Assembly: GCA_023254095.1 (NCBI GenBank) | Contig: JALNLM010000001.1 | Location: 1 to 64,000, forward strand | Origin: Candidatus Geocrenenecus huangii | Lineage (GTDB): Archaea > Thermoproteota > Nitrososphaeria_A > Caldarchaeales > Wolframiiraptoraceae | Length of the DNA: 64,000 nucleotides | Direction: 5' to 3' | In this document: positions 1 through 64,000 of the stretch, one piece after another | How the letters are laid out: every line of letters begins with the position of its first letter | Position numbering within the stretch: position 1 is the first letter of the stretch | The notes under the pieces: generated by a model | The model's database searches: none | The model's input: only the letters and a program-made list of their open reading frames with translations | Told to the model about the DNA's origin: nothing | Translations under genes and position numbers: made by a program

Positions 1-69
1 TGTATGAGCATACCCTTCACTTGATGGAAGCTTTACTCTGATCCAACTAGGCTTAAGAGGGCCCGTCAT
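1..69 (-). CDS. lipA: Lipoyl synthase (radical SAM), 5' end only; runs off the window edge
   Basis: Not in the ORF track. Minus strand from ATG at 69 reads MTGPLKPSWIRVKLPSSEGYAHT; KPxWIRVKLP is the typical LipA N-terminal motif. Only 23 codons are visible. Confidence 0.7.
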   Translation of the reverse strand, partial: MTGPLKPSWIRVKLPSSEGYAHT

Positions 70-220
70 CTACACTCGTATAGAAATTCCAAACTAAAAA
101 TTTTACAAGTCCTAACTCTTGGTAGGATGACATCCTTGTAACGTCTTTATATTATATATAATCTCGGCATAGAGAATGGTTAAGAGACGATTTATATAAT
201 TTTATTTGAGGTCGGCGTTA

Positions 221-778
221 TTGATCGAGATTAGATGGCATGGAAGAGGAGGTCAGGGAGTAGTAACAGTAAGCGATATCCTTGCCCGCTCCGCAGTGTT
301 GGAAGGAAAGTATGCTCAGCATTTCCCAGAGTTTGGACCTGAGAGATCTGGTGCTCCTGTAAAAGCCTTTACAAGAATCTCCGACGAACCTATTGAGATA
401 CATTCAGGCATCTACAATCCGGACGTAGTAATTATTATAGACAGAGGGATGTCTCAGAGGTTCCAGCCATACATCGATGGATTAAAAGGAAATGGAATGG
501 TATTCTTAAATCTAGGAGATGATGCCTCGCATATTGACAGGTCTACCCTTCCTCCGGCTGCGAAGGTATATACTGTTGATGCTAGAAAGATCTCAGTTGA
601 GGAAATTGGTAGACCAATATTCAATATCCCGATGTTGGGTGGTTTAGTTAGAGTATTAAAGATGCCTACCCTAAATATTGTCGAAGAAGTTTTGAGTGGA
701 AGATTTTCAGGAGAATTAGTTGAGGCAAATATCAAAATACTGCGCAGAGCATATAATGAGGTGAAAAACCTTGGTTGA
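221..778 (+). CDS. porC: Pyruvate/2-ketoisovalerate:ferredoxin oxidoreductase gamma subunit
   Basis: EIRWHGRGGQG, PEFGPERSGAPV and NIPMLG motifs. TTG start at 221 follows a GAGGT RBS. Confidence 0.93.
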   Translation: MIEIRWHGRGGQGVVTVSDILARSAVLEGKYAQHFPEFGPERSGAPVKAFTRISDEPIEIHSGIYNPDVVIIIDRGMSQRFQPYIDGLKGNGMVFLNLGDDASHIDRSTLPPAAKVYTVDARKISVEEIGRPIFNIPMLGGLVRVLKMPTLNIVEEVLSGRFSGELVEANIKILRRAYNEVKNLG

Positions 779-1073
779 TATAGATGTCAAAAAGATAGTT
801 GCAGGTGAGTTTTCATGGAAGACTTTACCTCCCGCCGGGATGATTGAGATCCCTACTTCCATAGAATACAAGACTGGAACTTGGAGAATAGAAAAACCAG
901 TCATAGACCAATCTAAATGCACAAAGTGTCTTATCTGCTGGATATATTGCCCAGACATGTCTATCAAAAGAATGTTCGACGGGGGAGTAGAGGTCGATTA
1001 TGAATTCTGCAAAGGATGTGGAATATGTGCTGAAGTCTGTCCGCAAAAAGCGATTAAGATGGTGGAAGAGTAG
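771..1073 (+). CDS. porD: 2-oxoacid:ferredoxin oxidoreductase delta subunit (2x[4Fe-4S])
   Basis: KTGTWR..P, CTKCLICWIYCPD and CKGCGICAEVCP motifs. Confidence 0.93.
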   Translation: MVDIDVKKIVAGEFSWKTLPPAGMIEIPTSIEYKTGTWRIEKPVIDQSKCTKCLICWIYCPDMSIKRMFDGGVEVDYEFCKGCGICAEVCPQKAIKMVEE

Positions 1074-1074
1074 C

Positions 1075-2271
1075 ATGAGCGAATTGAGACCTTTGAGGAA
1101 GATGGCTTTAACGGGTGATGAAGCAGTAGCATATGCTGCAAAACAGGCTGACGTTGACGTCGTTGCAGCATACCCTATAACGCCACAGACGATAATAGTC
1201 GAGAGGTTAAGCAGATATGTTGCAGACGGTGAATTAAATGCAGCGTTCATTCAAGCTGAAAGCGAGCATTCAGCTTTGTCGATCTGTATCGGTGCGGCAC
1301 TAGCTGGTGCTAGGACTTTTACCTCGACTGCTAGTCAAGGATTAGCTTTGATGCATGAAGTTCTACATATCGCCTCTTCTATGCGTACACCTATAGTCAT
1401 GGCCATAGCTAACCGTGCACTCAATTCTCCTCTCAACATACATTGCGATCACTCGGATGTGATGAATGCTAGGGATACGGGTTGGATTCACTTGTTTGCA
1501 AACAATGTACAGCAGGCATATGACCTAACTTTAATGGCGTTCAAGATAGCTGAAGACCCAGATCTCTTACTTCCAGTGTCAGTAAACATGGATGGGTTCA
1601 TCTTAACTCATAGTGTAGAGCCTTTAGAGATACTAAGTGATGAAGAAGTACGACAGTATATTCCTCATATACCATATCCGTACAGAATAGATTTTGACAG
1701 GCCATTGGCATACGGAGTTATGGCCCTCCCAGATACATATATGGAGTTTAGGAAACAACTTTTCGAGGTAACTAGGAAAGCTCCTCAAGTATTCAGAAAA
1801 GCCTCGAACATTTTCTCAGCAATATCTGGAAGATCCTACGACTTGTTAACCCCGTATTTCGTTGAGGATGCCGATGTAATAGTGATAGCGCTAGGTTCAA
1901 CGATCGAGACTCTAAGATACGCTGCTAGGAGATTTAGAGAGAGAAGACTGAAGATAGGTGTCGTCGGATTAACGATGTATAGACCCTTCCCCGAGAAAGA
2001 GATCGTAGATGTTCTAGAAAATGCTAGATGTATAGCGGTATTAGATAGAGCTTATTCGTATGGAGGTGTTGGAGGACCTCTATACACAGACATACTTTCA
2101 ACCCTCTACAAGAACCAGATCGGGGTTATGATTGCAGATTTCGTTTACGGGCTAGGTGGAAGAGATCTCAAGCTAACGGATATAGAACAACTCTTCAATA
2201 AGCTGTTCAAATCTCTAGAAGTAGGTCGATTCGACCAAGACATATACTGGTGGGGAGTGAAAGATGATTAG
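1075..2271 (+). CDS. porA: Pyruvate/2-ketoisovalerate:ferredoxin oxidoreductase alpha subunit
   Basis: AAYPITPQT, ESEHSA, TASQGLALM and YGLGGRD motifs. Start is the ATG at 1075, just after the porD stop. Confidence 0.95.
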   Translation: MSELRPLRKMALTGDEAVAYAAKQADVDVVAAYPITPQTIIVERLSRYVADGELNAAFIQAESEHSALSICIGAALAGARTFTSTASQGLALMHEVLHIASSMRTPIVMAIANRALNSPLNIHCDHSDVMNARDTGWIHLFANNVQQAYDLTLMAFKIAEDPDLLLPVSVNMDGFILTHSVEPLEILSDEEVRQYIPHIPYPYRIDFDRPLAYGVMALPDTYMEFRKQLFEVTRKAPQVFRKASNIFSAISGRSYDLLTPYFVEDADVIVIALGSTIETLRYAARRFRERRLKIGVVGLTMYRPFPEKEIVDVLENARCIAVLDRAYSYGGVGGPLYTDILSTLYKNQIGVMIADFVYGLGGRDLKLTDIEQLFNKLFKSLEVGRFDQDIYWWGVKDD

Positions 2272-2392
2272 AGATAGCTTTCAAGCTTTCCACATTTTAC
2301 CAAAATCTTCATACATGTTTTCACTCAGCGGAACTGAGGTGGCTAACAATTCCTATTCGGCAAAGAAGACGACCAACGTGAGGAGGGTGTAG
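2264..2392 (+). CDS. Possible 42-aa peptide filling the porA-porB gap
   Basis: ATG overlaps the porA 3' end behind GGGGAGTGA, and the stop lies 1 nt before the porB TTG. No recognisable homology. Confidence 0.3.
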   Translation: MIRDSFQAFHILPKSSYMFSLSGTEVANNSYSAKKTTNVRRV

Positions 2393-2393
2393 A

Positions 2394-3341
2394 TTGGCGG
2401 CTCAGGAGAAATATTTTAAAACTATAAAAGACGTACCACTCGAGGATTACTTTACACCAGGGCATAGGTTGTGCGCGGGATGTGGTCCTTCTCTAGCCAT
2501 GAAGCTTGCAATGAAAGCTGTCAGAATGCCTACAGCCATCGTCAATGCTACTGGATGCGTCGAAGTTTCCACATCCATGTTCCCTTACGTTAGCTGGAAG
2601 CTTCCATGGATACATGTTGCCTTCGAGAATACAGCCGCCGTCGCAAGCGGCATAACCGAGGCTTTTAGAATACTTGAGAAGAAGGGACGTGGAAGTATGC
2701 ATGATGTAATAGCCATTGCTGGTGATGGGGGAACATTCGATATAGGGTTACAAGCACTATCAGGAGCTCTTGAAAGACGACATAAGATGTTATACATCTG
2801 TTATGATAACGAAGCCTACATGAATACTGGAATACAAAGATCTGGAGCGACACCCATGGGCGCGGCCACTACGACCAGCCCTGTTGGAAAAGTAATTTCG
2901 GGAAAGCAAGAAAGGAAGAAAGACTTGATCGGAATAGTTGTGGCCCACAAGGTACCCTATGCTGCAACAGCCTCGATATCTCATCCTCTCGATTTCATAA
3001 ATAAGGTTAGGAAAGCTTTAGAGATAGAGGGTCCGACCTTCATACATGTCTTGACCCCGTGTACTCTTGGATGGAGATATCCACCTTCTCAAACTATAAA
3101 GATATCGAGGTTAGCTGTTGAGACAAGATACTTCCCGATATTCGAGCTAGAGTATGGTAAGCTGAAGATAAATATCAAAGTAAGTAAGCCTAGACCTCTA
3201 GAAGAATTCCTAGAAGCTCAAGGAAGATTCAAGCATCTCTTCGAACCAGCCAATAAAGATGTACTCGAGAATCTAAAGATGCAGGTAGAAGAAAACTGGA
3301 ATAGACTTCTCAAGCTTGAAGAAATAGGGTTATACGCTTGA
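2394..3341 (+). CDS. porB: Pyruvate/2-ketoisovalerate:ferredoxin oxidoreductase beta subunit (TPP-binding)
   Basis: GHRLCAGCG, GDGG...DIG and YDNEAYMNTGIQRS motifs. GGAGGG RBS upstream. Confidence 0.95.
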   Translation: MAAQEKYFKTIKDVPLEDYFTPGHRLCAGCGPSLAMKLAMKAVRMPTAIVNATGCVEVSTSMFPYVSWKLPWIHVAFENTAAVASGITEAFRILEKKGRGSMHDVIAIAGDGGTFDIGLQALSGALERRHKMLYICYDNEAYMNTGIQRSGATPMGAATTTSPVGKVISGKQERKKDLIGIVVAHKVPYAATASISHPLDFINKVRKALEIEGPTFIHVLTPCTLGWRYPPSQTIKISRLAVETRYFPIFELEYGKLKINIKVSKPRPLEEFLEAQGRFKHLFEPANKDVLENLKMQVEENWNRLLKLEEIGLYA

Positions 3342-3370
3342 GAGGTTGAAACATCATCATTCTTCCTCCC

Positions 3371-4357
3371 CTAAATTATTTTTATTCCTGTGGTCGCTTG
3401 AATTCTATGCAGTATTGAGCTGGTCAATCTATCTTCTAGCTTAGACCTTATAACATTTAAAGATACTAGAATATTGTTTATCCTTTTTATGACTCTCTGC
3501 GGATACGGTATCGACCTGAATTCTATGTAGAGTTTCTCAAGGTCTCTCGATGTTAAAGTTCTATTGTAGAATGTATAGACGATCGCAGATAGCTGATTCA
3601 AGCTAGACTTATAACATGCATCATGTGAAGAATAGTTATACAAACATTTACCGCAATTAGAGGCTAGAAGTTCCCTCATCGGCCCCCTGCTGCTGATCCT
3701 AACGTGTTTTACAACCCTGACATAGTTTTCTTTCTTCAATCTTGATAACGCTTTATATAATGTGCTAGTACTGACTCCTTCTCTGATGATTCTTCTTGAG
3801 AGCTCCTCGACTGTTAAATCGCCATGAATACATAGACGATCAATTATTTTCTGTAGTAAGATAGGGGGTGTACTAGACATTTGCATGTCTAGTTTATTCG
3901 ACAACGATTCTAGAAGATTATCATGACTTATCGTAATGTCTATGCCGAGCTTTGCTAAACCTTTCTCATACTCTATGTTAAACTCTTTCATTAAGGTATG
4001 CTTGAGAGATTCTTGGTCCGAGGTTCTCATATAAGAATTTAGGAGAGCCCATAGAAGATATACTTCTTCATTCTTCCAAGACATTCTAATAATCCATGAG
4101 AACTTGATCAAAGCATCAATCATACTCAATCTCTCGATAACGAATACATCTTCTCTGAGCTTCTTCACGTAATTCTTATTATTTGATAATAACCTATTAA
4201 GTACCTGGATGCTTTTTTCATTCCAAGCTACGATTACTAAGTCTTGTCCATCAGGCTCCTCAACTATTGTGAATGGTGGATAGTTAATGAATACTTCTTC
4301 GACAAATTCGTTAGGCGTGAATTCCTTTACTAGTTGGAGTAGGTCGCCGTTTATCAT
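3371..4357 (-). CDS. Uncharacterised protein with an internal winged helix-turn-helix followed by a CxxC-x9-C motif; putative regulator
   Basis: 328-aa ORF. GDLTVEELSRR..STSTLYKALSRLKKENYV is HTH-like and is followed by CGKCLYNYSSHDAC. Divergent from the kor-hdr-etf operon. Confidence 0.7.
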   Translation of the reverse strand: MINGDLLQLVKEFTPNEFVEEVFINYPPFTIVEEPDGQDLVIVAWNEKSIQVLNRLLSNNKNYVKKLREDVFVIERLSMIDALIKFSWIIRMSWKNEEVYLLWALLNSYMRTSDQESLKHTLMKEFNIEYEKGLAKLGIDITISHDNLLESLSNKLDMQMSSTPPILLQKIIDRLCIHGDLTVEELSRRIIREGVSTSTLYKALSRLKKENYVRVVKHVRISSRGPMRELLASNCGKCLYNYSSHDACYKSSLNQLSAIVYTFYNRTLTSRDLEKLYIEFRSIPYPQRVIKRINNILVSLNVIRSKLEDRLTSSILHRIQATTGIKII

Positions 4358-4360
4358 CTA

Positions 4361-4394
4361 GAAAATATTGGATTTTCGCAAATATTAGATTTTC
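4361..4394. promoter_or_regulatory. Two abutting 17-bp inverted repeats; candidate operator
   Basis: GAAAAT-attgg-ATTTTC (4361-4377) is immediately followed by GCAAAT-attag-ATTTTC (4378-4394), within the 89-bp divergent intergenic region. Confidence 0.55.
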
Positions 4395-4446
4395 CTTAAA
4401 TAAACCCTGACTCAAACTATTACCGTAAATACCTGGTGGGTTCAAC

Positions 4447-4731
4447 ATGTCTTTAAAGATTATTAGAGAACCCATAAATAAATATATACAAAAAATCCCC
4501 CTTGGACTTATCCACGTTATCCCTGAAAGATGTAAAGAATGTGGTTACTGTATCGACTTATGCCCTAAAGATGTTTTAACCGTGAGCGAGGAAAGAAACA
4601 TAAAAGGTTACCGATGGCCAAAAATAGCAGACGGTAAGGCATCTGAATGTATTGCTTGTAGAATGTGTGAATGGATATGCCCTGAATTTGCCATATTCGT
4701 TGTAGAAGCTGATAGGAGGGAGTACGAGTAA
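4447..4731 (+). CDS. korD: 2-oxoglutarate-type oxidoreductase delta subunit (ferredoxin-like)
   Basis: CKECGYCIDLCP and CIACRMCEWICPEFAI motifs. Overlaps the korA start. Confidence 0.88.
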   Translation: MSLKIIREPINKYIQKIPLGLIHVIPERCKECGYCIDLCPKDVLTVSEERNIKGYRWPKIADGKASECIACRMCEWICPEFAIFVVEADRREYE

Positions 4732-5876
4732 TGTCTAGTGAACTCCGATTACTTAAGCCAGGAACATATTTCATGATGGGGAATATAGCTTGTGCTGAAG
4801 CAGCATTAATAGCTGGATGTGAATTCTATGCAGGCTACCCTATAACCCCATCAAATGAGATTGCTGAACATATGAGTAGAAGGATGCCTCAGCTTGGGAG
4901 ACACTTCATTCAGATGGAAGATGAGATAGGGAGTATCGTAGCTGTATTAGGTGCTTCCGCCGCAGGCGTGAAAGCTATGACGGCAACTTCCGGACCTGGA
5001 TTCTCACTCATGATGGAGACGATAGGTTTATCTGCGATGCTTGAGCTCCCGTGCGTTATAATTGATGTGCAGAGAGCTGGCCCAAGCACAGGCATCCCAA
5101 CCTTTGTAGGTCAAGGAGACGTAATGCAAGCAAGATGGGGGTCTCACGGAGACTATGAATTGGTAGTCTACGCTCCATCAGCTGTTCAAGAATTCTTCGA
5201 TCTCACAATTGAAGCATTCAACACATCTGAGTGGTTACGGATACCCGTGGTAGTATTGTCCGATGAAGTGGTAGGTCACATGTACGGGAGACTAGTAGTT
5301 CCGGAATACGATAAGATTAAGATCGTGAACAGAAAACGATACAATGGTCCCAAAGACCAATACCTACCTTATAGTTGTGAAGCCCTTGTCCCACCTTTTG
5401 TAGCAGCTGGAGATGGATATAGAATACACATGACCGGATTAACTCACGATGAAAGAGGTTATCCCTCTCTAGAGATTGAGGATTCTCATAAACTAATTGA
5501 TAGGCTCGTCATGAAAGTTAGAAAGAATTCTAAGCATCTATGGAAGTATGAGACCCTATATGCAGATGATGCAGACGTCGTCGTTGTAACCTTCGGTATC
5601 ACTGCGAGGTCTACTGAAGAGGCTGTAAAAAGAGCTAGGGCCGAAGGCCTGAAAGTCGGCATGATAAAGCTGCTCACCCTTTGGCCCTTCCCAGAAGATC
5701 CAGTCAAGATCGCGAGCCAGTATGCTAGAAGACTGCTCGTCGCAGAAATCAACATGGGTCAATTAATCCATCCGGTAAGAGAAGTAGCAGAATGCCCTGT
5801 AGCAGGAATAAATTATCCAGTAGGGTACGCACCCCCACCCGAGTATATTCTAGATGGTATCAGAGCGGCGGTGTAG
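4731..5876 (+). CDS. korA: 2-oxoacid (2-oxoglutarate-type):ferredoxin oxidoreductase alpha subunit
   Basis: YAGYPITPS, QMEDEI, TATSGPGFSLMME, QRAGPSTG and QARWGSHGD motifs. Confidence 0.93.
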   Translation: MSSELRLLKPGTYFMMGNIACAEAALIAGCEFYAGYPITPSNEIAEHMSRRMPQLGRHFIQMEDEIGSIVAVLGASAAGVKAMTATSGPGFSLMMETIGLSAMLELPCVIIDVQRAGPSTGIPTFVGQGDVMQARWGSHGDYELVVYAPSAVQEFFDLTIEAFNTSEWLRIPVVVLSDEVVGHMYGRLVVPEYDKIKIVNRKRYNGPKDQYLPYSCEALVPPFVAAGDGYRIHMTGLTHDERGYPSLEIEDSHKLIDRLVMKVRKNSKHLWKYETLYADDADVVVVTFGITARSTEEAVKRARAEGLKVGMIKLLTLWPFPEDPVKIASQYARRLLVAEINMGQLIHPVREVAECPVAGINYPVGYAPPPEYILDGIRAAV

Positions 5877-5881
5877 AGTGT

Positions 5882-6748
5882 ATGAGTCAGAAAGGGTTGG
5901 TAATTAAGGAAAAAATCGTCAGTGAGTCTCCAAGAGATCACTTGATAAGGAAGGAGAGATTCCCACATATATGGTGTCCTGGATGCGGTCTCGGAACAGT
6001 ATTGAAATGCTACGTAGAGGCAATAGCTGCATCAAGTATCCCGGAAGATAAACATGTAGTTATATCAGGCATAGGTTGCACTGGAAGAATAGCTGGTTAC
6101 GTCAGATTGGATTCATACCATGTAACACATGGAAGACCTATCGCTTTCGCTGAAGGAATGAAGATAGTTAGACCAGATCTCGAGGTAACGGTAATATCCG
6201 GAGATGGAGACTTAGTAACTATTGGCGGAAACCACTTTATCCACGCTATCAGGAGAAACGTGGACATAAATGTCTTCCTAGTCAACAACTTCATCTACGG
6301 TATGACTGGAAACCAGATGGGTTCAACTACTCCATTAGGTGCCAAAAGCTCCACGAGCCCATACGGTTGTCCAGAACCTCCATTCAACCTACCTTTGCTT
6401 GCAGCAGCCCTAGGAGCCCCCTTTGTAGCAAGATGGACTACACTCCATACTAGGCAACTTGCAGAGGCTATGAAGAAAGCATTCCAAGTTAAAGGATTCG
6501 CATTAATCGAGATAATATCTCCATGCCCAGTAGGGTTCGGATCATATAATGAATTAAGAGAGGGAAAAGATTACATAAAGCTTTTCCTAGAGAATTGCAT
6601 AGTTGATCATTCAGCCGATTTAAACAAGGCGGCCATATCGTTGAGGCCAGGTGAACCAATTATCCTTGGAAACTTCATTCAACGAGAAATGCCCAGTTAT
6701 CATGACTTTGAACTAGAAGTCTTCAAGAAGGCAGGGTGGTTAAAGTGA
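5882..6748 (+). CDS. korB: 2-oxoacid:ferredoxin oxidoreductase beta subunit
   Basis: WCPGCG, SGIGC, HGR, GDGD...IGGNH and NNFIYGMTG motifs. Likely start is the ATG at 5882. Confidence 0.93.
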   Translation: MSQKGLVIKEKIVSESPRDHLIRKERFPHIWCPGCGLGTVLKCYVEAIAASSIPEDKHVVISGIGCTGRIAGYVRLDSYHVTHGRPIAFAEGMKIVRPDLEVTVISGDGDLVTIGGNHFIHAIRRNVDINVFLVNNFIYGMTGNQMGSTTPLGAKSSTSPYGCPEPPFNLPLLAAALGAPFVARWTTLHTRQLAEAMKKAFQVKGFALIEIISPCPVGFGSYNELREGKDYIKLFLENCIVDHSADLNKAAISLRPGEPIILGNFIQREMPSYHDFELEVFKKAGWLK

Positions 6749-7278
6749 GATGGGATATAAGGTGGGCGGGTTTCGGAGGTCAAGGAGTAATTAGAGCAGG
6801 AGAAATCCTAGGTAGAGCCGCTGTTAAGCAAGGACTTGATTCCGCTATGAGACCAATGTATGGACCAGAGAAGACTGGGGGATGGTCTAGAGCAGATGTA
6901 GTTATTTCAGATGAACAAATTATCTTCCCCCTAATAGTCAATCCCGATATTCTTGTCGCGATGTCTCAAGACGGGATGAATAGAGATGGCTCATCACTAA
7001 AGAAAGACGGTCTACTCTTGATAGATGGAGAATTGGTAAAAGACGTCAAATGCTATCCTAAGAAGATATACTCTGTAGAAGCCACGAAGATAGCGGACAG
7101 TCTAGGTAGAAGAATAGTTGCGAATATTGTAATGCTCGGTGCATTCTCTAAAGCGTTCGGGATCGTTAGCGAGGATATCTTATTACAGACAATTATCGAG
7201 ACCTTCCCCAAAGCGGTTGAATTGAATAAGACAGCATTCAAGCTCGGTAAAGAGAATGTAAGGGAGGTGGAGATATAG
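6745..7278 (+). CDS. korC: 2-oxoacid:ferredoxin oxidoreductase gamma subunit
   Basis: GFGGQGV, YGPE..GG and ANIVMLGA motifs. GTGA overlap with the korB stop. Confidence 0.92.
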   Translation: MRWDIRWAGFGGQGVIRAGEILGRAAVKQGLDSAMRPMYGPEKTGGWSRADVVISDEQIIFPLIVNPDILVAMSQDGMNRDGSSLKKDGLLLIDGELVKDVKCYPKKIYSVEATKIADSLGRRIVANIVMLGAFSKAFGIVSEDILLQTIIETFPKAVELNKTAFKLGKENVREVEI

Positions 7279-10200
7279 ATGTCCGATGAAGTATTAGTTA
7301 TAGGCGGAGGAATAGCTGGAATACAATGTTCACTCGACCTAGCCAACGCAGGTGTAAAAGTGGTATTGGTTGAGAAGACCCCTACAATTGGAGGAAAGAT
7401 GGCGATACTTGACAAGAACTTCCCGACACTTGATTGCTCGATATGCATAGAGGCGCCGAAGATGAGCGAGGTAGGAAAACATCCAAACATCGAGCTGCTG
7501 ACCCTTGCGGAAGTTGTAAGCGTTGAGAAAAATGGGGAAGACTACTTAGTCGAGATATATCAAAAGCCTAGATACGTAACATCTGAATGTAGTAGATGCG
7601 GCCTCTGCGTAGATGCTTGCCCAGTCCTGCTCAAAAACGAATTTGACTATGGCATGGCTGCTAGAAAAGCAATCTATACACCGATTCCCCAATCTGAGCC
7701 GGGGGCATACGTAATAGATATCGAGAATTGTCTAAACAAGCCTCCCAACTACCTCCCCTGCGACAGATGCATACAGGTATGCGGGCCTAAGTGCATAGAT
7801 TTCTTCATGAAACCCAAGATAATAAAGAAGAAAGTTAAAGCGATAATCGTCGCAGCAGGATTCGAAGTATTCGACGCGACCGGGATACCCGACTATTCAT
7901 ACGGTCTCCATCCAGATATACTCAGCTCGATGGAATACGAGAGACTACTTCAGTCGACCGGTCCAAGCGGTGGAGAAATAATCAAACCTAGCAATGGACA
8001 TCATCCTGAAAACATATTATTCGTCCTATGTGTAGGTTCTAGAGACCCAAGATACAACAAGTATTGCTCAAGGTTCTGCTGCATGTATACCATTAAGCAA
8101 GCTGTCCAGACAGTTGAACATGGGATAAAGAATGTGGATATACTGTACATGGATATCAGAGCGTATGGCAAAGGCTTCGACGGATTTTACAAGAGAGCAA
8201 AAGATGAAGGCGTAAGATTCATAAAAGGAAGAGCTGCTAGAGTAATCCCTTACGAAAATAAGCTGAAAGTCAGGTATGAAAATATAGCTGAAGGAAGAAT
8301 AGAAGAAAGAGAATACGACATGGTTGTTCTAGCGGCGGCCGCCGAACCACCGGCAGGACTGGTTGAGCTGGCGAAAACTCTCGGAATAGAACTAGATGAA
8401 GATGGATTCATAAAGACGAGGCCGTGGCGTGGTAAAATGATAGCTACAACTAGAGAGGGAATCTTTGTATGTGGAAGCGCATCCGGTCCAAAGGATATTG
8501 CGGACAGCGTGACAGAGGCCGGAGCAGCAGCATCCGCTGCCCTAGAATATGTTAAGAAGAAGACTTGGCCTAAGCGAGAATTCGAAGAAACAATTCCCGC
8601 TGAGGGAGAACATAGAGTGGGGGTATTCATCTGTCACTGTGGATCGAATATTGCGGGAGTAGCAGACGTTAAGTGGCTAGCGCAGGAATCCGCGAAGATC
8701 CCTGGGGTAGTACATTCCGAAGATCTCAGATTTGCATGCGCGGGAGTCTACACAAAATATATTGAGCAGGTGATTAGGGAGAAGAACATCAACAGGCTTG
8801 TGGTGGCAGCGTGTTCTCCGAGGACGCATCTGCCTGTATTCATGGATGCAGCTATAAGAGCCGGTTTAAATCCATACCTGGTCGAGCTAACGAATATACG
8901 TAACTTAGATACTTGGGTTCACGCAAATTATCCGAAAGAAGCAACCGAGAAGGCTCTAGATATGATTAGGATGTCTGTAGCTAAAGCTAAGCTGCTTAAG
9001 CCTCTATATGTTGTTAAGCTCCCGGTAACTAGAAGAGCCTTAGTGATCGGTGGAGGAGTAGCGGGGATGGCTGCAGCAGCTAGCCTTGCTCGCCAAGGCT
9101 TTGAAACATATCTTGTAGAGAAGGAGAACCAGCTAGGCGGCCTCGTAAGACATCTTGACGTTATAGCTCCCGAGGGGATAAGAGCTGATGAATTATTAAA
9201 CGAGATGGAGAGAGAAGTATACAGTTCAGGTGTAAAGGTCATATTAGGAGCCAAGGTGGAATCTGTAGGCGGATACATTGGAAACTTCGTTGTAAACCTG
9301 TCTAGTGGAGAGAAACTTGAGGTTGGAGCAATCATCATGGCTACGGGTGCGAAAGTATACCATCCGGAGGGAGCCCTCCAGGCAAATGGAGGAAACATAA
9401 TAACCTCACTTGACCTAGAGCAGATATTCAAGAATAATGGTAACCTTGATGGGAGAAACGTCGTCTTCATAAGCTGTGTAGGGTCAAGATACGATTCGAA
9501 AGGCTGCTCTAGGTTCTGCTGCCAAGTAATGATAAAACAAGCAATCAGACTTAAAGAGCTGGGTAAGAACGTATTCGTACTCTATAAGGATATCAGGACA
9601 TACAGTCGGAAGGCTGAAGAATTATACGAGAAAGCAAGAGCGCTCGGAGTAAGATTCGTAAAATACGACTCTGAGAGGAAACCCGAAGAAGTAGTTAGAA
9701 TTGAGAATGGGACAGTATACGTTAAAGATGAATTGCTCGGAGAAGAAATCGGTATACCAGCCGACCTAGTAGTACTAAATGTCGGGCTCGTCCCAAATGA
9801 TGAGATAAATCCAATAATTGAACAGCTGAAGCTATCAAGAGACGAGGCGGGCTTCCTCCTCGAGCTCCATCCAAAGCTTGGACCGGTTGAGTCAATGGTT
9901 GGAGGGGTATTCCTCGCTGGGACATCCCAGAACCCGAAAGATGTCAGAGAAGCAATATCGCAGGGATTGGCGGCGGCCGCAAAGGCCGCAGCATTGCTAG
10001 CAAAAGACACTATCGATAAAGAACCCCTTATACCGAGGATAAACTATGATAAATGTACATACTGTCAAAGATGTACTCAGGTATGCACTTTCTCAGCTCT
10101 GAGGGGAGAACTGAAGAAGAGCCTTGAAATAATCAGTGCTTTATGTCAGGGATGCGGAAACTGTTCAGCTGAATGCATGGTTGGAGCGATCGAGGCTCCT

Positions 10201-10686
10201 GGATTCACCGATGAACAGATCATTACACAGATCGATGCGGCCCTAGAAGATAGACCGAACGAGAAGGCAATAGTGTTTACATGTAACTGGTGCTCGTATG
10301 CTGGTGCAGACCAAGCAGGTATAGAAAAGCTCCAGTACCCGCCAAGCTCAAGGGTAATTAGAACGATGTGTTCGGCCAGAATTTCGCAGAAATTCATCTT
10401 GAGGGCGTTTGAGAAGGGTGCGGCGGTAGTAGCTGTTACAGGATGTTGGCCGCAGGACTGTCACTACAATTACGCTAACCTGAATACTGAGAGGAGAGTC
10501 AAACAAGTGAAGAAGATACTCGAGGCTAGAGGAATTAATCCTGAGAGGTTGATACTACATTGGAATAGCGCAGCTGAGAGTAAGAGATGGGCCGCAAAGA
10601 TGAGGGAGATCGACGAGCTGATAAAGAAGATTCCAAAAGAAGAGATAGTCCAGACTGTACAGAAGCTTGGAGGTGGGAAGAAGTGA
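7279..10686 (+). CDS. hdrA: Heterodisulfide reductase HdrA-like flavoprotein with two FAD modules and a fused C-terminal MvhD [2Fe-2S] domain
   Basis: Two GGG(I/V)AG FAD motifs, KNFPTLDCSIC, two CVGSR...CSRFCC motifs, internal GVFICHCG..NI, ferredoxin motifs, and C-terminal CNWCSYAGAD...CSAR...GC...DCHY (MvhD). Confidence 0.92.
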   Translation: MSDEVLVIGGGIAGIQCSLDLANAGVKVVLVEKTPTIGGKMAILDKNFPTLDCSICIEAPKMSEVGKHPNIELLTLAEVVSVEKNGEDYLVEIYQKPRYVTSECSRCGLCVDACPVLLKNEFDYGMAARKAIYTPIPQSEPGAYVIDIENCLNKPPNYLPCDRCIQVCGPKCIDFFMKPKIIKKKVKAIIVAAGFEVFDATGIPDYSYGLHPDILSSMEYERLLQSTGPSGGEIIKPSNGHHPENILFVLCVGSRDPRYNKYCSRFCCMYTIKQAVQTVEHGIKNVDILYMDIRAYGKGFDGFYKRAKDEGVRFIKGRAARVIPYENKLKVRYENIAEGRIEEREYDMVVLAAAAEPPAGLVELAKTLGIELDEDGFIKTRPWRGKMIATTREGIFVCGSASGPKDIADSVTEAGAAASAALEYVKKKTWPKREFEETIPAEGEHRVGVFICHCGSNIAGVADVKWLAQESAKIPGVVHSEDLRFACAGVYTKYIEQVIREKNINRLVVAACSPRTHLPVFMDAAIRAGLNPYLVELTNIRNLDTWVHANYPKEATEKALDMIRMSVAKAKLLKPLYVVKLPVTRRALVIGGGVAGMAAAASLARQGFETYLVEKENQLGGLVRHLDVIAPEGIRADELLNEMEREVYSSGVKVILGAKVESVGGYIGNFVVNLSSGEKLEVGAIIMATGAKVYHPEGALQANGGNIITSLDLEQIFKNNGNLDGRNVVFISCVGSRYDSKGCSRFCCQVMIKQAIRLKELGKNVFVLYKDIRTYSRKAEELYEKARALGVRFVKYDSERKPEEVVRIENGTVYVKDELLGEEIGIPADLVVLNVGLVPNDEINPIIEQLKLSRDEAGFLLELHPKLGPVESMVGGVFLAGTSQNPKDVREAISQGLAAAAKAAALLAKDTIDKEPLIPRINYDKCTYCQRCTQVCTFSALRGELKKSLEIISALCQGCGNCSAECMVGAIEAPGFTDEQIITQIDAALEDRPNEKAIVFTCNWCSYAGADQAGIEKLQYPPSSRVIRTMCSARISQKFILRAFEKGAAVVAVTGCWPQDCHYNYANLNTERRVKQVKKILEARGINPERLILHWNSAAESKRWAAKMREIDELIKKIPKEEIVQTVQKLGGGKK

Positions 10687-11840
10687 TTAATACAAAAATC
10701 GTAGATATAGAGCTAATGGAGAAACTTGCTGAACTGACTTCTAGAGCAGCTGACTACTGTTATCAATGTGGAACGTGCACCGGCTCATGCCCACTCAACC
10801 TACTAAACCCAGAGTCAATCAATCCTAGAAGGATTGTTAGATCCGCCCAACTTGGACTAGTCTACGATGATGGAAATCTATGGCATTGCTCGACCTGCGG
10901 CCTCTGCGAGGCGAAGTGTCCATGGTCCATAAAGATCCCAGATGTAGTTAGAGCATATAGACAGATATCATCAGAGAAGAGAAAGATCCCACAAAAATTC
11001 GAGGAGATACTGTGGATGGTATATGAGGACGGTACAGCTTTCCCAGGCTCAAGTATGGAGAGAGCAGCATGGACGGAAGGACTAAACATAAGAGATGCAT
11101 CAAAACAAAAAGTCCAAGTATTACTATACGTTGGGTGCGCTGTCTCGTTTGACAAGAGGTTACAGAAGGTGGCCGCATCACTCGCTAAAGTTCTATCTAC
11201 CGCAGGAGTAGATTTCGGAGTACTGGGTAGACAGGAACGATGTTGTGGAGATGTTGTATACAACATCGGTGAAGACGCATTCCTGGAAGAGCTTGCATCT
11301 CAGAATATAGAGAGATTCAATAAGACGGGGGCTGAAGCCATTATCACGATCTCGCCTCATTCTGCACACATGTTTAAGAAAGTCTATCCCAGGTATGGAT
11401 TAAAGATACCGGCATATCACTACGTAGAGTTCCTGAATGACTTGATAGAAAAAGGAAAGATCAGAATGTCTAAACCCTTAGACCATGAAGTGACAGTTCA
11501 TGACCCATGCTATCTTGGGAGATACCTTAAGCTATATGAAGAGCCGAGAAAGATCCTGTCAAGTATCCCTGGGACAAAGATTATCGAGATGAACGATATC
11601 AAAGAGAATGCAATATGTTGTGGGAGTGGTGGCGGAAGACACTTCCTAGATATACATGGCGAAAGACTTTCCCACTATAGGGTTGCGCAAGCCGCCCAAA
11701 CAGGTGCGAAAACATTGGTAGCACCATGCCCATTCTGCATTCAGAACTTTGAAGACAGTGTGAAGACTAAGAAACTAGGATTATATGTTAGAGACGTAGT
11801 AGAATTGGTTGACCAATCATTGAATGGTGAGGTTAGATGA
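10683..11840 (+). CDS. HdrD/GlpC-like Fe-S oxidoreductase (2x[4Fe-4S] plus two CCG domains)
   Basis: CYQCGTCTGSCP, CSTCGLCEAKCP, YVGC, ERCCG, HDPCYLGR, CCGSGGG and CPFC motifs. GTG start overlaps the hdrA stop. Confidence 0.9.
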   Translation: MINTKIVDIELMEKLAELTSRAADYCYQCGTCTGSCPLNLLNPESINPRRIVRSAQLGLVYDDGNLWHCSTCGLCEAKCPWSIKIPDVVRAYRQISSEKRKIPQKFEEILWMVYEDGTAFPGSSMERAAWTEGLNIRDASKQKVQVLLYVGCAVSFDKRLQKVAASLAKVLSTAGVDFGVLGRQERCCGDVVYNIGEDAFLEELASQNIERFNKTGAEAIITISPHSAHMFKKVYPRYGLKIPAYHYVEFLNDLIEKGKIRMSKPLDHEVTVHDPCYLGRYLKLYEEPRKILSSIPGTKIIEMNDIKENAICCGSGGGRHFLDIHGERLSHYRVAQAAQTGAKTLVAPCPFCIQNFEDSVKTKKLGLYVRDVVELVDQSLNGEVR

Positions 11841-12820
11841 GCCAAGAATACAGAGGAGTATGGGTTTTCCTCGAGAGACGTGGGGATGAAGTGATCGAGC
11901 CTTCATTAGAAGTCCTCGGGAAGGCTCGTGAATTAGCAGATAGGTATGGAGACAATGTTGCTGGAGTATTGATGGGGGCAAAAAATCTCGAGATCCAAGC
12001 GGAGACAGCGATAAAATATGGAGCCGACGTAGTGTACATAGTAGAAGACCCCCTACTAGAAGATTACTCTACTATACCTTACTCTGAAGCATTATCTAGA
12101 CTGGTTAAGAAGTATAAACCGAACATCATGCTTTATCCCGCCACTAGGAATGGTAGAGACCTGGCTGGTAGAATATCAGCGAAACTAGGCCTAGGTCTAT
12201 CAGCCAACACCGTATGGCTCGACATAGTCGGCGACGGCGTACTACTTGCAGGTGTTCCAGGATTTGGAGGAGGAATAATGGCTGTCACGAAGTGTTTGAC
12301 TAAGCCTCAAATGTCCACTGTGAGACCTGGAGCATTCTCCAAGCCTCGGCTAAACCCTATGAGGGAGGGTAGGATAGAGAAAGTAGATGTTGGCAAGCTT
12401 CCGGATCCTCCAACCAAGACCATTGAAAAAGTGTTCTTTACAGTTGAAGATATTAGTAAAGCGGAAGCAATAGTGATCGCAGGAATAGGTGTCAGGGAAA
12501 ATATAGAAGCAGTCAAGAAGCTTTCAGAAAAAATGAATTGGGCCTTCGGAGCTACTAGACCTCTATCAGATGAAGGACTAGTGCCTAGAGACATATTCGT
12601 TGGAGCAACGGGCAAAGTAGTTAAACCCAAAATTGCATTAATAGTTGGAGCAAGCGGTGCAGCCCACTTCATATCCGGTGTTGCAGGAGCAGAAAAGATA
12701 ATCTCCATAAATATTGACCCAGAAGCACCCATCCACTCATACTCAGATTACTCTGTAGTTGGAGATGCATACAAGATTATTCCCAAGCTATTACAGAGGC
12801 TGGAGGCTGAGAGGAGATGA
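11837..12820 (+). CDS. etfA: Electron transfer flavoprotein alpha subunit
   Basis: GVWVFLE, GRDLAGR, PQMSTVRPG, GATRP and INIDPEAPI motifs. Confidence 0.92.
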   Translation: MSQEYRGVWVFLERRGDEVIEPSLEVLGKARELADRYGDNVAGVLMGAKNLEIQAETAIKYGADVVYIVEDPLLEDYSTIPYSEALSRLVKKYKPNIMLYPATRNGRDLAGRISAKLGLGLSANTVWLDIVGDGVLLAGVPGFGGGIMAVTKCLTKPQMSTVRPGAFSKPRLNPMREGRIEKVDVGKLPDPPTKTIEKVFFTVEDISKAEAIVIAGIGVRENIEAVKKLSEKMNWAFGATRPLSDEGLVPRDIFVGATGKVVKPKIALIVGASGAAHFISGVAGAEKIISINIDPEAPIHSYSDYSVVGDAYKIIPKLLQRLEAERR

Positions 12821-13608
12821 TGCATATAGTAGTCTGCATGAAAGTGACCCCTAAATCTGAGCAAGTAAAACTGGATCCGAACACTAAGACGATAATCAGA
12901 GAAGGCGTAGAAAATGAAATAAATCCGGCTGATAAGAACGCTCTAGAAGCGGCTCTCCAACTAAAAGACAAGCATGGCTGTAAAGTAACAGTGATAGGTA
13001 TGGGGCCCCCGATGTGGGAGCCGTACATGAAGCTAGCCGTAACAATGGGAGCTGACGACGCTATACTCATTTCTGACAGAGCATTCGCGGGAGCTGACAC
13101 TCTTGCCACGAGTAGAACACTCGCCGCAGCTATCAAGAAGCTGGGAGAGTATGACTTGATACTATGTGGAGAAGAATCTAGCGATGCTGGAACAGGCCAT
13201 GTACCTCCAAGCATAGCTGAATTCCTCAACATACCTCAGATAACCTTTGTAAACAATATCGAGATAATAGAGGGGAAAATTAGAGCTAAAAGAGTCCTAG
13301 AAGGTGGGTATGAAGTGCTGGAATGCGCTCCTCCAGTCCTACTCTCCGTCGAGTATGGATGCAATACTCCCAGGTTCCCTGATTTTAGAAGGAAGAGATG
13401 GGTGGATAAAGAATTTAAATTAAAGATCTGGAGCATAGGAGAACTCCAGTTAAGTAACGAAGAAGTAGGCTTGAAGGGTAGCAGAAGCATAGTAGAGGAA
13501 CTTAGAGAAATGAAGTTAGGTGAGAGGGCTAGGCAGAAGATATCTGGAACGGAAGATGAAATAGTGGAACAAATACTAAATATAATCCGCCCGTACATCA
13601 AGAAGTAG
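12817..13608 (+). CDS. etfB: Electron transfer flavoprotein beta subunit
   Basis: IVVCMK, INPADKNALEAAL, MGPP, MGAD..ILISDRAFAGADTLAT and NTPR motifs. Confidence 0.93.
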   Translation: MMHIVVCMKVTPKSEQVKLDPNTKTIIREGVENEINPADKNALEAALQLKDKHGCKVTVIGMGPPMWEPYMKLAVTMGADDAILISDRAFAGADTLATSRTLAAAIKKLGEYDLILCGEESSDAGTGHVPPSIAEFLNIPQITFVNNIEIIEGKIRAKRVLEGGYEVLECAPPVLLSVEYGCNTPRFPDFRRKRWVDKEFKLKIWSIGELQLSNEEVGLKGSRSIVEELREMKLGERARQKISGTEDEIVEQILNIIRPYIKK

Positions 13609-13652
13609 AAGTAAACCATAAAAACACCTAATCACATATTTTCTCGAAAAAG

Positions 13653-14324
13653 ATGCATGATAGCACCTTTATAGTAGTTTGGGAAGGGTTAGATGGAGCT
13701 GGAAAAACAACTCTTCTCAACAGGACTCTAACATCATTAACCTCAATGAACTACAAAGCCTTAACCTATAAAACTCCAAGCGATACACCTTCCGGCATAT
13801 TTGCAAGAAAATATGGAAACAGGTCTGAAATCGACCATATGACTCGGATGCTCCTATTCCTAGCGAATACTTCTGACGATTCATCTATAATGAAGAGAGA
13901 GATCGAATCAGAGAAACCCAATTTCTACTTTATTGATAGATACTATTTATGCTCAATAGTTTATGGTCTAGCTTTATCTAAGGCTAGAGGAGAAGAAGTC
14001 GGAGAACAAGAATTCAAAAAGTTAATCGAGCTGATAGAGAAAATTGGGTTTACAGTCTTTCTTAGACCCGACCTATACGTGATCGTTGACGTAGAAGAGG
14101 AAGAGAGAAGACGAAGACTGGAGATGAAGGAAAGTCAAGGAGGCATTGAAGACGAAATAGAAAAAAATATTGAGATCCAGAAACAGGTTAGGAGATTCTA
14201 TAGAGTCTTTTACGAGCTTAGACCTCAACAAACAATCTGGATTGTTAATGCTGAAGGACAACTAGAGCATAATACTGAGATAATAGTTGACAGGCTGCTA
14301 GAGCTAGCGAAGCTCAAGGAATAG
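13653..14324 (+). CDS. tmk: Thymidylate kinase family protein
   Basis: P-loop EGLDGAGKTT and DRY motif. Confidence 0.8.
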   Translation: MHDSTFIVVWEGLDGAGKTTLLNRTLTSLTSMNYKALTYKTPSDTPSGIFARKYGNRSEIDHMTRMLLFLANTSDDSSIMKREIESEKPNFYFIDRYYLCSIVYGLALSKARGEEVGEQEFKKLIELIEKIGFTVFLRPDLYVIVDVEEEERRRRLEMKESQGGIEDEIEKNIEIQKQVRRFYRVFYELRPQQTIWIVNAEGQLEHNTEIIVDRLLELAKLKE

Positions 14325-14352
14325 ATTTAAGGTCGTATTATGAGGTAGAAAA

Positions 14353-14931
14353 GTGATGAGCGAACTTACTAGAACATTCATCGCGGTAGACATTGATAAT
14401 TCGGAGATAATCGCAAGAATTCAAGAAATCCAGAGAGACCTAAGAGAATCAGGCATAGTTTCCAAGGATGTAGAACCACAGAATCTACATATAACACTAT
14501 GGTTTCTCGGAGAGCTTCCAGAGAATAAACTTAGAACGATCTTAGAAGAAGTAAGTAAGATACGTTTCAACATCTTCGAATTAAAGATCGGGAGTCTAGG
14601 ATATTTCCCTGGAGGAAATAGGATAAATGTTATCTGGCTGAAGGCAGAAGATCCAACTAATACCCTAAACAATGTAGTAGACCAGCTAATTAACAATCTA
14701 GGGAGCAAGGGATTCAAATACGATGAAAGAGGCTTCACACCTCATCTAACCATTGCTAGAGTCAAGTACATCCAAGACAGGGATAAGGCTTTGAGAAAAC
14801 TAGAAAAATTAAGAAACATCCAGCTAGGTTCCCAGATAATAGACTCGGTTAAAGTCAAGAAGAGTGTATTAACTTCCAGGGGGCCAATTTATAGTGATTT
14901 GCTAGTGGTCAAGGCTGGTAAAAACCCATGA
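14353..14931 (+). CDS. thpR: RNA 2',3'-cyclic phosphodiesterase (2H phosphoesterase)
   Basis: RTFIAVD; two HxT motifs, NLHITL and FTPHLTIAR; C-terminal GPIY. Confidence 0.92.
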   Translation: MMSELTRTFIAVDIDNSEIIARIQEIQRDLRESGIVSKDVEPQNLHITLWFLGELPENKLRTILEEVSKIRFNIFELKIGSLGYFPGGNRINVIWLKAEDPTNTLNNVVDQLINNLGSKGFKYDERGFTPHLTIARVKYIQDRDKALRKLEKLRNIQLGSQIIDSVKVKKSVLTSRGPIYSDLLVVKAGKNP

Positions 14932-16316
14932 ATATGGATGAGGTATTGAATGAGGCTCTCAAACTCTACAAGCCTACCGAAGAAGAAGAGAAGAATCTAT
15001 CCAATTTAGCGGAGAAAATAATCCACCAAGCTGAAAGATACTCATCAAGTTATCCAAGCATCCGGAAAATAACTATTGAGGGTTCTCTAGCTAAGAAGAC
15101 GTGGATTAAAGGTAAAGAGGAAGTCGACATATTCATTCATTTTAACCCTGAAGTCTCGAGGGAAGAAATGGAGAAACAGATAACAGAGCTTGGCTTCAAG
15201 ACTCTCGACGACTTAGATGGGAAACCTAGATTGATGTATGCGGAGCACCCATACGTTGAGGGAAGGATAAATAAGGTTGTAGTAAACATAGTAGCATGTT
15301 ATAATGTCTCGCCGCCAAATTGGCTTAGCGCTACTGATAGGACGCCCTACCACACGAGATATATTCTCGACAACATGAGAGAAGAAGCTAGAGATAGCGT
15401 TAGGTTGATGAAAGCATTCATGACGTGCTGCGGAGTATATGGTGCAGAGATAAAAGTTAGAGGGTTCAGCGGCTACCTAACCGAGCTTCTAATATTATAT
15501 TACGAGGATTTCAATAAAGCAGTTGAGGAGATCTCTAGATGGAGGCCTCCAATAATTATAGACATTGCTAAACATTATTCCTCATTGGATGAGGTGTCTA
15601 AGCTTTTCCCGAATCAGCCTCTAATAGTCGTAGACCCTGTTGACAGATATAGAAACGTGGCCTCAGCAGTCTCTGAAGAAAAACTATGCAGGCTCGTCCT
15701 CGCTTCAAGATTCTTTCTAAAATCCCCGAGCATCCGCTTCTTTAAGCCTAAACCTCGAGTCTTCAAGAGAGCTTACATCAAGAGGATTATGAAGAATAGG
15801 AGAATAGTTGGCTTATCGTTTAGACTTTCTAAGTGGAAGCCTCCTGACGTCTTGTGGGGTGAGCTGAGGAAGAGTGAGGAGGCAGTAAAGAATACGCTTA
15901 AAAGATTGGGGTTCCAAGTGTACAGGACCGATTCATGGACTGATGAAGAAAAAATATGTCTAATACTATGCGAGATAAACGACGACAAGCTTCCGTATGC
16001 TCGACTCCATCAGGGGCCGCCAGCGCATCATCCAAATTCTCTGGAATTTATAGAGAAGTGGAAGAACCATCCTGAAAGATTAGCTGGGCCATGGATAGAA
16101 GACTCTAGACTATACGTACTCAGGGCTGAACAAATAACCGATGTAAAAAAACTGTTAAGGAGGGAGATTCAAGAGGGGAGGGTTTCCATAGCTAAGGGAT
16201 TGTTGGAAGATGTAAAGAAAGGTAAGATAGTAACATCGATAGAGGACTTGATGAAAGACGGGAAGCTGAAGGCTTACGTAAACGAATTTATAGAGGCTAG
16301 ACTACCCTTCATCTAG
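14928..16316 (+). CDS. cca: Archaeal class I CCA-adding enzyme
   Basis: GS.AK.TW...EVDIF, YAEHPYV, DRTPYH, GVYGAE...GFSGYL.ELL and DPVD..RNVA motifs. Confidence 0.95.
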   Translation: MNMDEVLNEALKLYKPTEEEEKNLSNLAEKIIHQAERYSSSYPSIRKITIEGSLAKKTWIKGKEEVDIFIHFNPEVSREEMEKQITELGFKTLDDLDGKPRLMYAEHPYVEGRINKVVVNIVACYNVSPPNWLSATDRTPYHTRYILDNMREEARDSVRLMKAFMTCCGVYGAEIKVRGFSGYLTELLILYYEDFNKAVEEISRWRPPIIIDIAKHYSSLDEVSKLFPNQPLIVVDPVDRYRNVASAVSEEKLCRLVLASRFFLKSPSIRFFKPKPRVFKRAYIKRIMKNRRIVGLSFRLSKWKPPDVLWGELRKSEEAVKNTLKRLGFQVYRTDSWTDEEKICLILCEINDDKLPYARLHQGPPAHHPNSLEFIEKWKNHPERLAGPWIEDSRLYVLRAEQITDVKKLLRREIQEGRVSIAKGLLEDVKKGKIVTSIEDLMKDGKLKAYVNEFIEARLPFI

Positions 16317-16348
16317 CTTCCAAAACGCTGGAAGTTAGTAATCTGGAA

Positions 16349-17146
16349 ATGATGTTTGAGGAATCATTCGAGATCAGCCTCGAGAAACTATCATCTAGAC
16401 CCGAGATCCTGAGTCAACTTGCTTACCCTTCTCAAAGAAGTGACTATGCTCAGACGATACTGAACGAGTTAAAAGAAATGGATGTCGAATCAATCTACCT
16501 AACCTATCAACCTAGACCTACCCTCAAATTTATCGGTAAAGGATATAGGGGGATCGTCATAAAAGCTCGTTGGAGGAGTAAGGTAATTGCTGGAAAGATT
16601 CTTCGAACAGATTCTGGAATACCATCCCTAAACAGAGAAGCGGAGATGACGAGGATTGCAAACTCTATAGGCATTGGACCCAGAGTGTTCGATTATTCGG
16701 GTCACGTAATTTTAATGGAGTATATCGAAGGGAGAGACCTAGATGAATGGTTGGATGAATTACCTCCTGACAAAGTATGCATCCTGAGGAAAGTCCTAAC
16801 TGCGATCATGGCTCAGGCTGGAAAACTAGATTCAATCAGTCTCGACCATGGAGAGTTAAGCAATGCTAGAAGACATATAGTCGTCAAGAACGATTTAACG
16901 CCAACCATTCTTGACTTCGGTAAAGCGAGGATAAGCCGCAAGCCCAAGAATCTAACTTCAATAACAAGCTACATAACACGTGGCCCACACCATCTTAAGA
17001 TACTAAAAATGTTGGATGTGTGCAATTTGCCGATTCATCTATTGAGGGCGTATAAAGAAAATCCATCTCAGGAAAACTTTAAGAAAATTCTAGGAGAACT
17101 TAATCTAGTAGATGAATGCTCTCAAAAGGCGACCCTTGAGGTATAA
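16349..17146 (+). CDS. Atypical Ser/Thr protein kinase-like protein (COG2112-type)
   Basis: GKGYRGIV glycine loop, K-IL, IGP, MEYIEG, HGELS and DFG motifs. Confidence 0.8.
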   Translation: MMFEESFEISLEKLSSRPEILSQLAYPSQRSDYAQTILNELKEMDVESIYLTYQPRPTLKFIGKGYRGIVIKARWRSKVIAGKILRTDSGIPSLNREAEMTRIANSIGIGPRVFDYSGHVILMEYIEGRDLDEWLDELPPDKVCILRKVLTAIMAQAGKLDSISLDHGELSNARRHIVVKNDLTPTILDFGKARISRKPKNLTSITSYITRGPHHLKILKMLDVCNLPIHLLRAYKENPSQENFKKILGELNLVDECSQKATLEV

Positions 17147-17149
17147 TTC

Positions 17150-17869
17150 ATGAATGAAGAGAAGAAGAAGATCAGAGAGATCGTTTGGAAGATCCTCGAA
17201 GAGAGAGGTGTAGCAAGATTCCCTAAGCCAGTATATGGAAGAATACCGAATTTCGAAGAAGCAGAGAAGGCTGGAGAGAAGATAACAACCCTGGAAGAAT
17301 ATAGAAGAGCTAGAGTAGTTAAGGTAAGCCCAGACTCCCCCCAATACTCAGTTAGGCTAAGATGCTTGATTGATAGAAAAACTCTGATAATGCCCACGCC
17401 TAGGCTCAGAGAAGGATTTCTAATAATAGACCCGAGAAGGATATCGAGGAAACTTTACGAGAAAGCTGCAACAATAAGAGGAGCCTTCAGCTTAGGCGAG
17501 AAGATAGATCCTAGAGATATGCCCATGATCGATCTCATAGTCATGGGTTCCGTTGCAGTCGGTAGAGATGGTTCCAGAATAGGGAAGGGGGAAGGATACG
17601 GAGAGATAGAGTACGCCATCTTGAGAGAATATGGTTTAGTGGAAGATTCGGTAATTGTGGCTACAAATATACACGATCTCCAATTATTCGACTCGGTCCC
17701 GCAAGACCCATACGATGTATCTGTCGATGTAATCGCAACGCCCACTAAACTGTTCCGAGTTTCTCCCAGTAAACCTAAACCGCATGGAATTATCTGGGAA
17801 TTGTTGACCAGGGATAAAGTCGAGGAAATCCCTCTTCTAAAGACTCTGAAGAACAAAAGAAAGACGTGA
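17150..17869 (+). CDS. 5-formyltetrahydrofolate cyclo-ligase family protein (MTHFSD-like)
   Basis: GRIPNF, PDSPQ, PTPRLR.GF, GSVAV...G.RIGKGEGY..IEY and D...D.I.TP motifs. Confidence 0.88.
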   Translation: MNEEKKKIREIVWKILEERGVARFPKPVYGRIPNFEEAEKAGEKITTLEEYRRARVVKVSPDSPQYSVRLRCLIDRKTLIMPTPRLREGFLIIDPRRISRKLYEKAATIRGAFSLGEKIDPRDMPMIDLIVMGSVAVGRDGSRIGKGEGYGEIEYAILREYGLVEDSVIVATNIHDLQLFDSVPQDPYDVSVDVIATPTKLFRVSPSKPKPHGIIWELLTRDKVEEIPLLKTLKNKRKT

Positions 17870-17879
17870 GTTGAGTCTT

Positions 17880-18389
17880 CTAGTAAGCGGTAACACTTTT
17901 TACATGAGGTATCTTCAGCATCTTACTAACCCCTTCCCCGGACAATGGTTTATCCAATATGAGTATCAGCTTAGGCTCGGGGAAGAGTTCAGGATCTTCT
18001 GCGACAGCCTGCCTGATAGAGATGTTTTCTTCTGCAGCTATCTTAGCCGCTCCAGCAAGTATTCCAGGTGCAGTAGGGTCAGCTCTAATCTCAACTACGA
18101 AATATCCGAGTTCTTTAGCTATAGGTGCAAGTAGAGCTCCAGCCGGTCTAAGTCCAGTAAATATTTTTCTAAGCTCTTCGTCTTGGAGAATATATTCAAC
18201 AGTTTTCCTAACTATTCTTCTATCAACACCCGCTGCTCTAGCAATAGATACTTCAGGTATCTCAACGGGCCCAATAACTATCCTGCCATCTTCCGTAACA
18301 CCTATACCATACTCGATCATTACCCTGATTATACTTAGTCTAGCTGGATAATTTTTCAGTTTTTCAGCTATCCTCCTCCACATGCCCAT
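17880..18389 (-). CDS. HTH plus ACT-domain amino-acid metabolism regulator (COG2150-type)
   Basis: [14 protein letters not shown] followed by the ACT domain PGILA...ISIRQ...DPE. Confidence 0.85.
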
Positions 18390-18501
18390 ATATATTCTTC
18401 ATTGTATAGATATATGCATTTACCCACGCTGTCCGATGTATAAGACCGTTGAGAAAGGTATAAATATGAGCCTCAATGTATTTTTCTATACTGTGATGTA
18501 C

Positions 18502-19896
18502 ATGAGTAGAAAGGTACTCTTAACAGAAGATGAGATCCCGAAATACTGGTATAACATTTTACCGGACCTACCAAAACCACTACCCCCGCCAATAGATCCA
18601 TCAACAAGAGAACCAATCGATCCAAGGAAACTTGAAGCAATCTTTCCTAGATCATTGATACAGCAAGAACTATCTCAGGAAAGATGGATACCTATTCCGG
18701 ATGAAGTGAGAGAAGCATATACTCTTTGGAGACCAACTCCTCTCTATAGAGCTGTCAGACTTGAAAGAGTGCTCAAGACTCCTGCAAGAATATACTATAA
18801 GTATGAGGGAGTTAGCCCTCCTGGTTCACACAAACCGAATACAGCTGTGGCCCAGGCATACTATAATATGAAGGAGGGAGTACAGGTTTTAACGACGGAG
18901 ACGGGTGCTGGACAATGGGGCTCAGCTCTAGCATTTGCAACAAATCTGTTTGGAATGAAAGCTCGAGTGTACATGGTTAAAATAAGTTATGAGCAGAAAC
19001 CATATAGAAGAATTATGATGGAGACTTGGGGGGCAGAAGTTATACCGAGTCCCAGCAATAGGACCAAGGCAGGATTATCCATACTTGAAAGAGACCCAAA
19101 CAGTCCTGGAAGCTTAGGGATAGCTATTAGTGAAGCAATTGAAGATGCACTTACCCATGAAGGTGTAAAATACTCTCTAGGAAGCGTGTTGAATCACGTG
19201 CTTCTACATCAAACAGTTCAGGGTCTAGAGGCTAGGAAACAATTGGAAATGCTTGACGAGTATCCAGACATAGTAGCTGGATGCGTTGGAGGGGGCAGTA
19301 GCTTCTCAGGATTATTCTGGCCATTCTACTACGATGTTGTTTCTAAGAAAGCTCCGAAGAACGTAAGATTCGTGGCTACTGAGCCGACAGCATGCCCAAC
19401 AATGACTAAGGGAATCTACACATACGATTTCGGAGATACCTCTAAACTGACACCTCTACTTCCAATGTACACTTTAGGCTCCGACTTCATACCCCCGCCC
19501 ATCCATGCAGGAGGTTTAAGATATCATGGTGATGCCCCAACACTTTGCTTACTCCTGAAGGAAGGATTAATAGAGCCGAAAGCATACGACCAGCTATCGG
19601 TATTCGAGGCAGCATCACTATTCGCTAAGACTGAAGGCATAATACCGGCTCCAGAACCTTCCCATACAATTAGGTACGTTATCGATGAAGCTTTAAGAGC
19701 AAAAGAAACAGGTGAAGAAAAAGTTATCCTATTCAATCTATGTGGACACGGATACTTTGACCTCAAAGCTTACCAAGAGTATTTCGAGGGAAATCTCAAA
19801 CCATTCCATTACCCTGAGGAGAAAATAAAAGAGTCCATACAGAAGCTAATAAAAGAATACCCATGGATACAGCAGATACCTTACATTAAAAGTTAA
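18502..19896 (+). CDS. trpB2: Tryptophan synthase beta chain, TrpB2 type
   Basis: [21 protein letters not shown] (PLP Lys), [17 protein letters not shown] and HAGGLRYHG motifs. Likely start is the ATG at 18502. Confidence 0.95.
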
Positions 19897-19940
19897 GTAG
19901 TAGCTATAGTGAAAGATTATCAAGCAATAGGAGGTGCGTA

Positions 19941-20888
19941 ATATTTCAGGTAAGGATTCTTATAACAGACCCGATCCACGAAGACTCCCTATCGCTTTTA
20001 TCTACCTATAAACATATCTCTTTCGACTATCTACCCGAAATATCGAGAGAACATCTCCTAAATATAATTGAGAACTATGATGGACTTATTGTTAGAGACA
20101 GAACTAAAGTAACGGAAGATTTATTGAGGAAAGCTACAAGACTAAAAGTAGTAGTCAGAGCAGGAAGCGGAGTAGATAACATCGACTTAAATACAGCATG
20201 CTCTCTAGGGATTAAGGTATTATGCGTACCATCTGAGATTGCTGATTCAGTAGCGGAATTGACGTTAGGCTTAATGATCATGTTGTCTAGGAAGCTATTC
20301 AAGGCCATCGAATCTCTAAAGAAGGGCGAATGGATCAAAAATCAGCTAATGGGTCAAGAACTAAAAAATAAGAAAGTTGGAATAATAGGTGTAGGAAATA
20401 TAGGTCGAAGAGTTGCTAAGCTTACATATTCTTTTGGGATGAAGCCGCTATTGAACGACGTAGTAAAACTTGATGAAGACTTCGTAAGAGAGGTCAACGC
20501 CGAAGTAGTTGCGCTTGACGATCTACTGAGAGAATCCGACTACGTTACTCTACACGTTCCCCTAACGAAGAATACTGAAAAAATGATAAGTGAAAGAGAG
20601 TTAAAGCTGATGAAGAAGACAGCCTTCCTGATAAATACCGCTCGTGGAAAATTAATCAACTATAATGCACTCTACAGAGCCTTAACAGAGGGTTGGATAG
20701 CGGCAGCAGCACTAGACGTCTATGAAGCCGAGCCTCCTACGGACTTGAAACTACTCAGATTAGAGAACGTCATCTGCACACCCCACATCGGTGCGCAAAC
20801 AATCGAAGCGAGAAGAAGAGCCTCTCTAAGAGCCGTGCAACTTGTAGTAGAGCATCTGCAGACAATAACATGCCAGGATCTAAAGTAA
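19941..20888 (+). CDS. serA: D-3-phosphoglycerate dehydrogenase-like D-2-hydroxyacid dehydrogenase
   Basis: The frame is open upstream of the tracked TTG and reads RILITDPIH...YDGLIVRDRTKVT. Also RAGSGVDNID, GVGNIG, INTARG, ALDVYEAEP and TPHIGAQT. Start inferred at ATA 19941 after GGAGGTG. Confidence 0.85.
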   Translation: MFQVRILITDPIHEDSLSLLSTYKHISFDYLPEISREHLLNIIENYDGLIVRDRTKVTEDLLRKATRLKVVVRAGSGVDNIDLNTACSLGIKVLCVPSEIADSVAELTLGLMIMLSRKLFKAIESLKKGEWIKNQLMGQELKNKKVGIIGVGNIGRRVAKLTYSFGMKPLLNDVVKLDEDFVREVNAEVVALDDLLRESDYVTLHVPLTKNTEKMISERELKLMKKTAFLINTARGKLINYNALYRALTEGWIAAAALDVYEAEPPTDLKLLRLENVICTPHIGAQTIEARRRASLRAVQLVVEHLQTITCQDLK

Positions 20889-20900
20889 TGGTGAGTAGAC

Positions 20901-22013
20901 ATGCTAATGACTCCAGGCCCCGTCGATCTACATCCTAGAGTAAGGAAGGCGATGTCAAGGCAGGTCGTCAGCCATCGATCCTCTGAATTCCACAGTCTAG
21001 TAAAATCGATTACAGAGAACACTAGAAAGATATTCCAGACAGAGGGTGACGTGTTTATGTTAACATCTTCCGGAACTCTGGCCGTAGAATGCGCCCTAGC
21101 AAACATAATCGAACCTGGAGATAAGGTACTCATACCAGTCTACGGCGTATTCGGGAAGAGGATGTCAGAATCAGCTGAGCAGTATGGAGGGAGAGTTGTA
21201 GAAATAAACTTAGAGTGGAATAGAGGATTAACTCCGGAAGTACTGGAAGAATATCTTACTGAAAACAATGATGTAAAAATCGTATCGCTCGTACATAATG
21301 AAACATCAACTGGAACTATGGTTAAAGAATTCTGGAAGATTTCGGAGATCGTGAAAGACCATGGCAAGCTCTTCATAGTTGACGCTGTATCATCTCTTGG
21401 TGGAGTACCTATACAAGTAGATAAGCTCGGAATAGATATCTGTGTAACAGCCGCCCAGAAATGTTTAGCAGGTCCACCTGGAATATCACTAGTATCTGTG
21501 AGCGGAGATGCTTGGAAGAAGATATCGTCGAAATCCTCGAAGACCCCTTCTTACATTGACTTAAAGAAGCATCGTCAATTTATGGAGAAGCTTGAGACTC
21601 CTTTCACTCCAGCTGTAAATCTAATGTATGGCCTCGATGAGGCGTTGAAGATCATAGTAGATAAAGGGATAGAGAATTGGTGGCGGAAACATTATGAATG
21701 TTCACGACTCCTATACAATAGTCTGGAATCTCTAGGACTCACAATATACCCGCTGGAAGAATGTAGGTCTATAACAGTAGCTTCAGCTCTTCCTCCAAAC
21801 AACATAAAGCCAAAAGACATAGTAGAAGGAATGGAGAAGAATGGGATAACTATCGCTGAAGGAATGGATAAGCTCAAGGATAAGATAATAAGGGTAGCAT
21901 GCATGGGGAACGTGAATAGGAGAAAGATAGAATACTTCAGAGATACATTGAAGAAAGTCATGGAGAATATTGAAAGACATAAAGATTCTACTCGAAAAGA
22001 GCAAAAACTCTAG
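20901..22013 (+). CDS. Class V PLP aminotransferase (serine-pyruvate/phosphoserine aminotransferase type)
   Basis: MTPGP, HNETSTG, VDAVSSLGG, QKCLAGPPG and TPFTP motifs. Confidence 0.9.
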   Translation: MLMTPGPVDLHPRVRKAMSRQVVSHRSSEFHSLVKSITENTRKIFQTEGDVFMLTSSGTLAVECALANIIEPGDKVLIPVYGVFGKRMSESAEQYGGRVVEINLEWNRGLTPEVLEEYLTENNDVKIVSLVHNETSTGTMVKEFWKISEIVKDHGKLFIVDAVSSLGGVPIQVDKLGIDICVTAAQKCLAGPPGISLVSVSGDAWKKISSKSSKTPSYIDLKKHRQFMEKLETPFTPAVNLMYGLDEALKIIVDKGIENWWRKHYECSRLLYNSLESLGLTIYPLEECRSITVASALPPNNIKPKDIVEGMEKNGITIAEGMDKLKDKIIRVACMGNVNRRKIEYFRDTLKKVMENIERHKDSTRKEQKL

Positions 22014-22320
22014 CTTCACGATTAGTCATAGAAAACGGAGACACGAAATATAAACTCATCAACATTCCAGTATCTGCTTAATCTTATTTTTTAAGGGTTA
22101 TAAAACTAATTGAAATTTCCAGAAGTCTCTGTCCTACAATAAACCCAACTATATTCAGGAGCCAAAGAATTCTGTAACCACCTGTCCGCGGTCTCTAGGC
22201 ATTAGATTAGTCGATCACAGCTCTGAATCATGGATCAACAGATGTAATCAAGCTTAACTCAATTCTTAGAGACATCTATATATCTGGAAAAAGGTTTTTA
22301 GAAACTCTCTCAAGAAGAAA

Positions 22321-23487
22321 TTGAGTATGCCTTCGAGGAAGATATTGCTCTTAATGGGATTCCTAACGTACGTGTTCTATGCACTTTTAGCTACTGAGAT
22401 GGGGCCAGCTCTCCCGGAGATAAGTTCTGAGTTGAGGTTGAGTCAAGGTGTAGCAGGCGTTATTGCAAGTCTGCAATCCTTGGCGGGGATACTAGCGGTC
22501 CTCGGAGGATTCTTATCTGATATTTTTGGAAGGACAAGACTCATAGCTATCTCATTAGGAGTAATAGGTTTAGGTGCATTCTTTTTGTCATCTTCCCTAA
22601 CAGCGTCGATGGTTGGATTATCGTTCTTTGTCATGGGGACAGGTTTCGCTTTCTTTGAAGCGGCTGTAAATGCATTCATCTCAAACATATTCTCTGATAA
22701 GAGGGGGATGTCCATAAATATGCTTCATATAGGATGGAGCGTTGGGTCGACTTTAGGCCCTATGCTTGCGGCAACTGCGATTCTAGCCTATCATAGTTGG
22801 AGATTAGGATACCTCTCTATAGTCCCCGTCATGTTGACATTTTCTATTTTCTTCGGAGTCCTTATCCCGGAAGCCCCTAACATTAAAATGGATAAAGAGA
22901 AGGTAGAAGCAGAACCCGAACTCTCAAAGATGCATCTCCTGATAAGTATGTTACCTATTTTTCTCCAATCTTTCTTACTGATGTCATGCAAGCTTGGAAT
23001 GAATACTTGGCTACCTTATATTCTTCAAGACCAAGGAGTATCCCTGATAGAATCTAGTCTAACTATAAGCCTATTCTGGATGCTAGTCGGCGTCGGGAGG
23101 TTAGTGTGGGCGCCTTTTGTAGATAGATTAGGATGCATAAAGACGGTAACATTCACCAGTTTAGGGTCTCTAGCCCTTCTAATTCCCGCCACCCTGCCGA
23201 TCCCGATATACTACAGGATGATATTGTATTCTAGTACAGGATTCTTAATGGGGCCAATATACCCAACATTGATAGCATCTGCAACTGCACGTTATCCTAA
23301 GATTAGCGGAACTCTCGTTGGAGCTATCTATGCATTTGGAACTCTTGGAACAGTCTTCTCAACTATCATAATAGGGCTTACAATAGAATTCATGGGATCA
23401 TCTATGGCTCAAGTAATTTTCCCAATCACCATAAGTCTAATCGCATTTATCCTTTATCTCTCTCCCAGATATTCAAGAAAGCAATGA
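22321..23487 (+). CDS. MFS transporter
   Basis: About 12 hydrophobic segments; motif A GFLSDIFGR and a second-half VDRLG. Confidence 0.88.
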   Translation: MSMPSRKILLLMGFLTYVFYALLATEMGPALPEISSELRLSQGVAGVIASLQSLAGILAVLGGFLSDIFGRTRLIAISLGVIGLGAFFLSSSLTASMVGLSFFVMGTGFAFFEAAVNAFISNIFSDKRGMSINMLHIGWSVGSTLGPMLAATAILAYHSWRLGYLSIVPVMLTFSIFFGVLIPEAPNIKMDKEKVEAEPELSKMHLLISMLPIFLQSFLLMSCKLGMNTWLPYILQDQGVSLIESSLTISLFWMLVGVGRLVWAPFVDRLGCIKTVTFTSLGSLALLIPATLPIPIYYRMILYSSTGFLMGPIYPTLIASATARYPKISGTLVGAIYAFGTLGTVFSTIIIGLTIEFMGSSMAQVIFPITISLIAFILYLSPRYSRKQ

Positions 23488-23562
23488 GAGCGGAATATCT
23501 ACGAAAACTCCAAGCTAAACGAAAAAAGTAATTAGAACCCTATATGATAGGATGAGATAGGT

Positions 23563-23655
23563 GGGGCCGTGGTCTAGCATGGCTATGACTCCAGCCTGGG
23601 GAACTCCAAACGTACAGTACGCTGGAAATCCTGGGTTCAAATCCCAGCGGCCCCA
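23563..23655 (+). tRNA. tRNA-Pro(GGG) with an 18-nt intron at position 37/38 (23602-23619)
   Basis: Acceptor stem GGGGCCG/CGGCCCC; anticodon stem CCAGC/GCTGG interrupted by AACTCCAAACGTACAGTA; T arm CTGGG-TTCAAAT-CCCAG. Confidence 0.92.
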
Positions 23656-23934
23656 CCTCCCCCAGAACAGACAGACCCCCTACTGTATTCACATCTTCAA
23701 AAATATTTAGAAAGGTTTTCATTTCATAGAATTTAGAATATTGACATATATTTGGAACAAAGTAGAATTAATCGATGAAGGATTGATGACGCTACCTAGC
23801 TTATGATAAATGGTACCTTCATCACAATCCTAAGAATAGATAAGACCTAGAATAACTTTGACCATATTCTTAGCCCACGGGAAGAGGGTCAAACTATGAT
23901 GAAACCAACATGATCCTGATAAAATGAGAAGTCG

Positions 23935-24009
23935 TGGGCCCGGAGGGATTCGAACCCTCGACCTTCCGGTTATCAGCCGGACGCTCCAGCCAGGCTGAGC
24001 TACGGGCCC
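23935..24009 (-). tRNA. tRNA-Ile(GAT)
   Basis: Minus strand GGGCCCGTAGCTCAGCCTGG...TCCGG-CTGATAA-CCGGA...GAGGG-TTCGAAT-CCCTC-CGGGCCCA; CCA not encoded. Confidence 0.97.
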
Positions 24010-24282
24010 GCATCCCTTATATTATTAATCCATTCTTGGTTGTTGAAAAACAATAATTTAACTCTTTATCTAATTGTGATTGAAGAATACTTCATATTGT
24101 TAGGCTGGATGTATGATTTCTGAAAACTTTCTTGAAGAGTCTTTGAAAAGTTATCCATATTCTTGTCTGCCTGCATTTTGAGATTAATGTGGATATGTAT
24201 TTCACATATTTTCTAGAGGATAATTAGGCTCAAGATAAGTCTTGAATGTACTGAAATCTATGGATGGCTGAGATATTAATGG

Positions 24283-25788
24283 TCACTTGGATTCTTTCTG
24301 CTCTACCTCATTGATTAAGTAGTCTACGATTAGTCTTACCCCTACTCCTGTCGCTCCTTTAGGTATGTAGCTTTTAGATTCAGATGTTTCTTGTGTGTAT
24401 GCTGTTCCAGCTATGTCTAAATGTACCCACGCTGTTTCTCCAACAAACTCTGAAAGGAATGCTGCGGCCGTTATGGCACCTGCAGGTCTCCCTCCAACAT
24501 TCTTCAAATCTGCCACATCACTTCTCAATTGTTCTTTATATTGTTTCCAGAGTGGAAGCTGCCAAACTCTCTCACCCGTTCTCTCACCAGACCTCTTAAT
24601 CTTCTCAGCTATTTCTTGATTGTTCGTGAATAATCCAGATGCATGTGTTCCTAAAGCTATTATGCAGGCTCCGGTCAGCGTTGCCAAGTCTATTAATGCT
24701 TTTGGATTCTTCTCAACAGCATAGGATAATGCGTCGGCCAAGATAAGTCTGCCCTCCGCATCCGTACTTATAATCTCAGCCGATTTACCATTTCTAAATC
24801 TTATAATGTCTCCAGGTCTATAAGCTGTACCGCTCGGTAAGTTTTCTACGCATGGTATTAAACCGATAACCCTGATTGGAAGTCTTAATGACGCTAGGGC
24901 TTCAAGGACTCCTACGACCGCTGCGCCTCCTGCTTTATCGTACTTCATCTCCTCCATCTTCTCTGAAGGCTTGATGGATATTCCTCCACTATCGAATGTT
25001 ACGGCCTTGCCGACAATGATGTAGGGGCGATCGTTCCTCCCACCCGTCCCATCGTATTCAAGTTCTATCAGTACAGGTTTATGAATGCTGCCGCCTCCCA
25101 CCGCGAGTATACCCCCCATGGACATATCCTCTATCTCCTTAACCTGATATACTCTCACCTTGAATCCGGCTCTTCTCCCGATTTCGTAAACTATTTTCGC
25201 AAATTTTTCAGGGTAACAATCTATACTGGGCATATTCGTTAAATCTCTCGCAGTATAGACTCCTCTACATATCTTTCCAGCAACCTCGACCGATTTCTTA
25301 ACCTTGCTTAAACTTGATTCATCATTAACCAATAATGTTACGTGCTTTAGTTTCTGTTCTTTCTTCTCTGACCTGTATCTGTCAAATCTATACATGGATA
25401 ACTCTATTCCTTCTATAATCGATTCGGTTGTACTTTCCAAGTCGAAGACATCTGAAACTATCGGTGCGAAAGCCGTCTCAGACATCGACTCATCAATTCT
25501 TAATGCTGCTCTACCGTATGCTCTCCTAAAAGAGTCGAGTTCTAATTCATCTCTCTTACCCAGACCTGTCAAGACTATCCTCTCAGGTCCTCCTGGAACT
25601 ATAGTCGGGATAATGTAGACTTCTTCAAGCCTACCTTTGAAATCTCTTCCCGCTACTTTGCTGATTAGATCTTTAACGTTATCTGGGAGCTCTACAGCAG
25701 GCCTAGGCACATCCTCTTCATACATAGGTATAATGTGTACTCCTTCCTCTATCCCTATCTTTCCAACTTTAACATCGAACTTTATCAT
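24283..25788 (-). CDS. pepA: Leucyl aminopeptidase (M17)
   Basis: GKAVTFDSGG.SIK, MKYDK.G, TDAEGRLILAD, ATLTGA and HLDIAG motifs. Confidence 0.95.
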   Translation of the reverse strand: MIKFDVKVGKIGIEEGVHIIPMYEEDVPRPAVELPDNVKDLISKVAGRDFKGRLEEVYIIPTIVPGGPERIVLTGLGKRDELELDSFRRAYGRAALRIDESMSETAFAPIVSDVFDLESTTESIIEGIELSMYRFDRYRSEKKEQKLKHVTLLVNDESSLSKVKKSVEVAGKICRGVYTARDLTNMPSIDCYPEKFAKIVYEIGRRAGFKVRVYQVKEIEDMSMGGILAVGGGSIHKPVLIELEYDGTGGRNDRPYIIVGKAVTFDSGGISIKPSEKMEEMKYDKAGGAAVVGVLEALASLRLPIRVIGLIPCVENLPSGTAYRPGDIIRFRNGKSAEIISTDAEGRLILADALSYAVEKNPKALIDLATLTGACIIALGTHASGLFTNNQEIAEKIKRSGERTGERVWQLPLWKQYKEQLRSDVADLKNVGGRPAGAITAAAFLSEFVGETAWVHLDIAGTAYTQETSESKSYIPKGATGVGVRLIVDYLINEVEQKESK

Positions 25789-25828
25789 ATACTAATCGTT
25801 TCTGCTCGTTAAAATAAATTTTGATTTC

Positions 25829-26620
25829 CTACATGGTCATTATTAGGAGTATTATCGATAAACCGAAGGCAACCGCCCACCTAGGTAGACTCCATTTAAT
25901 AATTTTTAATCCATCAAGTGGCCCAAATGGAAGTAGATTAAAAAAGGCTATGAATGCGTTGAATTTTGCAAGTATTAAGAAGATCGTCGAAAACTGAAGC
26001 GAGAAAAAGATAGACCTAGAGATTAAATATGAGATATATAGTATGACTGATAGTATCAAGTTTGTTGCTGGTCCCCAGAATGATGTAGATCCTACTACTC
26101 TGATGGTCGTCGGGGTTGCGAGGACTACGGCTCCGGGAGCTATGAATTTTATGGGGAGCATGGGGATAGCGGATATGAGTGTTATGAGAGAACCTATGGG
26201 GTCTAATCTGAAATACGCTACTACTCTATTCCTACTAGCTACTAGCCTATGAGCTAGCTCGTGCAATAGGTAAGATAACGCAAAACCTGCAATATAGACT
26301 AAGAGCAGTATGGGATTCATGAAGAGGAAACTCTCGTATCCGATGAGAGATAGACCAACTAGGGAAACGAGTATGACGCTCAAGACTATGTGCGCCAATT
26401 CTCTAAGCATACTTTTCCTAGAAATTGTTTTTAATCTTTCTTCTTCTGCTTTTATCTTTATCTTCACTTCTTTCATCTCTTTTTCATAGGGGCTTGCTGC
26501 GGCGAATATGCCTGGACAGCTATGTTTCTCAGGCAATCGATGTTCTGCGCAGAAATATTCTCCACAATATTTACACTTGAACGGTAGAAGCTCATCTCTG
26601 CCACAGACTGAACACTTCAT
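25829..26620 (-). CDS. AN1-type zinc finger fused to an M50 (site-2) intramembrane metalloprotease
   Basis: N-terminal CxxC...PFKCKYC...FCAEHRLPEKHSC; membrane part with HELAH, GP..N and FNLLPFGPLDG. Confidence 0.88.
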   Translation of the reverse strand: MKCSVCGRDELLPFKCKYCGEYFCAEHRLPEKHSCPGIFAAASPYEKEMKEVKIKIKAEEERLKTISRKSMLRELAHIVLSVILVSLVGLSLIGYESFLFMNPILLLVYIAGFALSYLLHELAHRLVASRNRVVAYFRLDPIGSLITLISAIPMLPIKFIAPGAVVLATPTTIRVVGSTSFWGPATNLILSVILYISYLISRSIFFSLQFSTIFLILAKFNAFIAFFNLLPFGPLDGLKIIKWSLPRWAVAFGLSIILLIMTM

Positions 26621-26862
26621 TATCTTTCCTCCGAATCACTAATCCATACATCTTAAACATTGTTTTATTAATTGGCGTTCATAATATATAAACATCACAT
26701 ATAAAGATATGAACCATCTTATTATCCTTAGAGATCCAACCTAAACATCACTTGAAGATACTTGCTAGATCAATGATCATAATGGCCACAGAGGCTCCAG
26801 TATTCCTAGAACTACGATATAGATATAGACTTCTTATTATATAGTAAGAATGGAAGAAGAGA

Positions 26863-28584
26863 ATGAAAGTAATCGTAGCTGAGAAGCCATCGGTTGCTAG
26901 AGCGATACAGAACATGTTACGGAAGAATAATGTAAAGACAGGTGTGATTGTTATTGGATTAAAAGGACATGTACTAGATTCCGACCTGAAGAATGGGTAC
27001 GAGTGGGGGAGGGTCGACCCTTACCAGATATTCTACCTGAGAGAGTTCCAGGCTAAAATTAGAGATAAGCGATCCTACGACGAGTTAGCTAGGATTTTCA
27101 GGAACAACTTCATGGAGGAGCTTGTAATTGCTACTGACAATGACCCGGAGGGCGAGCTAATCGGGTGGGAGATAGTAGAAATATTCAAGAAATTCAATGG
27201 CTTCGGAAGAATATCTAGAATGAGGTTCAACACAATCTCAGAAGAAGAATTATGGAGTGCCTGGCAGAATAGAGAAGAAGGGTTAAACCATAGATGGGTT
27301 TGGAGAGCAACATTTAGGAGAGACTTCGACCTGGTAACGGGAGCAGCATTCACTAGGTTGCTTACATCCTCAGCACGTAAGAAAGGGTTCAGAGGATTGA
27401 TCTCGTGGGGAAGCTGCCAGATACCGACCCTCAACTATATAGTTGAGAGAGAAGAAAAAATCAAGAACTTCATACCTATACCTTACTGGGTGTTGGTAGG
27501 TAGGTTCAAGACAAATAAAGGAGAAGTATTCGAGGCTAGAAGTAACAAGATGGAAGATAAAAAGAGTGCCCAGGAAATGCACAGCAAATTAAAAGATATT
27601 AAGCAAGCTTTGATAGAAAAGTATGTTGAAGAGTGTGATGTTATTAAGCGGCCGAAGCCTTTAAGAACCGATGAGATGCTTAGAGACCTTCATAGAATAA
27701 CAGGAGTGTCAGCCTCCGATATTCTTAGAGTTGCTGAAGAACTATATTCAAACGGCTACATAAGCTATCCCAGAACAGATACAAACCAGTGGTCAAAGAA
27801 TATCGATTTTAATAAGATCAAGTCAACCATCATGAAGGGTCTCGCAGTAGAAGAAGCACTCTTAATGGAGCCAAGACCTCTAAATGGCTCTAAGAATGAT
27901 GGAGCTCATCCCCCAATTTATCCAATAAGACCCTATCCTAGAGATGGAACATTGAAATGGAAAGTTTGGGAATACATTGCTAGGAGGTTCCTAGCTAACG
28001 TATTCTCGAACGATGTAAAAGTCTTAAGACAGAAAGCATCAATCAAGGTCGGTGAAATAAGATTGAATGCTAGTGGGTCTATAATCGAGGAGCCTGGATT
28101 CATTCAAGTATATCCGTACTTTAAACCTGATGCTAGAAGTATTCCCAAGCTATCAATCAATGAAAAAGTAGGAATCATAGAGTTAAGATTGGTTGAAGAA
28201 TCAACTAAGCCTCCAGGGAGACTTAGTGAATCAGAACTTCTAAGGCTTATGGAGAAAGACGGTATCGGAACTGATGCTACGCGTGCAGAATATCCTAAGA
28301 TAATAATTGAGAGGGGCTATGCATTTAAAGACCAGAAAGTTATTAAGCCGACTGAGCTCGGCATGAACTTGATACGTTCTCTTAGAGAAGTCGACTTAAA
28401 GCTTGTTTCCCCTCAAACTAGAAGAATAGTTGAAGAATACATGGATAAGATAACTAGAGGTGAGAAGAAGTATGAGGAAGCTCTTGATGAAACACTTAAA
28501 CTTTATTCCACACTGTATAAACAATTAGAAGCAGGGATAGACAGCATATCGTCTAGGCTGGCGGGTTCGATCAAGAATGCATGA
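26863..28584 (+). CDS. topA: Type IA DNA topoisomerase (Topo III-like, no C-terminal Zn ribbons)
   Basis: Toprim AEKPSVA and DNDPEGELI, catalytic ISYPRTD, HPPIYP and GIGTDATR. Confidence 0.92.
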   Translation: MKVIVAEKPSVARAIQNMLRKNNVKTGVIVIGLKGHVLDSDLKNGYEWGRVDPYQIFYLREFQAKIRDKRSYDELARIFRNNFMEELVIATDNDPEGELIGWEIVEIFKKFNGFGRISRMRFNTISEEELWSAWQNREEGLNHRWVWRATFRRDFDLVTGAAFTRLLTSSARKKGFRGLISWGSCQIPTLNYIVEREEKIKNFIPIPYWVLVGRFKTNKGEVFEARSNKMEDKKSAQEMHSKLKDIKQALIEKYVEECDVIKRPKPLRTDEMLRDLHRITGVSASDILRVAEELYSNGYISYPRTDTNQWSKNIDFNKIKSTIMKGLAVEEALLMEPRPLNGSKNDGAHPPIYPIRPYPRDGTLKWKVWEYIARRFLANVFSNDVKVLRQKASIKVGEIRLNASGSIIEEPGFIQVYPYFKPDARSIPKLSINEKVGIIELRLVEESTKPPGRLSESELLRLMEKDGIGTDATRAEYPKIIIERGYAFKDQKVIKPTELGMNLIRSLREVDLKLVSPQTRRIVEEYMDKITRGEKKYEEALDETLKLYSTLYKQLEAGIDSISSRLAGSIKNA

Positions 28585-29230
28585 AGAAATAATCTTCAGA
28601 GATAGGAAAGAAGCAGCTCTCAGACTTTCAAGCTTTCTCGAAAATTATAGAGCGGAGAACCTAGTAGTCTTCGGTATACCTAGAGGAGGAGTGGAGATTG
28701 GATACCATATTGCACATCAACTCGGATGCCTACTTGAAGTTACTGTTCCAAGAAAAATAGGTGCACCTTTCCAACCAGAACTTGCAGTAGGGGCAGTAGC
28801 AGAAGATGGAACAATATACATTGAGGAAGAAGTCGCAGAACTCGTAGACGTCGATGAAGAATACGTAAGGTCGTCAGCACGTAGAGAACTAGAAACGATA
28901 AAGAAGAGGATAGAAAACTATAGGAGGGGGAAAGAAATTCCTCTACTCTCGCAGTATGTTGTTGTAGTAGTAGATGATGGTGTAGCTACTGGAGCGACGA
29001 TGATAGCTGCTCTAAGATTCTTGCGAAAGAAAACCCCGATCAAACTTATATGTGCTACTCCTGTTGCTCCTCCAGAGACTGTACGTAAACTGAGAGGAGA
29101 AGCGGATGAAGTCATCTGCGTAGAGACGCCTTCACCATTCTACGCTATTGGCCAATTTTATCAAGATTTTAGACAATTGACTGATGAAGATGTACTCTAC
29201 TATCTCACGCATAGTAAGAGACTCCTATAA
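28577..29230 (+). CDS. Phosphoribosyltransferase (COG1926-type)
   Basis: FRDR.EA, GIPRGG, RKIGAP..PELA, VDDGVATGAT and AIGQFY.DF.Q motifs. Confidence 0.88.
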   Translation: MHEEIIFRDRKEAALRLSSFLENYRAENLVVFGIPRGGVEIGYHIAHQLGCLLEVTVPRKIGAPFQPELAVGAVAEDGTIYIEEEVAELVDVDEEYVRSSARRELETIKKRIENYRRGKEIPLLSQYVVVVVDDGVATGATMIAALRFLRKKTPIKLICATPVAPPETVRKLRGEADEVICVETPSPFYAIGQFYQDFRQLTDEDVLYYLTHSKRLL

Positions 29231-29263
29231 TGTAATGTTAGACATCTACGACTTTAGAAGAAT

Positions 29264-29503
29264 TTAGAGAGGTCTACGGATGAGTATTATGAGCAGGTAG
29301 ACAGCTAGGAGCATGATTAAGAGTATTGGAGAAGTACCGATGTAAAACCCATCTACCTTCCGCCACACCAGTAGTAGGGGATGAATATTTTCCAGTTTTA
29401 CACCAAGTTTAATAATTAGTGGAATAAACACTAGAACCAAGCCTACCAGTACAAGGACTATGCCGGTTAGTGTCAATAAACTGAGTCCACCGGCCTCTCT
29501 CAA
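29264..29503 (-). CDS. Small two-helix membrane protein
   Basis: Two hydrophobic stretches flanking HPLLL...DGFYIGTSP; fills the gap downstream of the glycosyltransferase. Confidence 0.65.
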   Translation of the reverse strand: MREAGGLSLLTLTGIVLVLVGLVLVFIPLIIKLGVKLENIHPLLLVWRKVDGFYIGTSPILLIMLLAVYLLIILIRRPL

Positions 29504-29580
29504 TCTTTACACCCACGATCATCTCATTCGGATTCTTCTAATATACTTTGCCGAGATTAATACTCCGTAACGTTTACACT

Positions 29581-30894
29581 TTACCATTTCATCGGCTTTC
29601 CCATCAACTCGTACATGTACCCTATGTATCTAACGGTGTTGTGGAGCGGTCTATAGAAGAATGATACGAGGGGGAAAAGTAAGAGTACCCTTAAAGGTTC
29701 AGGGTCTTTCGAGACTATTCTCGAAGTCGAGACAGATAATATCTCTGAGTAGAGGAATACAGGGATCAATAACATGATCAGATTGTAGATAGGGGTTCTA
29801 GCAAGTATGACCCATATGAGCCAAGCAATCCATCCAAAGAGAAGAGCGATGTCCATTAGAACCATGTCGGGTGCTCCTACTAGGCCAGGCACGCCGAATC
29901 TCCTTCTAAAAAATAATTGAGCATGCCGTCTCAAACTATACAGCTGACCCCTAGACCATCTAATTCTCTGTCTAATCCAGCTTCTCCATTTCTCTGGAAC
30001 ATCAGTCCAAGCCAATACTTCAGGCATGAATATTAGCTTACCTCTTACCTTATGAAATTTTAATGTAACATCAAAGTCTTCTGCAAGTGTTCGGTCCAAG
30101 AACCCTAATGATTCTAGAAGATTTCTGCGATATATTGAGGCTGCGCCTGGAATTATCAAGAGTGTTCTCAGTAACGCTTGTGTCCTCCTACCCATCTCGA
30201 ACGCTACAAAATACTCGTAGGCTTGGAGTCTGGTTAAGATGTTTACATCTCTATTTAGAACTCTAAGATTTCCGGATGCAGCAACCGTCTTTTCGTCTTC
30301 AAAGTATCTTGAAATCCATTCTAGACAATCTCTATTAACTAGTGTATCTGCGTCCAGGGTTAGTATAAGATCACCTTTAGAAAATAGTAATCCATAATTG
30401 ATTGCGGAAGCCCTATATCCGCTTGAATCCTTCCTGACAACTTTTACGAATCCTGTCTCTTCGTATTTCTTCGCTACTAGGTAAGTGTTATCTGTGGACC
30501 CATCATCCACCACTACTATCTCTTTCCATGGATAGTTATTCTCTACTACGGATTCAATACAGGAGCTTATCGTTTCTTCTTCATTTCTCGCTGGAATGAT
30601 TATCGAGATTAGCTTCGGTTTAAAATGGATAGGAGGAGGCTTCATAACACGTGTTATAACATCTACTGGGAGAATTATCGCTTTACCGATGCTTCTCCCG
30701 AGATCAAATAATAAGGCAGGCCACACGATCATTAATGCATCATAAAGATCGATAGACAGGGCCTCCGCCAGTTTATAGAATAGGAAGCTGAATAGGAATA
30801 TCGAGAGAGCAACACAAGAGAGATACGATAACTGTATAAAGATTGTCCTGTTAATTGGTGATGACATTCTTTCTAACCACCTCGGATCTTCCAA
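29581..30894 (-). CDS. Processive family 2 glycosyltransferase (membrane-bound)
   Basis: IIIPARNEE, VDDGSTD, DAD, AEDFD and QRIRW motifs; N- and C-terminal TM helices. Confidence 0.9.
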   Translation of the reverse strand: MEDPRWLERMSSPINRTIFIQLSYLSCVALSIFLFSFLFYKLAEALSIDLYDALMIVWPALLFDLGRSIGKAIILPVDVITRVMKPPPIHFKPKLISIIIPARNEEETISSCIESVVENNYPWKEIVVVDDGSTDNTYLVAKKYEETGFVKVVRKDSSGYRASAINYGLLFSKGDLILTLDADTLVNRDCLEWISRYFEDEKTVAASGNLRVLNRDVNILTRLQAYEYFVAFEMGRRTQALLRTLLIIPGAASIYRRNLLESLGFLDRTLAEDFDVTLKFHKVRGKLIFMPEVLAWTDVPEKWRSWIRQRIRWSRGQLYSLRRHAQLFFRRRFGVPGLVGAPDMVLMDIALLFGWIAWLIWVILARTPIYNLIMLLIPVFLYSEILSVSTSRIVSKDPEPLRVLLLFPLVSFFYRPLHNTVRYIGYMYELMGKPMKW

Positions 30895-31150
30895 TGATCA
30901 GGTGCACCCGTGAGCTGAGCTCGATTATGCGGCTTCGGAGATAGGCCCTAACCATTATTCCTTATACCTCTCACATAATCTTTTGGATTATCTACTAATA
31001 AGTTCTACCGAAGCTATGGAAGATGCTTCCAGAAGTTCTGGCAAGTAAGATGGCTTGTTGAGAAACTGTTAACCTATTGTTGAGACCTAGCGTTAATAAG
31101 GCATGTTTTCCATTCCCCACGTCAACTGCTATTGAAGTAGGATTCATCAA

Positions 31151-32608
31151 CTATCCTTTGATTACTCCTATTGGTACTAGCCTAGCGACTTTCGTTCCTA
31201 TCCCTACTCCATGACTTACCTCAACTACCTTATCCACCGACTTGTATGCATCGTCAGCTTCTTCAACGATCGTCTCCATACTATCTGCTTTAATGTATAT
31301 TCCACGTCCCCTCAATTCATTCACTATATCTGTCGCTCTACGGGTCCTTTTAGCTGCTGCTCTACTCATTTCTCTTCCAGCTCCGTGGGCTGTGCTACCG
31401 AAGGTTTGCTCCATAGCCTTTGGATTTCCGAGTAGGATCCAGCTGGCCGTCCCCATGGAGCCGGGGATCAATACAGGCTGACCAATATCTCTATAATCTT
31501 TAGGTATAAGTGGATGACCTGCAGGGAAGCTTCTTGTAGCGCCTTTTCTATGCACCCAGACTTTCTGGATTTTTCCATCTATCCTATGTTCTTCGAGTTT
31601 AACTATGTTGTGGGCCACATCGTATATTAGCTTCATTCCAAGAGCGTCCGCAGATTTCTTGAATACTTGTTCAAAGCTCTGTCTCACCCAGTGGGTTATA
31701 GCTTGACGATTCGCGAATGCATAGTTAACAGCACATTTAAATGCTTTCAAGTACTGATCTGCTTCTGCGGACTTTGCGGGAGCACACGCTAATTCACGGT
31801 CAGGTAGTCTAATGCCATATTTTGTTGACGCTCTCTCCATGACTCTAAGATAGTCTCCGCATACTTGATGTCCATACCCTCTACTACCAGTATGTATCAG
31901 CACTGTTATCTGACCTTCATGAGTTATGCCCATTCTATCCGCAGCTTTCGGATCGAATATTCTATCTACACGTTGGACTTCTAGGAAGTGGTTTCCGCTT
32001 CCCAGAGTACCTATCTGACCTATTCCTCTATTCTTAGCTGTAGGGCTGACGAGCTTCGGGTCCGCACCCTCCATTGCACCTTCTTCTTCGCAATGTAATA
32101 TGTCTTCATGCCATCCTAGACCAAATTTCTCAACAATGTATCTTGCACCTTCAATAGCAATCCTGTCTAAATCACTCATGGTAATACTGAAATCTTTTCT
32201 CCTTGAACCTAGGCCTGAAGGAATATTCCCAAATAAGACGTTGATCAGTTCCACGATCCTTGGTCTGACGTCTTTCTCATCTAGATTGGTAACCATTAAT
32301 CTAACTCCACAGTTGATATCGTAACCTACGCCTCCCGGCGATATCACACCTTCATCGTAGTCTGTTGCTGCTACTCCTCCTATTGGGAATCCATATCCTT
32401 CATGTGCGTCTGGAAGAACTACGCTGTGTTTTAATACTCCTGGTAGGGTTGCAACGTTTACTCCCTGGTCCAGTGTTCTATCCATCTGCATCTTCTCCAA
32501 CAATTCCTCCGAAGCAAATATCGTTACAGGGATTCTCATATCGTTTCTATAGCTTTCCGGTATCTTCCAGATGTATTGATCTATTTTTTGGATAGGTATT
32601 CTAGGCAT
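31151..32608 (-). CDS. rtcB: tRNA-splicing ligase RtcB
   Basis: PDAHEGYGFPIGG, GYDINCG, GSGNHFLE, HTGSRG, HRKGAT, PGSMG and HGAGR motifs. Confidence 0.97.
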   Translation of the reverse strand: MPRIPIQKIDQYIWKIPESYRNDMRIPVTIFASEELLEKMQMDRTLDQGVNVATLPGVLKHSVVLPDAHEGYGFPIGGVAATDYDEGVISPGGVGYDINCGVRLMVTNLDEKDVRPRIVELINVLFGNIPSGLGSRRKDFSITMSDLDRIAIEGARYIVEKFGLGWHEDILHCEEEGAMEGADPKLVSPTAKNRGIGQIGTLGSGNHFLEVQRVDRIFDPKAADRMGITHEGQITVLIHTGSRGYGHQVCGDYLRVMERASTKYGIRLPDRELACAPAKSAEADQYLKAFKCAVNYAFANRQAITHWVRQSFEQVFKKSADALGMKLIYDVAHNIVKLEEHRIDGKIQKVWVHRKGATRSFPAGHPLIPKDYRDIGQPVLIPGSMGTASWILLGNPKAMEQTFGSTAHGAGREMSRAAAKRTRRATDIVNELRGRGIYIKADSMETIVEEADDAYKSVDKVVEVSHGVGIGTKVARLVPIGVIKG

Positions 32609-32769
32609 CTCAGACCCACATTCATGAAGGGTGGAGGCTTTATTTAATCTATTGGTTCTTACATCGAGTATGTTAAAGCTCCTATCTATACTTCTGAAAA
32701 TTTCCTAAAGCCTCAAGGTCTGAATAGAATAGTTCATCTTAAGCGTCTCTAATAATAGATTTAAACTAT

Positions 32770-35700
32770 CTATTGTCCTTCTCGCTCAAGCTGTTTTCGA
32801 CTAATGATGTATAAGAGATAAGCTGCTCTAGCTTCGTTTTCAACGAATTCTATTAATTGACGTGAACGTATTTTCGAGATGTATTCTATAAGTTTTATGC
32901 CTGGAACTATCCTTTTAGCGTCATCCAATATCTTCATTATCTCTCCTATACTAGATACATGCAAACCGAGGACCTTCTTAGCATCTTCCAATTCTATTGA
33001 GTATCCCAACGCCCTAAATACTAATTCATGAGAATCAATAAGCAAGCCTGCGGATTCTAATCCTTTAATCAACGTCTTCAGACTCTTTAATCCAGCAGAG
33101 TCAAGATAACTGTACAATAAATTGATGTTATATGTTACTAAATTGAATCCCTCATCTATTAGCTTTGAGAGATTTTCCTGGAGTTTGAGATAATCTTGGC
33201 CTGGCTTGCCGAGTTCTGTGACCCCACAGCAGCTAGAATATTCCTCGCCATCATACATCGATAGAGCGTAAATACCTGAGTTGAAATCCTCTCTAAGCTG
33301 GAGATAAAGAGCTTGGATAGACGCTATCTTAAGGCTCCTGGACGGTTTAGGGACCTCTAATGTCTTGCCCATGAATTCAAAGATTATCCTTTCTCTTCTC
33401 CTAATATAATCGAGAGCCCGTAAAGCATATTCTTTAGCTATCTCCCAGTCCAGTTTAAGAGATATGAACGCCGAGTAAGAATATTCATCCAATTCTTCGA
33501 GAAGTATTTCATCGATCTCGTCTGGTGTATAGTTTTGAACCCCTCTATAGACTTCAGTCCAATCCAGTTTCTCCAGCAATCCAGCACTCTCGGGTTCGTG
33601 AAGAGCTATGAATTTTCTTTCTCCCAGCCTGATAACGCTATACATTATCGTTTCAAGAGGTACGCCGAACATTCTTCTCAAGACTATCATAATATACGCT
33701 AAGCCTAACTTAAGTAGCTCCGGATCTTCTTCTAAACCAACTTCGATCACTTTTCCATAAGTGTAGTCTTCGTATTTTCCGTAGGTTGGAGCGGCTACAA
33801 CTATGGGTCTTTTATCTCTATAGAATAGTGTTTCATCGTTTCTTCTTATCATTTTCTTCCTCTCACCTATGACAACCCATTCAACTCTATTGGGTATTTT
33901 GACGTATTTGCCGAACCCTTCCATTGGTGGATGGACGACGCAGAATACCCTTGAATGCAGTCTACCCAATACGTAGTCCCTCCATATGTTAGGTTCTTCC
34001 CCCCAGCTTTCTTTTATCCTGTCATATTCTTCTAGGGCGTATGCTGTTCCTTCGTATCTCCTCAGGATCCTCTCTCTTAATGGTTCGACTATGACCGATG
34101 TAACAGTTCTGCCTCCTCCAAGTCTATGATTCGTTACTATACTGTCGCTGGTATAGTCTATGGAGCCCGGCTGGAATTTTTCAACAAGGTCGCAATGACT
34201 GATGTCTTCAAGCCTAGAAGTCGTCCCGTCTTCATTTATCTTTATCCTCTTTATACCATATGGCGGGGCATATTCATAGAAATTCATCTGTCTCCAAACT
34301 CTCTTCCCGGCTCTAGTTACTTCTACTCCGTCGAGGAGTCCCAGGTTTTTCAGGAATTCCAATTCTTCTCTAGTCAAATCTTTTCTCATGAATGGAGATT
34401 GGACTTTCGATAATGCTTCAAAAAGCATTGAATACTTGTTTTCAGGATTTACAACTATTTTTTCGAGAAACATGTTAAGCCATTTTTCTACAGTTTTTGC
34501 ACCTCTTGAGAGCAGGTCGTAATCCCATGATCCTTGAGGGATTATAACGGTCTCTGTAAATTCAGTTCCCTTTCTCCTACCTTTCCTTCCTTCTCTTTGA
34601 TAAAATTCTCTTATTGTATCAGGTAAACCTATGTGTACAACTCTCAGTACCTCTCCAATATCTATTCCTTGCGATAAGGTTCTAGGAGATACGAGGATTT
34701 TTATAAGCCCAGACCTTACCGCGTCCTCGATCTCTCTTCTTGTCTCTCTAGATACTAGGTGATGGTGAGAGGCAACTCGTTCCCTCCTCCCAGTCCTCTC
34801 AATAATTCTTCTAGACAGCTCTTCCGCTTTCTCAATGCTCCTAGTGAAGACTAACGTAACTGCTTCATCGAATACATATTCTGACAGAATCTCAGCCGGG
34901 TCCGACCATGGCTCAGGGGCGGCCACACCTACATATCTTAGAGCATCCCAAACTCTGTAGACGTTCTGCTGGAAGAGCTTAAACTCTTCAAGTGATCTTA
35001 GTATGTCTTCTCCTACTCCTGCTTCTTCTAGTCTATCTTTGAATTTTCTAGCTTCCTCCCACAACCTCATAAGGTTCTTACCTAAAACGATGTATACTCT
35101 ATTCTTTGCCTTGAAAGCTTTTCCTGAAATAATTCTTGTTTTTCTACCGTTTATCCTTGTAAGATATTCAGCTACTTCCTCAGGATTTCCAAGCATAGCT
35201 GTCATGAAGGCAAACTGAATATTGTTTCCAGTAACCCTTACAAGTATCTTCAACATCGAGAACAGCAACGAAATCTCTCTCGGACCATAAAAATCAAAAT
35301 CGTCAATAACTATCAACCCCATTTTCTCGAAGAATGGGGAAAGCAGTCCATCACGTTGTAGAGAAATCTTCTTAACTTCATTAAGTAGAAATGCCGGATT
35401 CGTGACGATGAGGTCTGATTCAGAGATCATTTTTCTAACATTCTTTAATCCTTGCCTGGAAATCAGTTCTTGCTTCTTGGCAGCATCGAGGACCATTATC
35501 TTCATGTCTAAGTCTAGACAATATTGGTTGAGCCTATTCAACTGGTCGTAAGCTAATGCCAGAGTAGGGTAAACAGATAACGTTTTACTCTTCCCCTCAA
35601 CAGTGTATAAGAACCAGGCTTCAGTCTTCCCTGAGCCTGTTCCAGACTTCAATATTATATTCGACCCCTCTCTCAAAGCGTTAAGAGATTCCAGTTGATG

Positions 35701-35883
35701 TCTATAGAGCTTCTTACCGATTAATTCTCTTGTTTTCCTGGTTGAGCCATCCTTTAATCTTGGGATAAGATCTTCGAACGATTCCTTAACATACTCTGGA
35801 GACTCCTCTGGCTGGTCGAAGAAATAGTAGCTGTATCCTAGCATGTCTAATAGGCTTCCAGTCTCAATTCTCGGTTTCGCCAT
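32770..35883 (-). CDS. Large SF2 helicase (YprA/MrfA/Hrq1-like) with a C-terminal extension
   Basis: LYRHQ, SGTGSGKT, YPTLALAYDQ, TNP, DDFDFY, QGIDIG and QREGRKGRR motifs. Confidence 0.88.
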   Translation of the reverse strand: MAKPRIETGSLLDMLGYSYYFFDQPEESPEYVKESFEDLIPRLKDGSTRKTRELIGKKLYRHQLESLNALREGSNIILKSGTGSGKTEAWFLYTVEGKSKTLSVYPTLALAYDQLNRLNQYCLDLDMKIMVLDAAKKQELISRQGLKNVRKMISESDLIVTNPAFLLNEVKKISLQRDGLLSPFFEKMGLIVIDDFDFYGPREISLLFSMLKILVRVTGNNIQFAFMTAMLGNPEEVAEYLTRINGRKTRIISGKAFKAKNRVYIVLGKNLMRLWEEARKFKDRLEEAGVGEDILRSLEEFKLFQQNVYRVWDALRYVGVAAPEPWSDPAEILSEYVFDEAVTLVFTRSIEKAEELSRRIIERTGRRERVASHHHLVSRETRREIEDAVRSGLIKILVSPRTLSQGIDIGEVLRVVHIGLPDTIREFYQREGRKGRRKGTEFTETVIIPQGSWDYDLLSRGAKTVEKWLNMFLEKIVVNPENKYSMLFEALSKVQSPFMRKDLTREELEFLKNLGLLDGVEVTRAGKRVWRQMNFYEYAPPYGIKRIKINEDGTTSRLEDISHCDLVEKFQPGSIDYTSDSIVTNHRLGGGRTVTSVIVEPLRERILRRYEGTAYALEEYDRIKESWGEEPNIWRDYVLGRLHSRVFCVVHPPMEGFGKYVKIPNRVEWVVIGERKKMIRRNDETLFYRDKRPIVVAAPTYGKYEDYTYGKVIEVGLEEDPELLKLGLAYIMIVLRRMFGVPLETIMYSVIRLGERKFIALHEPESAGLLEKLDWTEVYRGVQNYTPDEIDEILLEELDEYSYSAFISLKLDWEIAKEYALRALDYIRRRERIIFEFMGKTLEVPKPSRSLKIASIQALYLQLREDFNSGIYALSMYDGEEYSSCCGVTELGKPGQDYLKLQENLSKLIDEGFNLVTYNINLLYSYLDSAGLKSLKTLIKGLESAGLLIDSHELVFRALGYSIELEDAKKVLGLHVSSIGEIMKILDDAKRIVPGIKLIEYISKIRSRQLIEFVENEARAAYLLYIISRKQLEREGQ

Positions 35884-35972
35884 CTAGATTACTAGATATA
35901 TCATCCCAATATAAAAGTAAGATTCATGAAACAAAATCGTTTATAAGATTCTGTGACTAAACCTCCTACGTG

Positions 35973-36734
35973 ATGAAGATTAGAATTGGATGCTGCGGAT
36001 GGTGTGTTAAAGGTGGTAAGAAAGAATATTGTAGGATGTTTGAAACAGTAGAAGTCCAAGAAACATTCTATAGACTTCCCAGAGTTGAAACTGCTAGAAG
36101 ATGGAGGGATGAAATGCATCCGGAATTTATTTTTAATATGAAGGCATGGCAGGTCATTACTCATCCGCCGAGTAGCCCAACTTGGAGAAGAAGCGGATTA
36201 AGAATATCTGGCTCTAAAAGTAATAGGTATGGTTTTCTCCAGCCTACCGAAGAGAATCTTAAAGCTTGGGAGAAAACGTTAGAGGTAGCAGAAGCCATAA
36301 ATGCTAATGTTATAGTTGTGCAGACTCCTGCATCTTTTAACTATAGTAGGGAAAATATTGAGAATATTGGAGGATTCTTCTCTACGATTAGGAGAGGCGG
36401 GAGCCACATTGGTTGGGAGCCTAGAGGAGATTGGAGAGAACACTTGGACGAGGTTAGAAACATTTGTATGAGGCAAGACATCCTACACATCTCCGACCCA
36501 TTTAGATGTAATAATGTCTCCGCACATAATATTAGGTATTTCAGACTACATGGAATAGGGGGTAAAGAAGTAAATTACTCATATAGGTATACTGCTGATG
36601 ACTTTAAAAGGTTGGTCGACCTACTCAAGGCGGAAAAAGATAGGGGCGTGGAGGAAGTATTCTTAATGTTTAACAATGTTTCCATGATGGAGGATGCAAT
36701 GAAATTTAAGATATTTCTCTCAAGCTATTTTTGA
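35973..36734 (+). CDS. DUF72 family protein
   Basis: IGCCGW, F.TVEVQ.TFY..P, KAWQ.ITH, QTPASF, WEPRG.W, YFRLHG and FNN motifs. Confidence 0.92.
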   Translation: MKIRIGCCGWCVKGGKKEYCRMFETVEVQETFYRLPRVETARRWRDEMHPEFIFNMKAWQVITHPPSSPTWRRSGLRISGSKSNRYGFLQPTEENLKAWEKTLEVAEAINANVIVVQTPASFNYSRENIENIGGFFSTIRRGGSHIGWEPRGDWREHLDEVRNICMRQDILHISDPFRCNNVSAHNIRYFRLHGIGGKEVNYSYRYTADDFKRLVDLLKAEKDRGVEEVFLMFNNVSMMEDAMKFKIFLSSYF

Positions 36735-37465
36735 GCTTTTAGGATTATAGCGGAGCCCATGAGTTTCTCAACTATCATGACTTGGTGAAAATATCTTCGG
36801 TAAATCTTTACTAGCTGACTGGTCACCGGGTAGGATTTCAAAGTTTTCATGATCTTTATGCTTTCCAGCCCTCTAGTCCCGAGTCTGAGGAAAGCGTGAA
36901 GGGGGGCAATAACAATCCAGTAGAAACTTATCAAACATCTCTTTAGAAGATTGTCAGGCTTACCTAAATCTACTACTATTAGCCTCCCCGATTTTCTCAA
37001 CACATTACTGACCTCGGCCAATGCTTTTTCTAAATCTCTTGCATCACGTAGCGAGAAAGCTGCTAGAACATGATCGAACAAGGAGCCTCTGAAAGGAAGA
37101 TACTCGAATACTCCCTGAACCTTTTCTACATTCGGAGTCTTTCTAGCTTTACTCAGCATCTCCGAGAGAACATCCAGCATTATTATCAATTCGATGCCAG
37201 GATATTCATTACATGCTACTTCGGTAAAAGAGCCGTCTCCAGCCCCAAGGTCCAGCACCATCTTCGGTTTATCCGATAAATCCTTTACCGCCTCCCTTCT
37301 AATCTCGACATCTTTTCCAAATGATAAAACCCTGTTCAATTCTCTATAGTAGCCTGAGATCTTAGAGAGTGTGTCGACTATATCTGACCATTCCTTTCCA
37401 AGTCCAATAATATTTGGATAAGGTATTAATTTACTCTGGGTTGAATTTTTCGATGCTTTTTTCAT
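36725..37465 (-). CDS. UbiE/MenG-like SAM-dependent methyltransferase
   Basis: LNRVLSFG, VLDLGAGDG, LPF, AFSLRD and DLGKP motifs. Confidence 0.82.
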   Translation of the reverse strand: MKKASKNSTQSKLIPYPNIIGLGKEWSDIVDTLSKISGYYRELNRVLSFGKDVEIRREAVKDLSDKPKMVLDLGAGDGSFTEVACNEYPGIELIIMLDVLSEMLSKARKTPNVEKVQGVFEYLPFRGSLFDHVLAAFSLRDARDLEKALAEVSNVLRKSGRLIVVDLGKPDNLLKRCLISFYWIVIAPLHAFLRLGTRGLESIKIMKTLKSYPVTSQLVKIYRRYFHQVMIVEKLMGSAIILKAQK

Positions 37466-37863
37466 TCAGCATCTAAGAATCTTATCTAACATGATAATAT
37501 AAACTATAAGAAGTGAAGGCGTTAAGAATTCTTATATGTACAATATTGACTTGTAAACTGGAAGTGCTTTAAGAAAATATGGCATGTTGATCGACGTTGA
37601 TGAATGTTATGGTCCCATGCCTCACGTAATTACATGCTCAGCAGAAAATAATGCTCAACTCGTAAAATTCAGAACCCGGGTAGAATACGGTGGAAAAGAC
37701 TCAATGAAACAAGAATTTTCCTCTCCAAGCAATGTAACATGTGTTCCATCTTGCCCTGGAGGTTGACATCTACTCTACCTGATCTATCCGCAAAGCCGAA
37801 ATAACAGACTAGACATATTGGACGTAAAGCCCCTTATCGAGAGACTGGTAAGTGATGAGACCT

Positions 37864-38874
37864 CTATATCATTCTCTTCTCTGAACTATGTCCAGGGAAG
37901 ATGCTGGATCGCGGATCAATATAGTTCTTAGCCATATTGACTGCTATCGCAGCTTGGGCAAATCCTATAACTATTAGATTTAGCTTTATAGAGTCTACTG
38001 GGTATGCGATATCTCCTGCAGCATAGACTCCCGGGAGATTCGTCTCCATTCTTCCATTCACCTTGATATGATTATTGATCATCTCTAACCCCCATCTCCT
38101 GAATATTGATGAATCGATCTCATATCCAAGCTGTAATATTAATGCATCTACCTTGAATTTCGCCTCTTCCCCAGTCTTATTATTGAAAATTAGGACAGAT
38201 TCAAGTTTATCATGTCCGTAAGCTTCCCTCACCTCATAAGGAACCATAATCTTTACTGGTGAATGAAATAATTCTAGAACACTCCCTTCATGTGCTCTAA
38301 ACTCAGTCCTCCTATGAATGAGTACAACTTGACTCGCAATATCTTTTAACTCTAAAGCCCAGTCTACTGCTGAGTCCCCTCCTCCAACTATCATCACGTG
38401 TTTTCCTTGAAACTGCCACTTATCTCTTACCTGATAATACACCCCCTTGCCCTCAAGCCTATTTACGGATGGGTTATCGAGCTTTCTAGGCTTGAAGAAA
38501 CCTCTTCCTCCACAAATCAATACTGTCCTGGTATAATGTATATTCTTGTCTGTTTTCAACCTGATTATCCTATCGTCTAAGTAAGATAATTCTTCAACAC
38601 GTTCTCCAAGTACTCTCGTCACGTTATATGAAAAGGCTTGATATTCTAACTGCCTGACAAGATCCTTTGCGAGGATTTTCGGAAAGCCGGGCACATCATA
38701 GATATATTTATCGGGATACAATACGGTAAGTTGTCCTCCCACATTATTGAGCGCTTCTATAATCTTCGTCTTCATGCTCCTCATACCCGAAGCATAGAAA
38801 GCAGCAAATAATCCAGTAGGACCAGCCCCGATAATAGTGATATCGTAAACATCTTCTATTGTATTATTAGACAT
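37864..38874 (-). CDS. Ferredoxin-NADP+ reductase, thioredoxin-reductase-like (YumC type)
   Basis: GAGPTG, GGQL..LYPDKYIYDV.GFP, GGGDSAVDW and C-terminal PGHSS; no CxxC. Likely start is the ATG at 38874, since the longer tracked ORF runs antisense into the CBS gene. Confidence 0.92.
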   Translation of the reverse strand: MSNNTIEDVYDITIIGAGPTGLFAAFYASGMRSMKTKIIEALNNVGGQLTVLYPDKYIYDVPGFPKILAKDLVRQLEYQAFSYNVTRVLGERVEELSYLDDRIIRLKTDKNIHYTRTVLICGGRGFFKPRKLDNPSVNRLEGKGVYYQVRDKWQFQGKHVMIVGGGDSAVDWALELKDIASQVVLIHRRTEFRAHEGSVLELFHSPVKIMVPYEVREAYGHDKLESVLIFNNKTGEEAKFKVDALILQLGYEIDSSIFRRWGLEMINNHIKVNGRMETNLPGVYAAGDIAYPVDSIKLNLIVIGFAQAAIAVNMAKNYIDPRSSIFPGHSSEKRMI

Positions 38875-38992
38875 CCTAGAAATCTTATCCTTCCTTGGAA
38901 TATAAGCATTATTCGCTTTATCATAGACGGAATATTTCAGAGTGGCTAAATCGTGAAAAGTTAAATAAACTGTGAGAAAATATCTTAGTAAT

Positions 38993-39388
38993 ATGAGTGG
39001 TCTGACTTCTGTAAAGGTATCGGACATAATGAGTAAGTATATCCTAACGATCCCTCCAGATCTATCTCTGAAAGAAGTAGCAGAGAAGATGTTAGAGAAA
39101 AATGTGGGAAGCGCCATAGTGGTGGATGAATCTAGAAAGTGTTTAGGGATAATAACTGAGAGAGATTTTTTGAGATTGTTTAAAGAAGGAGTAAACCGTT
39201 TCAGTCCAGTTAAAGAACATATGAAGATAAATCCTATCATGATAAGAGAAGATAAAAGCCTAAATGAAGCAAGAAATATAATGATCACACATCAAATCAG
39301 GCACTTACCAGTAATAGATTACGATGAGCGCGTGGTTGGAATCCTATCTTTCAGAGATATCTTTGAGAGGATAGAAAAGATAATCTAG
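38993..39388 (+). CDS. Tandem CBS-domain protein
   Basis: VSDIM, VGSAIVVD...GIITERD and IRHLPV...VGILSFRDI motifs. Confidence 0.9.
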   Translation: MSGLTSVKVSDIMSKYILTIPPDLSLKEVAEKMLEKNVGSAIVVDESRKCLGIITERDFLRLFKEGVNRFSPVKEHMKINPIMIREDKSLNEARNIMITHQIRHLPVIDYDERVVGILSFRDIFERIEKII

Positions 39389-39845
39389 GGATACTTTATA
39401 GTATTTTACTAGAATATTACATACGATATATCTCTCAGGACTAGGTGTGCTCCCTAAATCGAAAGACCATATAAGAGGCAAGAAAATCTAAAAAATCTAA
39501 TGGGCATGTGGGTTTCCTAAATATGGTTGAAGAGAGAAAAGGGGAAGTCCCAATGAGAACACAACCTTTTCAAATGATTCGCATTGTTAATGGAAGATTA
39601 CTCCAAGACTGTTAATCTTAGGGATTCATCTTCAAAGAGTGTAGCTTGCTCGCTAGTTTCGCACGCGAATGGACGTAGTGCGCTCCAGACTTCTTATCGA
39701 ATTCTTCAATGACCTCTTTTCTCCATAATATTACGCTGGTTTCCAAGACTTATTACGAAACTTGAAGGCCTGCCCCATATCCAAATATACATGTATCTTA
39801 GAACCCTCTATCATTTACCTATCAGGAACCACGGGTTCGGGAAGT

Positions 39846-42023
39846 CTATGAAATGTATGCCATGGATTTTTTAAATTCAGTCAGGATCCTTTCGTACTCG
39901 CGTTTCTGTTCAGGCGTTATGCTAGGCTTAATCTTCTCAAGAGCCAATAGGAAATGTCTCATGGATATCTTCTCTATGTTGATGTTCTCACGCATAGCGA
40001 TGATGGCCGCTTCCCTGCATACTGCCTCGATGTCCGCTCCCGTGTATCCCTCCGTCATTGCTGCAAGCTTACTTAAGTCGACGTCATCCGCCAGCGGCAT
40101 CTCACGAGTGTGTATCTGGAATATCTGATATCTTCCATCAGCATCTGGCGGTGGAACGAATATAACTCTATCGAATCTTCCAGGTCTAAGTAGTGCTGGG
40201 TCGAGTATGTCAGGTCTATTCGAGGCCCCTATGACTACGACGCCTTTCAGCGTCTGGATTCCATCCATCTCTGTAAGTAGCTGGTTAACGATTCTATCCG
40301 TCACGCCTGCATCTGCGTGTAAGCCTCTCCTAGGAGCGATCGCGTCAAGTTCATCGAAGAATATTATACATGGCGCGGTTTCTCTAGCTTTCCTAAATAT
40401 CTCCCTAATCGCTTTCTCGGATTCTCCAACCCACTTACTCAATACTTCAGGACCTTTTACACTGATGAAGTTAGCTTCAGACTCCGTGGCGACGGCTTTA
40501 GCGAGAAGAGTTTTGCCCGTTCCAGGCGGACCATACAATAGGATACCTCTCGGAGGTCTTATACCGAGTCTCTTAAAGACCTCGGGATACTTCAGGGGCC
40601 ATTCAACAGCTTCTTTGAGTTCCTGTTTAACAGATTGAAGGTTCCCTACATCCTCCCATTTAACGTTGGGGATCTCTAGAATTACTTCTCTAAGAGCTGA
40701 CGGCTGAATCATTCTTAGAGCGTTCGCAAAGTCTTCTCTCGTAACCTTTAGTTGTTCAAGTATCTCTGCGGGTATGACTTCCTTCTCCAGATCTATCTTC
40801 GGCAAGAATCTCCTAAGAGCGTTCATCGCCGCTTCACGGCATAATGCTGCGAGGTCTGCTCCCGTAAATCCATGAGTTATATCCGATATCTCGTCGAGGT
40901 CAACATCTTCTGAGAGAGGCATTCTACGTGTATGTATCTGTAGTATCTCTTTCCTTCCATTTCTATCCGGTACGCCAATCCTTATTTCTCTATCAAATCT
41001 TCCAGGCCGTCTTAAGGCAGGATCTATAGCTTCTATTCTATTGGTTGCTCCTATAACTATTACTTGACCTCTCCCTTTCAACCCATCCATCAATGCTAGT
41101 AGTTGTGAGACAACTCTTCTCTCAACTTCTCCTGTTACCTCGCTTCTCTTAGGAGCGATCGCGTCCAGCTCATCAATGAAGATAATGCTCGGAGCATTCT
41201 GCTCGGCTTCCTGGAAGACCTCTCTAAGCCTAGCCTCACTTTCACCATAGAATTTGCTCATGATCTCTGGTCCATTTATGGAGATGAAGTGGGCTCCTGT
41301 CTCGTTGGCTATAGCCTTCGCGATCAAGGTCTTGCCTGTTCCAGGCGGACCATAGAGTATTACGCCTTTAGGCGGATCTATGCCTAGATGTCGGAAGAGT
41401 TCCGGATGTTTCAATGGTAGTTCTATCATTTCCCTAATCCTTTGTAGCTCTTCATGCAGTCCACCTATGTCTTCGTATGTGACTCCAGTTGTCTCTTCAA
41501 GTCTCTTAACTGGAGAGGTGCTAACCTCTACAATCGTGTTCTCGGATACTATTACGGCATTTGTAGGAGATGTCGATGTTACTTTGAGCTCTATTCCCAT
41601 GCCCAATATAGGGACTACTACCGTATCTCCTTTCATTACAGGAAGATTCAGCAACTGGCTCTTCACTATTCTTGCAAAGTCTCCTACGAACGGGAGGGTC
41701 TCATATGGAGCGAGAACTATCTTCGCAGCCGGTTTAGCGTTTGCTTTAGAGATTCTCACGTATTCGCCTACTGATACACCTGCATTTCTCCTAACCTCAC
41801 CATCAATCCTCACTAGACCCATACCATCATCTTCTTTATATGGTGGCCATACGATGGCTATCGTCGTCCTCTTACCTGTAATCTCAACTAGGTCACCTGG
41901 GCTGAGATTGAGCTCTCTAAGAGCTCTACTATCGACTCTGGCTATCTTTCTCCCGATATCCCGCTGCCTAGCTTCGGCGACTCGAAGCTGAACTTCTCTC
42001 TTTCCTCCACTGTTACTCCACAT
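39846..42023 (-). CDS. cdc48: Cdc48/VCP family AAA+ ATPase
   Basis: N domain plus two AAA modules (GPPGTGKT twice, DELD twice, [10 protein letters not shown] and [10 protein letters not shown]). Confidence 0.97.
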
Positions 42024-42242
42024 ACCTTTATTCTGTTATACTAGATGTCGAAACAACCATATAATGATTTTCCCTCAACATCATCTTCGACTAATACATG
42101 AGCTATTAACCTGTAAAGATATAGAGAATATAGAGACGTAAGCATTGAGATCAAGATCATTTAAAGATTTAGGCTATCTTATCCTTGTGTGTGGATTTTA
42201 TGGAAGAAGTTTAATACGAGTAGTTTATCTTCTCTAACAGAA

Positions 42243-42656
42243 TTGGGTGTAGATTTTTCAGAAGAATGGCTTAGAAACCAGCTTAGAGAATTGAATAGGG
42301 ATCTTCCTAGAGTTAGGGTTCCCCTCGCACGTCTACTTGAAATGGATAACCCGTCAGTCGAAACCGTTGGAGGAGATATCCATTACTTTGATAAAAGAGA
42401 ATTGAGAGAATTAGCAGAAATCTTGCCCAGCGAATTACATGAGAAACTAAAGCTACCGCTAGTGTTTAGGAGAAGTTTGGAGGTAGGGGAAAGCATCTAT
42501 TTTCTAGATGGGGGAGGAGCAGAAGCCGAAGTCTTGAAAAAGCTTCTAGGATTAGAATTTACACCATCCATTCAGCAGAGATACTATACGTATAAACCGG
42601 TTATCACTAAGCTGATTTCTAGATTCCCCTCTATAGTAGTTATTGGAGTCATCTAG
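42243..42656 (+). CDS. DUF61-like archaeal protein
   Basis: LN..LP..R..L..LL....P......G..H.FDK.EL...LKLP pattern. Start uncertain (42189 or 42243). Confidence 0.75.
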   Translation: MGVDFSEEWLRNQLRELNRDLPRVRVPLARLLEMDNPSVETVGGDIHYFDKRELRELAEILPSELHEKLKLPLVFRRSLEVGESIYFLDGGGAEAEVLKKLLGLEFTPSIQQRYYTYKPVITKLISRFPSIVVIGVI

Positions 42657-43365
42657 TTGAAAGTTTTTTCACGGCTCGGTACAGCGGTATTGCTACAGCC
42701 ACTCCGATTACTACTTGACCAAAATTAACTGGTAATTCACCGAGTGCATAGTATCCTAATATGAATTGCTCGTATACGAAGTAGCCTGAAACCATTATCA
42801 ATCCTGAGAGTAGTAATACCAGCAATAGTAATCCATCGGCTTTCCTAGACCTTACAGTCAGATACAATGGTGTTGCAATTCCTAGAACTGCCAGAGGATA
42901 CCATATAAGTGGATGGATAACCCCTGCTATAGACATAAGCAGAGTGAATGAAGCTTCGAACTCTCCAGAAAGAATGTATAGCCCAACTAAGAGAATTGCG
43001 AATAGATATCCAGCAGATACGATTAAGGATAGAATAAATATTCTAGATGTTTTTTCTCTACCTGTTAGCTTTAAAGCCAGATACCCTGCAGCCCATCCCT
43101 CTGCAGCTTTTATCAAGAGTGTGGCTGGAGCATAGATATGGTATCCTAGGATGACGTCTGCTAGAGCTGAACCTACACCTCCTGCGAAGGCACCGACAAG
43201 TGGACCAAAAAACAGAGCAGTGAAATAGATCATGGTTTCTCCTAAGTTAAAATATCCTCTCGTAGCCGGAACATATACTGTAAAGACTATAGTTGCGGCA
43301 GTCACTAACGCTGTGGATAATGCAAGCCTCGCTGTCTTTAAACCCAAGTATGAAGTAGATTCCAT
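42649..43365 (-). CDS. ECF transporter S component
   Basis: ALV..AT, PATRGYFNLGE, GP..GAFAGGVGSALAD, APATL.IK..EG and MV.GYF.YE...N.GQ motifs. Confidence 0.9.
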   Translation of the reverse strand: MESTSYLGLKTARLALSTALVTAATIVFTVYVPATRGYFNLGETMIYFTALFFGPLVGAFAGGVGSALADVILGYHIYAPATLLIKAAEGWAAGYLALKLTGREKTSRIFILSLIVSAGYLFAILLVGLYILSGEFEASFTLLMSIAGVIHPLIWYPLAVLGIATPLYLTVRSRKADGLLLLVLLLSGLIMVSGYFVYEQFILGYYALGELPVNFGQVVIGVAVAIPLYRAVKKLSTR

Positions 43366-43421
43366 TCTCTTTTATCTAGGTTCTGAAAGCAATATATAAG
43401 ATAAACCCTACATATAGGGAG

Positions 43422-44861
43422 ATGAGGATCGAGTTAACCTGCCCTAGATGTGGTAGAAAGAAAGAGTATGATGCATTTAGCGGAAATCTTTGTAGTTGTA
43501 GAACTCCCTATCTAATCGATTATCCCGTCTTCGTAAAGTATGGTTCTGAGCTTTCAAAACTATTTGCTTCAAGACCTAAAGGTGTCTGGAGATATCTAGA
43601 GCTTCTACCTCCTACTACGATTAGCCCAATATCTATGGGTGAGGGTGGAACATATTTTCATCATTCAGAAGGTCTTGGTAGACAGATTGGTTTAAGAAAA
43701 CTATACATAAAGAATGAAGCTACAAATCCTACAGGCGCATTTACAGATAGGGGGGCATCTATTGAATTAACTAAGATCGTTGAGATAGGCGTTCGAAAGA
43801 TTCTGTGTGTGGCGGCGGGGAATCTTGCTGTCTCTATAGCTGGATACTCTGCTAAGGCAGGGATCCCTTGTTCAGTCTACCTGAAACATGGAGTAGAACA
43901 GGTGAAAATATTACAGGCACTTGCATACGATGCAGAAGTATATTTCACTAATGATCCTCAGATAACGATTAGGCTGCTCGGAGAATCTTCTAGCCAATAC
44001 ATAGTTACATCCTTAAGCCCTCTACTAATAGAAGGATACAAGACATGCATCCTCGAAATTCTAGAACAATTTGATTGGAATTCTCCTGACTGGGTCTCTA
44101 TACCTATTGGCAGTGGATCGCATATCACAGCATGCTGGAAAGCATTAAGAGAAACTGAGAAACTGGACTTAGTAAAAAACAGTCTACCAAAGATCTTGGG
44201 AGGACAGATCTCCTCATGTGCACCGATCGCTGAAGCATTCATGAAGAATAAAGAAGATGCAGAGCCACTACAAGTAGATAAAACAATATTTCCCGAGATC
44301 TCTGATCCTAGCCCAGCCTGGGCTTATACTGCTCTTAGAGCCGTAAGAGAACTGGGTGGAGCAATAGTTAAGGTAGACGAAGAAGAATTGATGAAAGCCA
44401 TCAAACTGCTTGCAAAAAATGAAGGAATACTAGCTGAGCCGGCGTCTGCCGTAGCACTAGCATCTATGATAAAGGCAGTAGAACTCGGAGTAATAAAGAG
44501 AGATGAATCGGTTGTCTATATTGTTACAGGATCTGGAATGAAGGATCCCTCGATCATAAAAGTAGTAACTGAAAGCAGGAACTTTTCAGAGATGGGAAAA
44601 GAGAAACGAATAGGATTCACTAAGATGAAGATCCTAGAATTATTGTTCGAGAAGCCTCTCCACGGATACGCAATCCAGAAAGAACTAGCTCTTAGGCATG
44701 GTCTCAAGATAAGCCTTCCCACTACCTATGAACATTTAAGAGATCTCCAGACAATGGGTCTAATACAACAATCTCTAATATCGAGGAATAGAGAAAAGAG
44801 GCTTAGGAAAAAATATATTATAACTGAGAGAGGGAAATGGTTTCTTAGAAGAACCGTCTAA
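43422..44861 (+). CDS. Threonine synthase-like (PLP fold type II) protein lacking the catalytic Lys, fused to a C-terminal PadR-like winged helix
   Basis: N-terminal Zn ribbon, GVWRY, MGEGGT, NPTGAFTDRG (canonical NPTGSFKDRG), EPASA and TGSGMKD, then KILELL..KPLHGY.I...YEHLRDL...GLI...RKKY.ITERG. Confidence 0.85.
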   Translation: MRIELTCPRCGRKKEYDAFSGNLCSCRTPYLIDYPVFVKYGSELSKLFASRPKGVWRYLELLPPTTISPISMGEGGTYFHHSEGLGRQIGLRKLYIKNEATNPTGAFTDRGASIELTKIVEIGVRKILCVAAGNLAVSIAGYSAKAGIPCSVYLKHGVEQVKILQALAYDAEVYFTNDPQITIRLLGESSSQYIVTSLSPLLIEGYKTCILEILEQFDWNSPDWVSIPIGSGSHITACWKALRETEKLDLVKNSLPKILGGQISSCAPIAEAFMKNKEDAEPLQVDKTIFPEISDPSPAWAYTALRAVRELGGAIVKVDEEELMKAIKLLAKNEGILAEPASAVALASMIKAVELGVIKRDESVVYIVTGSGMKDPSIIKVVTESRNFSEMGKEKRIGFTKMKILELLFEKPLHGYAIQKELALRHGLKISLPTTYEHLRDLQTMGLIQQSLISRNREKRLRKKYIITERGKWFLRRTV

Positions 44862-45145
44862 TATAGTATCGAGAACTCTTTGAATTCTCCTACGTATTCT
44901 TCCCATTCAACCTCTATGTTTGTTACCTTTGCTCCAGATGGACCTATCCAGCACCATGATAACAATTTCTTAATATCTTCTTTCTCTCCTTCAAATACTG
45001 CTTCAACTCTCCCATCAGGTAGATTCCTGATCCAACCTTTCACACCAAGCTTATCAGCCATCTTTTTAGTATTCGACCTATAGAAGACACCTTGAACTCT
45101 ACCTTCGATAATAACATGAGCTCTCGCTTTCAACAGATTCACCAC
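44858..45145 (-). CDS. acyP: Acylphosphatase
   Basis: GRVQGVFYR, GWIRNLPDGRVEAVFEG and GP..A.V motifs. Confidence 0.95.
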   Translation of the reverse strand: MVNLLKARAHVIIEGRVQGVFYRSNTKKMADKLGVKGWIRNLPDGRVEAVFEGEKEDIKKLLSWCWIGPSGAKVTNIEVEWEEYVGEFKEFSILY

Positions 45146-45255
45146 TTCCCGCTAAGAATATTGTCTGATTATGTTATTTTTAGTCTTTCACTTTAATGGG
45201 AGTACGTAAACTCCAGGAAAACATATTTACAGAGAATTAACATTAATTCTCTGGA

Positions 45256-46401
45256 ATGAAAGTCGACGTAGTAGTCGTAGGAGGAGGAGCCATTGGCTTA
45301 ATCGCTGCTAAGACGTTAGCTGAAAACAATGTTGAATCTACACTGATTGAAGAACATGAGGAGGTAGGTCTCCCGGAACATTGTGCTGGACTATTCAGTC
45401 TCCTTAATTTTAGAAGGCTAGGTCTTCCGACAATGGGAAAACATGTTGAGAATATAGTGAGAGGAGCGGTCTTTCATTCACCTAAAGGTAGAGAAATTAT
45501 GTTAGATGCTGGGAAGACGATAGCAATTGTTACTTCTAGAAAAATGTTAGACTCTTTCTTAGCACATGAATATGAACGGAGAGGTGGAGAGCTTATCTTG
45601 GGGGAGAGAGTGGTAGACCTATCTTTTACTAACGAACTTGTAAGAGTGAGGACAAAAAGCGGCTTAGAGGTAAGAGCAAAGAAAGTAATAGACGCTGAAG
45701 GTATGGTTTCTGCTTTGCTTAAAAAAACGTTAAAGAAAACTACCGAGAGGAAGATGTGGATCCCTATAATACAGGTATGGGTAGAGAATCATTCACTAGA
45801 CCCGAGATACGTTTATCTATTTTTCGAAGAATATCTTCCAGAATTCTTTGCCTACATAATCCCAGTAGATGATGAAGTAGGAAAACTTGGAGTAGCATCG
45901 AGAACTTGTTTGAAAATGAAATTAGAGAAATTTATCACAAGGAGGACTCCAGGTTTAAAGATCATTCGAAGTGTCTCACACGCAGTTTACACGGGTAGAC
46001 CGTTGAGACCCGACTCAAGCTCTATGATTATTCCTGTTGGAGATGTAGCTGGACACGTTAAGGCTAGTACGGGTGGAGGAGTAGTAATGGGTGGCCTAAT
46101 AGCAAGGAGCATCTGTAGGATCATCGCCTCTCAGCTTGCAGGAGTATCGGAGACAGCTAGCCAGGATAAGAGAACAATAGGTTATCTCATAAGAGAATTA
46201 AACAAGATCGCAAGCTTTATGAAATTATTCAGAAGCTTGCCCATTCATATTATTGAGAGATTATTCGAAATCATCGATAAAAGTAACCTCGTTGAAGAGT
46301 TATCTAGGAAGGCAGACATGGATTTCCAATTTACGTCGATCTCAAGAATACTTATGAGTCCAGGTATTTTGGCCAGACTTCTATTCGCTTCTTTAACCTA
46401 A
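45256..46401 (+). CDS. Geranylgeranyl reductase family flavoprotein
   Basis: VVGGGAIG, P.HCAGL, DAEG, FAYIIP and VGD.AG.VK..TGGG motifs. Confidence 0.85.
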   Translation: MKVDVVVVGGGAIGLIAAKTLAENNVESTLIEEHEEVGLPEHCAGLFSLLNFRRLGLPTMGKHVENIVRGAVFHSPKGREIMLDAGKTIAIVTSRKMLDSFLAHEYERRGGELILGERVVDLSFTNELVRVRTKSGLEVRAKKVIDAEGMVSALLKKTLKKTTERKMWIPIIQVWVENHSLDPRYVYLFFEEYLPEFFAYIIPVDDEVGKLGVASRTCLKMKLEKFITRRTPGLKIIRSVSHAVYTGRPLRPDSSSMIIPVGDVAGHVKASTGGGVVMGGLIARSICRIIASQLAGVSETASQDKRTIGYLIRELNKIASFMKLFRSLPIHIIERLFEIIDKSNLVEELSRKADMDFQFTSISRILMSPGILARLLFASLT

Positions 46402-46431
46402 ATTAGAGACCTTGCTTTAATCTCTTCTACT

Positions 46432-46683
46432 TTATTCTAGCAGTGAAACAGACTTCAACTTACTAATAAGATTGATTATTGGTTCTCTTACTTCTTCCGC
46501 AGGCATATTGCTAACTTCTGAGAAGTGATTAACAACCTCATCGGTTGTTTTTCCATCACTAATACTCCAGATATATGCAACTACTTCATCTACCCCGAAA
46601 GCTTTGTCTTCCTCGTTTACCAATACTATCGAATCACCCTCTCTTACTAATGCACCTTTACGTTTTAATCTAGCTTCTTCCAT
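46432..46683 (-). CDS. Stand-alone PqqD/RRE-family protein
   Basis: 83 aa with a beta-rich N-terminus, then IW...DGKT..EV......and C-terminal L..L...L.E, the PqqD pattern. Confidence 0.78.
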   Translation of the reverse strand: MEEARLKRKGALVREGDSIVLVNEEDKAFGVDEVVAYIWSISDGKTTDEVVNHFSEVSNMPAEEVREPIINLISKLKSVSLLE

Positions 46684-46727
46684 GACTTCTTTTCCATAAC
46701 CTTGTATATAAGTATTCTTAAAGGATG

Positions 46728-47789
46728 TTAAACCCGTATATTCTCGATCAACGAAGGTAATTGATTGATATCTTCTATAATAGCATCCGCACCCCTGACC
46801 TCGAACTCTCTCGATAAATCTTCATTATTTGATACTGCTACGAATCCAACTTCTAATCCTTCTCTACAAGCTGCCTGAGACATGAGGAGATCTTCCATTG
46901 AGTTTCCAGCATATATCAATTTCTTGGTTCCAAGAGACTTTGCAGATTCTATCAGTGCTTTTGGACGGGGTTTCTCATACTCTAAGCCTTTGTCAGCTGT
47001 GAATATTGATGCTTCCATATTGAAGTACTTTAAGACCCGGCTAAGAGTCTTCTCAGTCTCCCATCTTCCTCTACCAGTAACTATTGCAATTCCTTTAGGT
47101 AAATAGCGGGCAAGTCTTCTTATCGATTCTTCACTTATTAGAAGTATCTCGTTTTCCAGAGTACCCTTGTAAAGGACATATCGAGGTTTCCACGAATACT
47201 TTTTTTCCACGCCTTCGCTCCCCAAGAATATTTCATCAAACAATGTTGCGAAAAAGCTTTCTCCAAAATTTCCAGGATATCCTAACATGGATCTTATTTT
47301 TGAAAGTCTATGATGAGTTTTGAGACTCGAAGCCTTAACATCTAGTAATTTCTCAACTTTATTTAAGTCGAAATATTCTTTCTTAGTCTTTAGCTCATTG
47401 CTTAACCATTTAAACGCTTCATGAACATATTCAGGATATGATTCAGATCCCTCTATTGGTTTGGTGTATTTATCGACATCCTTGACTGTATCCCATTTTT
47501 TAAGCTTGATATCTAGTGTGGATGGTAGAAAGATGCAGATGGTCTGGATGAGAGCCGAAGCAGAATCTGAATCGTTGTTGAATCCGCCCGTCATCCTCAA
47601 ACTAGCTAGAACGTCTTCGAAATCTTTGCCCAGCCTAACTTCGATATTGAAAAGCTTGTCAATCATGAGAGCTATGGATACCCTCATCGCTAGTTCATAG
47701 GAACCAGATGTATCAATTATCGTGCCATCACAATCGAATATGGCAGCTTCTGCATTCAGTATTCTCTCAATTCCGGCCAATATCCTCAT
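46728..47789 (-). CDS. HAD superfamily hydrolase with a large cap insertion
   Basis: FDCDGTIID, GGFNND, IVTGR, EKP.P and YAGNSMED motifs. Start uncertain. Confidence 0.85.
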   Translation of the reverse strand: MRILAGIERILNAEAAIFDCDGTIIDTSGSYELAMRVSIALMIDKLFNIEVRLGKDFEDVLASLRMTGGFNNDSDSASALIQTICIFLPSTLDIKLKKWDTVKDVDKYTKPIEGSESYPEYVHEAFKWLSNELKTKKEYFDLNKVEKLLDVKASSLKTHHRLSKIRSMLGYPGNFGESFFATLFDEIFLGSEGVEKKYSWKPRYVLYKGTLENEILLISEESIRRLARYLPKGIAIVTGRGRWETEKTLSRVLKYFNMEASIFTADKGLEYEKPRPKALIESAKSLGTKKLIYAGNSMEDLLMSQAACREGLEVGFVAVSNNEDLSREFEVRGADAIIEDINQLPSLIENIRV

Positions 47790-47856
47790 TCTAAAATTTT
47801 CATCATTCCAAAGCTTGGTTAAAAGTTTATCTATTGATATGCAGTTCTTAAAAGAC

Positions 47857-48240
47857 ATGGTTAAAGAGATAATATACACTGGGAAGGCTCCTAAACCTGT
47901 TGCATCCTATTCTCAAGCAATTAGATGTGATAAATTATTGTTTATCTCTGGACAGCTGGGGATAGATGTATCTACTGGAAAGCTGGCTGAAGGGTTCGAA
48001 GAACAAACAAGAAAGGCTTTCCAAAATATCAAGACAATACTTGAATCAGCTGGATACAAGATCGAAGATGTTGTCAGAGTCACGATCTATCTGAAGAGTC
48101 AAGAATACTTTAAGTCAATGAATATTCTTTATGAAGAATTCTTCAGGAACCATAAACCTACTAGGACTACTATTATTGCATCTCCACCGCTTCAAGATGC
48201 TTTAATAGAAGTAGACGTGATCGCTTATAGGGAAGATTAG
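47857..48240 (+). CDS. ridA: RidA/YjgF family enamine deaminase
   Basis: AP.PV..YSQA, FISGQ, MN..Y..FF...P.R and IEVD.IA motifs. Confidence 0.92.
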   Translation: MVKEIIYTGKAPKPVASYSQAIRCDKLLFISGQLGIDVSTGKLAEGFEEQTRKAFQNIKTILESAGYKIEDVVRVTIYLKSQEYFKSMNILYEEFFRNHKPTRTTIIASPPLQDALIEVDVIAYRED

Positions 48241-51200
48241 GCTTCAACTTTAATCATCTTGATCTCCTCAACCTGTTTCCTTAATTCTCTCAGTACATGT
48301 TGATAGTCTAGATCTCCCATCTCGATCTTATCCATGGTCAGCTCAAGCTGCCTAGTCACTTCTTCTGAAACGTATTCTCCAAAATATTCTTTCAAGTACG
48401 AATAAATTGATATCCCCTTGCTTGTAGGAATAAGCTTACCTTTCTTCTCGAAAACATAACCTCTATCAAACAAGACTTGCACAATCCTACTATATGTACT
48501 AGGCCTACCTATCCCTCTTTCTTTCATTAAAGCTATTATGTCTCCTTCACTGTAGAGCCAAGCTGCCGGGATCTTCCTTACTTCAACATTTTTGACATTA
48601 TATTCTCCCTCAACTATTTTTCTCCCTGTTCTTATTATTGGAAAAACCTTGTTGAAGCCGTGCTCAACTATCTCTACATTTTTATCGACTTCGACTTCCA
48701 TCCCATCCAATTCCACCTTGTACCTCTGGATAACTAGTCTAGCAGCTGGGAGTTGGCTGGCTATGAATCTTCTAAAGATCAATTCGTAGAGTCTTAAGTG
48801 ACTATTGGTTAGTTTGACTGATGGTTTTATCAACCCTATCCTGACGTAGTGGGATAGCTTGTTCACATCAATTGGTTTAACAGGTCTAATGCATTCATGC
48901 GCTCCTTCTCTCCAATATGTTTTGGGAGTGAAAACTCCAATATTCATCATTTCTATGTATTCTTTGGCTACGTTCAAACCAGTCGTTGAGACAGTAGTAG
49001 AATCTGTTCTATGATATGTTATGAGACCGCTCTCGAAGAGATCTTGGGCAAGTTTCATAACCTCGACTACTGGGAGACCTAGCTGAGTAAAAGCATCTTT
49101 TAAGAGAGAATCAGTAGTGTATGGGGGTAATGGTGGAACTTCCACTATTTCTTCTCTCAAGTCTTTTACTAGTGCTTTAAGCTCTCCACGCTTGTACTTC
49201 TCTAGGACGTACTCCAATCTAGACGGGTTCTCGAAAATTACTTCTACCCCATTCTCCAATAAGGCATATAGGAGAATCTTCTTGTTCCTATGTTGTTTGT
49301 ATCTTTCGATTATCCATCCCAGCACAGGTGTTTGAACCCTGCCAGCCGACAAGGTCTTTATCTTAAATCTGTCCCATAGCTTCCTACTTAGTTCAAATCC
49401 AAGCCATCTATCTTCTATCCTTCTAACTAGCTGGGATTCAACCAGCGGGATAGAGATTTTCGACTTATTGTTTAATGCATGGATTAACGCTCTTCTCGTG
49501 ACCTCGTGGAATTCTAACCGATATATGTTTGGATTATAGGGGGCTATAGATGAATAAATATCGTATGCAATCTTCTCTCCCTCAGCATCGGGATCCGTTG
49601 CGATATATACTTCATTAACCTCCAGAGCAATTTTTCTCAAAGCATCTATGATGTCTTTTTTTGAACTAATATCATCTGAGTTGCATGAGGGGCAACTATC
49701 GCTTTCTACAAATTGGTATCCGCACTTATTGCATTTCTTGATCGGCGCGAATACCGGGATGTATTTATCATACTCTTCTAAGACTCCGTGAAATCCGGGC
49801 ATTATAGATAATTCTGTTATATGACCCATACTTGCAGCGACCTGTATTACGAGGTTTGATGTACTTGTTTCATAGACAGGTATGCCTTCAACCTCTCTTC
49901 TATATGGTCTACCAAAGAATCTTGCGAACGTTTTTGCCTTAGTAGGGGACTCAACAATCATCAAAGCCATCTTCATAATATCTTTAGATGGGGGAACTAT
50001 CTTTCCAGCTATTATGTCCTTGATGAGCTGCCTATCCTTATCAACCTCCTTAAAGATTCTCTCGGCTTCTTCCTCACTGTATTTAACCCATTCAAAATCA
50101 TCTAAGAGTATTCGAAGCCTTCTAGTTAAAACCGTGAAGGTTTTCGAGTCGTCAACTAAAACGATGCTTACTCCCTTTGAGATTCCACCTGCATATAGCC
50201 TAGACGTTCTACCGGAAGCCTGGATATATCCTGAAGTATCCGGAATTATCAATGAGAAACCATCATCGTGGAGTTTGACCAGTATCTCCGTTTCTCTTAC
50301 TATCTTTTCTACGAATTCTTGTGTCAAGATCTTCTTCAATGTTCTTCTAGATTGTTCAACTAATTGCTGTACGTACCCTGCGTAGCCTTCAAGTCTAGCT
50401 CCTTTCTCGAACGATTCCTGGATCTTCGTAACTATTTCTTTAGGGACTGGGACTATATTCTTCAGCTTCTGGATTATCTTCATAATCTCCATCTTCAACG
50501 GCTCATCCAATATCTCTACAATATTCGTTAAGAGAGCGAAGATCTTGTTCGGGTTTTCTTCATCTTTTTTTATCTTTATCTCCCTCCTAGGTACACCTAC
50601 GAAGACCGCGTATCTAATTCTTTCAGGTAAATCTATCCCTCTCGCCAGCGGGCTACGGCTGCTCGATATACCTACCAAGACATCATATTCTCCTCTAGTA
50701 AATTTTTCAAGAATATCTTCTTCCATAACTTCGTAAAAGTATGGCTTGATACCTGATATTCTGAGCTTCTCAGATAATTTCCTTGCGTAATCTCTTCCTA
50801 ACGCTGAAGGAACAAAAATGAGGGCTCCACCACCATGTTCTTTCACTAATTCTATAGTCTTCTCTTCAATGTCTCCCTCGACGTTCATGTAGAAATCCAC
50901 TATATTCCTAATGAATTCTGGTTTTGTTCCAAGCTCGAATCCTAGGAGCTCTGAGAATATGTATATACGCTTCGTTTTTCTAGGGCGTATAGTTGCGCCT
51001 GTGACTACAAGTATCCCATGCCTTTTCTGTCTTTCTCTAATGATTTCATTCCTCAATTCTTCATATTCAGCTATGAGATCACTACTGCTCTGATGGGCTA
51101 ACCTCTTCTTAACCTCTACGAGTCTCATAACTGTGTCAATTATCTTGGGGTCGAACCCTAATAATGAAACAACCTTATCGATGTTTTTCGGAGACTTCAA

Positions 51201-51860
51201 GAAAGAGTCTACGTCATCTACAAAAATGTAGTCGAAGTTAGCGTCGTTGAGTAGGTCAATCCTGTCAACTAGGAATCTATCAGTTGTAATAAGTAGCTTA
51301 TAATCTTTTGACTCAATTTTTCTTAATGCTTCTTCTCTCTTATTCCTCGGCATACCTGCATGGTAGTAGACTATGTAGTCGGTTGGTATATCCAGCTTCT
51401 CAGCCATGGCGATAGCTTTCTCTGATACTTGCTCAACCAGCATAGAGCTCGGCAGCATCAGGTAACATCTACTCTTCTCGTACTTTACAAGATGCAGAGC
51501 CATGACAGTGCAGAAGACTGTCTTACCTATTCCTGTGGGAGCCACGATAGTGAAATTTTCTTTTAGGAATACTCTCCTAGCCCAAACCTCCTGTAAAGCC
51601 CACGGCTTAAAGCCAGTAGCTTTTGTAAAAGTTTCCCTAAACTTCTCCGTTAAATCTTCAATCTCAGCTATGATTCTGTATTTACGTAGTTTCCTGGTTT
51701 TCCTAAGAGCTTCCACTACGTCTGATGGTGAAAAACTATCAAGATGGCTTGGTAGGCATTCTCTACATACTCCGACCGTCTTTAAACGAGCATCATCTAT
51801 GCCTCCACCGCAGTTAGGACATAGATCTTGATAGATTATCCTAGTTTCTGATTCATCCAT
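48237..51860 (-). CDS. rgy: Reverse gyrase
   Basis: N-terminal CPNCGG Zn finger, APTGIGKT, VDDVD, YIQASGRTSR, VESPTKA, LSAGRVQTP, ITYHRTD and GIGRPSTY motifs. Confidence 0.98.
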   Translation of the reverse strand: MDESETRIIYQDLCPNCGGGIDDARLKTVGVCRECLPSHLDSFSPSDVVEALRKTRKLRKYRIIAEIEDLTEKFRETFTKATGFKPWALQEVWARRVFLKENFTIVAPTGIGKTVFCTVMALHLVKYEKSRCYLMLPSSMLVEQVSEKAIAMAEKLDIPTDYIVYYHAGMPRNKREEALRKIESKDYKLLITTDRFLVDRIDLLNDANFDYIFVDDVDSFLKSPKNIDKVVSLLGFDPKIIDTVMRLVEVKKRLAHQSSSDLIAEYEELRNEIIRERQKRHGILVVTGATIRPRKTKRIYIFSELLGFELGTKPEFIRNIVDFYMNVEGDIEEKTIELVKEHGGGALIFVPSALGRDYARKLSEKLRISGIKPYFYEVMEEDILEKFTRGEYDVLVGISSSRSPLARGIDLPERIRYAVFVGVPRREIKIKKDEENPNKIFALLTNIVEILDEPLKMEIMKIIQKLKNIVPVPKEIVTKIQESFEKGARLEGYAGYVQQLVEQSRRTLKKILTQEFVEKIVRETEILVKLHDDGFSLIIPDTSGYIQASGRTSRLYAGGISKGVSIVLVDDSKTFTVLTRRLRILLDDFEWVKYSEEEAERIFKEVDKDRQLIKDIIAGKIVPPSKDIMKMALMIVESPTKAKTFARFFGRPYRREVEGIPVYETSTSNLVIQVAASMGHITELSIMPGFHGVLEEYDKYIPVFAPIKKCNKCGYQFVESDSCPSCNSDDISSKKDIIDALRKIALEVNEVYIATDPDAEGEKIAYDIYSSIAPYNPNIYRLEFHEVTRRALIHALNNKSKISIPLVESQLVRRIEDRWLGFELSRKLWDRFKIKTLSAGRVQTPVLGWIIERYKQHRNKKILLYALLENGVEVIFENPSRLEYVLEKYKRGELKALVKDLREEIVEVPPLPPYTTDSLLKDAFTQLGLPVVEVMKLAQDLFESGLITYHRTDSTTVSTTGLNVAKEYIEMMNIGVFTPKTYWREGAHECIRPVKPIDVNKLSHYVRIGLIKPSVKLTNSHLRLYELIFRRFIASQLPAARLVIQRYKVELDGMEVEVDKNVEIVEHGFNKVFPIIRTGRKIVEGEYNVKNVEVRKIPAAWLYSEGDIIALMKERGIGRPSTYSRIVQVLFDRGYVFEKKGKLIPTSKGISIYSYLKEYFGEYVSEEVTRQLELTMDKIEMGDLDYQHVLRELRKQVEEIKMIKVEA

Positions 51861-51975
51861 TCCCTATCATGAAAGATAGAATTATGATTAAAACTTTCCT
51901 AGATCTTCCGAAACATTAAATGACTGCATATATTGAAGAGAAGCATTTATTTATTTCCTCAGACATATAAATTAC

Positions 51976-52215
51976 ATGCCTTCAGCGTTCGTATTGATAA
52001 ATACTGAGATCGGGGCAGAAGAGGAAATACTTCAAGAATTGAAGAAGATACCTAGTGTAAAAGAGGCTTACGTTGTTTACGGAGTATACGATATTATAGC
52101 GAGGGTTGAAGCAGAAAACATGGATAAACTTAAAGAAATAATATCATGGAAGATAAGAAGACTGGATAAAGTTCGAAGTACACTAACAATGTTGGTAGTT
52201 ACTGGAGAGAGCTAA
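51976..52215 (+). CDS. Stand-alone Lrp/AsnC ligand-binding (RAM) domain protein
   Basis: AFVLIN...G.E, V.EAY.VYG.YDII and VRST.TM motifs; no HTH. Confidence 0.9.
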   Translation: MPSAFVLINTEIGAEEEILQELKKIPSVKEAYVVYGVYDIIARVEAENMDKLKEIISWKIRRLDKVRSTLTMLVVTGES

Positions 52216-53454
52216 AGGCTTCGATAAATGTCTTCTAGCTGAAGCAGGTACTTCATAGATGCCTGGAGAGATTTTCCTCCGTATCATAATAACTTCCTGA
52301 CTGCTTGAAAGAGTCTTACAAGCCTTACATACGTATCCTTGCTCATTAATCTTCTCCATCCTTTTTCTACATACAGGACATCTCGGCTGCCTAACGATAC
52401 TTAACTCTACCAGAGACTTAACATGAATCTTCTCGAGATTTAATGTAAAAGCTTGAGTTTTCCTCTTCACTGCGCCGTAGACTGTTATTCTATCACCAGG
52501 CTCTAATTCCACAATCACGTGTCTGAAGCTCTTTGTCGGCTCGTAGGCAGCGCATGTTATCTCTCCCGTTTCATCTTCTAGGGTAAAGAAGACGTGGCCC
52601 CCCATTGTAAACCTTGGTTTAGTCTTCACAATCCCGTCGATGATGACTGAAATGTTTTCTCTGACGTCGGCTATCTTCATTGGTTGGAGATGAGCGTCTG
52701 TTCCCTGGTTAGTTTCGAAGATTGTATAGAACTCGACAGGCTCGTATATTCTCAGCATCTTGTATGCTTCCTCCACGATGCTAGGTGTTACCCCCCTAAT
52801 GCCGAGAAGGACAGGGCACGGAGTATGAGGGGTGATTCTTATTTCTCCTGTCTCCTCATCAACATTATCGAATGTTAGAGGATATGTTTTCTCATTCATC
52901 AACCATACACTCTTCGGGTCTACGAGTCTAACCGTCCCCCAGTATTCCTTCTTTCTATGAGCAATCAGCTCGTACGTCTTCTCCATAGTTAGGTCAGCGC
53001 CTATAGCTGCAAGAGCACCTATAACTCCTCTACCCTTATTCCATCTAAGTAATCTAGTCTCATTATTCAAGGCAATCTTCTCCGCTTCTTCTATCGTAGA
53101 AAGATCTCTAACGACATGCCAGTAATATTTTCTAATCTCCTCACTTGGCTCACCGACCAAGATTATGGCCCCCGGGTCTGTTCCCTCGATATCGAGGTCA
53201 GCGTATTCTTCGATTACCTTAAACACTAGGTCTTCAAGTAGTTCAATCTTGTCTGCCCGAACAGGTAACGCTACAGCCGCATTCCCTCTAGTCTTGTATG
53301 GACAGTTCGGGTTAAGCCTAATAAGCCTGGGATAACCATCCAACCCGTATCCTGCATCTTCTATCCTTCTGATAAGTACTGCTCCAACGTAGGTTGTACA
53401 TCCACCTCTCCTGGAATCAGTATCATCTATCCCTATCCAGACCCTCTTCTCCAT
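52183..53454 (-). CDS. tiaS: tRNA(Ile2) agmatinylcytidine synthetase
   Basis: IGIDDTDS..GGCTT, RLNPN.P.KTRGN, GRG.IGA, NQGTDAH, AYEPT, a Zn ribbon and ARRHLSKP. Confidence 0.97.
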   Translation of the reverse strand: MEKRVWIGIDDTDSRRGGCTTYVGAVLIRRIEDAGYGLDGYPRLIRLNPNCPYKTRGNAAVALPVRADKIELLEDLVFKVIEEYADLDIEGTDPGAIILVGEPSEEIRKYYWHVVRDLSTIEEAEKIALNNETRLLRWNKGRGVIGALAAIGADLTMEKTYELIAHRKKEYWGTVRLVDPKSVWLMNEKTYPLTFDNVDEETGEIRITPHTPCPVLLGIRGVTPSIVEEAYKMLRIYEPVEFYTIFETNQGTDAHLQPMKIADVRENISVIIDGIVKTKPRFTMGGHVFFTLEDETGEITCAAYEPTKSFRHVIVELEPGDRITVYGAVKRKTQAFTLNLEKIHVKSLVELSIVRQPRCPVCRKRMEKINEQGYVCKACKTLSSSQEVIMIRRKISPGIYEVPASARRHLSKPLALSSNYQHC

Positions 53455-53598
53455 CCTAGTCTTTCATCATTATCACCTCTAAGGAAATTAATTAAGATAG
53501 AATATCAGTGGCCCAGCCCTCCTACTTAAACAGTAGAGTTTCGAGAACATTAATATCATTCTCATGAAAACATTTTAATGGATTGTAGATGAAGCTTC

Positions 53599-54492
53599 AT
53601 GAAGGTTAAGATCGCCTTTTTAGCTCATAGAATAGAGTTCCTAGACCTTCTCGAAAAAGAGATCGGTGAATGTGATTCCATAATTCTAGAGGAGCCGAGT
53701 GATCTCTATCTGGAGAGATTTCTAAATGGAGATATAAGCGTAGAGGAATACGTAACATACTCTGATGCAAACTTTCCCCGCTACATGTTTCACCAAGCAC
53801 AACTTTTAAAGAATCTCTACATTAAGGGTTTAAAGATATTGCAGGTCGAGCCTTATCTAGAGATAATAGAGAGAATACATATGTCGATAAAAGTGGGAAA
53901 ATTCAAAGAATATACTAGCGACCCAGAGGTCGGGAGAGTTCTAAGAACTGAGAAGGAAGCAGTTGGAAAACTCATCGAGTTTCAAGAAGAATTGATGAGG
54001 GGAAAATTTGATCATGTAGTAGAAAAGGTGATACAATTCGTTATCAAAGATTCTGAGAGATTTAAGTTAAGAGATTACATGAGAGCAGCCGCGATCTCTA
54101 AGCTTGAGGAAGATGGAAGAGTCCTTGTTGAGGCTGGATATCTACACGTACTCTTACCAGTATTCCTGGAAAAATTAAACATAGAAGTAGAGACTGTAAA
54201 CTTGGTTGAGAAGGCGTGCAGAATAATAAATCAAGAGTACTGTGAGAATCCGGGCGATAGTCTTACTAAAGCATTTATTTTAAACCAGACGATAAGCGGA
54301 GATGCAAGACTACTGGCTGCTCAATCACTAGTATACACATCTCTTGTAAGTAAAGATGAAAAACTTCCAACACCTGAAAACCTCTTTCCTCATCTGGTAG
54401 AAGAGATCAATCTAGCAAAAAAGATAAGGAAGATGAATTATGATGAGTGCAAAAGAGAATTCCAAAAATTATTTAGAAGAAATCAATCTTAA
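53599..54492 (+). CDS. Hypothetical protein, possibly TIKI/TraB/EreA-like fold
   Basis: 297-aa ORF filling the gap; H...EE and RD.MRA...VLVEAGYLH patterns. Confidence 0.65.
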   Translation: MKVKIAFLAHRIEFLDLLEKEIGECDSIILEEPSDLYLERFLNGDISVEEYVTYSDANFPRYMFHQAQLLKNLYIKGLKILQVEPYLEIIERIHMSIKVGKFKEYTSDPEVGRVLRTEKEAVGKLIEFQEELMRGKFDHVVEKVIQFVIKDSERFKLRDYMRAAAISKLEEDGRVLVEAGYLHVLLPVFLEKLNIEVETVNLVEKACRIINQEYCENPGDSLTKAFILNQTISGDARLLAAQSLVYTSLVSKDEKLPTPENLFPHLVEEINLAKKIRKMNYDECKREFQKLFRRNQS

Positions 54493-54550
54493 GCATCGAA
54501 GATGTAACCTATATTAAGACCCCCACAATAATATATTTACTGGAGGAAAA

Positions 54551-54626
54551 AGCGGGGTAGGGTAGCCAGGGCGAACCCGCCGGGCTCATAACCCGGAGAA
54601 CGCTGGTTCAAATCCAGCCCCCGCTA
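54551..54626 (+). tRNA. Initiator tRNA-Met(CAT)
   Basis: AGCGGGG/CCCCGCT acceptor stem with A1:U72; anticodon arm CCGGG-CTCATAA-CCCGG with three G-C pairs; T arm GCTGG-TTCAAAT-CCAGC. Confidence 0.96.
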
Positions 54627-54770
54627 ACTACTTCATGTTAACTAATGCCGCCATGTAAAAATTATGAGTTGTCCTTTCTTAAGATATTTAACTTTCTGAG
54701 TCATCCTCTTGATAAAGAGGTTGGAGAACTCGGTTGACTTATAATTTTAAATTCAGTCTATCCATTATCT

Positions 54771-55298
54771 ATGAGTGTGGTAATGAGTGTTGAGCCATTA
54801 CATGCACAAGCATTTTTCAGAGTAGATACTTCGGGACTTTTCTCAGAGATACTAATCTTTGACTATTATGATAATGCGCATTACTACTATAGTCTAATTG
54901 AAGATGAAGATGGATATGGAAGGGAGATGGAAAGACTCCTAAACGTTATGAATGAGTTTTTAAGAGAAGAGAAAGTGCTGGTGAATGACGAGGAGGTAGG
55001 AGTCGAGGCATTATTGGTAGACCTAGATTTTAGAGGCTCTCCCGAACTCCCAACTATAACCTACCTGATAGAATTCTACACCAAGTTGTGCAGTGGGTTA
55101 AACAAGTATGAGTGCCATTATGAAATGGGATTAGCCGAATATGATTATGAAGTTTACTGGATCCTACCTTCTGAGGCGAGAATAGTGGAAGTAGAAATAT
55201 CTGGAGAATATGAGATATTAGATGATAGGATAATGGTCGCGAAGATGAGGAGGGGAGAACCCTACAACGGATATGAAAAGATAGTATTCAAGCTTTAG
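54771..55298 (+). CDS. Hypothetical acidic protein
   Basis: 175-aa ORF filling the gap, rich in Glu, Asp and Tyr; no function recognised. Confidence 0.75.
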   Translation: MSVVMSVEPLHAQAFFRVDTSGLFSEILIFDYYDNAHYYYSLIEDEDGYGREMERLLNVMNEFLREEKVLVNDEEVGVEALLVDLDFRGSPELPTITYLIEFYTKLCSGLNKYECHYEMGLAEYDYEVYWILPSEARIVEVEISGEYEILDDRIMVAKMRRGEPYNGYEKIVFKL

Positions 55299-55329
55299 AA
55301 AATCATATACATTATTAGTAAAGAAGTAT

Positions 55330-56403
55330 TTATCGTTTTTCAGCTTCTTTTATTCTCTTCATGATCTCCTCGATCCTATTCTTTGGAAGAGTTAATGCAG
55401 GCTTCTCTGGTAGAAGTCCCTGAGGTCTAAATAACACCATCACTATAATTACCAACCCTACTAAGATGTACTCAAACCATTGAGGGCTGATAGGTATGAA
55501 GGCCGTCATCTCCGTCTTGTATGAATATATCATTGTTCTCAATACTGAGAAGGCGAATACTCCAACCAGCATGCCTAAGTTGTTCCCTGTGCCTCCAAGC
55601 ATCATGTAGGCCCATGGCCAGAAAGTCCATGTAAGCCTAGTGTACGTTACTGCTTTGAAGCTACCAGTATATAGAGCCCATAGAGCTCCGCCGATAGCGG
55701 CGAGAGCTCCACCAACAATTAATGCTTGCGCTCTTAATCTAACAATATCCTTACCGTATACTGCTGCTGCAATCTCGGAATCTCTCATTGCTTTTAATGC
55801 TCTCCCAAAAGGAGACCTTATCAGTCTTTCAACAAATATGAACGCTAATAATCCGAATCCGATTAGGATTAGGATTACTCCAAAGTATCTTTCTGGGCCT
55901 ACACCAATCCATCTGAAAACGTCTGGTACGTTTACTCCCTGTGTCCCTCCTGCTATCGATTCAACATTCCATGCTATAGTATTCAGCACGTCTCCAAAAG
56001 CGAGCAAAGTTATTCCTAGATATGCTTCTTTCAATCTTAGAGCAGGGTAAGAGCATATGTATCCTATTATACCACCTAAGATAGCTGCAACAACTAATGT
56101 TAAGAATAGCAGACCGATAGAGAGTGATAAGTTCACCGCTAAAATTCTATTTATCTGGTCAACTATCTTGTAGTTTATCATGTGGTCTGCATACTCGGCT
56201 CCAGCAGGTAACCCGAACATTGAGGCGAGTATCCTTCCGGGAATAGCTGCAGCGACTATTGCACCAGTAATTACTGCAAGAACTCTTCCAAACTGAGATA
56301 TCCCAGCTATTCCAACTTCTAAGTTTAAGCTAACTGTAATTATCAATCCTATCGCAAAGTTTACTAAGATGTTGAGTATTATAGGATGAATCTCTAATAC
56401 CAT
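55330..56403 (-). CDS. livM: Branched-chain amino acid ABC transporter permease
   Basis: SLNL..G.AG...FG, LRLK..YL.I.LL and RSPFGR.LKAMRD motifs; C-terminal RPQGL. Confidence 0.9.
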   Translation of the reverse strand: MVLEIHPIILNILVNFAIGLIITVSLNLEVGIAGISQFGRVLAVITGAIVAAAIPGRILASMFGLPAGAEYADHMINYKIVDQINRILAVNLSLSIGLLFLTLVVAAILGGIIGYICSYPALRLKEAYLGITLLAFGDVLNTIAWNVESIAGGTQGVNVPDVFRWIGVGPERYFGVILILIGFGLLAFIFVERLIRSPFGRALKAMRDSEIAAAVYGKDIVRLRAQALIVGGALAAIGGALWALYTGSFKAVTYTRLTWTFWPWAYMMLGGTGNNLGMLVGVFAFSVLRTMIYSYKTEMTAFIPISPQWFEYILVGLVIIVMVLFRPQGLLPEKPALTLPKNRIEEIMKRIKEAEKR

Positions 56404-56407
56404 TCTT

Positions 56408-57376
56408 TCACACCTCCTCTTTCATTATACCTTGAGGGGGCTTAACCCTAGTAGATTGTGAAGAGAGCCTCTTAATCTTTATACCAGCTAGACCTTGAGG
56501 ATAAAGAAGAAGAGTCAGAACCATTGCGGCTAAGGGTATAACCATTCTGTAGGCCAGAATCCATCCTCCAAGAGTTAATGAAAGCCCCGTGATCCCGAGA
56601 TACTCGCTTAACCCCACTAGGAACCCTCCGAAAAGGCTTCCGAAAACACTTGTTAATCCACCGACTATTGATCCCGCGAACATCGTTACAATGATGGTCA
56701 TGCCGATTACAGGGTAACCGCTTATCGTAATGGATAACAAGCCTCCCCCTAATCCTGCAAGTGCTCCTCCTAGAAACCATGAGAGAACATAAACCTTCTC
56801 TGGATTAATTCCTAGGATAGTAGCTAATGATGTATTCTCAATCGTTGCCCTAACAGCGATACCGAACTTCGTCCTCGTCAAAAACAGATGTAATCCCACA
56901 ATCGTCAAGACAACAACAATTATAGTTATGAACGGGATAGCACGAATACTTGTGCCGTTTACCTCTCCTAGCGAGATGTCTTTTAACTCTAGAACAAAAT
57001 ACCTTGCAGCAAGTTTATGAACTTCGGTCAAGTAATCTGCAAAGATGTTTATGGATGCAAGTAGTATCAGGTCTACGCCTAGAGTAGACATCATGAGTGT
57101 AATCGGCGATGCACCTACCTTTAGTAAATACCTGTTAACTCCAAAGTAGATTATAACACCTATAAGTCCAGAGAATAATGCAGCAAGTGGAACATAGAAG
57201 TAGGGTGTACCTCCAAGTAGAGAGTAACCAGCAAACACTATGTAGAATCCCCATCCAACCATTGATGCATGCGCGAAATTAAATGTTCTCGTCGCCATAT
57301 AGATTAAAGTAATGCCTGCCGCTGTAAGAGCTATCCCTCCAGAATATGCAAAAGCTTTAAGAACTAAGTCAAGCAT
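56408..57376 (-). CDS. livH: Branched-chain amino acid ABC transporter permease
   Basis: G.TLIY.....NFAH, TKFG.A.RA..EN..LA...GIN and GGL.S..G motifs. Confidence 0.9.
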   Translation of the reverse strand: MLDLVLKAFAYSGGIALTAAGITLIYMATRTFNFAHASMVGWGFYIVFAGYSLLGGTPYFYVPLAALFSGLIGVIIYFGVNRYLLKVGASPITLMMSTLGVDLILLASINIFADYLTEVHKLAARYFVLELKDISLGEVNGTSIRAIPFITIIVVVLTIVGLHLFLTRTKFGIAVRATIENTSLATILGINPEKVYVLSWFLGGALAGLGGGLLSITISGYPVIGMTIIVTMFAGSIVGGLTSVFGSLFGGFLVGLSEYLGITGLSLTLGGWILAYRMVIPLAAMVLTLLLYPQGLAGIKIKRLSSQSTRVKPPQGIMKEEV

Positions 57377-57547
57377 TTCGGGATTACCTCAACTTTCATT
57401 AGGATTAGATATTTCATCTAAGCTATAAGAATAGCGTTGACCCTTTGCGTGCACAGATTTCAATCTCTAAGTTCAAGAGGTCAAAAGAAGAAAAATTTTT
57501 AAGCGACGCTTATGTCTCATATCACAAGAAAAGATTGGTGATGAATT

Positions 57548-58867
57548 ATGAATATAGCGGGAGTATCTAAAGCGATGGCTATCGTTCTCCTAGTAATAGG
57601 GTTGATAATAGGAGTTGCTGTAGGATACGTAGTAGCCGGACTTACTGCTGCACCGACTCAGGCAACAGCCGTAGCTCCAGCCTTAAAAGGTGAGGTTGCT
57701 GTAGGTGCTCTTCTTCCGCTTACGGGGGTATTGTCAAGCTACGGAGAAAATGATAAAGCTGCTTTGGAGCTTGCTGAAAAAGAAATAAACGATTGGCTGA
57801 AAGCGAGAGGTGAAGAATGGTATATTAAGCTCTATGTAGAAGATACTGCAACAGACCCTAAGACGGCACTTGATAAATTGATGACCCTACATGGGAAGGG
57901 CATCAAGTTCATAATTGGACCGATGAGTAGCGCTGAAGTCAGTGAAATCAAATCTTATGCAGACACTAACAAGATATTGGTTATTTCTCAATCTTCAACT
58001 AGTCCTGCACTGGCAATCGAAGGCGACTGGGTGTATAGATACATTACGACCGACCTAATACAAGGCCCCGCTGCTGCTAGAGTAGCTTACGATCAAGGAG
58101 TTAGATACTTAGTACAAGTATGGAGAGGAGATACATGGGGAGACGGTCTGGCACGCGCTACTCGTGAAGCCTTCCTGAATATCTTGAAGAAGACAGGAGA
58201 AGCGGGCGATGTTATAGAAGGTGTAAGATACGACCCAGCTGCGAAAGAATTCTCCGCAGAAGTCGCAAAGCTTTCAAGCCTAATAACTGATCTTGCTGGA
58301 AAGTATGGGAAAGATAAGATAGGTATAGATGCTGTGGGATTCGAAGAGATGGTTGCGTTCATAGCTGCAGCGAAAGCATATCCAATACTTTCAGAGGTTA
58401 AATGGGTTGGGTCCGATGGGACCGCGGGCGTTAGCGGTCTAGTTAAAGAAAGAGAACTGGCAGAATTCTGTATCAAGGTCCAGTTCCTCAGCCCTATTGG
58501 CACACCAGGCGTCTCACCGCATACGGAGAAAGTGAAAAAATATGTTAGGGATAAGCTTGGCAGAGATCCAGAACCTTATGCGTACAATTCGTACGATGCA
58601 TTGTGGACTATAGCTTTAGCGATAGATCTTGTAGATAAATACGATTCAGAAGCGGTAAAAGCAATACTCCCCGAAGTCGTAAAGAGGTATATAGGTGCTT
58701 CAGGGTCATTCGAACTCGACAAAGCGGGTGATAGAGCTTATGCAGACTACGAGTTATGGATTCCTTGGACGACCGATACAGGATACGATTGGAAGATAGC
58801 GGGCGTATGGCGGGGAGCAACGGATAAGATAGAATGGGCTGACTGGTGGCTGGCGGCCGTAAAGTAG
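57548..58867 (+). CDS. livK: Branched-chain amino acid ABC transporter substrate-binding protein
   Basis: N-terminal membrane anchor; GALLPLTG, EDT, IGPMSS, SSTSP.L and YDA motifs. Confidence 0.88.
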   Translation: MNIAGVSKAMAIVLLVIGLIIGVAVGYVVAGLTAAPTQATAVAPALKGEVAVGALLPLTGVLSSYGENDKAALELAEKEINDWLKARGEEWYIKLYVEDTATDPKTALDKLMTLHGKGIKFIIGPMSSAEVSEIKSYADTNKILVISQSSTSPALAIEGDWVYRYITTDLIQGPAAARVAYDQGVRYLVQVWRGDTWGDGLARATREAFLNILKKTGEAGDVIEGVRYDPAAKEFSAEVAKLSSLITDLAGKYGKDKIGIDAVGFEEMVAFIAAAKAYPILSEVKWVGSDGTAGVSGLVKERELAEFCIKVQFLSPIGTPGVSPHTEKVKKYVRDKLGRDPEPYAYNSYDALWTIALAIDLVDKYDSEAVKAILPEVVKRYIGASGSFELDKAGDRAYADYELWIPWTTDTGYDWKIAGVWRGATDKIEWADWWLAAVK

Positions 58868-58913
58868 CATGCGTGGAAGGTACTATCAATAAAAAGATAC
58901 TTTTAAATCCCAA

Positions 58914-58920
58914 TTTTTTT
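58914..58920 (+). terminator. Possible oligo-T terminator after the binding-protein gene
   Basis: T7 run about 46 nt downstream of the livK stop and before livG. Confidence 0.3.
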
Positions 58921-58938
58921 AATTGATGGTTGAGATTT

Positions 58939-59700
58939 ATGGATGCAAGTAAACGAGTTTTGTGGACAGAAGGTCTAACAAAATCATTCGGTGGGCTGTT
59001 AGCTGTAAATAATGTTGACATAAACGTATTAGAGAAAACAATAACTATGCTTATTGGACCTAATGGTGCAGGTAAGACAACATTAGTAAACCTGTGTACG
59101 GGTGTTCTTAAACCAGACTCGGGTAAGATATACTTCCTCGGTAAAGATATTACGGGATGGCCTTCCCATAAGATATATAGAGAGGGGTTTGTTAGAACTT
59201 TCCAGATACCTCAACCTTTCCTAAAGCTTACAGTATTAGAGAATGTGTTGGCTTCTCTAAAAAGTGATGCTGAATCACCTATCAAAGCTCCGTTGAGAAT
59301 GACATGGCTAAGCCGAGAAGAAGAGAGTATTGAGAGAGCCTTCAAGATACTCGCCAAGGTTGGTCTAGACGATTTGTGGTATTATGAAGCTTTCAAGCTC
59401 GGAGGCGCTCAACTCAAGATGCTTGAAGTTGCTAGAGCATTAGCTACCGGGGCTAAGCTTATCGCTTTAGATGAACCCATCGGAGGTGTAGATCCTGCAT
59501 ATGCTGGAGACATACTTGGATACGTTAGGAACATTAAGGAAACATGGAATGTAACCTTCCTGCTCATAGAGCATAGAATTGATATTGCTTTACCCTTTGC
59601 AGACTACGTGTATGTTATGGATCGTGGTAGCGTGATATTTGAAGGCTCGCCGAGCGAGGTCGAGAAGAATCCGAGAGTGATAGAAGTGTATCTGGGGTGA
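58939..59700 (+). CDS. livG: Branched-chain amino acid ABC transporter ATPase
   Basis: FGGL.AV, GPNGAGKTT, RTFQ, LDEP, IEH and V.EVYLG motifs. Confidence 0.92.
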   Translation: MDASKRVLWTEGLTKSFGGLLAVNNVDINVLEKTITMLIGPNGAGKTTLVNLCTGVLKPDSGKIYFLGKDITGWPSHKIYREGFVRTFQIPQPFLKLTVLENVLASLKSDAESPIKAPLRMTWLSREEESIERAFKILAKVGLDDLWYYEAFKLGGAQLKMLEVARALATGAKLIALDEPIGGVDPAYAGDILGYVRNIKETWNVTFLLIEHRIDIALPFADYVYVMDRGSVIFEGSPSEVEKNPRVIEVYLG

Positions 59701-59712
59701 AGGAGTACGGCA

Positions 59713-60420
59713 ATGCTTGAGACTTCTTCACTCTATTCTGGATATGGAAAGATAAAGGTTTTATTCGATATAAATTTCAAGGCTGAAGAAAAGAAGATAA
59801 CGGTTGTGGTTGGTCCGAATGGTGCTGGTAAGACAACTCTCCTAAACAGTATAATGGGTTTGGCTACGATACATGATGGCAGCATTTTTTTCGAAGGAAA
59901 GAAATTGAATGGACTACCAACTTATAAGATCGCAAAGATGGGATTAGCTTATCTACCTCAGATGGGTAACGTTCTCTCAGAACTAACGGTTGAAGAGAAT
60001 TTGAAAATTGCTGGATATCTCCTGCCCTCAAATGAAGTAAAAAACAGAATGATGGAGATACTCGATATGTTTCCCGTTTTGAGAGATTTTATTCAAAGGA
60101 AGGCGGGCACCTTGAGTGGTGGAGAAAGACGGATGCTTGCAATAGGTATGGCGTTGATGAAGAGACCAAAGATCCTGCTACTCGACGAAATGTCTACAGA
60201 TCTAGCGCCGATAATGGTCAAAAAAGTAATGGAGAAAGTCACACAACTTAGAGACGAGCTCGGATTGACCATAGTCATGGTTGAGCAAGTAGCTAGAAAA
60301 GCATTGGAAATAGGTGATAAGGCATATCTGCTTGTAAGTGGCACCATGAGGTTCGAAGGTTCGGCACAAGAATTACTACATCATCCTGAATTAGCCAAGA
60401 TGTATCTTGGAATAGCTTAA
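59713..60420 (+). CDS. livF: Branched-chain amino acid ABC transporter ATPase
   Basis: GYG, GPNGAGKTT, AGTLSGGERRMLA, LLDE, VEQ and YLG motifs. Confidence 0.93.
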   Translation: MLETSSLYSGYGKIKVLFDINFKAEEKKITVVVGPNGAGKTTLLNSIMGLATIHDGSIFFEGKKLNGLPTYKIAKMGLAYLPQMGNVLSELTVEENLKIAGYLLPSNEVKNRMMEILDMFPVLRDFIQRKAGTLSGGERRMLAIGMALMKRPKILLLDEMSTDLAPIMVKKVMEKVTQLRDELGLTIVMVEQVARKALEIGDKAYLLVSGTMRFEGSAQELLHHPELAKMYLGIA

Positions 60421-60521
60421 AGAATAGATCTAAAATGTTTATGACTTTGCCGCCAGCAGGTATTCTCCAAGACATTTGTAGAGTGACTGACATCGTGTTT
60501 AGGAGTTGGCTTTAGTGTTAA

Positions 60522-61361
60522 CTTTACGGTTTCAATCTCTGTTATGATTTACCCTTCTTCAGGCATGATAGCTGCTTCACATTATATCGAGGATTCCAGG
60601 TACTAGCAGACACAGAGTTTCAGAAAACCGGTAAACCAGCTAGAATAATCCCGCAGCCATATGCAGAATCTATTTACTCAACGGAGATACCTGACCTAGA
60701 CGAGACAATAGGAGGATACGGTAAAGGCTCCACTGTCCTTCTGGAGATACAGCCCAAAGTAAGTAGAGAACAATATAGGCTGATAGTATGGCCTTGTCCT
60801 GCTAGCTTTATTTCAAAGGGTAGGCCGGTGATAACTCTTCCAGGAATGGGTAGCACACTGAGAGATCTAGATGTATTTAATGAGAACTTCTTAATCGCAG
60901 AAGAAGAAAGAACCAGGCTTACTAGATGTTTCTTACAGAAAGATGCGTTGGAGGAACCCTATAAGAAATATGTAGTAGCTTATGATCCACTAGAAGGCAT
61001 AGGATACTTGGTGGATAAGCTTAAAGAGACCGCTGAATCCCTTTACGAGGCTCCCGGTAATCCTCCCAACATTCTTCTAAGTATAGATTCTTTATGCTTT
61101 AATTATATGTGTGAGGACGCCCTGAAGTTACTCTCTAGAATATCTGCGTGGACAAGGAGGAGGAACGGACTTCTATTATTTCTCGATAAATCTTCCCATC
61201 CTAGAGTTACTGTTAAACTCTCCTCTATAGCTTATGTACACCTGAAACTCTTAAGGATGCATGGATGTCTGATGCTTTTCGGGGTCAATCCTAGAACCCA
61301 CCTCTACGCATTACAAACCAAGAAAGAAACTCTGATGCCTCAACTAATACCAATAGTCTAA
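60522..61361 (+). pseudogene. 5'-truncated GvpD/KaiC-like (RecA-fold) gene; only the C-terminal half remains
   Basis: The frame is open from 60522 with no start codon until GTG 60828, yet reads FTLYRGFQV...YSTEIPDLDETIGGYGKGSTVLLEI. Later motifs are IDSL, H.KL...HG...FG..P.T..Y and L.PIV. Confidence 0.55.
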
Positions 61362-61515
61362 GAAGTCAGCAGAATAGACCATCTGGTTAATGATTGTTGT
61401 TCATACTCTACGCCGTATCATAGCAGAATGAAGATGTTGACGATGCTTACCTAGAAAGCGTCAGATTCTCAGAACTAATACTTATTAACACGTTTCTTCC
61501 TATTTCTCTTCGACG

Positions 61516-62256
61516 ATGACTCAGGAATTCATCATTGTTACTATTGGTTTACTCATTCTTGCTACGATCTCAGGGATGCTAGGGCTTGGCGTTGCTTTTG
61601 CAGCGGTGCCATTCCTTGGACTATTTCTTCCCGACCTTATTCATCAAGTACAGCCCCTCAGCCTTCTGTTGAATGGTGTAACTGCAATGTTTTCTGCATA
61701 CGGTTTTGCGAGCAGCGGCTTTGTAGACTGGAGGAAGGCTGTCACACTGGCGATCGTAACAACTCTATCCGCGCCTATCGGAGCTTATCTCGTACAGTTT
61801 ATAGACCAGATCTACGTGTGGCTTGTCTATTTTGTCTCAGTTATGTACCTTGCATATAGATTGTTCAAGCCTGTTAAAGAACGCATGGGTAAAGAGAATT
61901 TCAGAGTAGCAATTATACTCGCCATCCCCATCTCAATACTCTCTGGATTTCTCGGCGTCGGCCCTGGATTTCTACTTATGCCCACTCTTATCCTAGTTGG
62001 ATTTGACCCGAAGAGGGCTGCCGGCATAAACGCGTTTGCGGTAACTCCTCCTTCATTTTCATCTCTCATACCGCATTTACCGGCTGCCCAATGGAATATC
62101 ACGTTAACATTGCCACTCCTCATAGTAGGAGCACTTGGGTCTTTTGCTGGTGCAAGAATTACGAGTCTTTATATTCCGAGTAAAAGAGTTAAACAAATCT
62201 TCGGGATCCTCATAGTGGTCATGACGCTCTACAAGATATATACTCTAATCAGATAA
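61516..62256 (+). CDS. TauE/SafE (sulfite exporter, TSUP) family permease
   Basis: Repeated halves SGMLGLG and SGFLGVGPG...P.L; about 8 TM helices. Confidence 0.88.
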   Translation: MTQEFIIVTIGLLILATISGMLGLGVAFAAVPFLGLFLPDLIHQVQPLSLLLNGVTAMFSAYGFASSGFVDWRKAVTLAIVTTLSAPIGAYLVQFIDQIYVWLVYFVSVMYLAYRLFKPVKERMGKENFRVAIILAIPISILSGFLGVGPGFLLMPTLILVGFDPKRAAGINAFAVTPPSFSSLIPHLPAAQWNITLTLPLLIVGALGSFAGARITSLYIPSKRVKQIFGILIVVMTLYKIYTLIR

Positions 62257-62356
62257 CACTCCTCAACCATAAGGCATGTATGAAATCTTCAAATCATCTA
62301 GCGTCTTCTTAACCTAGTTGCTTATCTTGATAACCGAAGGCATACCACTAACGGTG

Positions 62357-62419
62357 TAGATCAGCGCTCAAGATCTCAATCATCCCTTAATGGTCAGCCT
62401 GGTCAGACACATCATCTAA
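62357..62419 (-). ncRNA. Candidate box C/D guide sRNA
   Basis: Minus strand ATGATGT-11nt-CTGA-10nt-ATGATTG-12nt-CTGA in intergenic DNA. Confidence 0.4.
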
Positions 62420-62538
62420 TTTAGTTTCTTGCTTCTTCATTTATTAAGATTTTCTATGTCAGCCCTACTTGAGGTATTCATGGTTTTTTGTACATTAAGT
62501 ATTTTTATTCTCCCTTCATATATGTTATGACCGGCGGT

Positions 62539-62922
62539 ATGAAGATTAGGATTGAGGCCGAGGTTTACCCTACTGAAAGTAGTGAAAAAGTCATCCAGGC
62601 GGCGAAGAACTTGTTCCCAACCATTAATTTCTATCTAGAGGATAGGGGAGGTGTACAGATCGTAGTCGGCGAGGGAGCCGGTCTAGAATCTCTAGAGAAT
62701 TTAAAGAACATGTTTAGGAACAGGAGGATTAGAGCTGCTGCGAGAAGTATTCTGAGACAGTCTAACCTTAATGGCAGAATGGTATTCCATATGAATAAGC
62801 AGGCAGCCTATGCTAGGCAGGCATCTTTCACTGAACCTTTTACGGAATCTCCTCTACCTCCGATAAAAGTAGAAGTAGAAGCCGACGACATAGATAAGTT
62901 GATTGAATGGTTAACCGAGTAG
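62539..62922 (+). CDS. DUF54/UPF0201 putative RNA-binding protein
   Basis: A.VYPTE..EKV..A..NLFP, I..AAR..L and NKQAA motifs. Start is 62527 or 62539. Confidence 0.88.
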   Translation: MKIRIEAEVYPTESSEKVIQAAKNLFPTINFYLEDRGGVQIVVGEGAGLESLENLKNMFRNRRIRAAARSILRQSNLNGRMVFHMNKQAAYARQASFTEPFTESPLPPIKVEVEADDIDKLIEWLTE

Positions 62923-62944
62923 GATAAGAGCGGGTTCCGACGAT

Positions 62945-63865
62945 CTAATCAGTGTATGGGACCTCATATACATGGAAGTCTTCTGCAAGAAACGTCTCGG
63001 GGAATATCCTTAAAGCTTCTAGAAGTAGCTTCTCTGAATTGTTTTCGTATCGAGGGCTTATATGGAATAAATATAGCCTTTTCACTCTTGCTTTTCTAGC
63101 AATCTCAGCCGCTTGTCTTGAAGTTGAATGTCCCTGTTCTGCAGCTTCTCTCTCATAACTTGAATCAAACGTTGAGTCATGAATCAATACTTCCGCTTCT
63201 CTCGCAAATTCAGCAATCCTCTCATCAGGAGAAGTATCTCCTGTATAGACTATCTTTCTACCGGGACGTGGCGGTCCGACAGCTTCTTCAGGCATAATAG
63301 TCTTTCCACCCCATTCAACCGGTTCTCCTCTCTGAAGCCTCCCCCACAAAGGTCCTCGAGGTAGCCCGACGCTTTCAAGAAAACCTACATTCATTCTTCC
63401 AACCCTACTCTTCTCTCTAAACATGTAGCAGAAGGCCTCGATCGTGTGATTAGACCTAATGGCCTCAACTTCATACTCTTTCGATTGATGTATTAATCCC
63501 TCACTACATCTTTTAACTTCTACTTCAAACTGTATTTTTCCATATCTAGTTTCCTCAAACATTTCTATGAGGTCTTCTATCCCTCTAGGTCCATAGACTG
63601 TGATGGGTTCTTTCCTATTCAGCATAGAGAGAGTATAAAGTAGGCCTGGCAGGCCTAATACGTGATCTCCATGAAGATGTGTTATGAATATGGTGAATCT
63701 GCTCTTGAATCCTACGCCTGCTTTCATCATCTGCCTCTGGGTTGATTCTCCACAATCGAATAGTATAAGCTCCCCACCATAGTTTACAGCGATTGATGGG
63801 AGACTCCTGCTAACGCTTGGAGTACCCCCGCTTGTACCGAGGAAAGTAAGCCTCAACGTACTCAT
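62945..63865 (-). CDS. rnz: Ribonuclease Z
   Basis: FLGT.G..P...R, FDCGE.TQ, ITHLHGDH..GL, exosite GP.WG.L, YTGDT, HDSTF, HST and HISPRY motifs. Confidence 0.97.
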   Translation of the reverse strand: MSTLRLTFLGTSGGTPSVSRSLPSIAVNYGGELILFDCGESTQRQMMKAGVGFKSRFTIFITHLHGDHVLGLPGLLYTLSMLNRKEPITVYGPRGIEDLIEMFEETRYGKIQFEVEVKRCSEGLIHQSKEYEVEAIRSNHTIEAFCYMFREKSRVGRMNVGFLESVGLPRGPLWGRLQRGEPVEWGGKTIMPEEAVGPPRPGRKIVYTGDTSPDERIAEFAREAEVLIHDSTFDSSYEREAAEQGHSTSRQAAEIARKARVKRLYLFHISPRYENNSEKLLLEALRIFPETFLAEDFHVYEVPYTD

Positions 63866-63999
63866 ACATACACCATTATTTTTCTTATCAGACTTCTATG
63901 TATTCTTATCTTATAATATTCTTGTAACCTGTATCCTGCGTCCGTTGCAATGTCCTCAATGCTTATTTCCTCAGGTGTCACCAAGGCTATTGTGCTTTC
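63862..63999 (-). CDS. C-terminus of a probable tRNA m2G10 methyltransferase (Trm11/TrmG10); partial
   Basis: Minus strand ends ...YKIRIHRSLIRKIMVYV*, matching the Trm11 C-terminal H(R/K)SLTR motif; ATGA overlap with rnz. Confidence 0.6.
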   Translation of the reverse strand, partial: ESTIALVTPEEISIEDIATDAGYRLQEYYKIRIHRSLIRKIMVYV

Positions 64000-64000
64000 A

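Follow-up and report, generated by a model that had tools for sequence, protein, structure and literature searches.

A probable enzyme complex of 2-oxoacid oxidoreductase, electron-splitting flavoprotein and Etf, encoded by an operon of several archaea and certain bacteria

Several described systems resemble parts of the operon analysed here. In the methanogen complexes MvhAGD-HdrABC and Fdh-Hdr(-Fmd) (5ODC, 8RVU and 7BKB), HdrA is accompanied by a hydrogenase or a formate dehydrogenase, and in 7BKB Fmd is reportedly wired directly to HdrA. HdrA2B2C2 of Methanosarcina acetivorans, which uses F420H2, contains an HdrA-MvhD fusion, and bifurcating Etf complexes pair Etf with flavin dehydrogenases. 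The core of the Bam[(BC)2DEFGHI]2 complex of Geobacter metallireducens is BamDEF with ETF; the preprint describes a fused, permuted HdrA dimer with a Cys pair and an inserted ferredoxin domain on one flavin unit, an MvhD-type adaptor, an HdrD/HdrBC-like subunit (BamD) that binds the soluble ETF and passes high-potential electrons to it, and a low-potential enzyme module, the tungsten enzyme BamBC, attached to the inserted ferredoxin domain via a ferredoxin-like subunit (bioRxiv 10.64898/2026.04.10.717634). The non-cubane site of BamD is disrupted by a Cys-to-Ser change, and BamD, with its distal cluster so disrupted, is argued there not to bind heterodisulfide. Mycobacterial EtfD (9OJN), a protein with five transmembrane helices, contains two CCG domains, of which one is altered, alongside two cubane clusters; it accepts electrons from ETF and reduces menaquinone (PMC13083937). 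In tubeworm symbionts and Thioflavicoccus, korABCD and tfrAB are interspersed with flxABCD-hdrABC in rTCA clusters, and for the symbiont cluster the authors put forward the genomic hypothesis that the oxoglutarate enzyme receives electrons directly (PMC6315080).

The window, a 64,000-nt stretch of Candidatus Geocrenenecus huangii, carries on its + strand (4447-13608) the eight genes korDABC, hdrA/mvhD, hdrD-like and etfAB, and open reading frames, Pfam and NCBIfam bear out the positions at which the original prediction had placed them. The korD and korA genes share TAATG, korA and korB are 5 nt apart, korB and korC overlap by 4 or 13 nt (korC start at 6745 or 6736), the TAG of korC is directly followed by the ATG of hdrA, and an ATGA overlap occurs at hdrD/etfA and again at etfA/etfB. 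The hdrA/hdrD-like junction is a GTGA overlap with the GTG start at 10683 and a 29-nt gap with the ATG start at 10716, both of which occur among orthologues; the junctions thus abut or overlap as had been read, whereas the claim that the largest gap is 5 nt hinges on the GTG start. This arrangement is far from chance expectation, and its gene order is found again in distant genomes. Weak RNA evidence comes from short contigs of libraries in which DNA carry-over is possible. The eight genes look like a single unit, plausibly one complex, as originally proposed, and the unit is kept across orders, phyla and domains; our literature search found no published description of the combination, in keeping with the suggestion of a possible new complex. 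At a probability of roughly 55%, we favour the reading that the operon's products form a single soluble multi-enzyme complex around an HdrA-type flavin hub, with Kor on the low-potential side and the HdrD-like protein and Etf on the high-potential side.

The hub would be a fused, complementary HdrA dimer of 1135 aa, encoded by hdrA/mvhD (7279..10686, +), a fused double HdrA with MvhD that scores 1125.2 bits against the NCBIfam model HdrA2 (NF040770; cut-off 1100). Unit 1 (residues 1-430; 7279..8568, +) aligns to HdrA 151-525 of 8RVU and 5ODC and holds the FAD motif GGGIAG, a Cys53/Cys56 pair (DCSIC), an inserted 2x[4Fe-4S] ferredoxin domain (residues 100-175, nt 7576-7803), Cys251/263/267/268 and Lys273, motif residues that show no variation among 13 orthologues. 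Unit 2 (residues 587-905; 9037..9993, +), 31% identical to unit 1 (E 4e-27, internal BLAST), has GGGVAG and keeps Cys733/743/747/748, and is devoid of the DCxxC pair and the inserted ferredoxin domain. Between both flavin units sits an N-terminal-type domain (residues 443-575; 8605..9003, +) that aligns to HdrA residues 10-150 and whose Cys452, 454, 487 and 512 are invariant in the orthologue alignment. The C-terminal end comprises a 2x[4Fe-4S] ferredoxin domain (residues 920-975; 10036..10203, +; Fer4_21 in Pfam) with two CxxCxxCxxxC motifs and the fused MvhD domain (residues 995-1120; 10261..10638, +; FlpD in Pfam, 1.7e-43) with Cys1002, 1005, 1031, 1056 and 1061, which matches MvhD in 5ODC, 8RVU and 7BKB with E values between 1e-28 and 8e-32. 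The HdrA units align with those of the methanogen complexes at E ~1e-183, cluster ligands and the CCMYxxK Lys included, and the MvhD domain aligns as well. Unlike those complexes, the operon has both HdrA protomers fused and complementary, no hydrogenase or formate dehydrogenase, and, instead of HdrB/C, a single fusion protein in which one CCG motif is degenerate. The HdrA-MvhD fusion (NF040770) is shared with HdrA2B2C2, whereas the double HdrA and the absence of an hdrB2C2 pair set the operon apart. In the favoured complex, unit 1 would contribute the candidate bifurcating FAD and the inserted ferredoxin domain, and unit 2 would be accompanied by the N-terminal-type and C-terminal ferredoxin domains and then MvhD.

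The four Kor subunits form a TPP-dependent 2-oxoacid:ferredoxin oxidoreductase (OFOR). The 94-aa 2x[4Fe-4S] delta subunit korD (4447..4731, +; two Fer4 motifs in Pfam), which has no large extra domain, keeps eight Cys invariant across 19 sequences. The alpha subunit korA (4731..5876, +; POR_N 1.8e-68 and PFOR_II in Pfam) reaches 506.6 bits against NCBIfam PRK08659 (cut-off 411) and 374.6 against the NCBIfam 2-oxoglutarate equivalogue model, under its cut-off of 579; it is followed by the TPP-binding beta subunit korB (ATG start, 5882..6748, +; TPP_enzyme_C 8.5e-32 in Pfam) and the gamma subunit korC (6736 or 6745..7278, +; POR 8.5e-36 in Pfam). The original prediction favoured amino-acid or 2-oxoacid catabolism; judged from sequence, the reductive direction, 2-oxoacid synthesis, would fit equally well. 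A complex model of KorD with HdrA scored 0.70, against 0.02 for the best of three controls, and cleared a threshold that 58/80 solved complexes and 2/110 mismatched pairs attain, a pass that may reflect resemblance to solved contacts of the ferredoxin-HdrA type. KorD docks on HdrA residues 112-130 and 152-163, in the inserted ferredoxin domain, and 201-240; at least 62% of the contacts agree between runs, partner pLDDT is at least 78, and the modelled contacts take in cluster-binding loops of both proteins. On the KorD side, the predicted contact comprises an arm at the N-terminus (residues 5-18, nt 4459-4500), which contributes many of the contacts, and the loop of the second cluster (69-76); KorD was modelled apart from KorABC, and the arm might pack on KorA or KorB instead. 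Hdr and Bam structures identify the inserted ferredoxin domain as the low-potential exit, and KorD is accordingly modelled on the low-potential arm rather than on MvhD. In G176, a genome from another Thermoproteota family, a paralogue of 1226 aa that adjoins another OFOR has a KorD-like Fer4 domain fused N-terminally to a double HdrA-MvhD, next to unit 1 and not MvhD.

These observations bear on the wiring originally proposed, in which Kor, with Etf, takes over from MvhAG, Fdh or Flx in feeding electrons to MvhD, the 2-oxoacid serving as bifurcation donor. In its favour, the operon has MvhD fused to HdrA and no hydrogenase, Fdh or Flx gene, and Kor could deliver single electrons via Fe-S clusters much as MvhAG does. 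The model, however, places KorD on the inserted ferredoxin domain, and it gave a score of 0.00 and no confident dock when the chain holding that domain was replaced and the C-terminal ferredoxin/MvhD piece was present, a weak point, as a missing dock is no evidence against binding. The KorD-like domain of the fused paralogue likewise lies beside unit 1, away from MvhD. By textbook potentials, a donor at about -500 mV reduces ferredoxin without bifurcation. We therefore consider this wiring very improbable.

The high-potential side is indicated by the HdrD-like protein (10683 with GTG or 10716 with ATG to 11840, +), a soluble protein of 374-385 aa that joins an HdrC-type two-cubane portion with an HdrB-type one; Pfam assigns it a Fer4 dicluster and a pair of CCG domains. 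CCG-2 (nt 11508-11738) is intact and CCG-1 (nt 11136-11363) is degenerate, its CxxC cysteines missing. The first of these Cys is missing in 16/16 Caldarchaeales orthologues and is Ser in all eight sequences made up of the window and seven operons outside the order, whereas the HdrB of four Etf-less Kor-Hdr clusters retains it. Among solved structures, EtfD comes closest (9OJN; E 7.4e-45 over residues 38-350), ahead of HdrC (E 2.2e-19) and HdrB (E 4.7e-6). In the alignment of the first CCG motif, the HdrD-like protein keeps the CC pair and has lost CxxC, whereas EtfD has CT and keeps CxxC; EtfD is also membrane-bound, whereas the HdrD-like protein is soluble and encoded beside HdrA. A degenerate CCG motif is shared with BamD and EtfD, which places Etf on the high-potential arm rather than, as originally suggested, at the MvhD input. 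The HdrD-like protein is probably not a disulfide reductase and, by homology, would be paired with Etf.

The Etf pair itself is of bifurcating sequence type. EtfA (11837..12820, +; 327 aa; ETF and ETF_alpha in Pfam) matches bifurcating-type Etfs at E 2e-61 to 1e-49 and canonical ones at 5e-24 to 2e-19, and EtfB (12817..13608, +; 263 aa) matches them at 4e-50 to 2e-38 and 7e-21 to 8e-15, respectively. In contrast to the bifurcating complexes matched, Bcd-Etf 5OL2, CarCDE 6FAH, Ldh-Etf 7QH2, Etf 4KPU and FixAB-type 7KOE, its predicted partner is an Fe-S protein and not a flavin dehydrogenase, EtfA has no N-terminal ferredoxin domain, and Gly123 of the DGDT motif, a key Gly said in one paper to be invariant among bifurcating Etfs, is replaced. 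SDAGT (nt 13180-13194) occupies the place of DGDT: the window has Ala at this site, 14 Caldarchaeales orthologues have Ala or Ser, and the Gly is present in 7/7 operons outside Caldarchaeales. That Gly and the closeness to NADH-using bifurcating Etfs would suit a Flx-Hdr-like arrangement, in which EtfAB oxidises NADH as the input at the MvhD/C-terminal ferredoxin arm and HdrA bifurcates, sending low-potential electrons to Kor and high-potential ones to a disulfide at the HdrD-like protein. Such an arrangement would also provide the partner needed at the MvhD arm; full HdrC and HdrB occur in Etf-less relatives, and a like logic was proposed for the korABCD / flxABCD-hdrABC / tfrAB cluster of the tubeworm symbionts (PMC6315080). 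Yet CCG-1 is degenerate in all Etf-linked HdrD-like proteins examined, the nearest solved relative accepts electrons from ETF, the similarly disrupted BamD is argued in the preprint's text not to bind heterodisulfide (bioRxiv 10.64898/2026.04.10.717634), and the operon has no thiol-carrier gene, all of which make this arrangement quite doubtful.

With KorD on the inserted domain, a KorD-HdrA fusion paralogue and an EtfD-like HdrD-like protein, the operon core would resemble BamDEF-ETF, with Kor in the place of BamBC. This likeness rests on the preprint's text, there being no Bam chain among the PDB matches. As described there, Bam differs in its tungsten enzyme and in a BamGHI input module that has no counterpart in the operon, where MvhD is fused to HdrA and an Etf of bifurcating sequence type is encoded within the gene set. 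The symbiont cluster similarly links a four-subunit Kor to HdrA, and differs in its FlxABCD input, in HdrBC with TfrAB on the high-potential side, and in having no Etf, HdrD-like protein or fused HdrA dimer (PMC6315080).

The linkage is not confined to the source genome. Of 77 loci that a search with the HdrA protein returned, 16 contain the operon, 13 with all eight genes, one fragmentary and two ending with the contig inside etfA or etfB. HdrA of the operon type (identity 59% or higher) is present in 17/76 Caldarchaeales genomes of three families, and KorA lies at most 3 kb from it on one contig in 15/15, namely those of the 17 that are also within the phylum sample. The full operon was also found in two other Thermoproteota families (G176, G215 and G256 of f25; G399 of f60) and in 3/3 Anaerolineae loci fetched from bacteria. 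An HdrA tree of 52 rows, an analysis suggested at the outset, places all 22 operon HdrAs and one paralogue in a single clade (support 100/100). More broadly, KorA has a match in 87 Thermoproteota genomes, and in at least 28 of these HdrA is matched no more than 3 kb away, with the linkage spread over three separate HdrA clades and two gene orders. What occupies the HdrC port varies: HdrC and HdrB with full CCG motifs at some Kor-HdrA loci, HdrC::GltD-like NAD(P)H flavoprotein elsewhere, and the HdrD-like protein with EtfAB in the operon type.

Co-regulation alone would require Kor to be an ordinary 2-oxoacid:ferredoxin oxidoreductase whose reduced ferredoxin is used by a separate HdrA-HdrD-EtfAB enzyme. 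Consistent with this, hdrA-hdrD-etfAB is gained or lost as a block: in genus g4, where KorA is present in 6/7 genomes and adjoins HdrA only in G055, the two genomes examined (G057 and G059) keep orf328-korDABC without the block, and kor stands without the hdrA module in G319. The small size of KorD also speaks for separate enzymes. Against them stand the abutting gene order retained in archaea and bacteria, the repeated Kor-HdrA adjacency in three HdrA clades and two gene orders, a KorD-HdrA model that beats its controls, and the fused paralogue, and we regard separate enzymes as unlikely.

In the favoured single complex, KorD would wire Kor straight to the inserted ferredoxin domain, the position of BamBC in class II benzoyl-CoA reductase, and the HdrD-like protein would behave like BamD and EtfD towards ETF, exchanging single electrons with the alpha-FAD in the EtfAB encoded alongside it. 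With this placement, no gene within the operon was found to supply a partner for the MvhD arm, which is intact and conserved. A Mvh hydrogenase orthologue occurs in only 1/5 operon-bearing genomes and the F420 ligase CofE in 3/5. Free ferredoxin or another carrier may serve this third arm, formed by the C-terminal ferredoxin domain and MvhD. Three pools would then be reversibly coupled: 2-oxoacid/acyl-CoA + CO2 (~-500 mV), ETF, probably joined by NAD(H) at the Etf beta-site, and a mid-potential carrier. In one direction, electrons would be driven onto Kor to make 2-oxoacids as the remaining half drops to ETF; in the other, low-potential electrons from Kor would be merged with those of ETF/NADH.

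Upstream of korD lies the conserved divergent gene orf328 (3371..4357, -; 328 aa), found beside korD in 14/16 Caldarchaeales loci (24-73% identity, tblastn) and also at loci with kor and without hdrA-hdrD-etfAB; it travels with korDABC rather than hdrA. It has no NCBIfam match and gives weak winged-helix matches only (GntR E 0.0036, TrmB E 0.0065), which would make it a possible regulator. The 89-nt divergent intergenic region contains two direct 15-nt repeats 17 nt apart (4363..4394, +), a possible operator; a single exact copy occurs at the orthologous site in three loci (L004, L005 and L007), and the whole-window count is not above chance, two matches being reached in 19/100 shuffles. The reported absence of mvhAG, hdrBC and fixCX genes from the window is confirmed, and elsewhere in the genome contig C23 carries mvhDGA next to two HdrAs in tandem, and contig C20 carries hdrC-hdrB-hdrA. 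The PepA, liv transporter and FNR mentioned in passing in the original prediction are present in the window as an M17 aminopeptidase (24283-25788, -), a Liv-type ABC transporter (55330-60420) and a GltD-like flavoprotein (37864-39288, -).

Eight co-directional open reading frames, named by Pfam and NCBIfam, occupy 4447-13608 on the forward strand, in agreement with the original prediction of a single korDABC-hdrA/mvhD-hdrD-like-etfAB operon. The source genome belongs to the Caldarchaeales (Aigarchaeota), measures 1.6 Mb and is 96% complete, and the operon DNA is 92-93% identical to MAGs labelled Candidatus Geocrenenecus. The junctions, in gene order, are TAATG, a 5-nt gap, a 4-/13-nt overlap, an abutment, GTGA, ATGA and ATGA; taking the ATG at 10716 as the hdrD start gives a 29-nt gap in place of the GTGA overlap. 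Downstream, 44 nt separate etfB from a thymidylate kinase gene, whose conservation beside the operon is limited to close relatives. RNA-library contigs from a close relative (two libraries, 95-99% alike) cover parts of korA, korC, hdrA, hdrD, etfA and etfB; one bridges the hdrA/hdrD junction and another reaches across korC/hdrA with just 30 letters on the hdrA side, although DNA carry-over could account for such contigs. The divergent intergenic region 5' of korD is 89 nt long. Between korD and the divergent 328-aa gene orf328 (3371-4357, reverse strand), two direct 15-nt repeats lie 17 nt apart at 4363-4394; one copy is retained in three close relatives, and the window-wide occurrence of the repeat is not above chance. 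Directly upstream, at 206-3341, lies a second four-subunit 2-oxoacid:ferredoxin oxidoreductase (OFOR; gamma, delta, alpha, beta) that is 27-37% identical to the subunits of Kor, the OFOR of the operon, and that adjoins the operon in most Caldarchaeales loci and in two of three Anaerolineae loci (L097 and L099).

The original prediction had named a linkage unique to this genome as its possible undoing, and had proposed a kor, hdrA-mvhD, CCG and etf neighbourhood search and an HdrA phylogeny as checks. The operon is widespread: the same gene order recurs in other Caldarchaeales, in other Thermoproteota and, outside the domain, in Anaerolineae. A search with the HdrA protein gave 77 loci, of which 16 Caldarchaeales loci carry the operon (13 with all eight genes, two cut by a contig end, one fragmentary). 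Near-full-length HdrA of the operon type (identity of at least 59%) is encoded by 17 of 76 Caldarchaeales genomes from three families, made up of all eight from the window's own genus and a scatter of members from five further genera. In every one of the 15 carriers shared with a phylum-wide sample, KorA lies within 3 kb of HdrA on the same contig. The complete eight-gene order is also present in three genomes of one genus in another Thermoproteota family (G176, G215 and G256, two of them single contigs of ~2.4 Mb), in genome G399, and in all three Anaerolineae loci fetched with the HdrD-like protein as query, whose HdrA is 57% identical to that of the window. The HdrA-protein query returned single-HdrA relatives lacking kor and etf (Anaerolineae, Asgard archaea) and missed the bacterial operons. 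Some carriers are single-contig, 99%-complete genomes. In a tree of HdrA unit 1 (residues 1-430), built from 52 rows out of 90 loci with a match and with the kor-less set thinned to one in three, all operon proteins form one clade with 100/100 support; locus L019, labelled 'noKor' in the tree, is an operon locus. The bacterial HdrAs nest among Caldarchaeales lineages, and the unit has therefore crossed domains; because the tree is unrooted, we do not name a donor.

Several loci depart from the standard arrangement. Two genomes of genus g4 retain orf328-korDABC and lack hdrA-hdrD-etfAB as a block. Operon HdrA carries a 533-aa intein (LAGLIDADG_3, 6.5e-18; Intein_splicing, 7e-17) at L015:10151-11749 and also in L019 (genomes G006 and G007), placed behind residue ~52, where the conserved DCSIC Cys pair lies, and resulting in a reading frame of 1657 aa. 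One Caldarchaeales lineage has the fused HdrA as two reading frames (L018:10001-13590 and G035:C29:15241-18830) with the split close to where unit 1 meets the N-terminal-type domain; this is a natural unfused form or else a frameshift. Finally, L009, an 11.7-kb single-cell contig, has korC-hdrA at one end and etfB-tmk at the other on the opposite strand, a layout that may reflect misassembly or an inversion inside the operon.

Pairing of Kor with HdrA extends beyond the eight-gene form. KorA matches at E 1e-90 or better occur in 87 of 401 sampled Thermoproteota genomes, and an HdrA match lies within 3 kb in at least 28 of these 87 among the matches listed, a lower bound because 138 further HdrA matches fall outside that set. 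Three versions of the Kor-HdrA cluster were found, and they correspond to three separate HdrA clades. In the first, korDABC is followed by hdrA/mvhD and then by hdrC and hdrB, whose CCG motifs are complete (Bathyarchaeia, Geothermarchaeales, Geoarchaeota and other Thermoproteota); in the second, an HdrC::GltD-like NAD(P)H flavoprotein gene precedes hdrA/mvhD and korDABC; the third is the eight-gene form, which brings in a fused HdrD-like protein and EtfAB. Across the three, Kor and HdrA stay paired and the third module changes. The flavoprotein of the second version, seen at L084:2773-4206 (genome G273) and in L085 (G408), joins an HdrC-like dicluster domain to a GltD/NfnB-like NAD(P)H flavoprotein in 477 aa and is encoded directly upstream of hdrA/mvhD-korDABC.

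Pfam confirmed the Kor type through delta (2x Fer4), alpha (POR_N, PFOR_II), beta (TPP) and gamma (POR), and KorA exceeds the cut-off of the generic NCBIfam model PRK08659. Among substrate-specific models, those for 2-oxoglutarate score best, all under cut-off (alpha 374.6 of 579, beta 218.4 of 364, delta 51.9 of 93). Complex modelling, with KorD (without KorABC), HdrA 1-440 and HdrA 905-1135 each supplied as an alignment, predicts docking of KorD on HdrA with a score of 0.70, compared with 0.02 for the best control; contact agreement between runs was at least 62% and partner pLDDT at least 78. Of 80 solved complexes 58 reach the score mark, as do 2 of 110 mismatched pairs, rates that are rough for our own alignments and a three-chain job. 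In the model, the N-terminal arm of KorD (residues 5-18) and its second cluster loop (69-76) would contact HdrA 112-130, 152-163 and 201-240. The first two of these segments are cluster loops of the inserted ferredoxin domain, which the available text of the preprint on class II benzoyl-CoA reductase (BCRII, or Bam) of Geobacter metallireducens gives as the low-potential exit in Hdr and Bam structures (bioRxiv 10.64898/2026.04.10.717634). Placement of KorD on the C-terminal ferredoxin/MvhD piece gained no support in the modelling, with a score of 0.00 when HdrA 1-440 was replaced, a value that is not evidence against binding. An N-terminal KorD motif was discarded as a marker of HdrA linkage, as the R(E/K)P(I/L)N-like pattern of linked KorDs is too loose; the arm is altered in two HdrA-less g4 KorDs. 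A second cluster of G176 (contig C1; L083:3550-7230) encodes a 1226-aa paralogue in which a KorD-like Fer4 domain, 41% identical to KorD 16-85, is fused N-terminally to a double HdrA-ferredoxin domain-MvhD protein, and this fusion lends independent support to Kor at HdrA. The gene is followed by one for an HdrC-like protein of 102 aa, by two fragments of citrate synthase (114 and 121 aa), possibly a broken gene, and, ~1.4 kb downstream, by a second four-subunit OFOR.

The 1135-aa HdrA/MvhD protein, which forms the hub, scores above the cut-off of the NCBI HdrA2 model. Alignment with solved structures places residues 2-378 on HdrA 151-525 (flavin domain with inserted ferredoxin domain), 443-615 on HdrA 10-182 (N-terminal cluster domain and start of the second flavin domain), 832-991 on HdrA 497-655 (end of the flavin domain and C-terminal ferredoxin domain) and 996-1118 on MvhD. 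Both thioredoxin-reductase-fold FAD motifs, GGGIAG at residue 9 and GGGVAG at 591, align to HdrA of 8RVU and 5ODC. In unit 1, the flavin-adjacent [4Fe-4S] ligands Cys251/263/267/268 and Lys273 align with the CCMYAMK stretch of 5ODC; Lys273 (CCMYxxK) is presumably the lysine near flavin N5, judging from a general statement in the BCRII preprint and from the Hdr structure. The Cys53/Cys56 pair, this lysine and the inserted ferredoxin domain all belong to unit 1; unit 2 (residues 587-905) has neither the Cys pair nor the insert, and the N-terminal-type and C-terminal ferredoxin domains lie on either side of it. The inserted ferredoxin, N-terminal cluster (Cys197 ligand) and C-terminal ferredoxin domains are thus all present, shared complementarily between two fused units, and all hub cluster ligands, together with Lys273, are invariant in 13 orthologues, as are five [2Fe-2S]-type cysteines of the MvhD adaptor (FlpD, 1.7e-43). 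Complementary fused HdrAs are described from ANME archaea and Moorella in the available text of PMC9012536, and BamE in that of the preprint (bioRxiv 10.64898/2026.04.10.717634), so the HdrA fusion itself is not new. Two further HdrA sets occur in the window's genome, a canonical hdrCBA on contig C20 and a tandem HdrA pair with QmoC-like and mvhDGA genes on contig C23, and the operon HdrA is thus a dedicated paralogue. The C23 set (G000:C23:140598-147926; L091:2598-9926, reverse strand) runs QmoC-like, HdrA of 432 aa, HdrA of 649 aa, mvhD, mvhG and mvhA; the QmoC-like protein (383 aa) scores 202 bits with NCBIfam qmoC, below the cut-off of 300, and the set is hydrogenase-linked, Hdr/Qmo-like and possibly membrane-anchored.

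The HdrD-like protein combines an HdrC-type dicluster with two CCG domains, and CCG-2 and the two cubane motifs are intact. Among solved structures it comes closest to mycobacterial EtfD (E 7.4e-45), with HdrC and HdrB far behind; this EtfD (9OJN) receives its electrons from ETF according to the available text of PMC13083937. In CCG-1, C141, C176 and C177 are kept and both CxxC cysteines are absent in the window. The first CxxC cysteine is absent in all 16 Caldarchaeales orthologues, and Ser occupies the site in all eight sequences compared (the window and seven operons outside the order); it is present in HdrB of four Etf-less clusters, and the C20 HdrB of the window's genome likewise keeps CxxC. 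Sequence comparison therefore argues against a heterodisulfide reductase catalytic unit of the HdrD/HdrBC type, the CCG-1 cysteines being incomplete, and points to an EtfD/BamD-type protein with two cubanes, two CCG domains with one altered site and a genetic link to ETF, etfAB lying directly 3' of the HdrD-like gene in every operon examined. BamD itself is described in the available preprint text as having a Cys-to-Ser change and no heterodisulfide site, and as binding ETF as high-potential acceptor (bioRxiv 10.64898/2026.04.10.717634). The Etf pair is much nearer in sequence to bifurcating than to canonical Etfs. EtfB Gly123 (A. fermentans numbering), which leaves space for beta-FAD, is reported as invariant in bifurcating Etfs in the available text of PMC12630350; the window has Ala at this position, 14 Caldarchaeales orthologues have Ala or Ser, and all seven operons outside the order have Gly. 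Given the bifurcating-type sequence and the Gly of the outside operons, a second FAD and an NADH site are likely ancestral in the operon Etf. The window's genome has three other Etf pairs, one of them canonical-looking and adjacent to genes for an acyl-CoA dehydrogenase and an EtfD-like protein of 705 aa.

Conservation extends to the C-terminal ferredoxin domain and MvhD, both of which are intact, and a gene for a partner of these two is absent from the operon. Mvh hydrogenase was rejected as that partner, with a clear orthologue of the C23 MvhA (57% identity) in one of five operon-bearing genomes and 32% identity, short pieces or nothing in the remaining four. F420 as a third substrate was also rejected, since the F420 ligase CofE occurs in three of the five (the window's own genome G000, plus G030 and G017), not in G176 or G399. 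By textbook potentials, Kor (about -500 mV) and ETF/NAD(H) (-320 mV or higher) lie on either side of a mid-potential carrier such as ferredoxin. The complex could feasibly act as a bifurcating 2-oxoacid synthase or as a confurcating 2-oxoacid/NADH oxidase. We put at roughly one in four the chance that the operon represents a new class of flavin-based electron-bifurcating supercomplex, in which Etf beta-FAD and HdrA FAD would act in series to a TPP enzyme, driven by NADH (with or without ferredoxin) or in reverse. In the forward direction, NADH with or without ferredoxin could drive reductive carboxylation of acyl-CoA to 2-oxoacid with no need for a free pool of low-potential ferredoxin; run backwards, oxidation of a 2-oxoacid could raise NADH/ETF electrons to the ferredoxin level. 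The eight genes of such a complex would have moved as one mobile unit between archaea and bacteria.

Membership of the Bam family is not indicated, as genes for the tungsten AOR-type BamB, BamC and BamGHI are absent from the operon by Pfam and NCBIfam; the complex may work like the BamDEF-ETF core without being a Bam member. Bam chains are absent among the PDB matches of HdrA/MvhD and the HdrD-like protein, and the likeness to BamD, BamE and BamF therefore rests on description, not alignment. Hydrogenase, formate dehydrogenase, Flx, MetFV and Bam are known partners of HdrA-type bifurcating cores. What appears to be new here is the partners of such a complex. If the reading is correct, with an OFOR hard-wired to the low-potential arm and the high-potential arm served by its own dedicated Etf, a TPP enzyme that makes or breaks C-C bonds would join the partners of HdrA, with a bearing on 2-oxoacid synthesis in organisms with weakly reducing ferredoxin pools and on how fermenters discard ETF- or NADH-level electrons. 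We found no kor-hdrA-hdrD-etfAB description in the available literature text, including that of PMC9723716, PMC8407382, PMC12979851, PMC10547907, PMC2702500, PMC9012536, PMC7382037 and PMC9246946 (the last with 0 matches for hdr, etf or bifurcat); supplements may list these genes. The nearest printed ideas in the available texts are the BCRII architecture (bioRxiv 10.64898/2026.04.10.717634, 2026) and a genomic proposal of Flx-Hdr feeding Kor in tubeworm symbionts (PMC6315080). Elsewhere in the window, a 479-aa frame at 43422-44861 encodes a PLP-dependent enzyme (PALP, 2.9e-62) that ends in a DNA-binding domain of the PadR type (4.9e-11) at the C-terminus.

Follow-up and report, generated by a model that had tools for sequence, protein, structure and literature searches.

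Within the window, a stretch of 64,000 nucleotides from Candidatus Geocrenenecus huangii (Thermoproteota, Caldarchaeales), a gene whose product resembles threonine synthase (ThrC) but ends in a winged helix-turn-helix (wHTH) stands back to back with a gene for an ECF-type S component. What is a PLP-enzyme fold doing when it has lost the lysine that forms the Schiff base and is joined to a DNA-binding domain? An earlier note on this DNA had suggested a fold type II counterpart of the MocR regulators that senses a B6 vitamer or an amino acid and controls uptake, and comparison with relatives supports that suggestion, with an apparently dead ThrC fold, a PadR-type wHTH and a loss of the lysine that extends across the family. 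Judging from sequence, we consider it probable that the fusion protein is an autoregulated repressor that senses vitamin B6, probably as PLP, with the dead ThrC domain as sensor and the PadR wHTH as output. The features of the locus are collected in Table 1.

Table 1. Features of the locus (positions in the window; a point marks features without strand).
Feature	Position	Strand	Basis
Gene for an ECF-type S component of 238 aa; candidate regulated target, putative PdxU2/HmpT-like B6 uptake protein	42649-43365	-	ORF; Pfam PF07155
Divergent intergenic region, 56 bp; putative compact two-way promoter	43366-43421	.	Sequence; same layout in relatives
TATA-like element AATATATAAG	43391-43400	.	Sequence; core ATATATAA at 43392-43399
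12-bp palindrome CCTACATATAGG; candidate wHTH-dimer operator	43407-43418	.	About -15 to -4 with respect to the fusion gene
Fusion gene, ThrC-like putative pseudoenzyme + PadR wHTH	43422-44861	+	ORF, 479 aa plus stop; Pfam
N-terminal four-Cys zinc ribbon (C7, C10, C25, C27)	43440-43502	+	Alignment; common to unfused relatives
Fold type II PLP-enzyme domain, residues 70-370	43629-44531	+	Pfam PALP, E 2.9e-62
Codon ACA, Thr108 replacing the Schiff-base Lys	43743-43745	+	Sequence, alignment; motif NPTGAFTDRG
Flexible linker between sensor and DNA-binding domain, residues 387-394	44580-44603	+	Sole segment with pLDDT <50
PadR-type winged helix-turn-helix, residues 404-476	44631-44849	+	Pfam PF03551, E 4.9e-11

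The fusion protein and its missing lysine

The threonine synthase fold, described earlier as otherwise intact, is recovered by the PALP match, by a PDB sequence match to 2zsj (E 3.5e-54) and by a Foldseek search with the AF2 model (mean pLDDT 93.4), which places solved threonine synthases at TM 0.85-0.86 (normalised by target length). The C-terminal segment of about 80 residues, likewise noted earlier as PadR-like, scores 42.9 bits against the PF03551 cut-off of 27, and as in PadR regulators the model shows helices (three, at 399-444), a two-strand wing (448-467) and, at the C-terminus, one more short helix. The PadR proteins known so far are small repressors that stand alone, and we know of none that carries a PLP-enzyme domain. 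Both Pfam domains are present in all 97 fusion proteins, which, with one truncated row, form a monophyletic group at an SH-like support of 94 when the Lys column is masked; the fusion arose once. The family has members in Thermoproteota, Asgard and Thermoplasmata, and at least 117 of the 401 sampled genomes of the phylum carry it, a lower bound given 59 weaker matches besides those listed.

The threonine codon at the Schiff-base position can be read directly from the sequence, as can the altered substrate loop AAGN (residues 131-134) and the PIGSGSH loop (residues 228-234). ACA is one base from AAA, and the base at 43744 was therefore checked in contigs from four runs of four studies, all of which span it with zero differences; one of the four runs is possibly the window's own source, and in two of the four the contigs begin or end within 5 bases of the Thr codon. 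Because the contigs of the four runs agree, the codon is no assembly slip. Over positions 43300-44900, the only differences among these contigs lie at 43376, 43420 and 44729.

Loss of the lysine is a family-wide trait tied to the wHTH fusion. In an alignment of 270 rows, from which 19 were excluded as truncated or carrying other C-terminal domains, the Schiff-base position is occupied by a residue other than Lys in 95 of 97 fusion proteins versus 1 of 154 unfused relatives. Leucine (33), isoleucine (21), threonine (17), valine (9), arginine (6) and methionine (5) are the most frequent occupants in the fusions, and the two members that retain Lys both fall in a basal subclade of Arg/Lys type. 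The cofactor pocket is largely kept, with N134 in 82, G230 in 93, G232 in 97 and T369 in 95 of the 97 fusions. Loop positions that are S, T, N, R or Y in the enzymes have become variable or hydrophobic: serine at position 131 is found in 143/154 enzymes versus 36/97 fusions, position 196 is N in 87/154 enzymes and T/S or others in the fusions, and position 202 is Y/R in 83/154 enzymes but L/F in 63/97 fusions. Judging by Thermus structures, the S-(S/T)-G-N loop and the polar residues at the compared positions presumably hold the substrate and its phosphate.

One could also read the fusion as a functioning threonine synthase of the usual kind, in which the change at the Lys position is a harmless substitution or a sequencing error and the wHTH is incidental. 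It narrowly passes the NCBIfam model TIGR00260 (169.4 bits versus a cut-off of 167.1), and public sources label its relatives threonine synthase. On the other side stand the contigs and the many different replacements of Lys described above, and the fusion scores far below the cut-off of NF004170 (255.9 versus 421 bits) and below that of NF006050 (249.9 versus 303). Two thrC-like genes that keep the Lys are also found elsewhere in the same genome, a separate intact thrC having been sought. We regard an active enzyme as extremely unlikely; the 479-aa protein is most likely not a threonine synthase, judging from these sequence comparisons. It shares fold and zinc ribbon with the ThrC proteins of all three models and differs from them in the absent Schiff-base Lys, the altered substrate loop, the additional wHTH and a linkage to B6 rather than threonine genes.

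The NF004170 profile extends across the wHTH part of the fusion (model positions up to 438 of 442), which means that part of the family is already filed as threonine synthase; when 14 named control genomes were searched with this profile, no member above the cut-off was found. If our reading is true, 'threonine synthase' would be the wrong label for a sizeable fraction of the archaeal proteins that bear it. Since the fusions are common and carry that name, metabolic reconstructions may overcount threonine synthesis, and they may miss B6 auxotrophy.

The S component and linkage to B6 genes

The divergently encoded S protein belongs to Pfam ECF-ribofla_trS (PF07155; E 7.1e-27, 94.9 bits versus a cut-off of 26.7), carries the motif RGYFNLGE and matches NCBIfam TIGR04002 only weakly (35 versus 120 bits). 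The resemblance to HmpT/PdxU transporters suggested earlier holds: its sole PDB sequence match is HmpT/PdxU2 of L. brevis (4hzu_S, E 1.4e-9), with no other S component at E <=10. Both proteins are PF07155 members, the family given for PdxU and PdxU2/HmpT in PMC9997740, and HmpT/PdxU2 was shown to hold pyridoxamine (PMC4860826). Four of the five pocket residues named there are identical between PdxU2/HmpT and the window's protein when counted by hand on the alignment (E41/E43, Y120/Y195, N140/N214 and Q143/Q217), while His84 of PdxU2/HmpT corresponds to Lys86; some 70 additional residues lie in the middle of the window's protein (query 98-170 unaligned). The genome holds two EcfT (PF02361) genes, at C23:32424-33047 and C17:124233-124814.

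The adjacency of fusion and ECF gene proved to be conserved across phyla (Caldarchaeales, Bathyarchaeia, Thorarchaeota and others). An S gene adjoins the fusion at all 23 assessable loci in the order and at 14 of 22 loci in other phyla, in divergent, tandem or convergent orientation. In four lineages, namely a Thermoplasmata MAG, the genus g21 (4 genomes) and the genomes G329 and G356, the fusion adjoins pdxS-pdxT. Fusions also stand beside unrelated genes, at four loci and in g21 genomes without pdxS. The divergent gene in these last genomes was considered as a new B6 transporter and rejected, its product being GH18-like.

The distribution of these genes among genomes follows the same theme, the counts being drawn from phylogenetically non-independent genomes and incomplete MAGs: at the order level, PdxS is present in 0 of 25 fusion genomes versus 21 of 36 others, S and PdxS occur together in 2 of 61 genomes, and across the 401 genomes of the phylum S is present in 172 of 212 genomes without PdxS versus 28 of 189 with it (28 with both, 172 with S only, 161 with PdxS only, 40 with neither). 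The transporter and PdxS thus largely exclude each other. The fusion occurs in at least 105 of 200 S genomes versus at least 12 of 201 others; among the matches listed, the 117 fusion genomes include 105 with the transporter, and PdxS is present in 21 of the 117 and adjacent in only 6 of those. Because the fusion is linked to pdxS-pdxT in some lineages and resides mostly where PdxS was not found, the probable ligand is narrowed to B6 rather than an amino acid. Among the matches listed, 95 of 200 S genomes have the transporter without the regulator, and at ten such S loci in close relatives with the same neighbourhood no fusion, PadR match or palindrome was found; the regulator is therefore dispensable.

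A sensor of the GabR type, in which PLP is a fixed cofactor and the signal is threonine, O-phosphohomoserine or serine bound as an external aldimine, would suit a domain descended from threonine synthase. A mutant of tryptophan synthase beta with the same Lys-to-Thr change (K87T, fold type II) has reportedly been crystallised with ligands in its active site, in support of this alternative. However, the linked genes are those of B6 uptake and synthesis, no conserved amino-acid gene was found near the fusion loci, and the substrate loop of S-T-G-N-T type and the phosphate-binding Asn/Arg positions have been replaced, often by hydrophobic residues. An amino-acid signal therefore strikes us as improbable.

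We give similarly little credence to a role of the pair in handling the thiamine precursor HMP or HMP-P, with the S component being HmpT in its original sense and the dead pocket binding HMP-P. HMP-P resembles PLP and PMP, and a search of the window's genome (96% complete) found a ThiD/PdxK-family kinase but no ThiC, so that on this genome alone an HMP transporter would be conceivable. The name HmpT, moreover, was originally given to the nearest S component of solved structure for a role with HMP that had been predicted (PMC4860826). That same protein, however, was found to hold pyridoxamine, and the regulator adjoins pdxS-pdxT in the four lineages above. ThiC is present in only 4 of 61 genomes of the order, and in 11 genomes of the groups g6 and g9 PdxS is present while ThiC and the S gene are both absent; hence PdxS predicts the absence of S, and ThiC does not.

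The divergent promoter and a candidate operator

The 56-bp divergent promoter, its TATA-like element and the palindrome CCCTA-CATA-TAGGG (43406-43419) were read from the sequence as the earlier note had described them, and the palindrome turned out to be a conserved element in relatives. The centre of the TATA core lies about 26-27 nt before the ATG of the fusion gene and about 30 nt before that of the S gene, and one TATA box may serve both genes, which would be leaderless. The palindrome CCTAYATATAGG sits six bases past the TATA box, just ahead of the start codon of the regulator. Relatives from Caldarchaeales to Thorarchaeota keep this arrangement, in which 6 nt separate ATATATAAG from the palindrome. 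Of the 41 assessable fusion promoters across phyla (44 rows less three that have no upstream DNA), 27 contain CCTA-N4-TAGG exactly and 4 more contain it with one mismatch; the exact form always follows a ATATATAAG-like TATA at a distance of 6 nt and precedes the ATG by 2-29 nt. The pdxS-divergent promoters carry it as well, and in promoters of the basal Arg/Lys-type subclade it was not found.

The palindrome owes its significance to the relatives, which keep it at the corresponding place in their promoters; alone, in one genome, it is unremarkable. In the genome of 1.6 Mb, this promoter has the single exact copy of CCTAYATATAGG, and a control pattern occurs twice. A search of the window with one mismatch allowed gave 3 matches versus 0.9 expected, a number reached by 9 of 100 shuffles. 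These searches point to no additional targets. In 20 regions upstream of unlinked S genes, no exact palindrome was found. In genus g21, the unlinked S genes are preceded by a conserved, similar element, CTTA(C/A)TATAGG followed by CCTTAATATAAGG, a candidate operator or promoter on which our argument does not draw.

The position of the palindrome also bears on the direction of control. Seen from the S gene, it lies upstream of the TATA box/BRE, which is the usual activator position, and archaeal factors can also activate from a site upstream of TATA. The same B6-sensing regulator might then activate the S gene or pdxST and repress only itself. Against this, same-strand units of the fusion followed by the S gene are found at eight loci, and a same-strand unit of the fusion followed by pdxS-pdxT at another; a single promoter for regulator and target means that one control mode must serve both genes. 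At one further locus (L091) with a long spacer, one palindrome site lies near each gene. We judge activation of the target to be unlikely.

Proposed regulation and known systems

We envision repression of both genes from the shared promoter. A dimer of the regulator would bind CCTACATATAGG, which is flanked by the TATA box on one side and the regulator's start codon on the other. With B6 plentiful, a B6 form, most likely PLP, would be held reversibly in the old cofactor pocket, and the ligand-loaded regulator on the DNA would repress its own gene together with the divergent PdxU2/HmpT-like uptake gene. With B6 scarce, the regulator would leave the DNA and uptake would rise. Where relatives synthesise B6 themselves, this regulator with its operator would act in front of pdxS-pdxT. 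The sequences themselves show the domain architecture, the loss of Lys across the family, the single origin of the fusion, its linkage to B6 genes and the conserved palindrome with its position; we infer the DNA binding, the dimer, PLP as the ligand, repression over activation and the shared TATA box.

With somewhat less assurance, we favor a broader reading, in which the fusions would be the missing archaeal B6 regulator: an ancient family whose Lys was lost so that the pocket could read free PLP reversibly, and which would govern uptake or de novo synthesis by way of one conserved 12-bp operator, set in a minimal two-way promoter whose only TATA box serves both genes, as a convergent reinvention of PdxR. 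It would be a natural case of an enzyme turned sensor through loss of the residue that ties the ligand covalently.

The likeness to the MocR/GabR/PdxR regulators lies in the use of a PLP-enzyme fold as a sensor fused to a winged helix and, for PdxR, in the set and layout of targets: PdxR regulons comprise pdxST, pdxK and the transporter gene pdxU, often divergent from the regulator, and MocR regulators are stated to be absent from Archaea (both PMC5320631). The known regulators, however, combine an N-terminal GntR wHTH with a Lys-retaining aminotransferase domain of fold type I, whereas the fusion has a C-terminal PadR wHTH, a fold type II domain and no Lys. The Pfam scan of the fusion protein gave PALP followed by PadR, in the reverse order to MocR, and no GntR or aminotransferase match; the fusion is thus an analogue of the family and not a member. 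A literature search, mostly of open-access main texts, found no ThrC-PadR regulator and no other archaeal B6 regulator. The fusion family offers a regulator, a defined candidate operator and a candidate archaeal B6 transporter together, and according to PMC9997740 the characterised B6 transporters of prokaryotes number only three. Several carriers have complete single-contig genomes (for example G270, G145, G362 and G232), so that work in cultivable strains may be possible.

Among archaeal regulators, ThiR (thiamine) and RbkR (riboflavin) join an enzyme-derived ligand domain to an HTH and control vitamin genes. The fusion shares this logic, with different folds and for a different vitamin.

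Lysine loss in a threonine synthase fold joined to a PadR domain

The window comes from an archaeon; its contig, C13, belongs to a genome of 1.6 Mb that is 96% complete. Relatives are labelled, for example, Nitrososphaeria archaeon, and Candidatus Pelearchaeum belongs to the same order. The divergent ORFs of the S gene and the fusion (see table) are separated by 56 bp. In Pfam, residues 70-370 of the fusion protein match PALP (E 2.9e-62) and residues 404-476 match PadR (E 4.9e-11), and the S protein matches PF07155 (E 7.1e-27), a family of ECF S components. The motifs and coordinates of the earlier note all proved correct when checked on the sequence. An AlphaFold2 model of the fusion, built on 97 relatives, reached a mean pLDDT of 93.4 and a pTM of 0.80, with disorder confined to the linker at 387-394, and its large domain resembles solved threonine synthases at TM 0.85-0.86, normalised by target length. 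The four other neighbouring genes in the table showed no linkage to the fusion in other lineages.

Features of the locus and of the same genome
Feature	Position	Strand	Basis or remark
CDC48-like AAA ATPase	39846-42023		neighbour; identified from translation
DUF61 protein	42189-42656		neighbour; Pfam
Membrane protein ORF (S protein), 238 aa	42649-43365	-	ORF call
ATATATAA core of TATA element	43392-43399		centre about 26-27 nt before fusion ATG
Fusion ORF, 479 aa	43422-44861	+	ORF call
Acylphosphatase	44858-45145		neighbour; Pfam
FAD-dependent oxidoreductase	45256-46401		neighbour; Pfam
thrC-like gene with Lys	C8:16036-17013		same genome
thrC-like gene with Lys	C1:112900-114042		same genome

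The Thr codon at the Schiff-base lysine position, Thr108 (ACA, 43743-43745), is borne out by contigs from four runs in four studies, which span 43744 without any difference; the window itself may derive from one of the four, and in two of the others contig ends fall very close to the codon, at a distance of a few bases. At 43420, two bases 5′ of the regulator ATG and outside the palindrome, three of the four runs have G for A. Stronger support for a real loss comes from the relatives. The 120 matches listed by a word-indexed search and the 150 best representatives from an exhaustive search had one protein in common, giving 269 proteins and, with the query, 270 rows; sorted by alignment across residues 400-475, these comprise 97 fusions, 154 unfused proteins and 19 set aside as truncated or as having other C-terminal domains. 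All 97 fusions contain both PALP and PadR in Pfam. Lysine is kept in only 2 of them, versus 153 of the 154 unfused proteins, and is replaced by Leu (33), Ile (21), Thr (17), Val (9), Arg (6), Met (5) and single others. The cofactor-pocket positions N134, G230, G232 and T369-G370 are retained, and the substrate loop and group-distinguishing polar positions, which we take from the Thermus enzyme literature to bind substrate, turn variable or hydrophobic.

In a FastTree phylogeny of the enzyme domain, with the lysine column masked, the 97 fusions and one truncated row form a single clade (SH-like 94). Within it, a small basal group of 10 with weak support of its own (58) has Arg (6), Lys (2), Ser (1) and Ala (1) at the site, and the remaining 88 (support 97) have no lysine at all. 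Lysine alongside a PadR domain occurs in this basal subclade in proteins P0183 and P0203 and at locus L045; such members may combine catalysis with regulation, or represent a stage preceding lysine loss. A search for a separate intact thrC found two further thrC-like genes that retain the lysine in the same genome; the role of threonine synthase in the cell thus does not fall to the 479-aa protein, which is a pseudoenzyme. The copy on contig C1 is flanked by another PALP-family gene on one side and by a ThiF/MoeB-like E1 gene on the other (C1:111553-115530), a set that recalls sulfur-carrier-dependent amino-acid synthesis.

Linkage to an S component and the case for vitamin B6

A full-length fusion is present in 25 of the 61 genomes of the order. 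Among 24 of these loci that were compared (the window's own and 23 others), one begins at a contig end and is not assessable; in the other 23 the S-component gene directly adjoins the fusion, always divergently, allowing for over-long ORF starts, and in three the neighbour is a distant 303-aa PF07155 form. The ECF adjacency seen in the window extends to 14 of 22 loci elsewhere (Bathyarchaeia, Thorarchaeota, Hermodarchaeota, Thermoplasmata, Methanomethylicota, Jordarchaeum, Ignisphaera and others), with the S gene divergent in 8, downstream on the same strand in 4 and convergent in 2. The remaining eight have an S gene at 2.9 kb (one), pdxS-pdxT (one), unrelated neighbours (four) or contig-end cuts (two). 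That linkage persists through orientation changes is a good sign that fusion and S gene are functionally tied. The regulator is nonetheless dispensable, as about half of the S-bearing genomes are without it. At ten loci in genera g8, g2 and g3 (L115-L124), close S orthologues sit in a window-like CDC48/DUF61/FAD-oxidoreductase neighbourhood from which the regulator gene is absent; here the fusion was lost or never inserted.

Against all PDB chains, the sole sequence match of the S protein is 4hzu_S (E 1.4e-9), Lactobacillus brevis HmpT/PdxU2, from which pyridoxamine was extracted (PMC4860826); the two known B6 S components both belong to PF07155 (PMC9997740). The fusion also occurs with B6 synthesis genes. 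In a Thermoplasmata MAG it is divergent from pdxS-pdxT across a spacer with two palindromes, CCTATGCATAGG and CCTTATGTATAGG. The same divergent arrangement occurs in four genomes of genus g21, with an exact CCTATATATAGG, and in genome G329, where the exact site is absent; in G356 the fusion, pdxS and pdxT follow in that order on one strand. These six genomes, picked after shared contigs had been seen, are examples and not a rate. Where g21 loci lack pdxS-pdxT, three of four (L134, L136 and L137 versus L135) have one extra base, CCTATATATTAGG, in the site preceding the fusion, and the site stays exact at those with pdxS-pdxT (L128-L131); the extra base may reflect an operator degenerating once its target was gone.

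Because the genomes are mutually related, the co-distribution counts carry no p-value: in the order, PdxS is found in 0 of 25 fusion genomes versus 21 of 36 others, and an S orthologue (E up to 1e-15) in 36 genomes, only two of which also have PdxS, one of these cases being a 48-residue fragment with a stop. In genus g2, the S gene is present in 4 of 4 genomes without PdxS and missing in 8 of 10 with it. ThiC, found in just 4 of the 61 genomes, fails to explain where S is missing, since g6 and g9 have PdxS and lack both ThiC and S. Of 401 phylum genomes at least 80% complete, 200 have S and 189 have PdxS; 28 have both genes and 40 have neither. The fusion, counted where a match runs from the last part of the enzyme domain across the wHTH, occurs in 117, of which 105 have S and 21 PdxS. 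Family tallies indicate that the pattern recurs across many families. In the window's own genome, neither PdxS nor ThiC was found; it does encode two EcfT proteins and a single strong match to the ThiD/PdxK kinase family. A second PF07155 S-component gene (C17:122270-122635) lies 1.6 kb from one EcfT gene (C17:124233-124814), a locus that is probably the shared ECF module that would energise the window's solitary S protein.

Taken together, the fusion probably regulates the transcription of B6 uptake and synthesis genes in response to B6, a conclusion that supports and sharpens the earlier note's reading of a pseudoenzyme sensor beside a B6-type uptake gene. In Archaea, regulators derived from enzymes already serve thiamine and riboflavin; the principle is thus familiar, and the B6 variant is new. 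Searches of the open-access main-text literature yielded no description of such a regulator. Nearest in function is bacterial PdxR, a MocR regulator controlling pdxST, pdxK and pdxU, from which the fusion differs in both domains and in their order, and which keeps its lysine; the MocR family is stated to be absent from Archaea (PMC5320631). Publicly, fusion-type proteins are annotated as threonine synthase, and one NCBIfam 'equivalog' model reaches across the wHTH.

Candidate operator and proposed mode of action

Aligned spacers from Caldarchaeales through Thorarchaeota share one architecture: a TATA-like ATATATAAG, exactly six variable bases, CCTAYATATAGG, 2-29 bases and the regulator ATG. 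Among 41 promoters with upstream DNA, CCTA-N4-TAGG is exact in 27, many of them close kin, and has one mismatch in 4 more; the 27 include four from Thorarchaeota, two from Bathyarchaeia or Nitrososphaerota MAGs and that of the Thermoplasmata MAG. Over all loci collected to that stage, 1.04 Mb in total, the motif occurs 38 times. All Arg-type members are among the promoters without the site and must use another.

The spacing of the TATA element to the fusion ATG fits a leaderless transcript, in which case the palindrome covers about -15 to -4 of the fusion gene, a position from which archaeal repressors classically keep polymerase from being recruited. Read by hand in the window and relatives, the distance from the element's other edge to the S start codon is 21-25 nt, and a single TATA box may thus fire in both directions. 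At L091, a locus with a 140-bp spacer, there are two sites, one close to each gene.

We propose that the fusion would act as a repressor, with PLP serving as its co-repressor. It would do so as a dimer, the state of both threonine synthases and PadR proteins and one that suits a palindromic site. Given the retained phosphate loop and ring contacts and the lost lysine and amino-acid-binding loop, the ligand would be the phosphorylated cofactor in free form, not its adduct with an amino acid. The divergent gene may instead be activated, but repression is favoured because several lineages have regulator and target as a same-strand unit with a single promoter. We give about even chances to PLP as ligand and to repression as mode.

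Before g21 S genes that do not adjoin the fusion (L148-L155, L164-L166), a conserved CTTA(C/A)TATAGG, followed by CCTTAATATAAGG, stands about 40-60 nt from the S start. It resembles the CCTAYATATAGG operator without being identical, and may represent either a variant operator that works in trans or simply the promoter.
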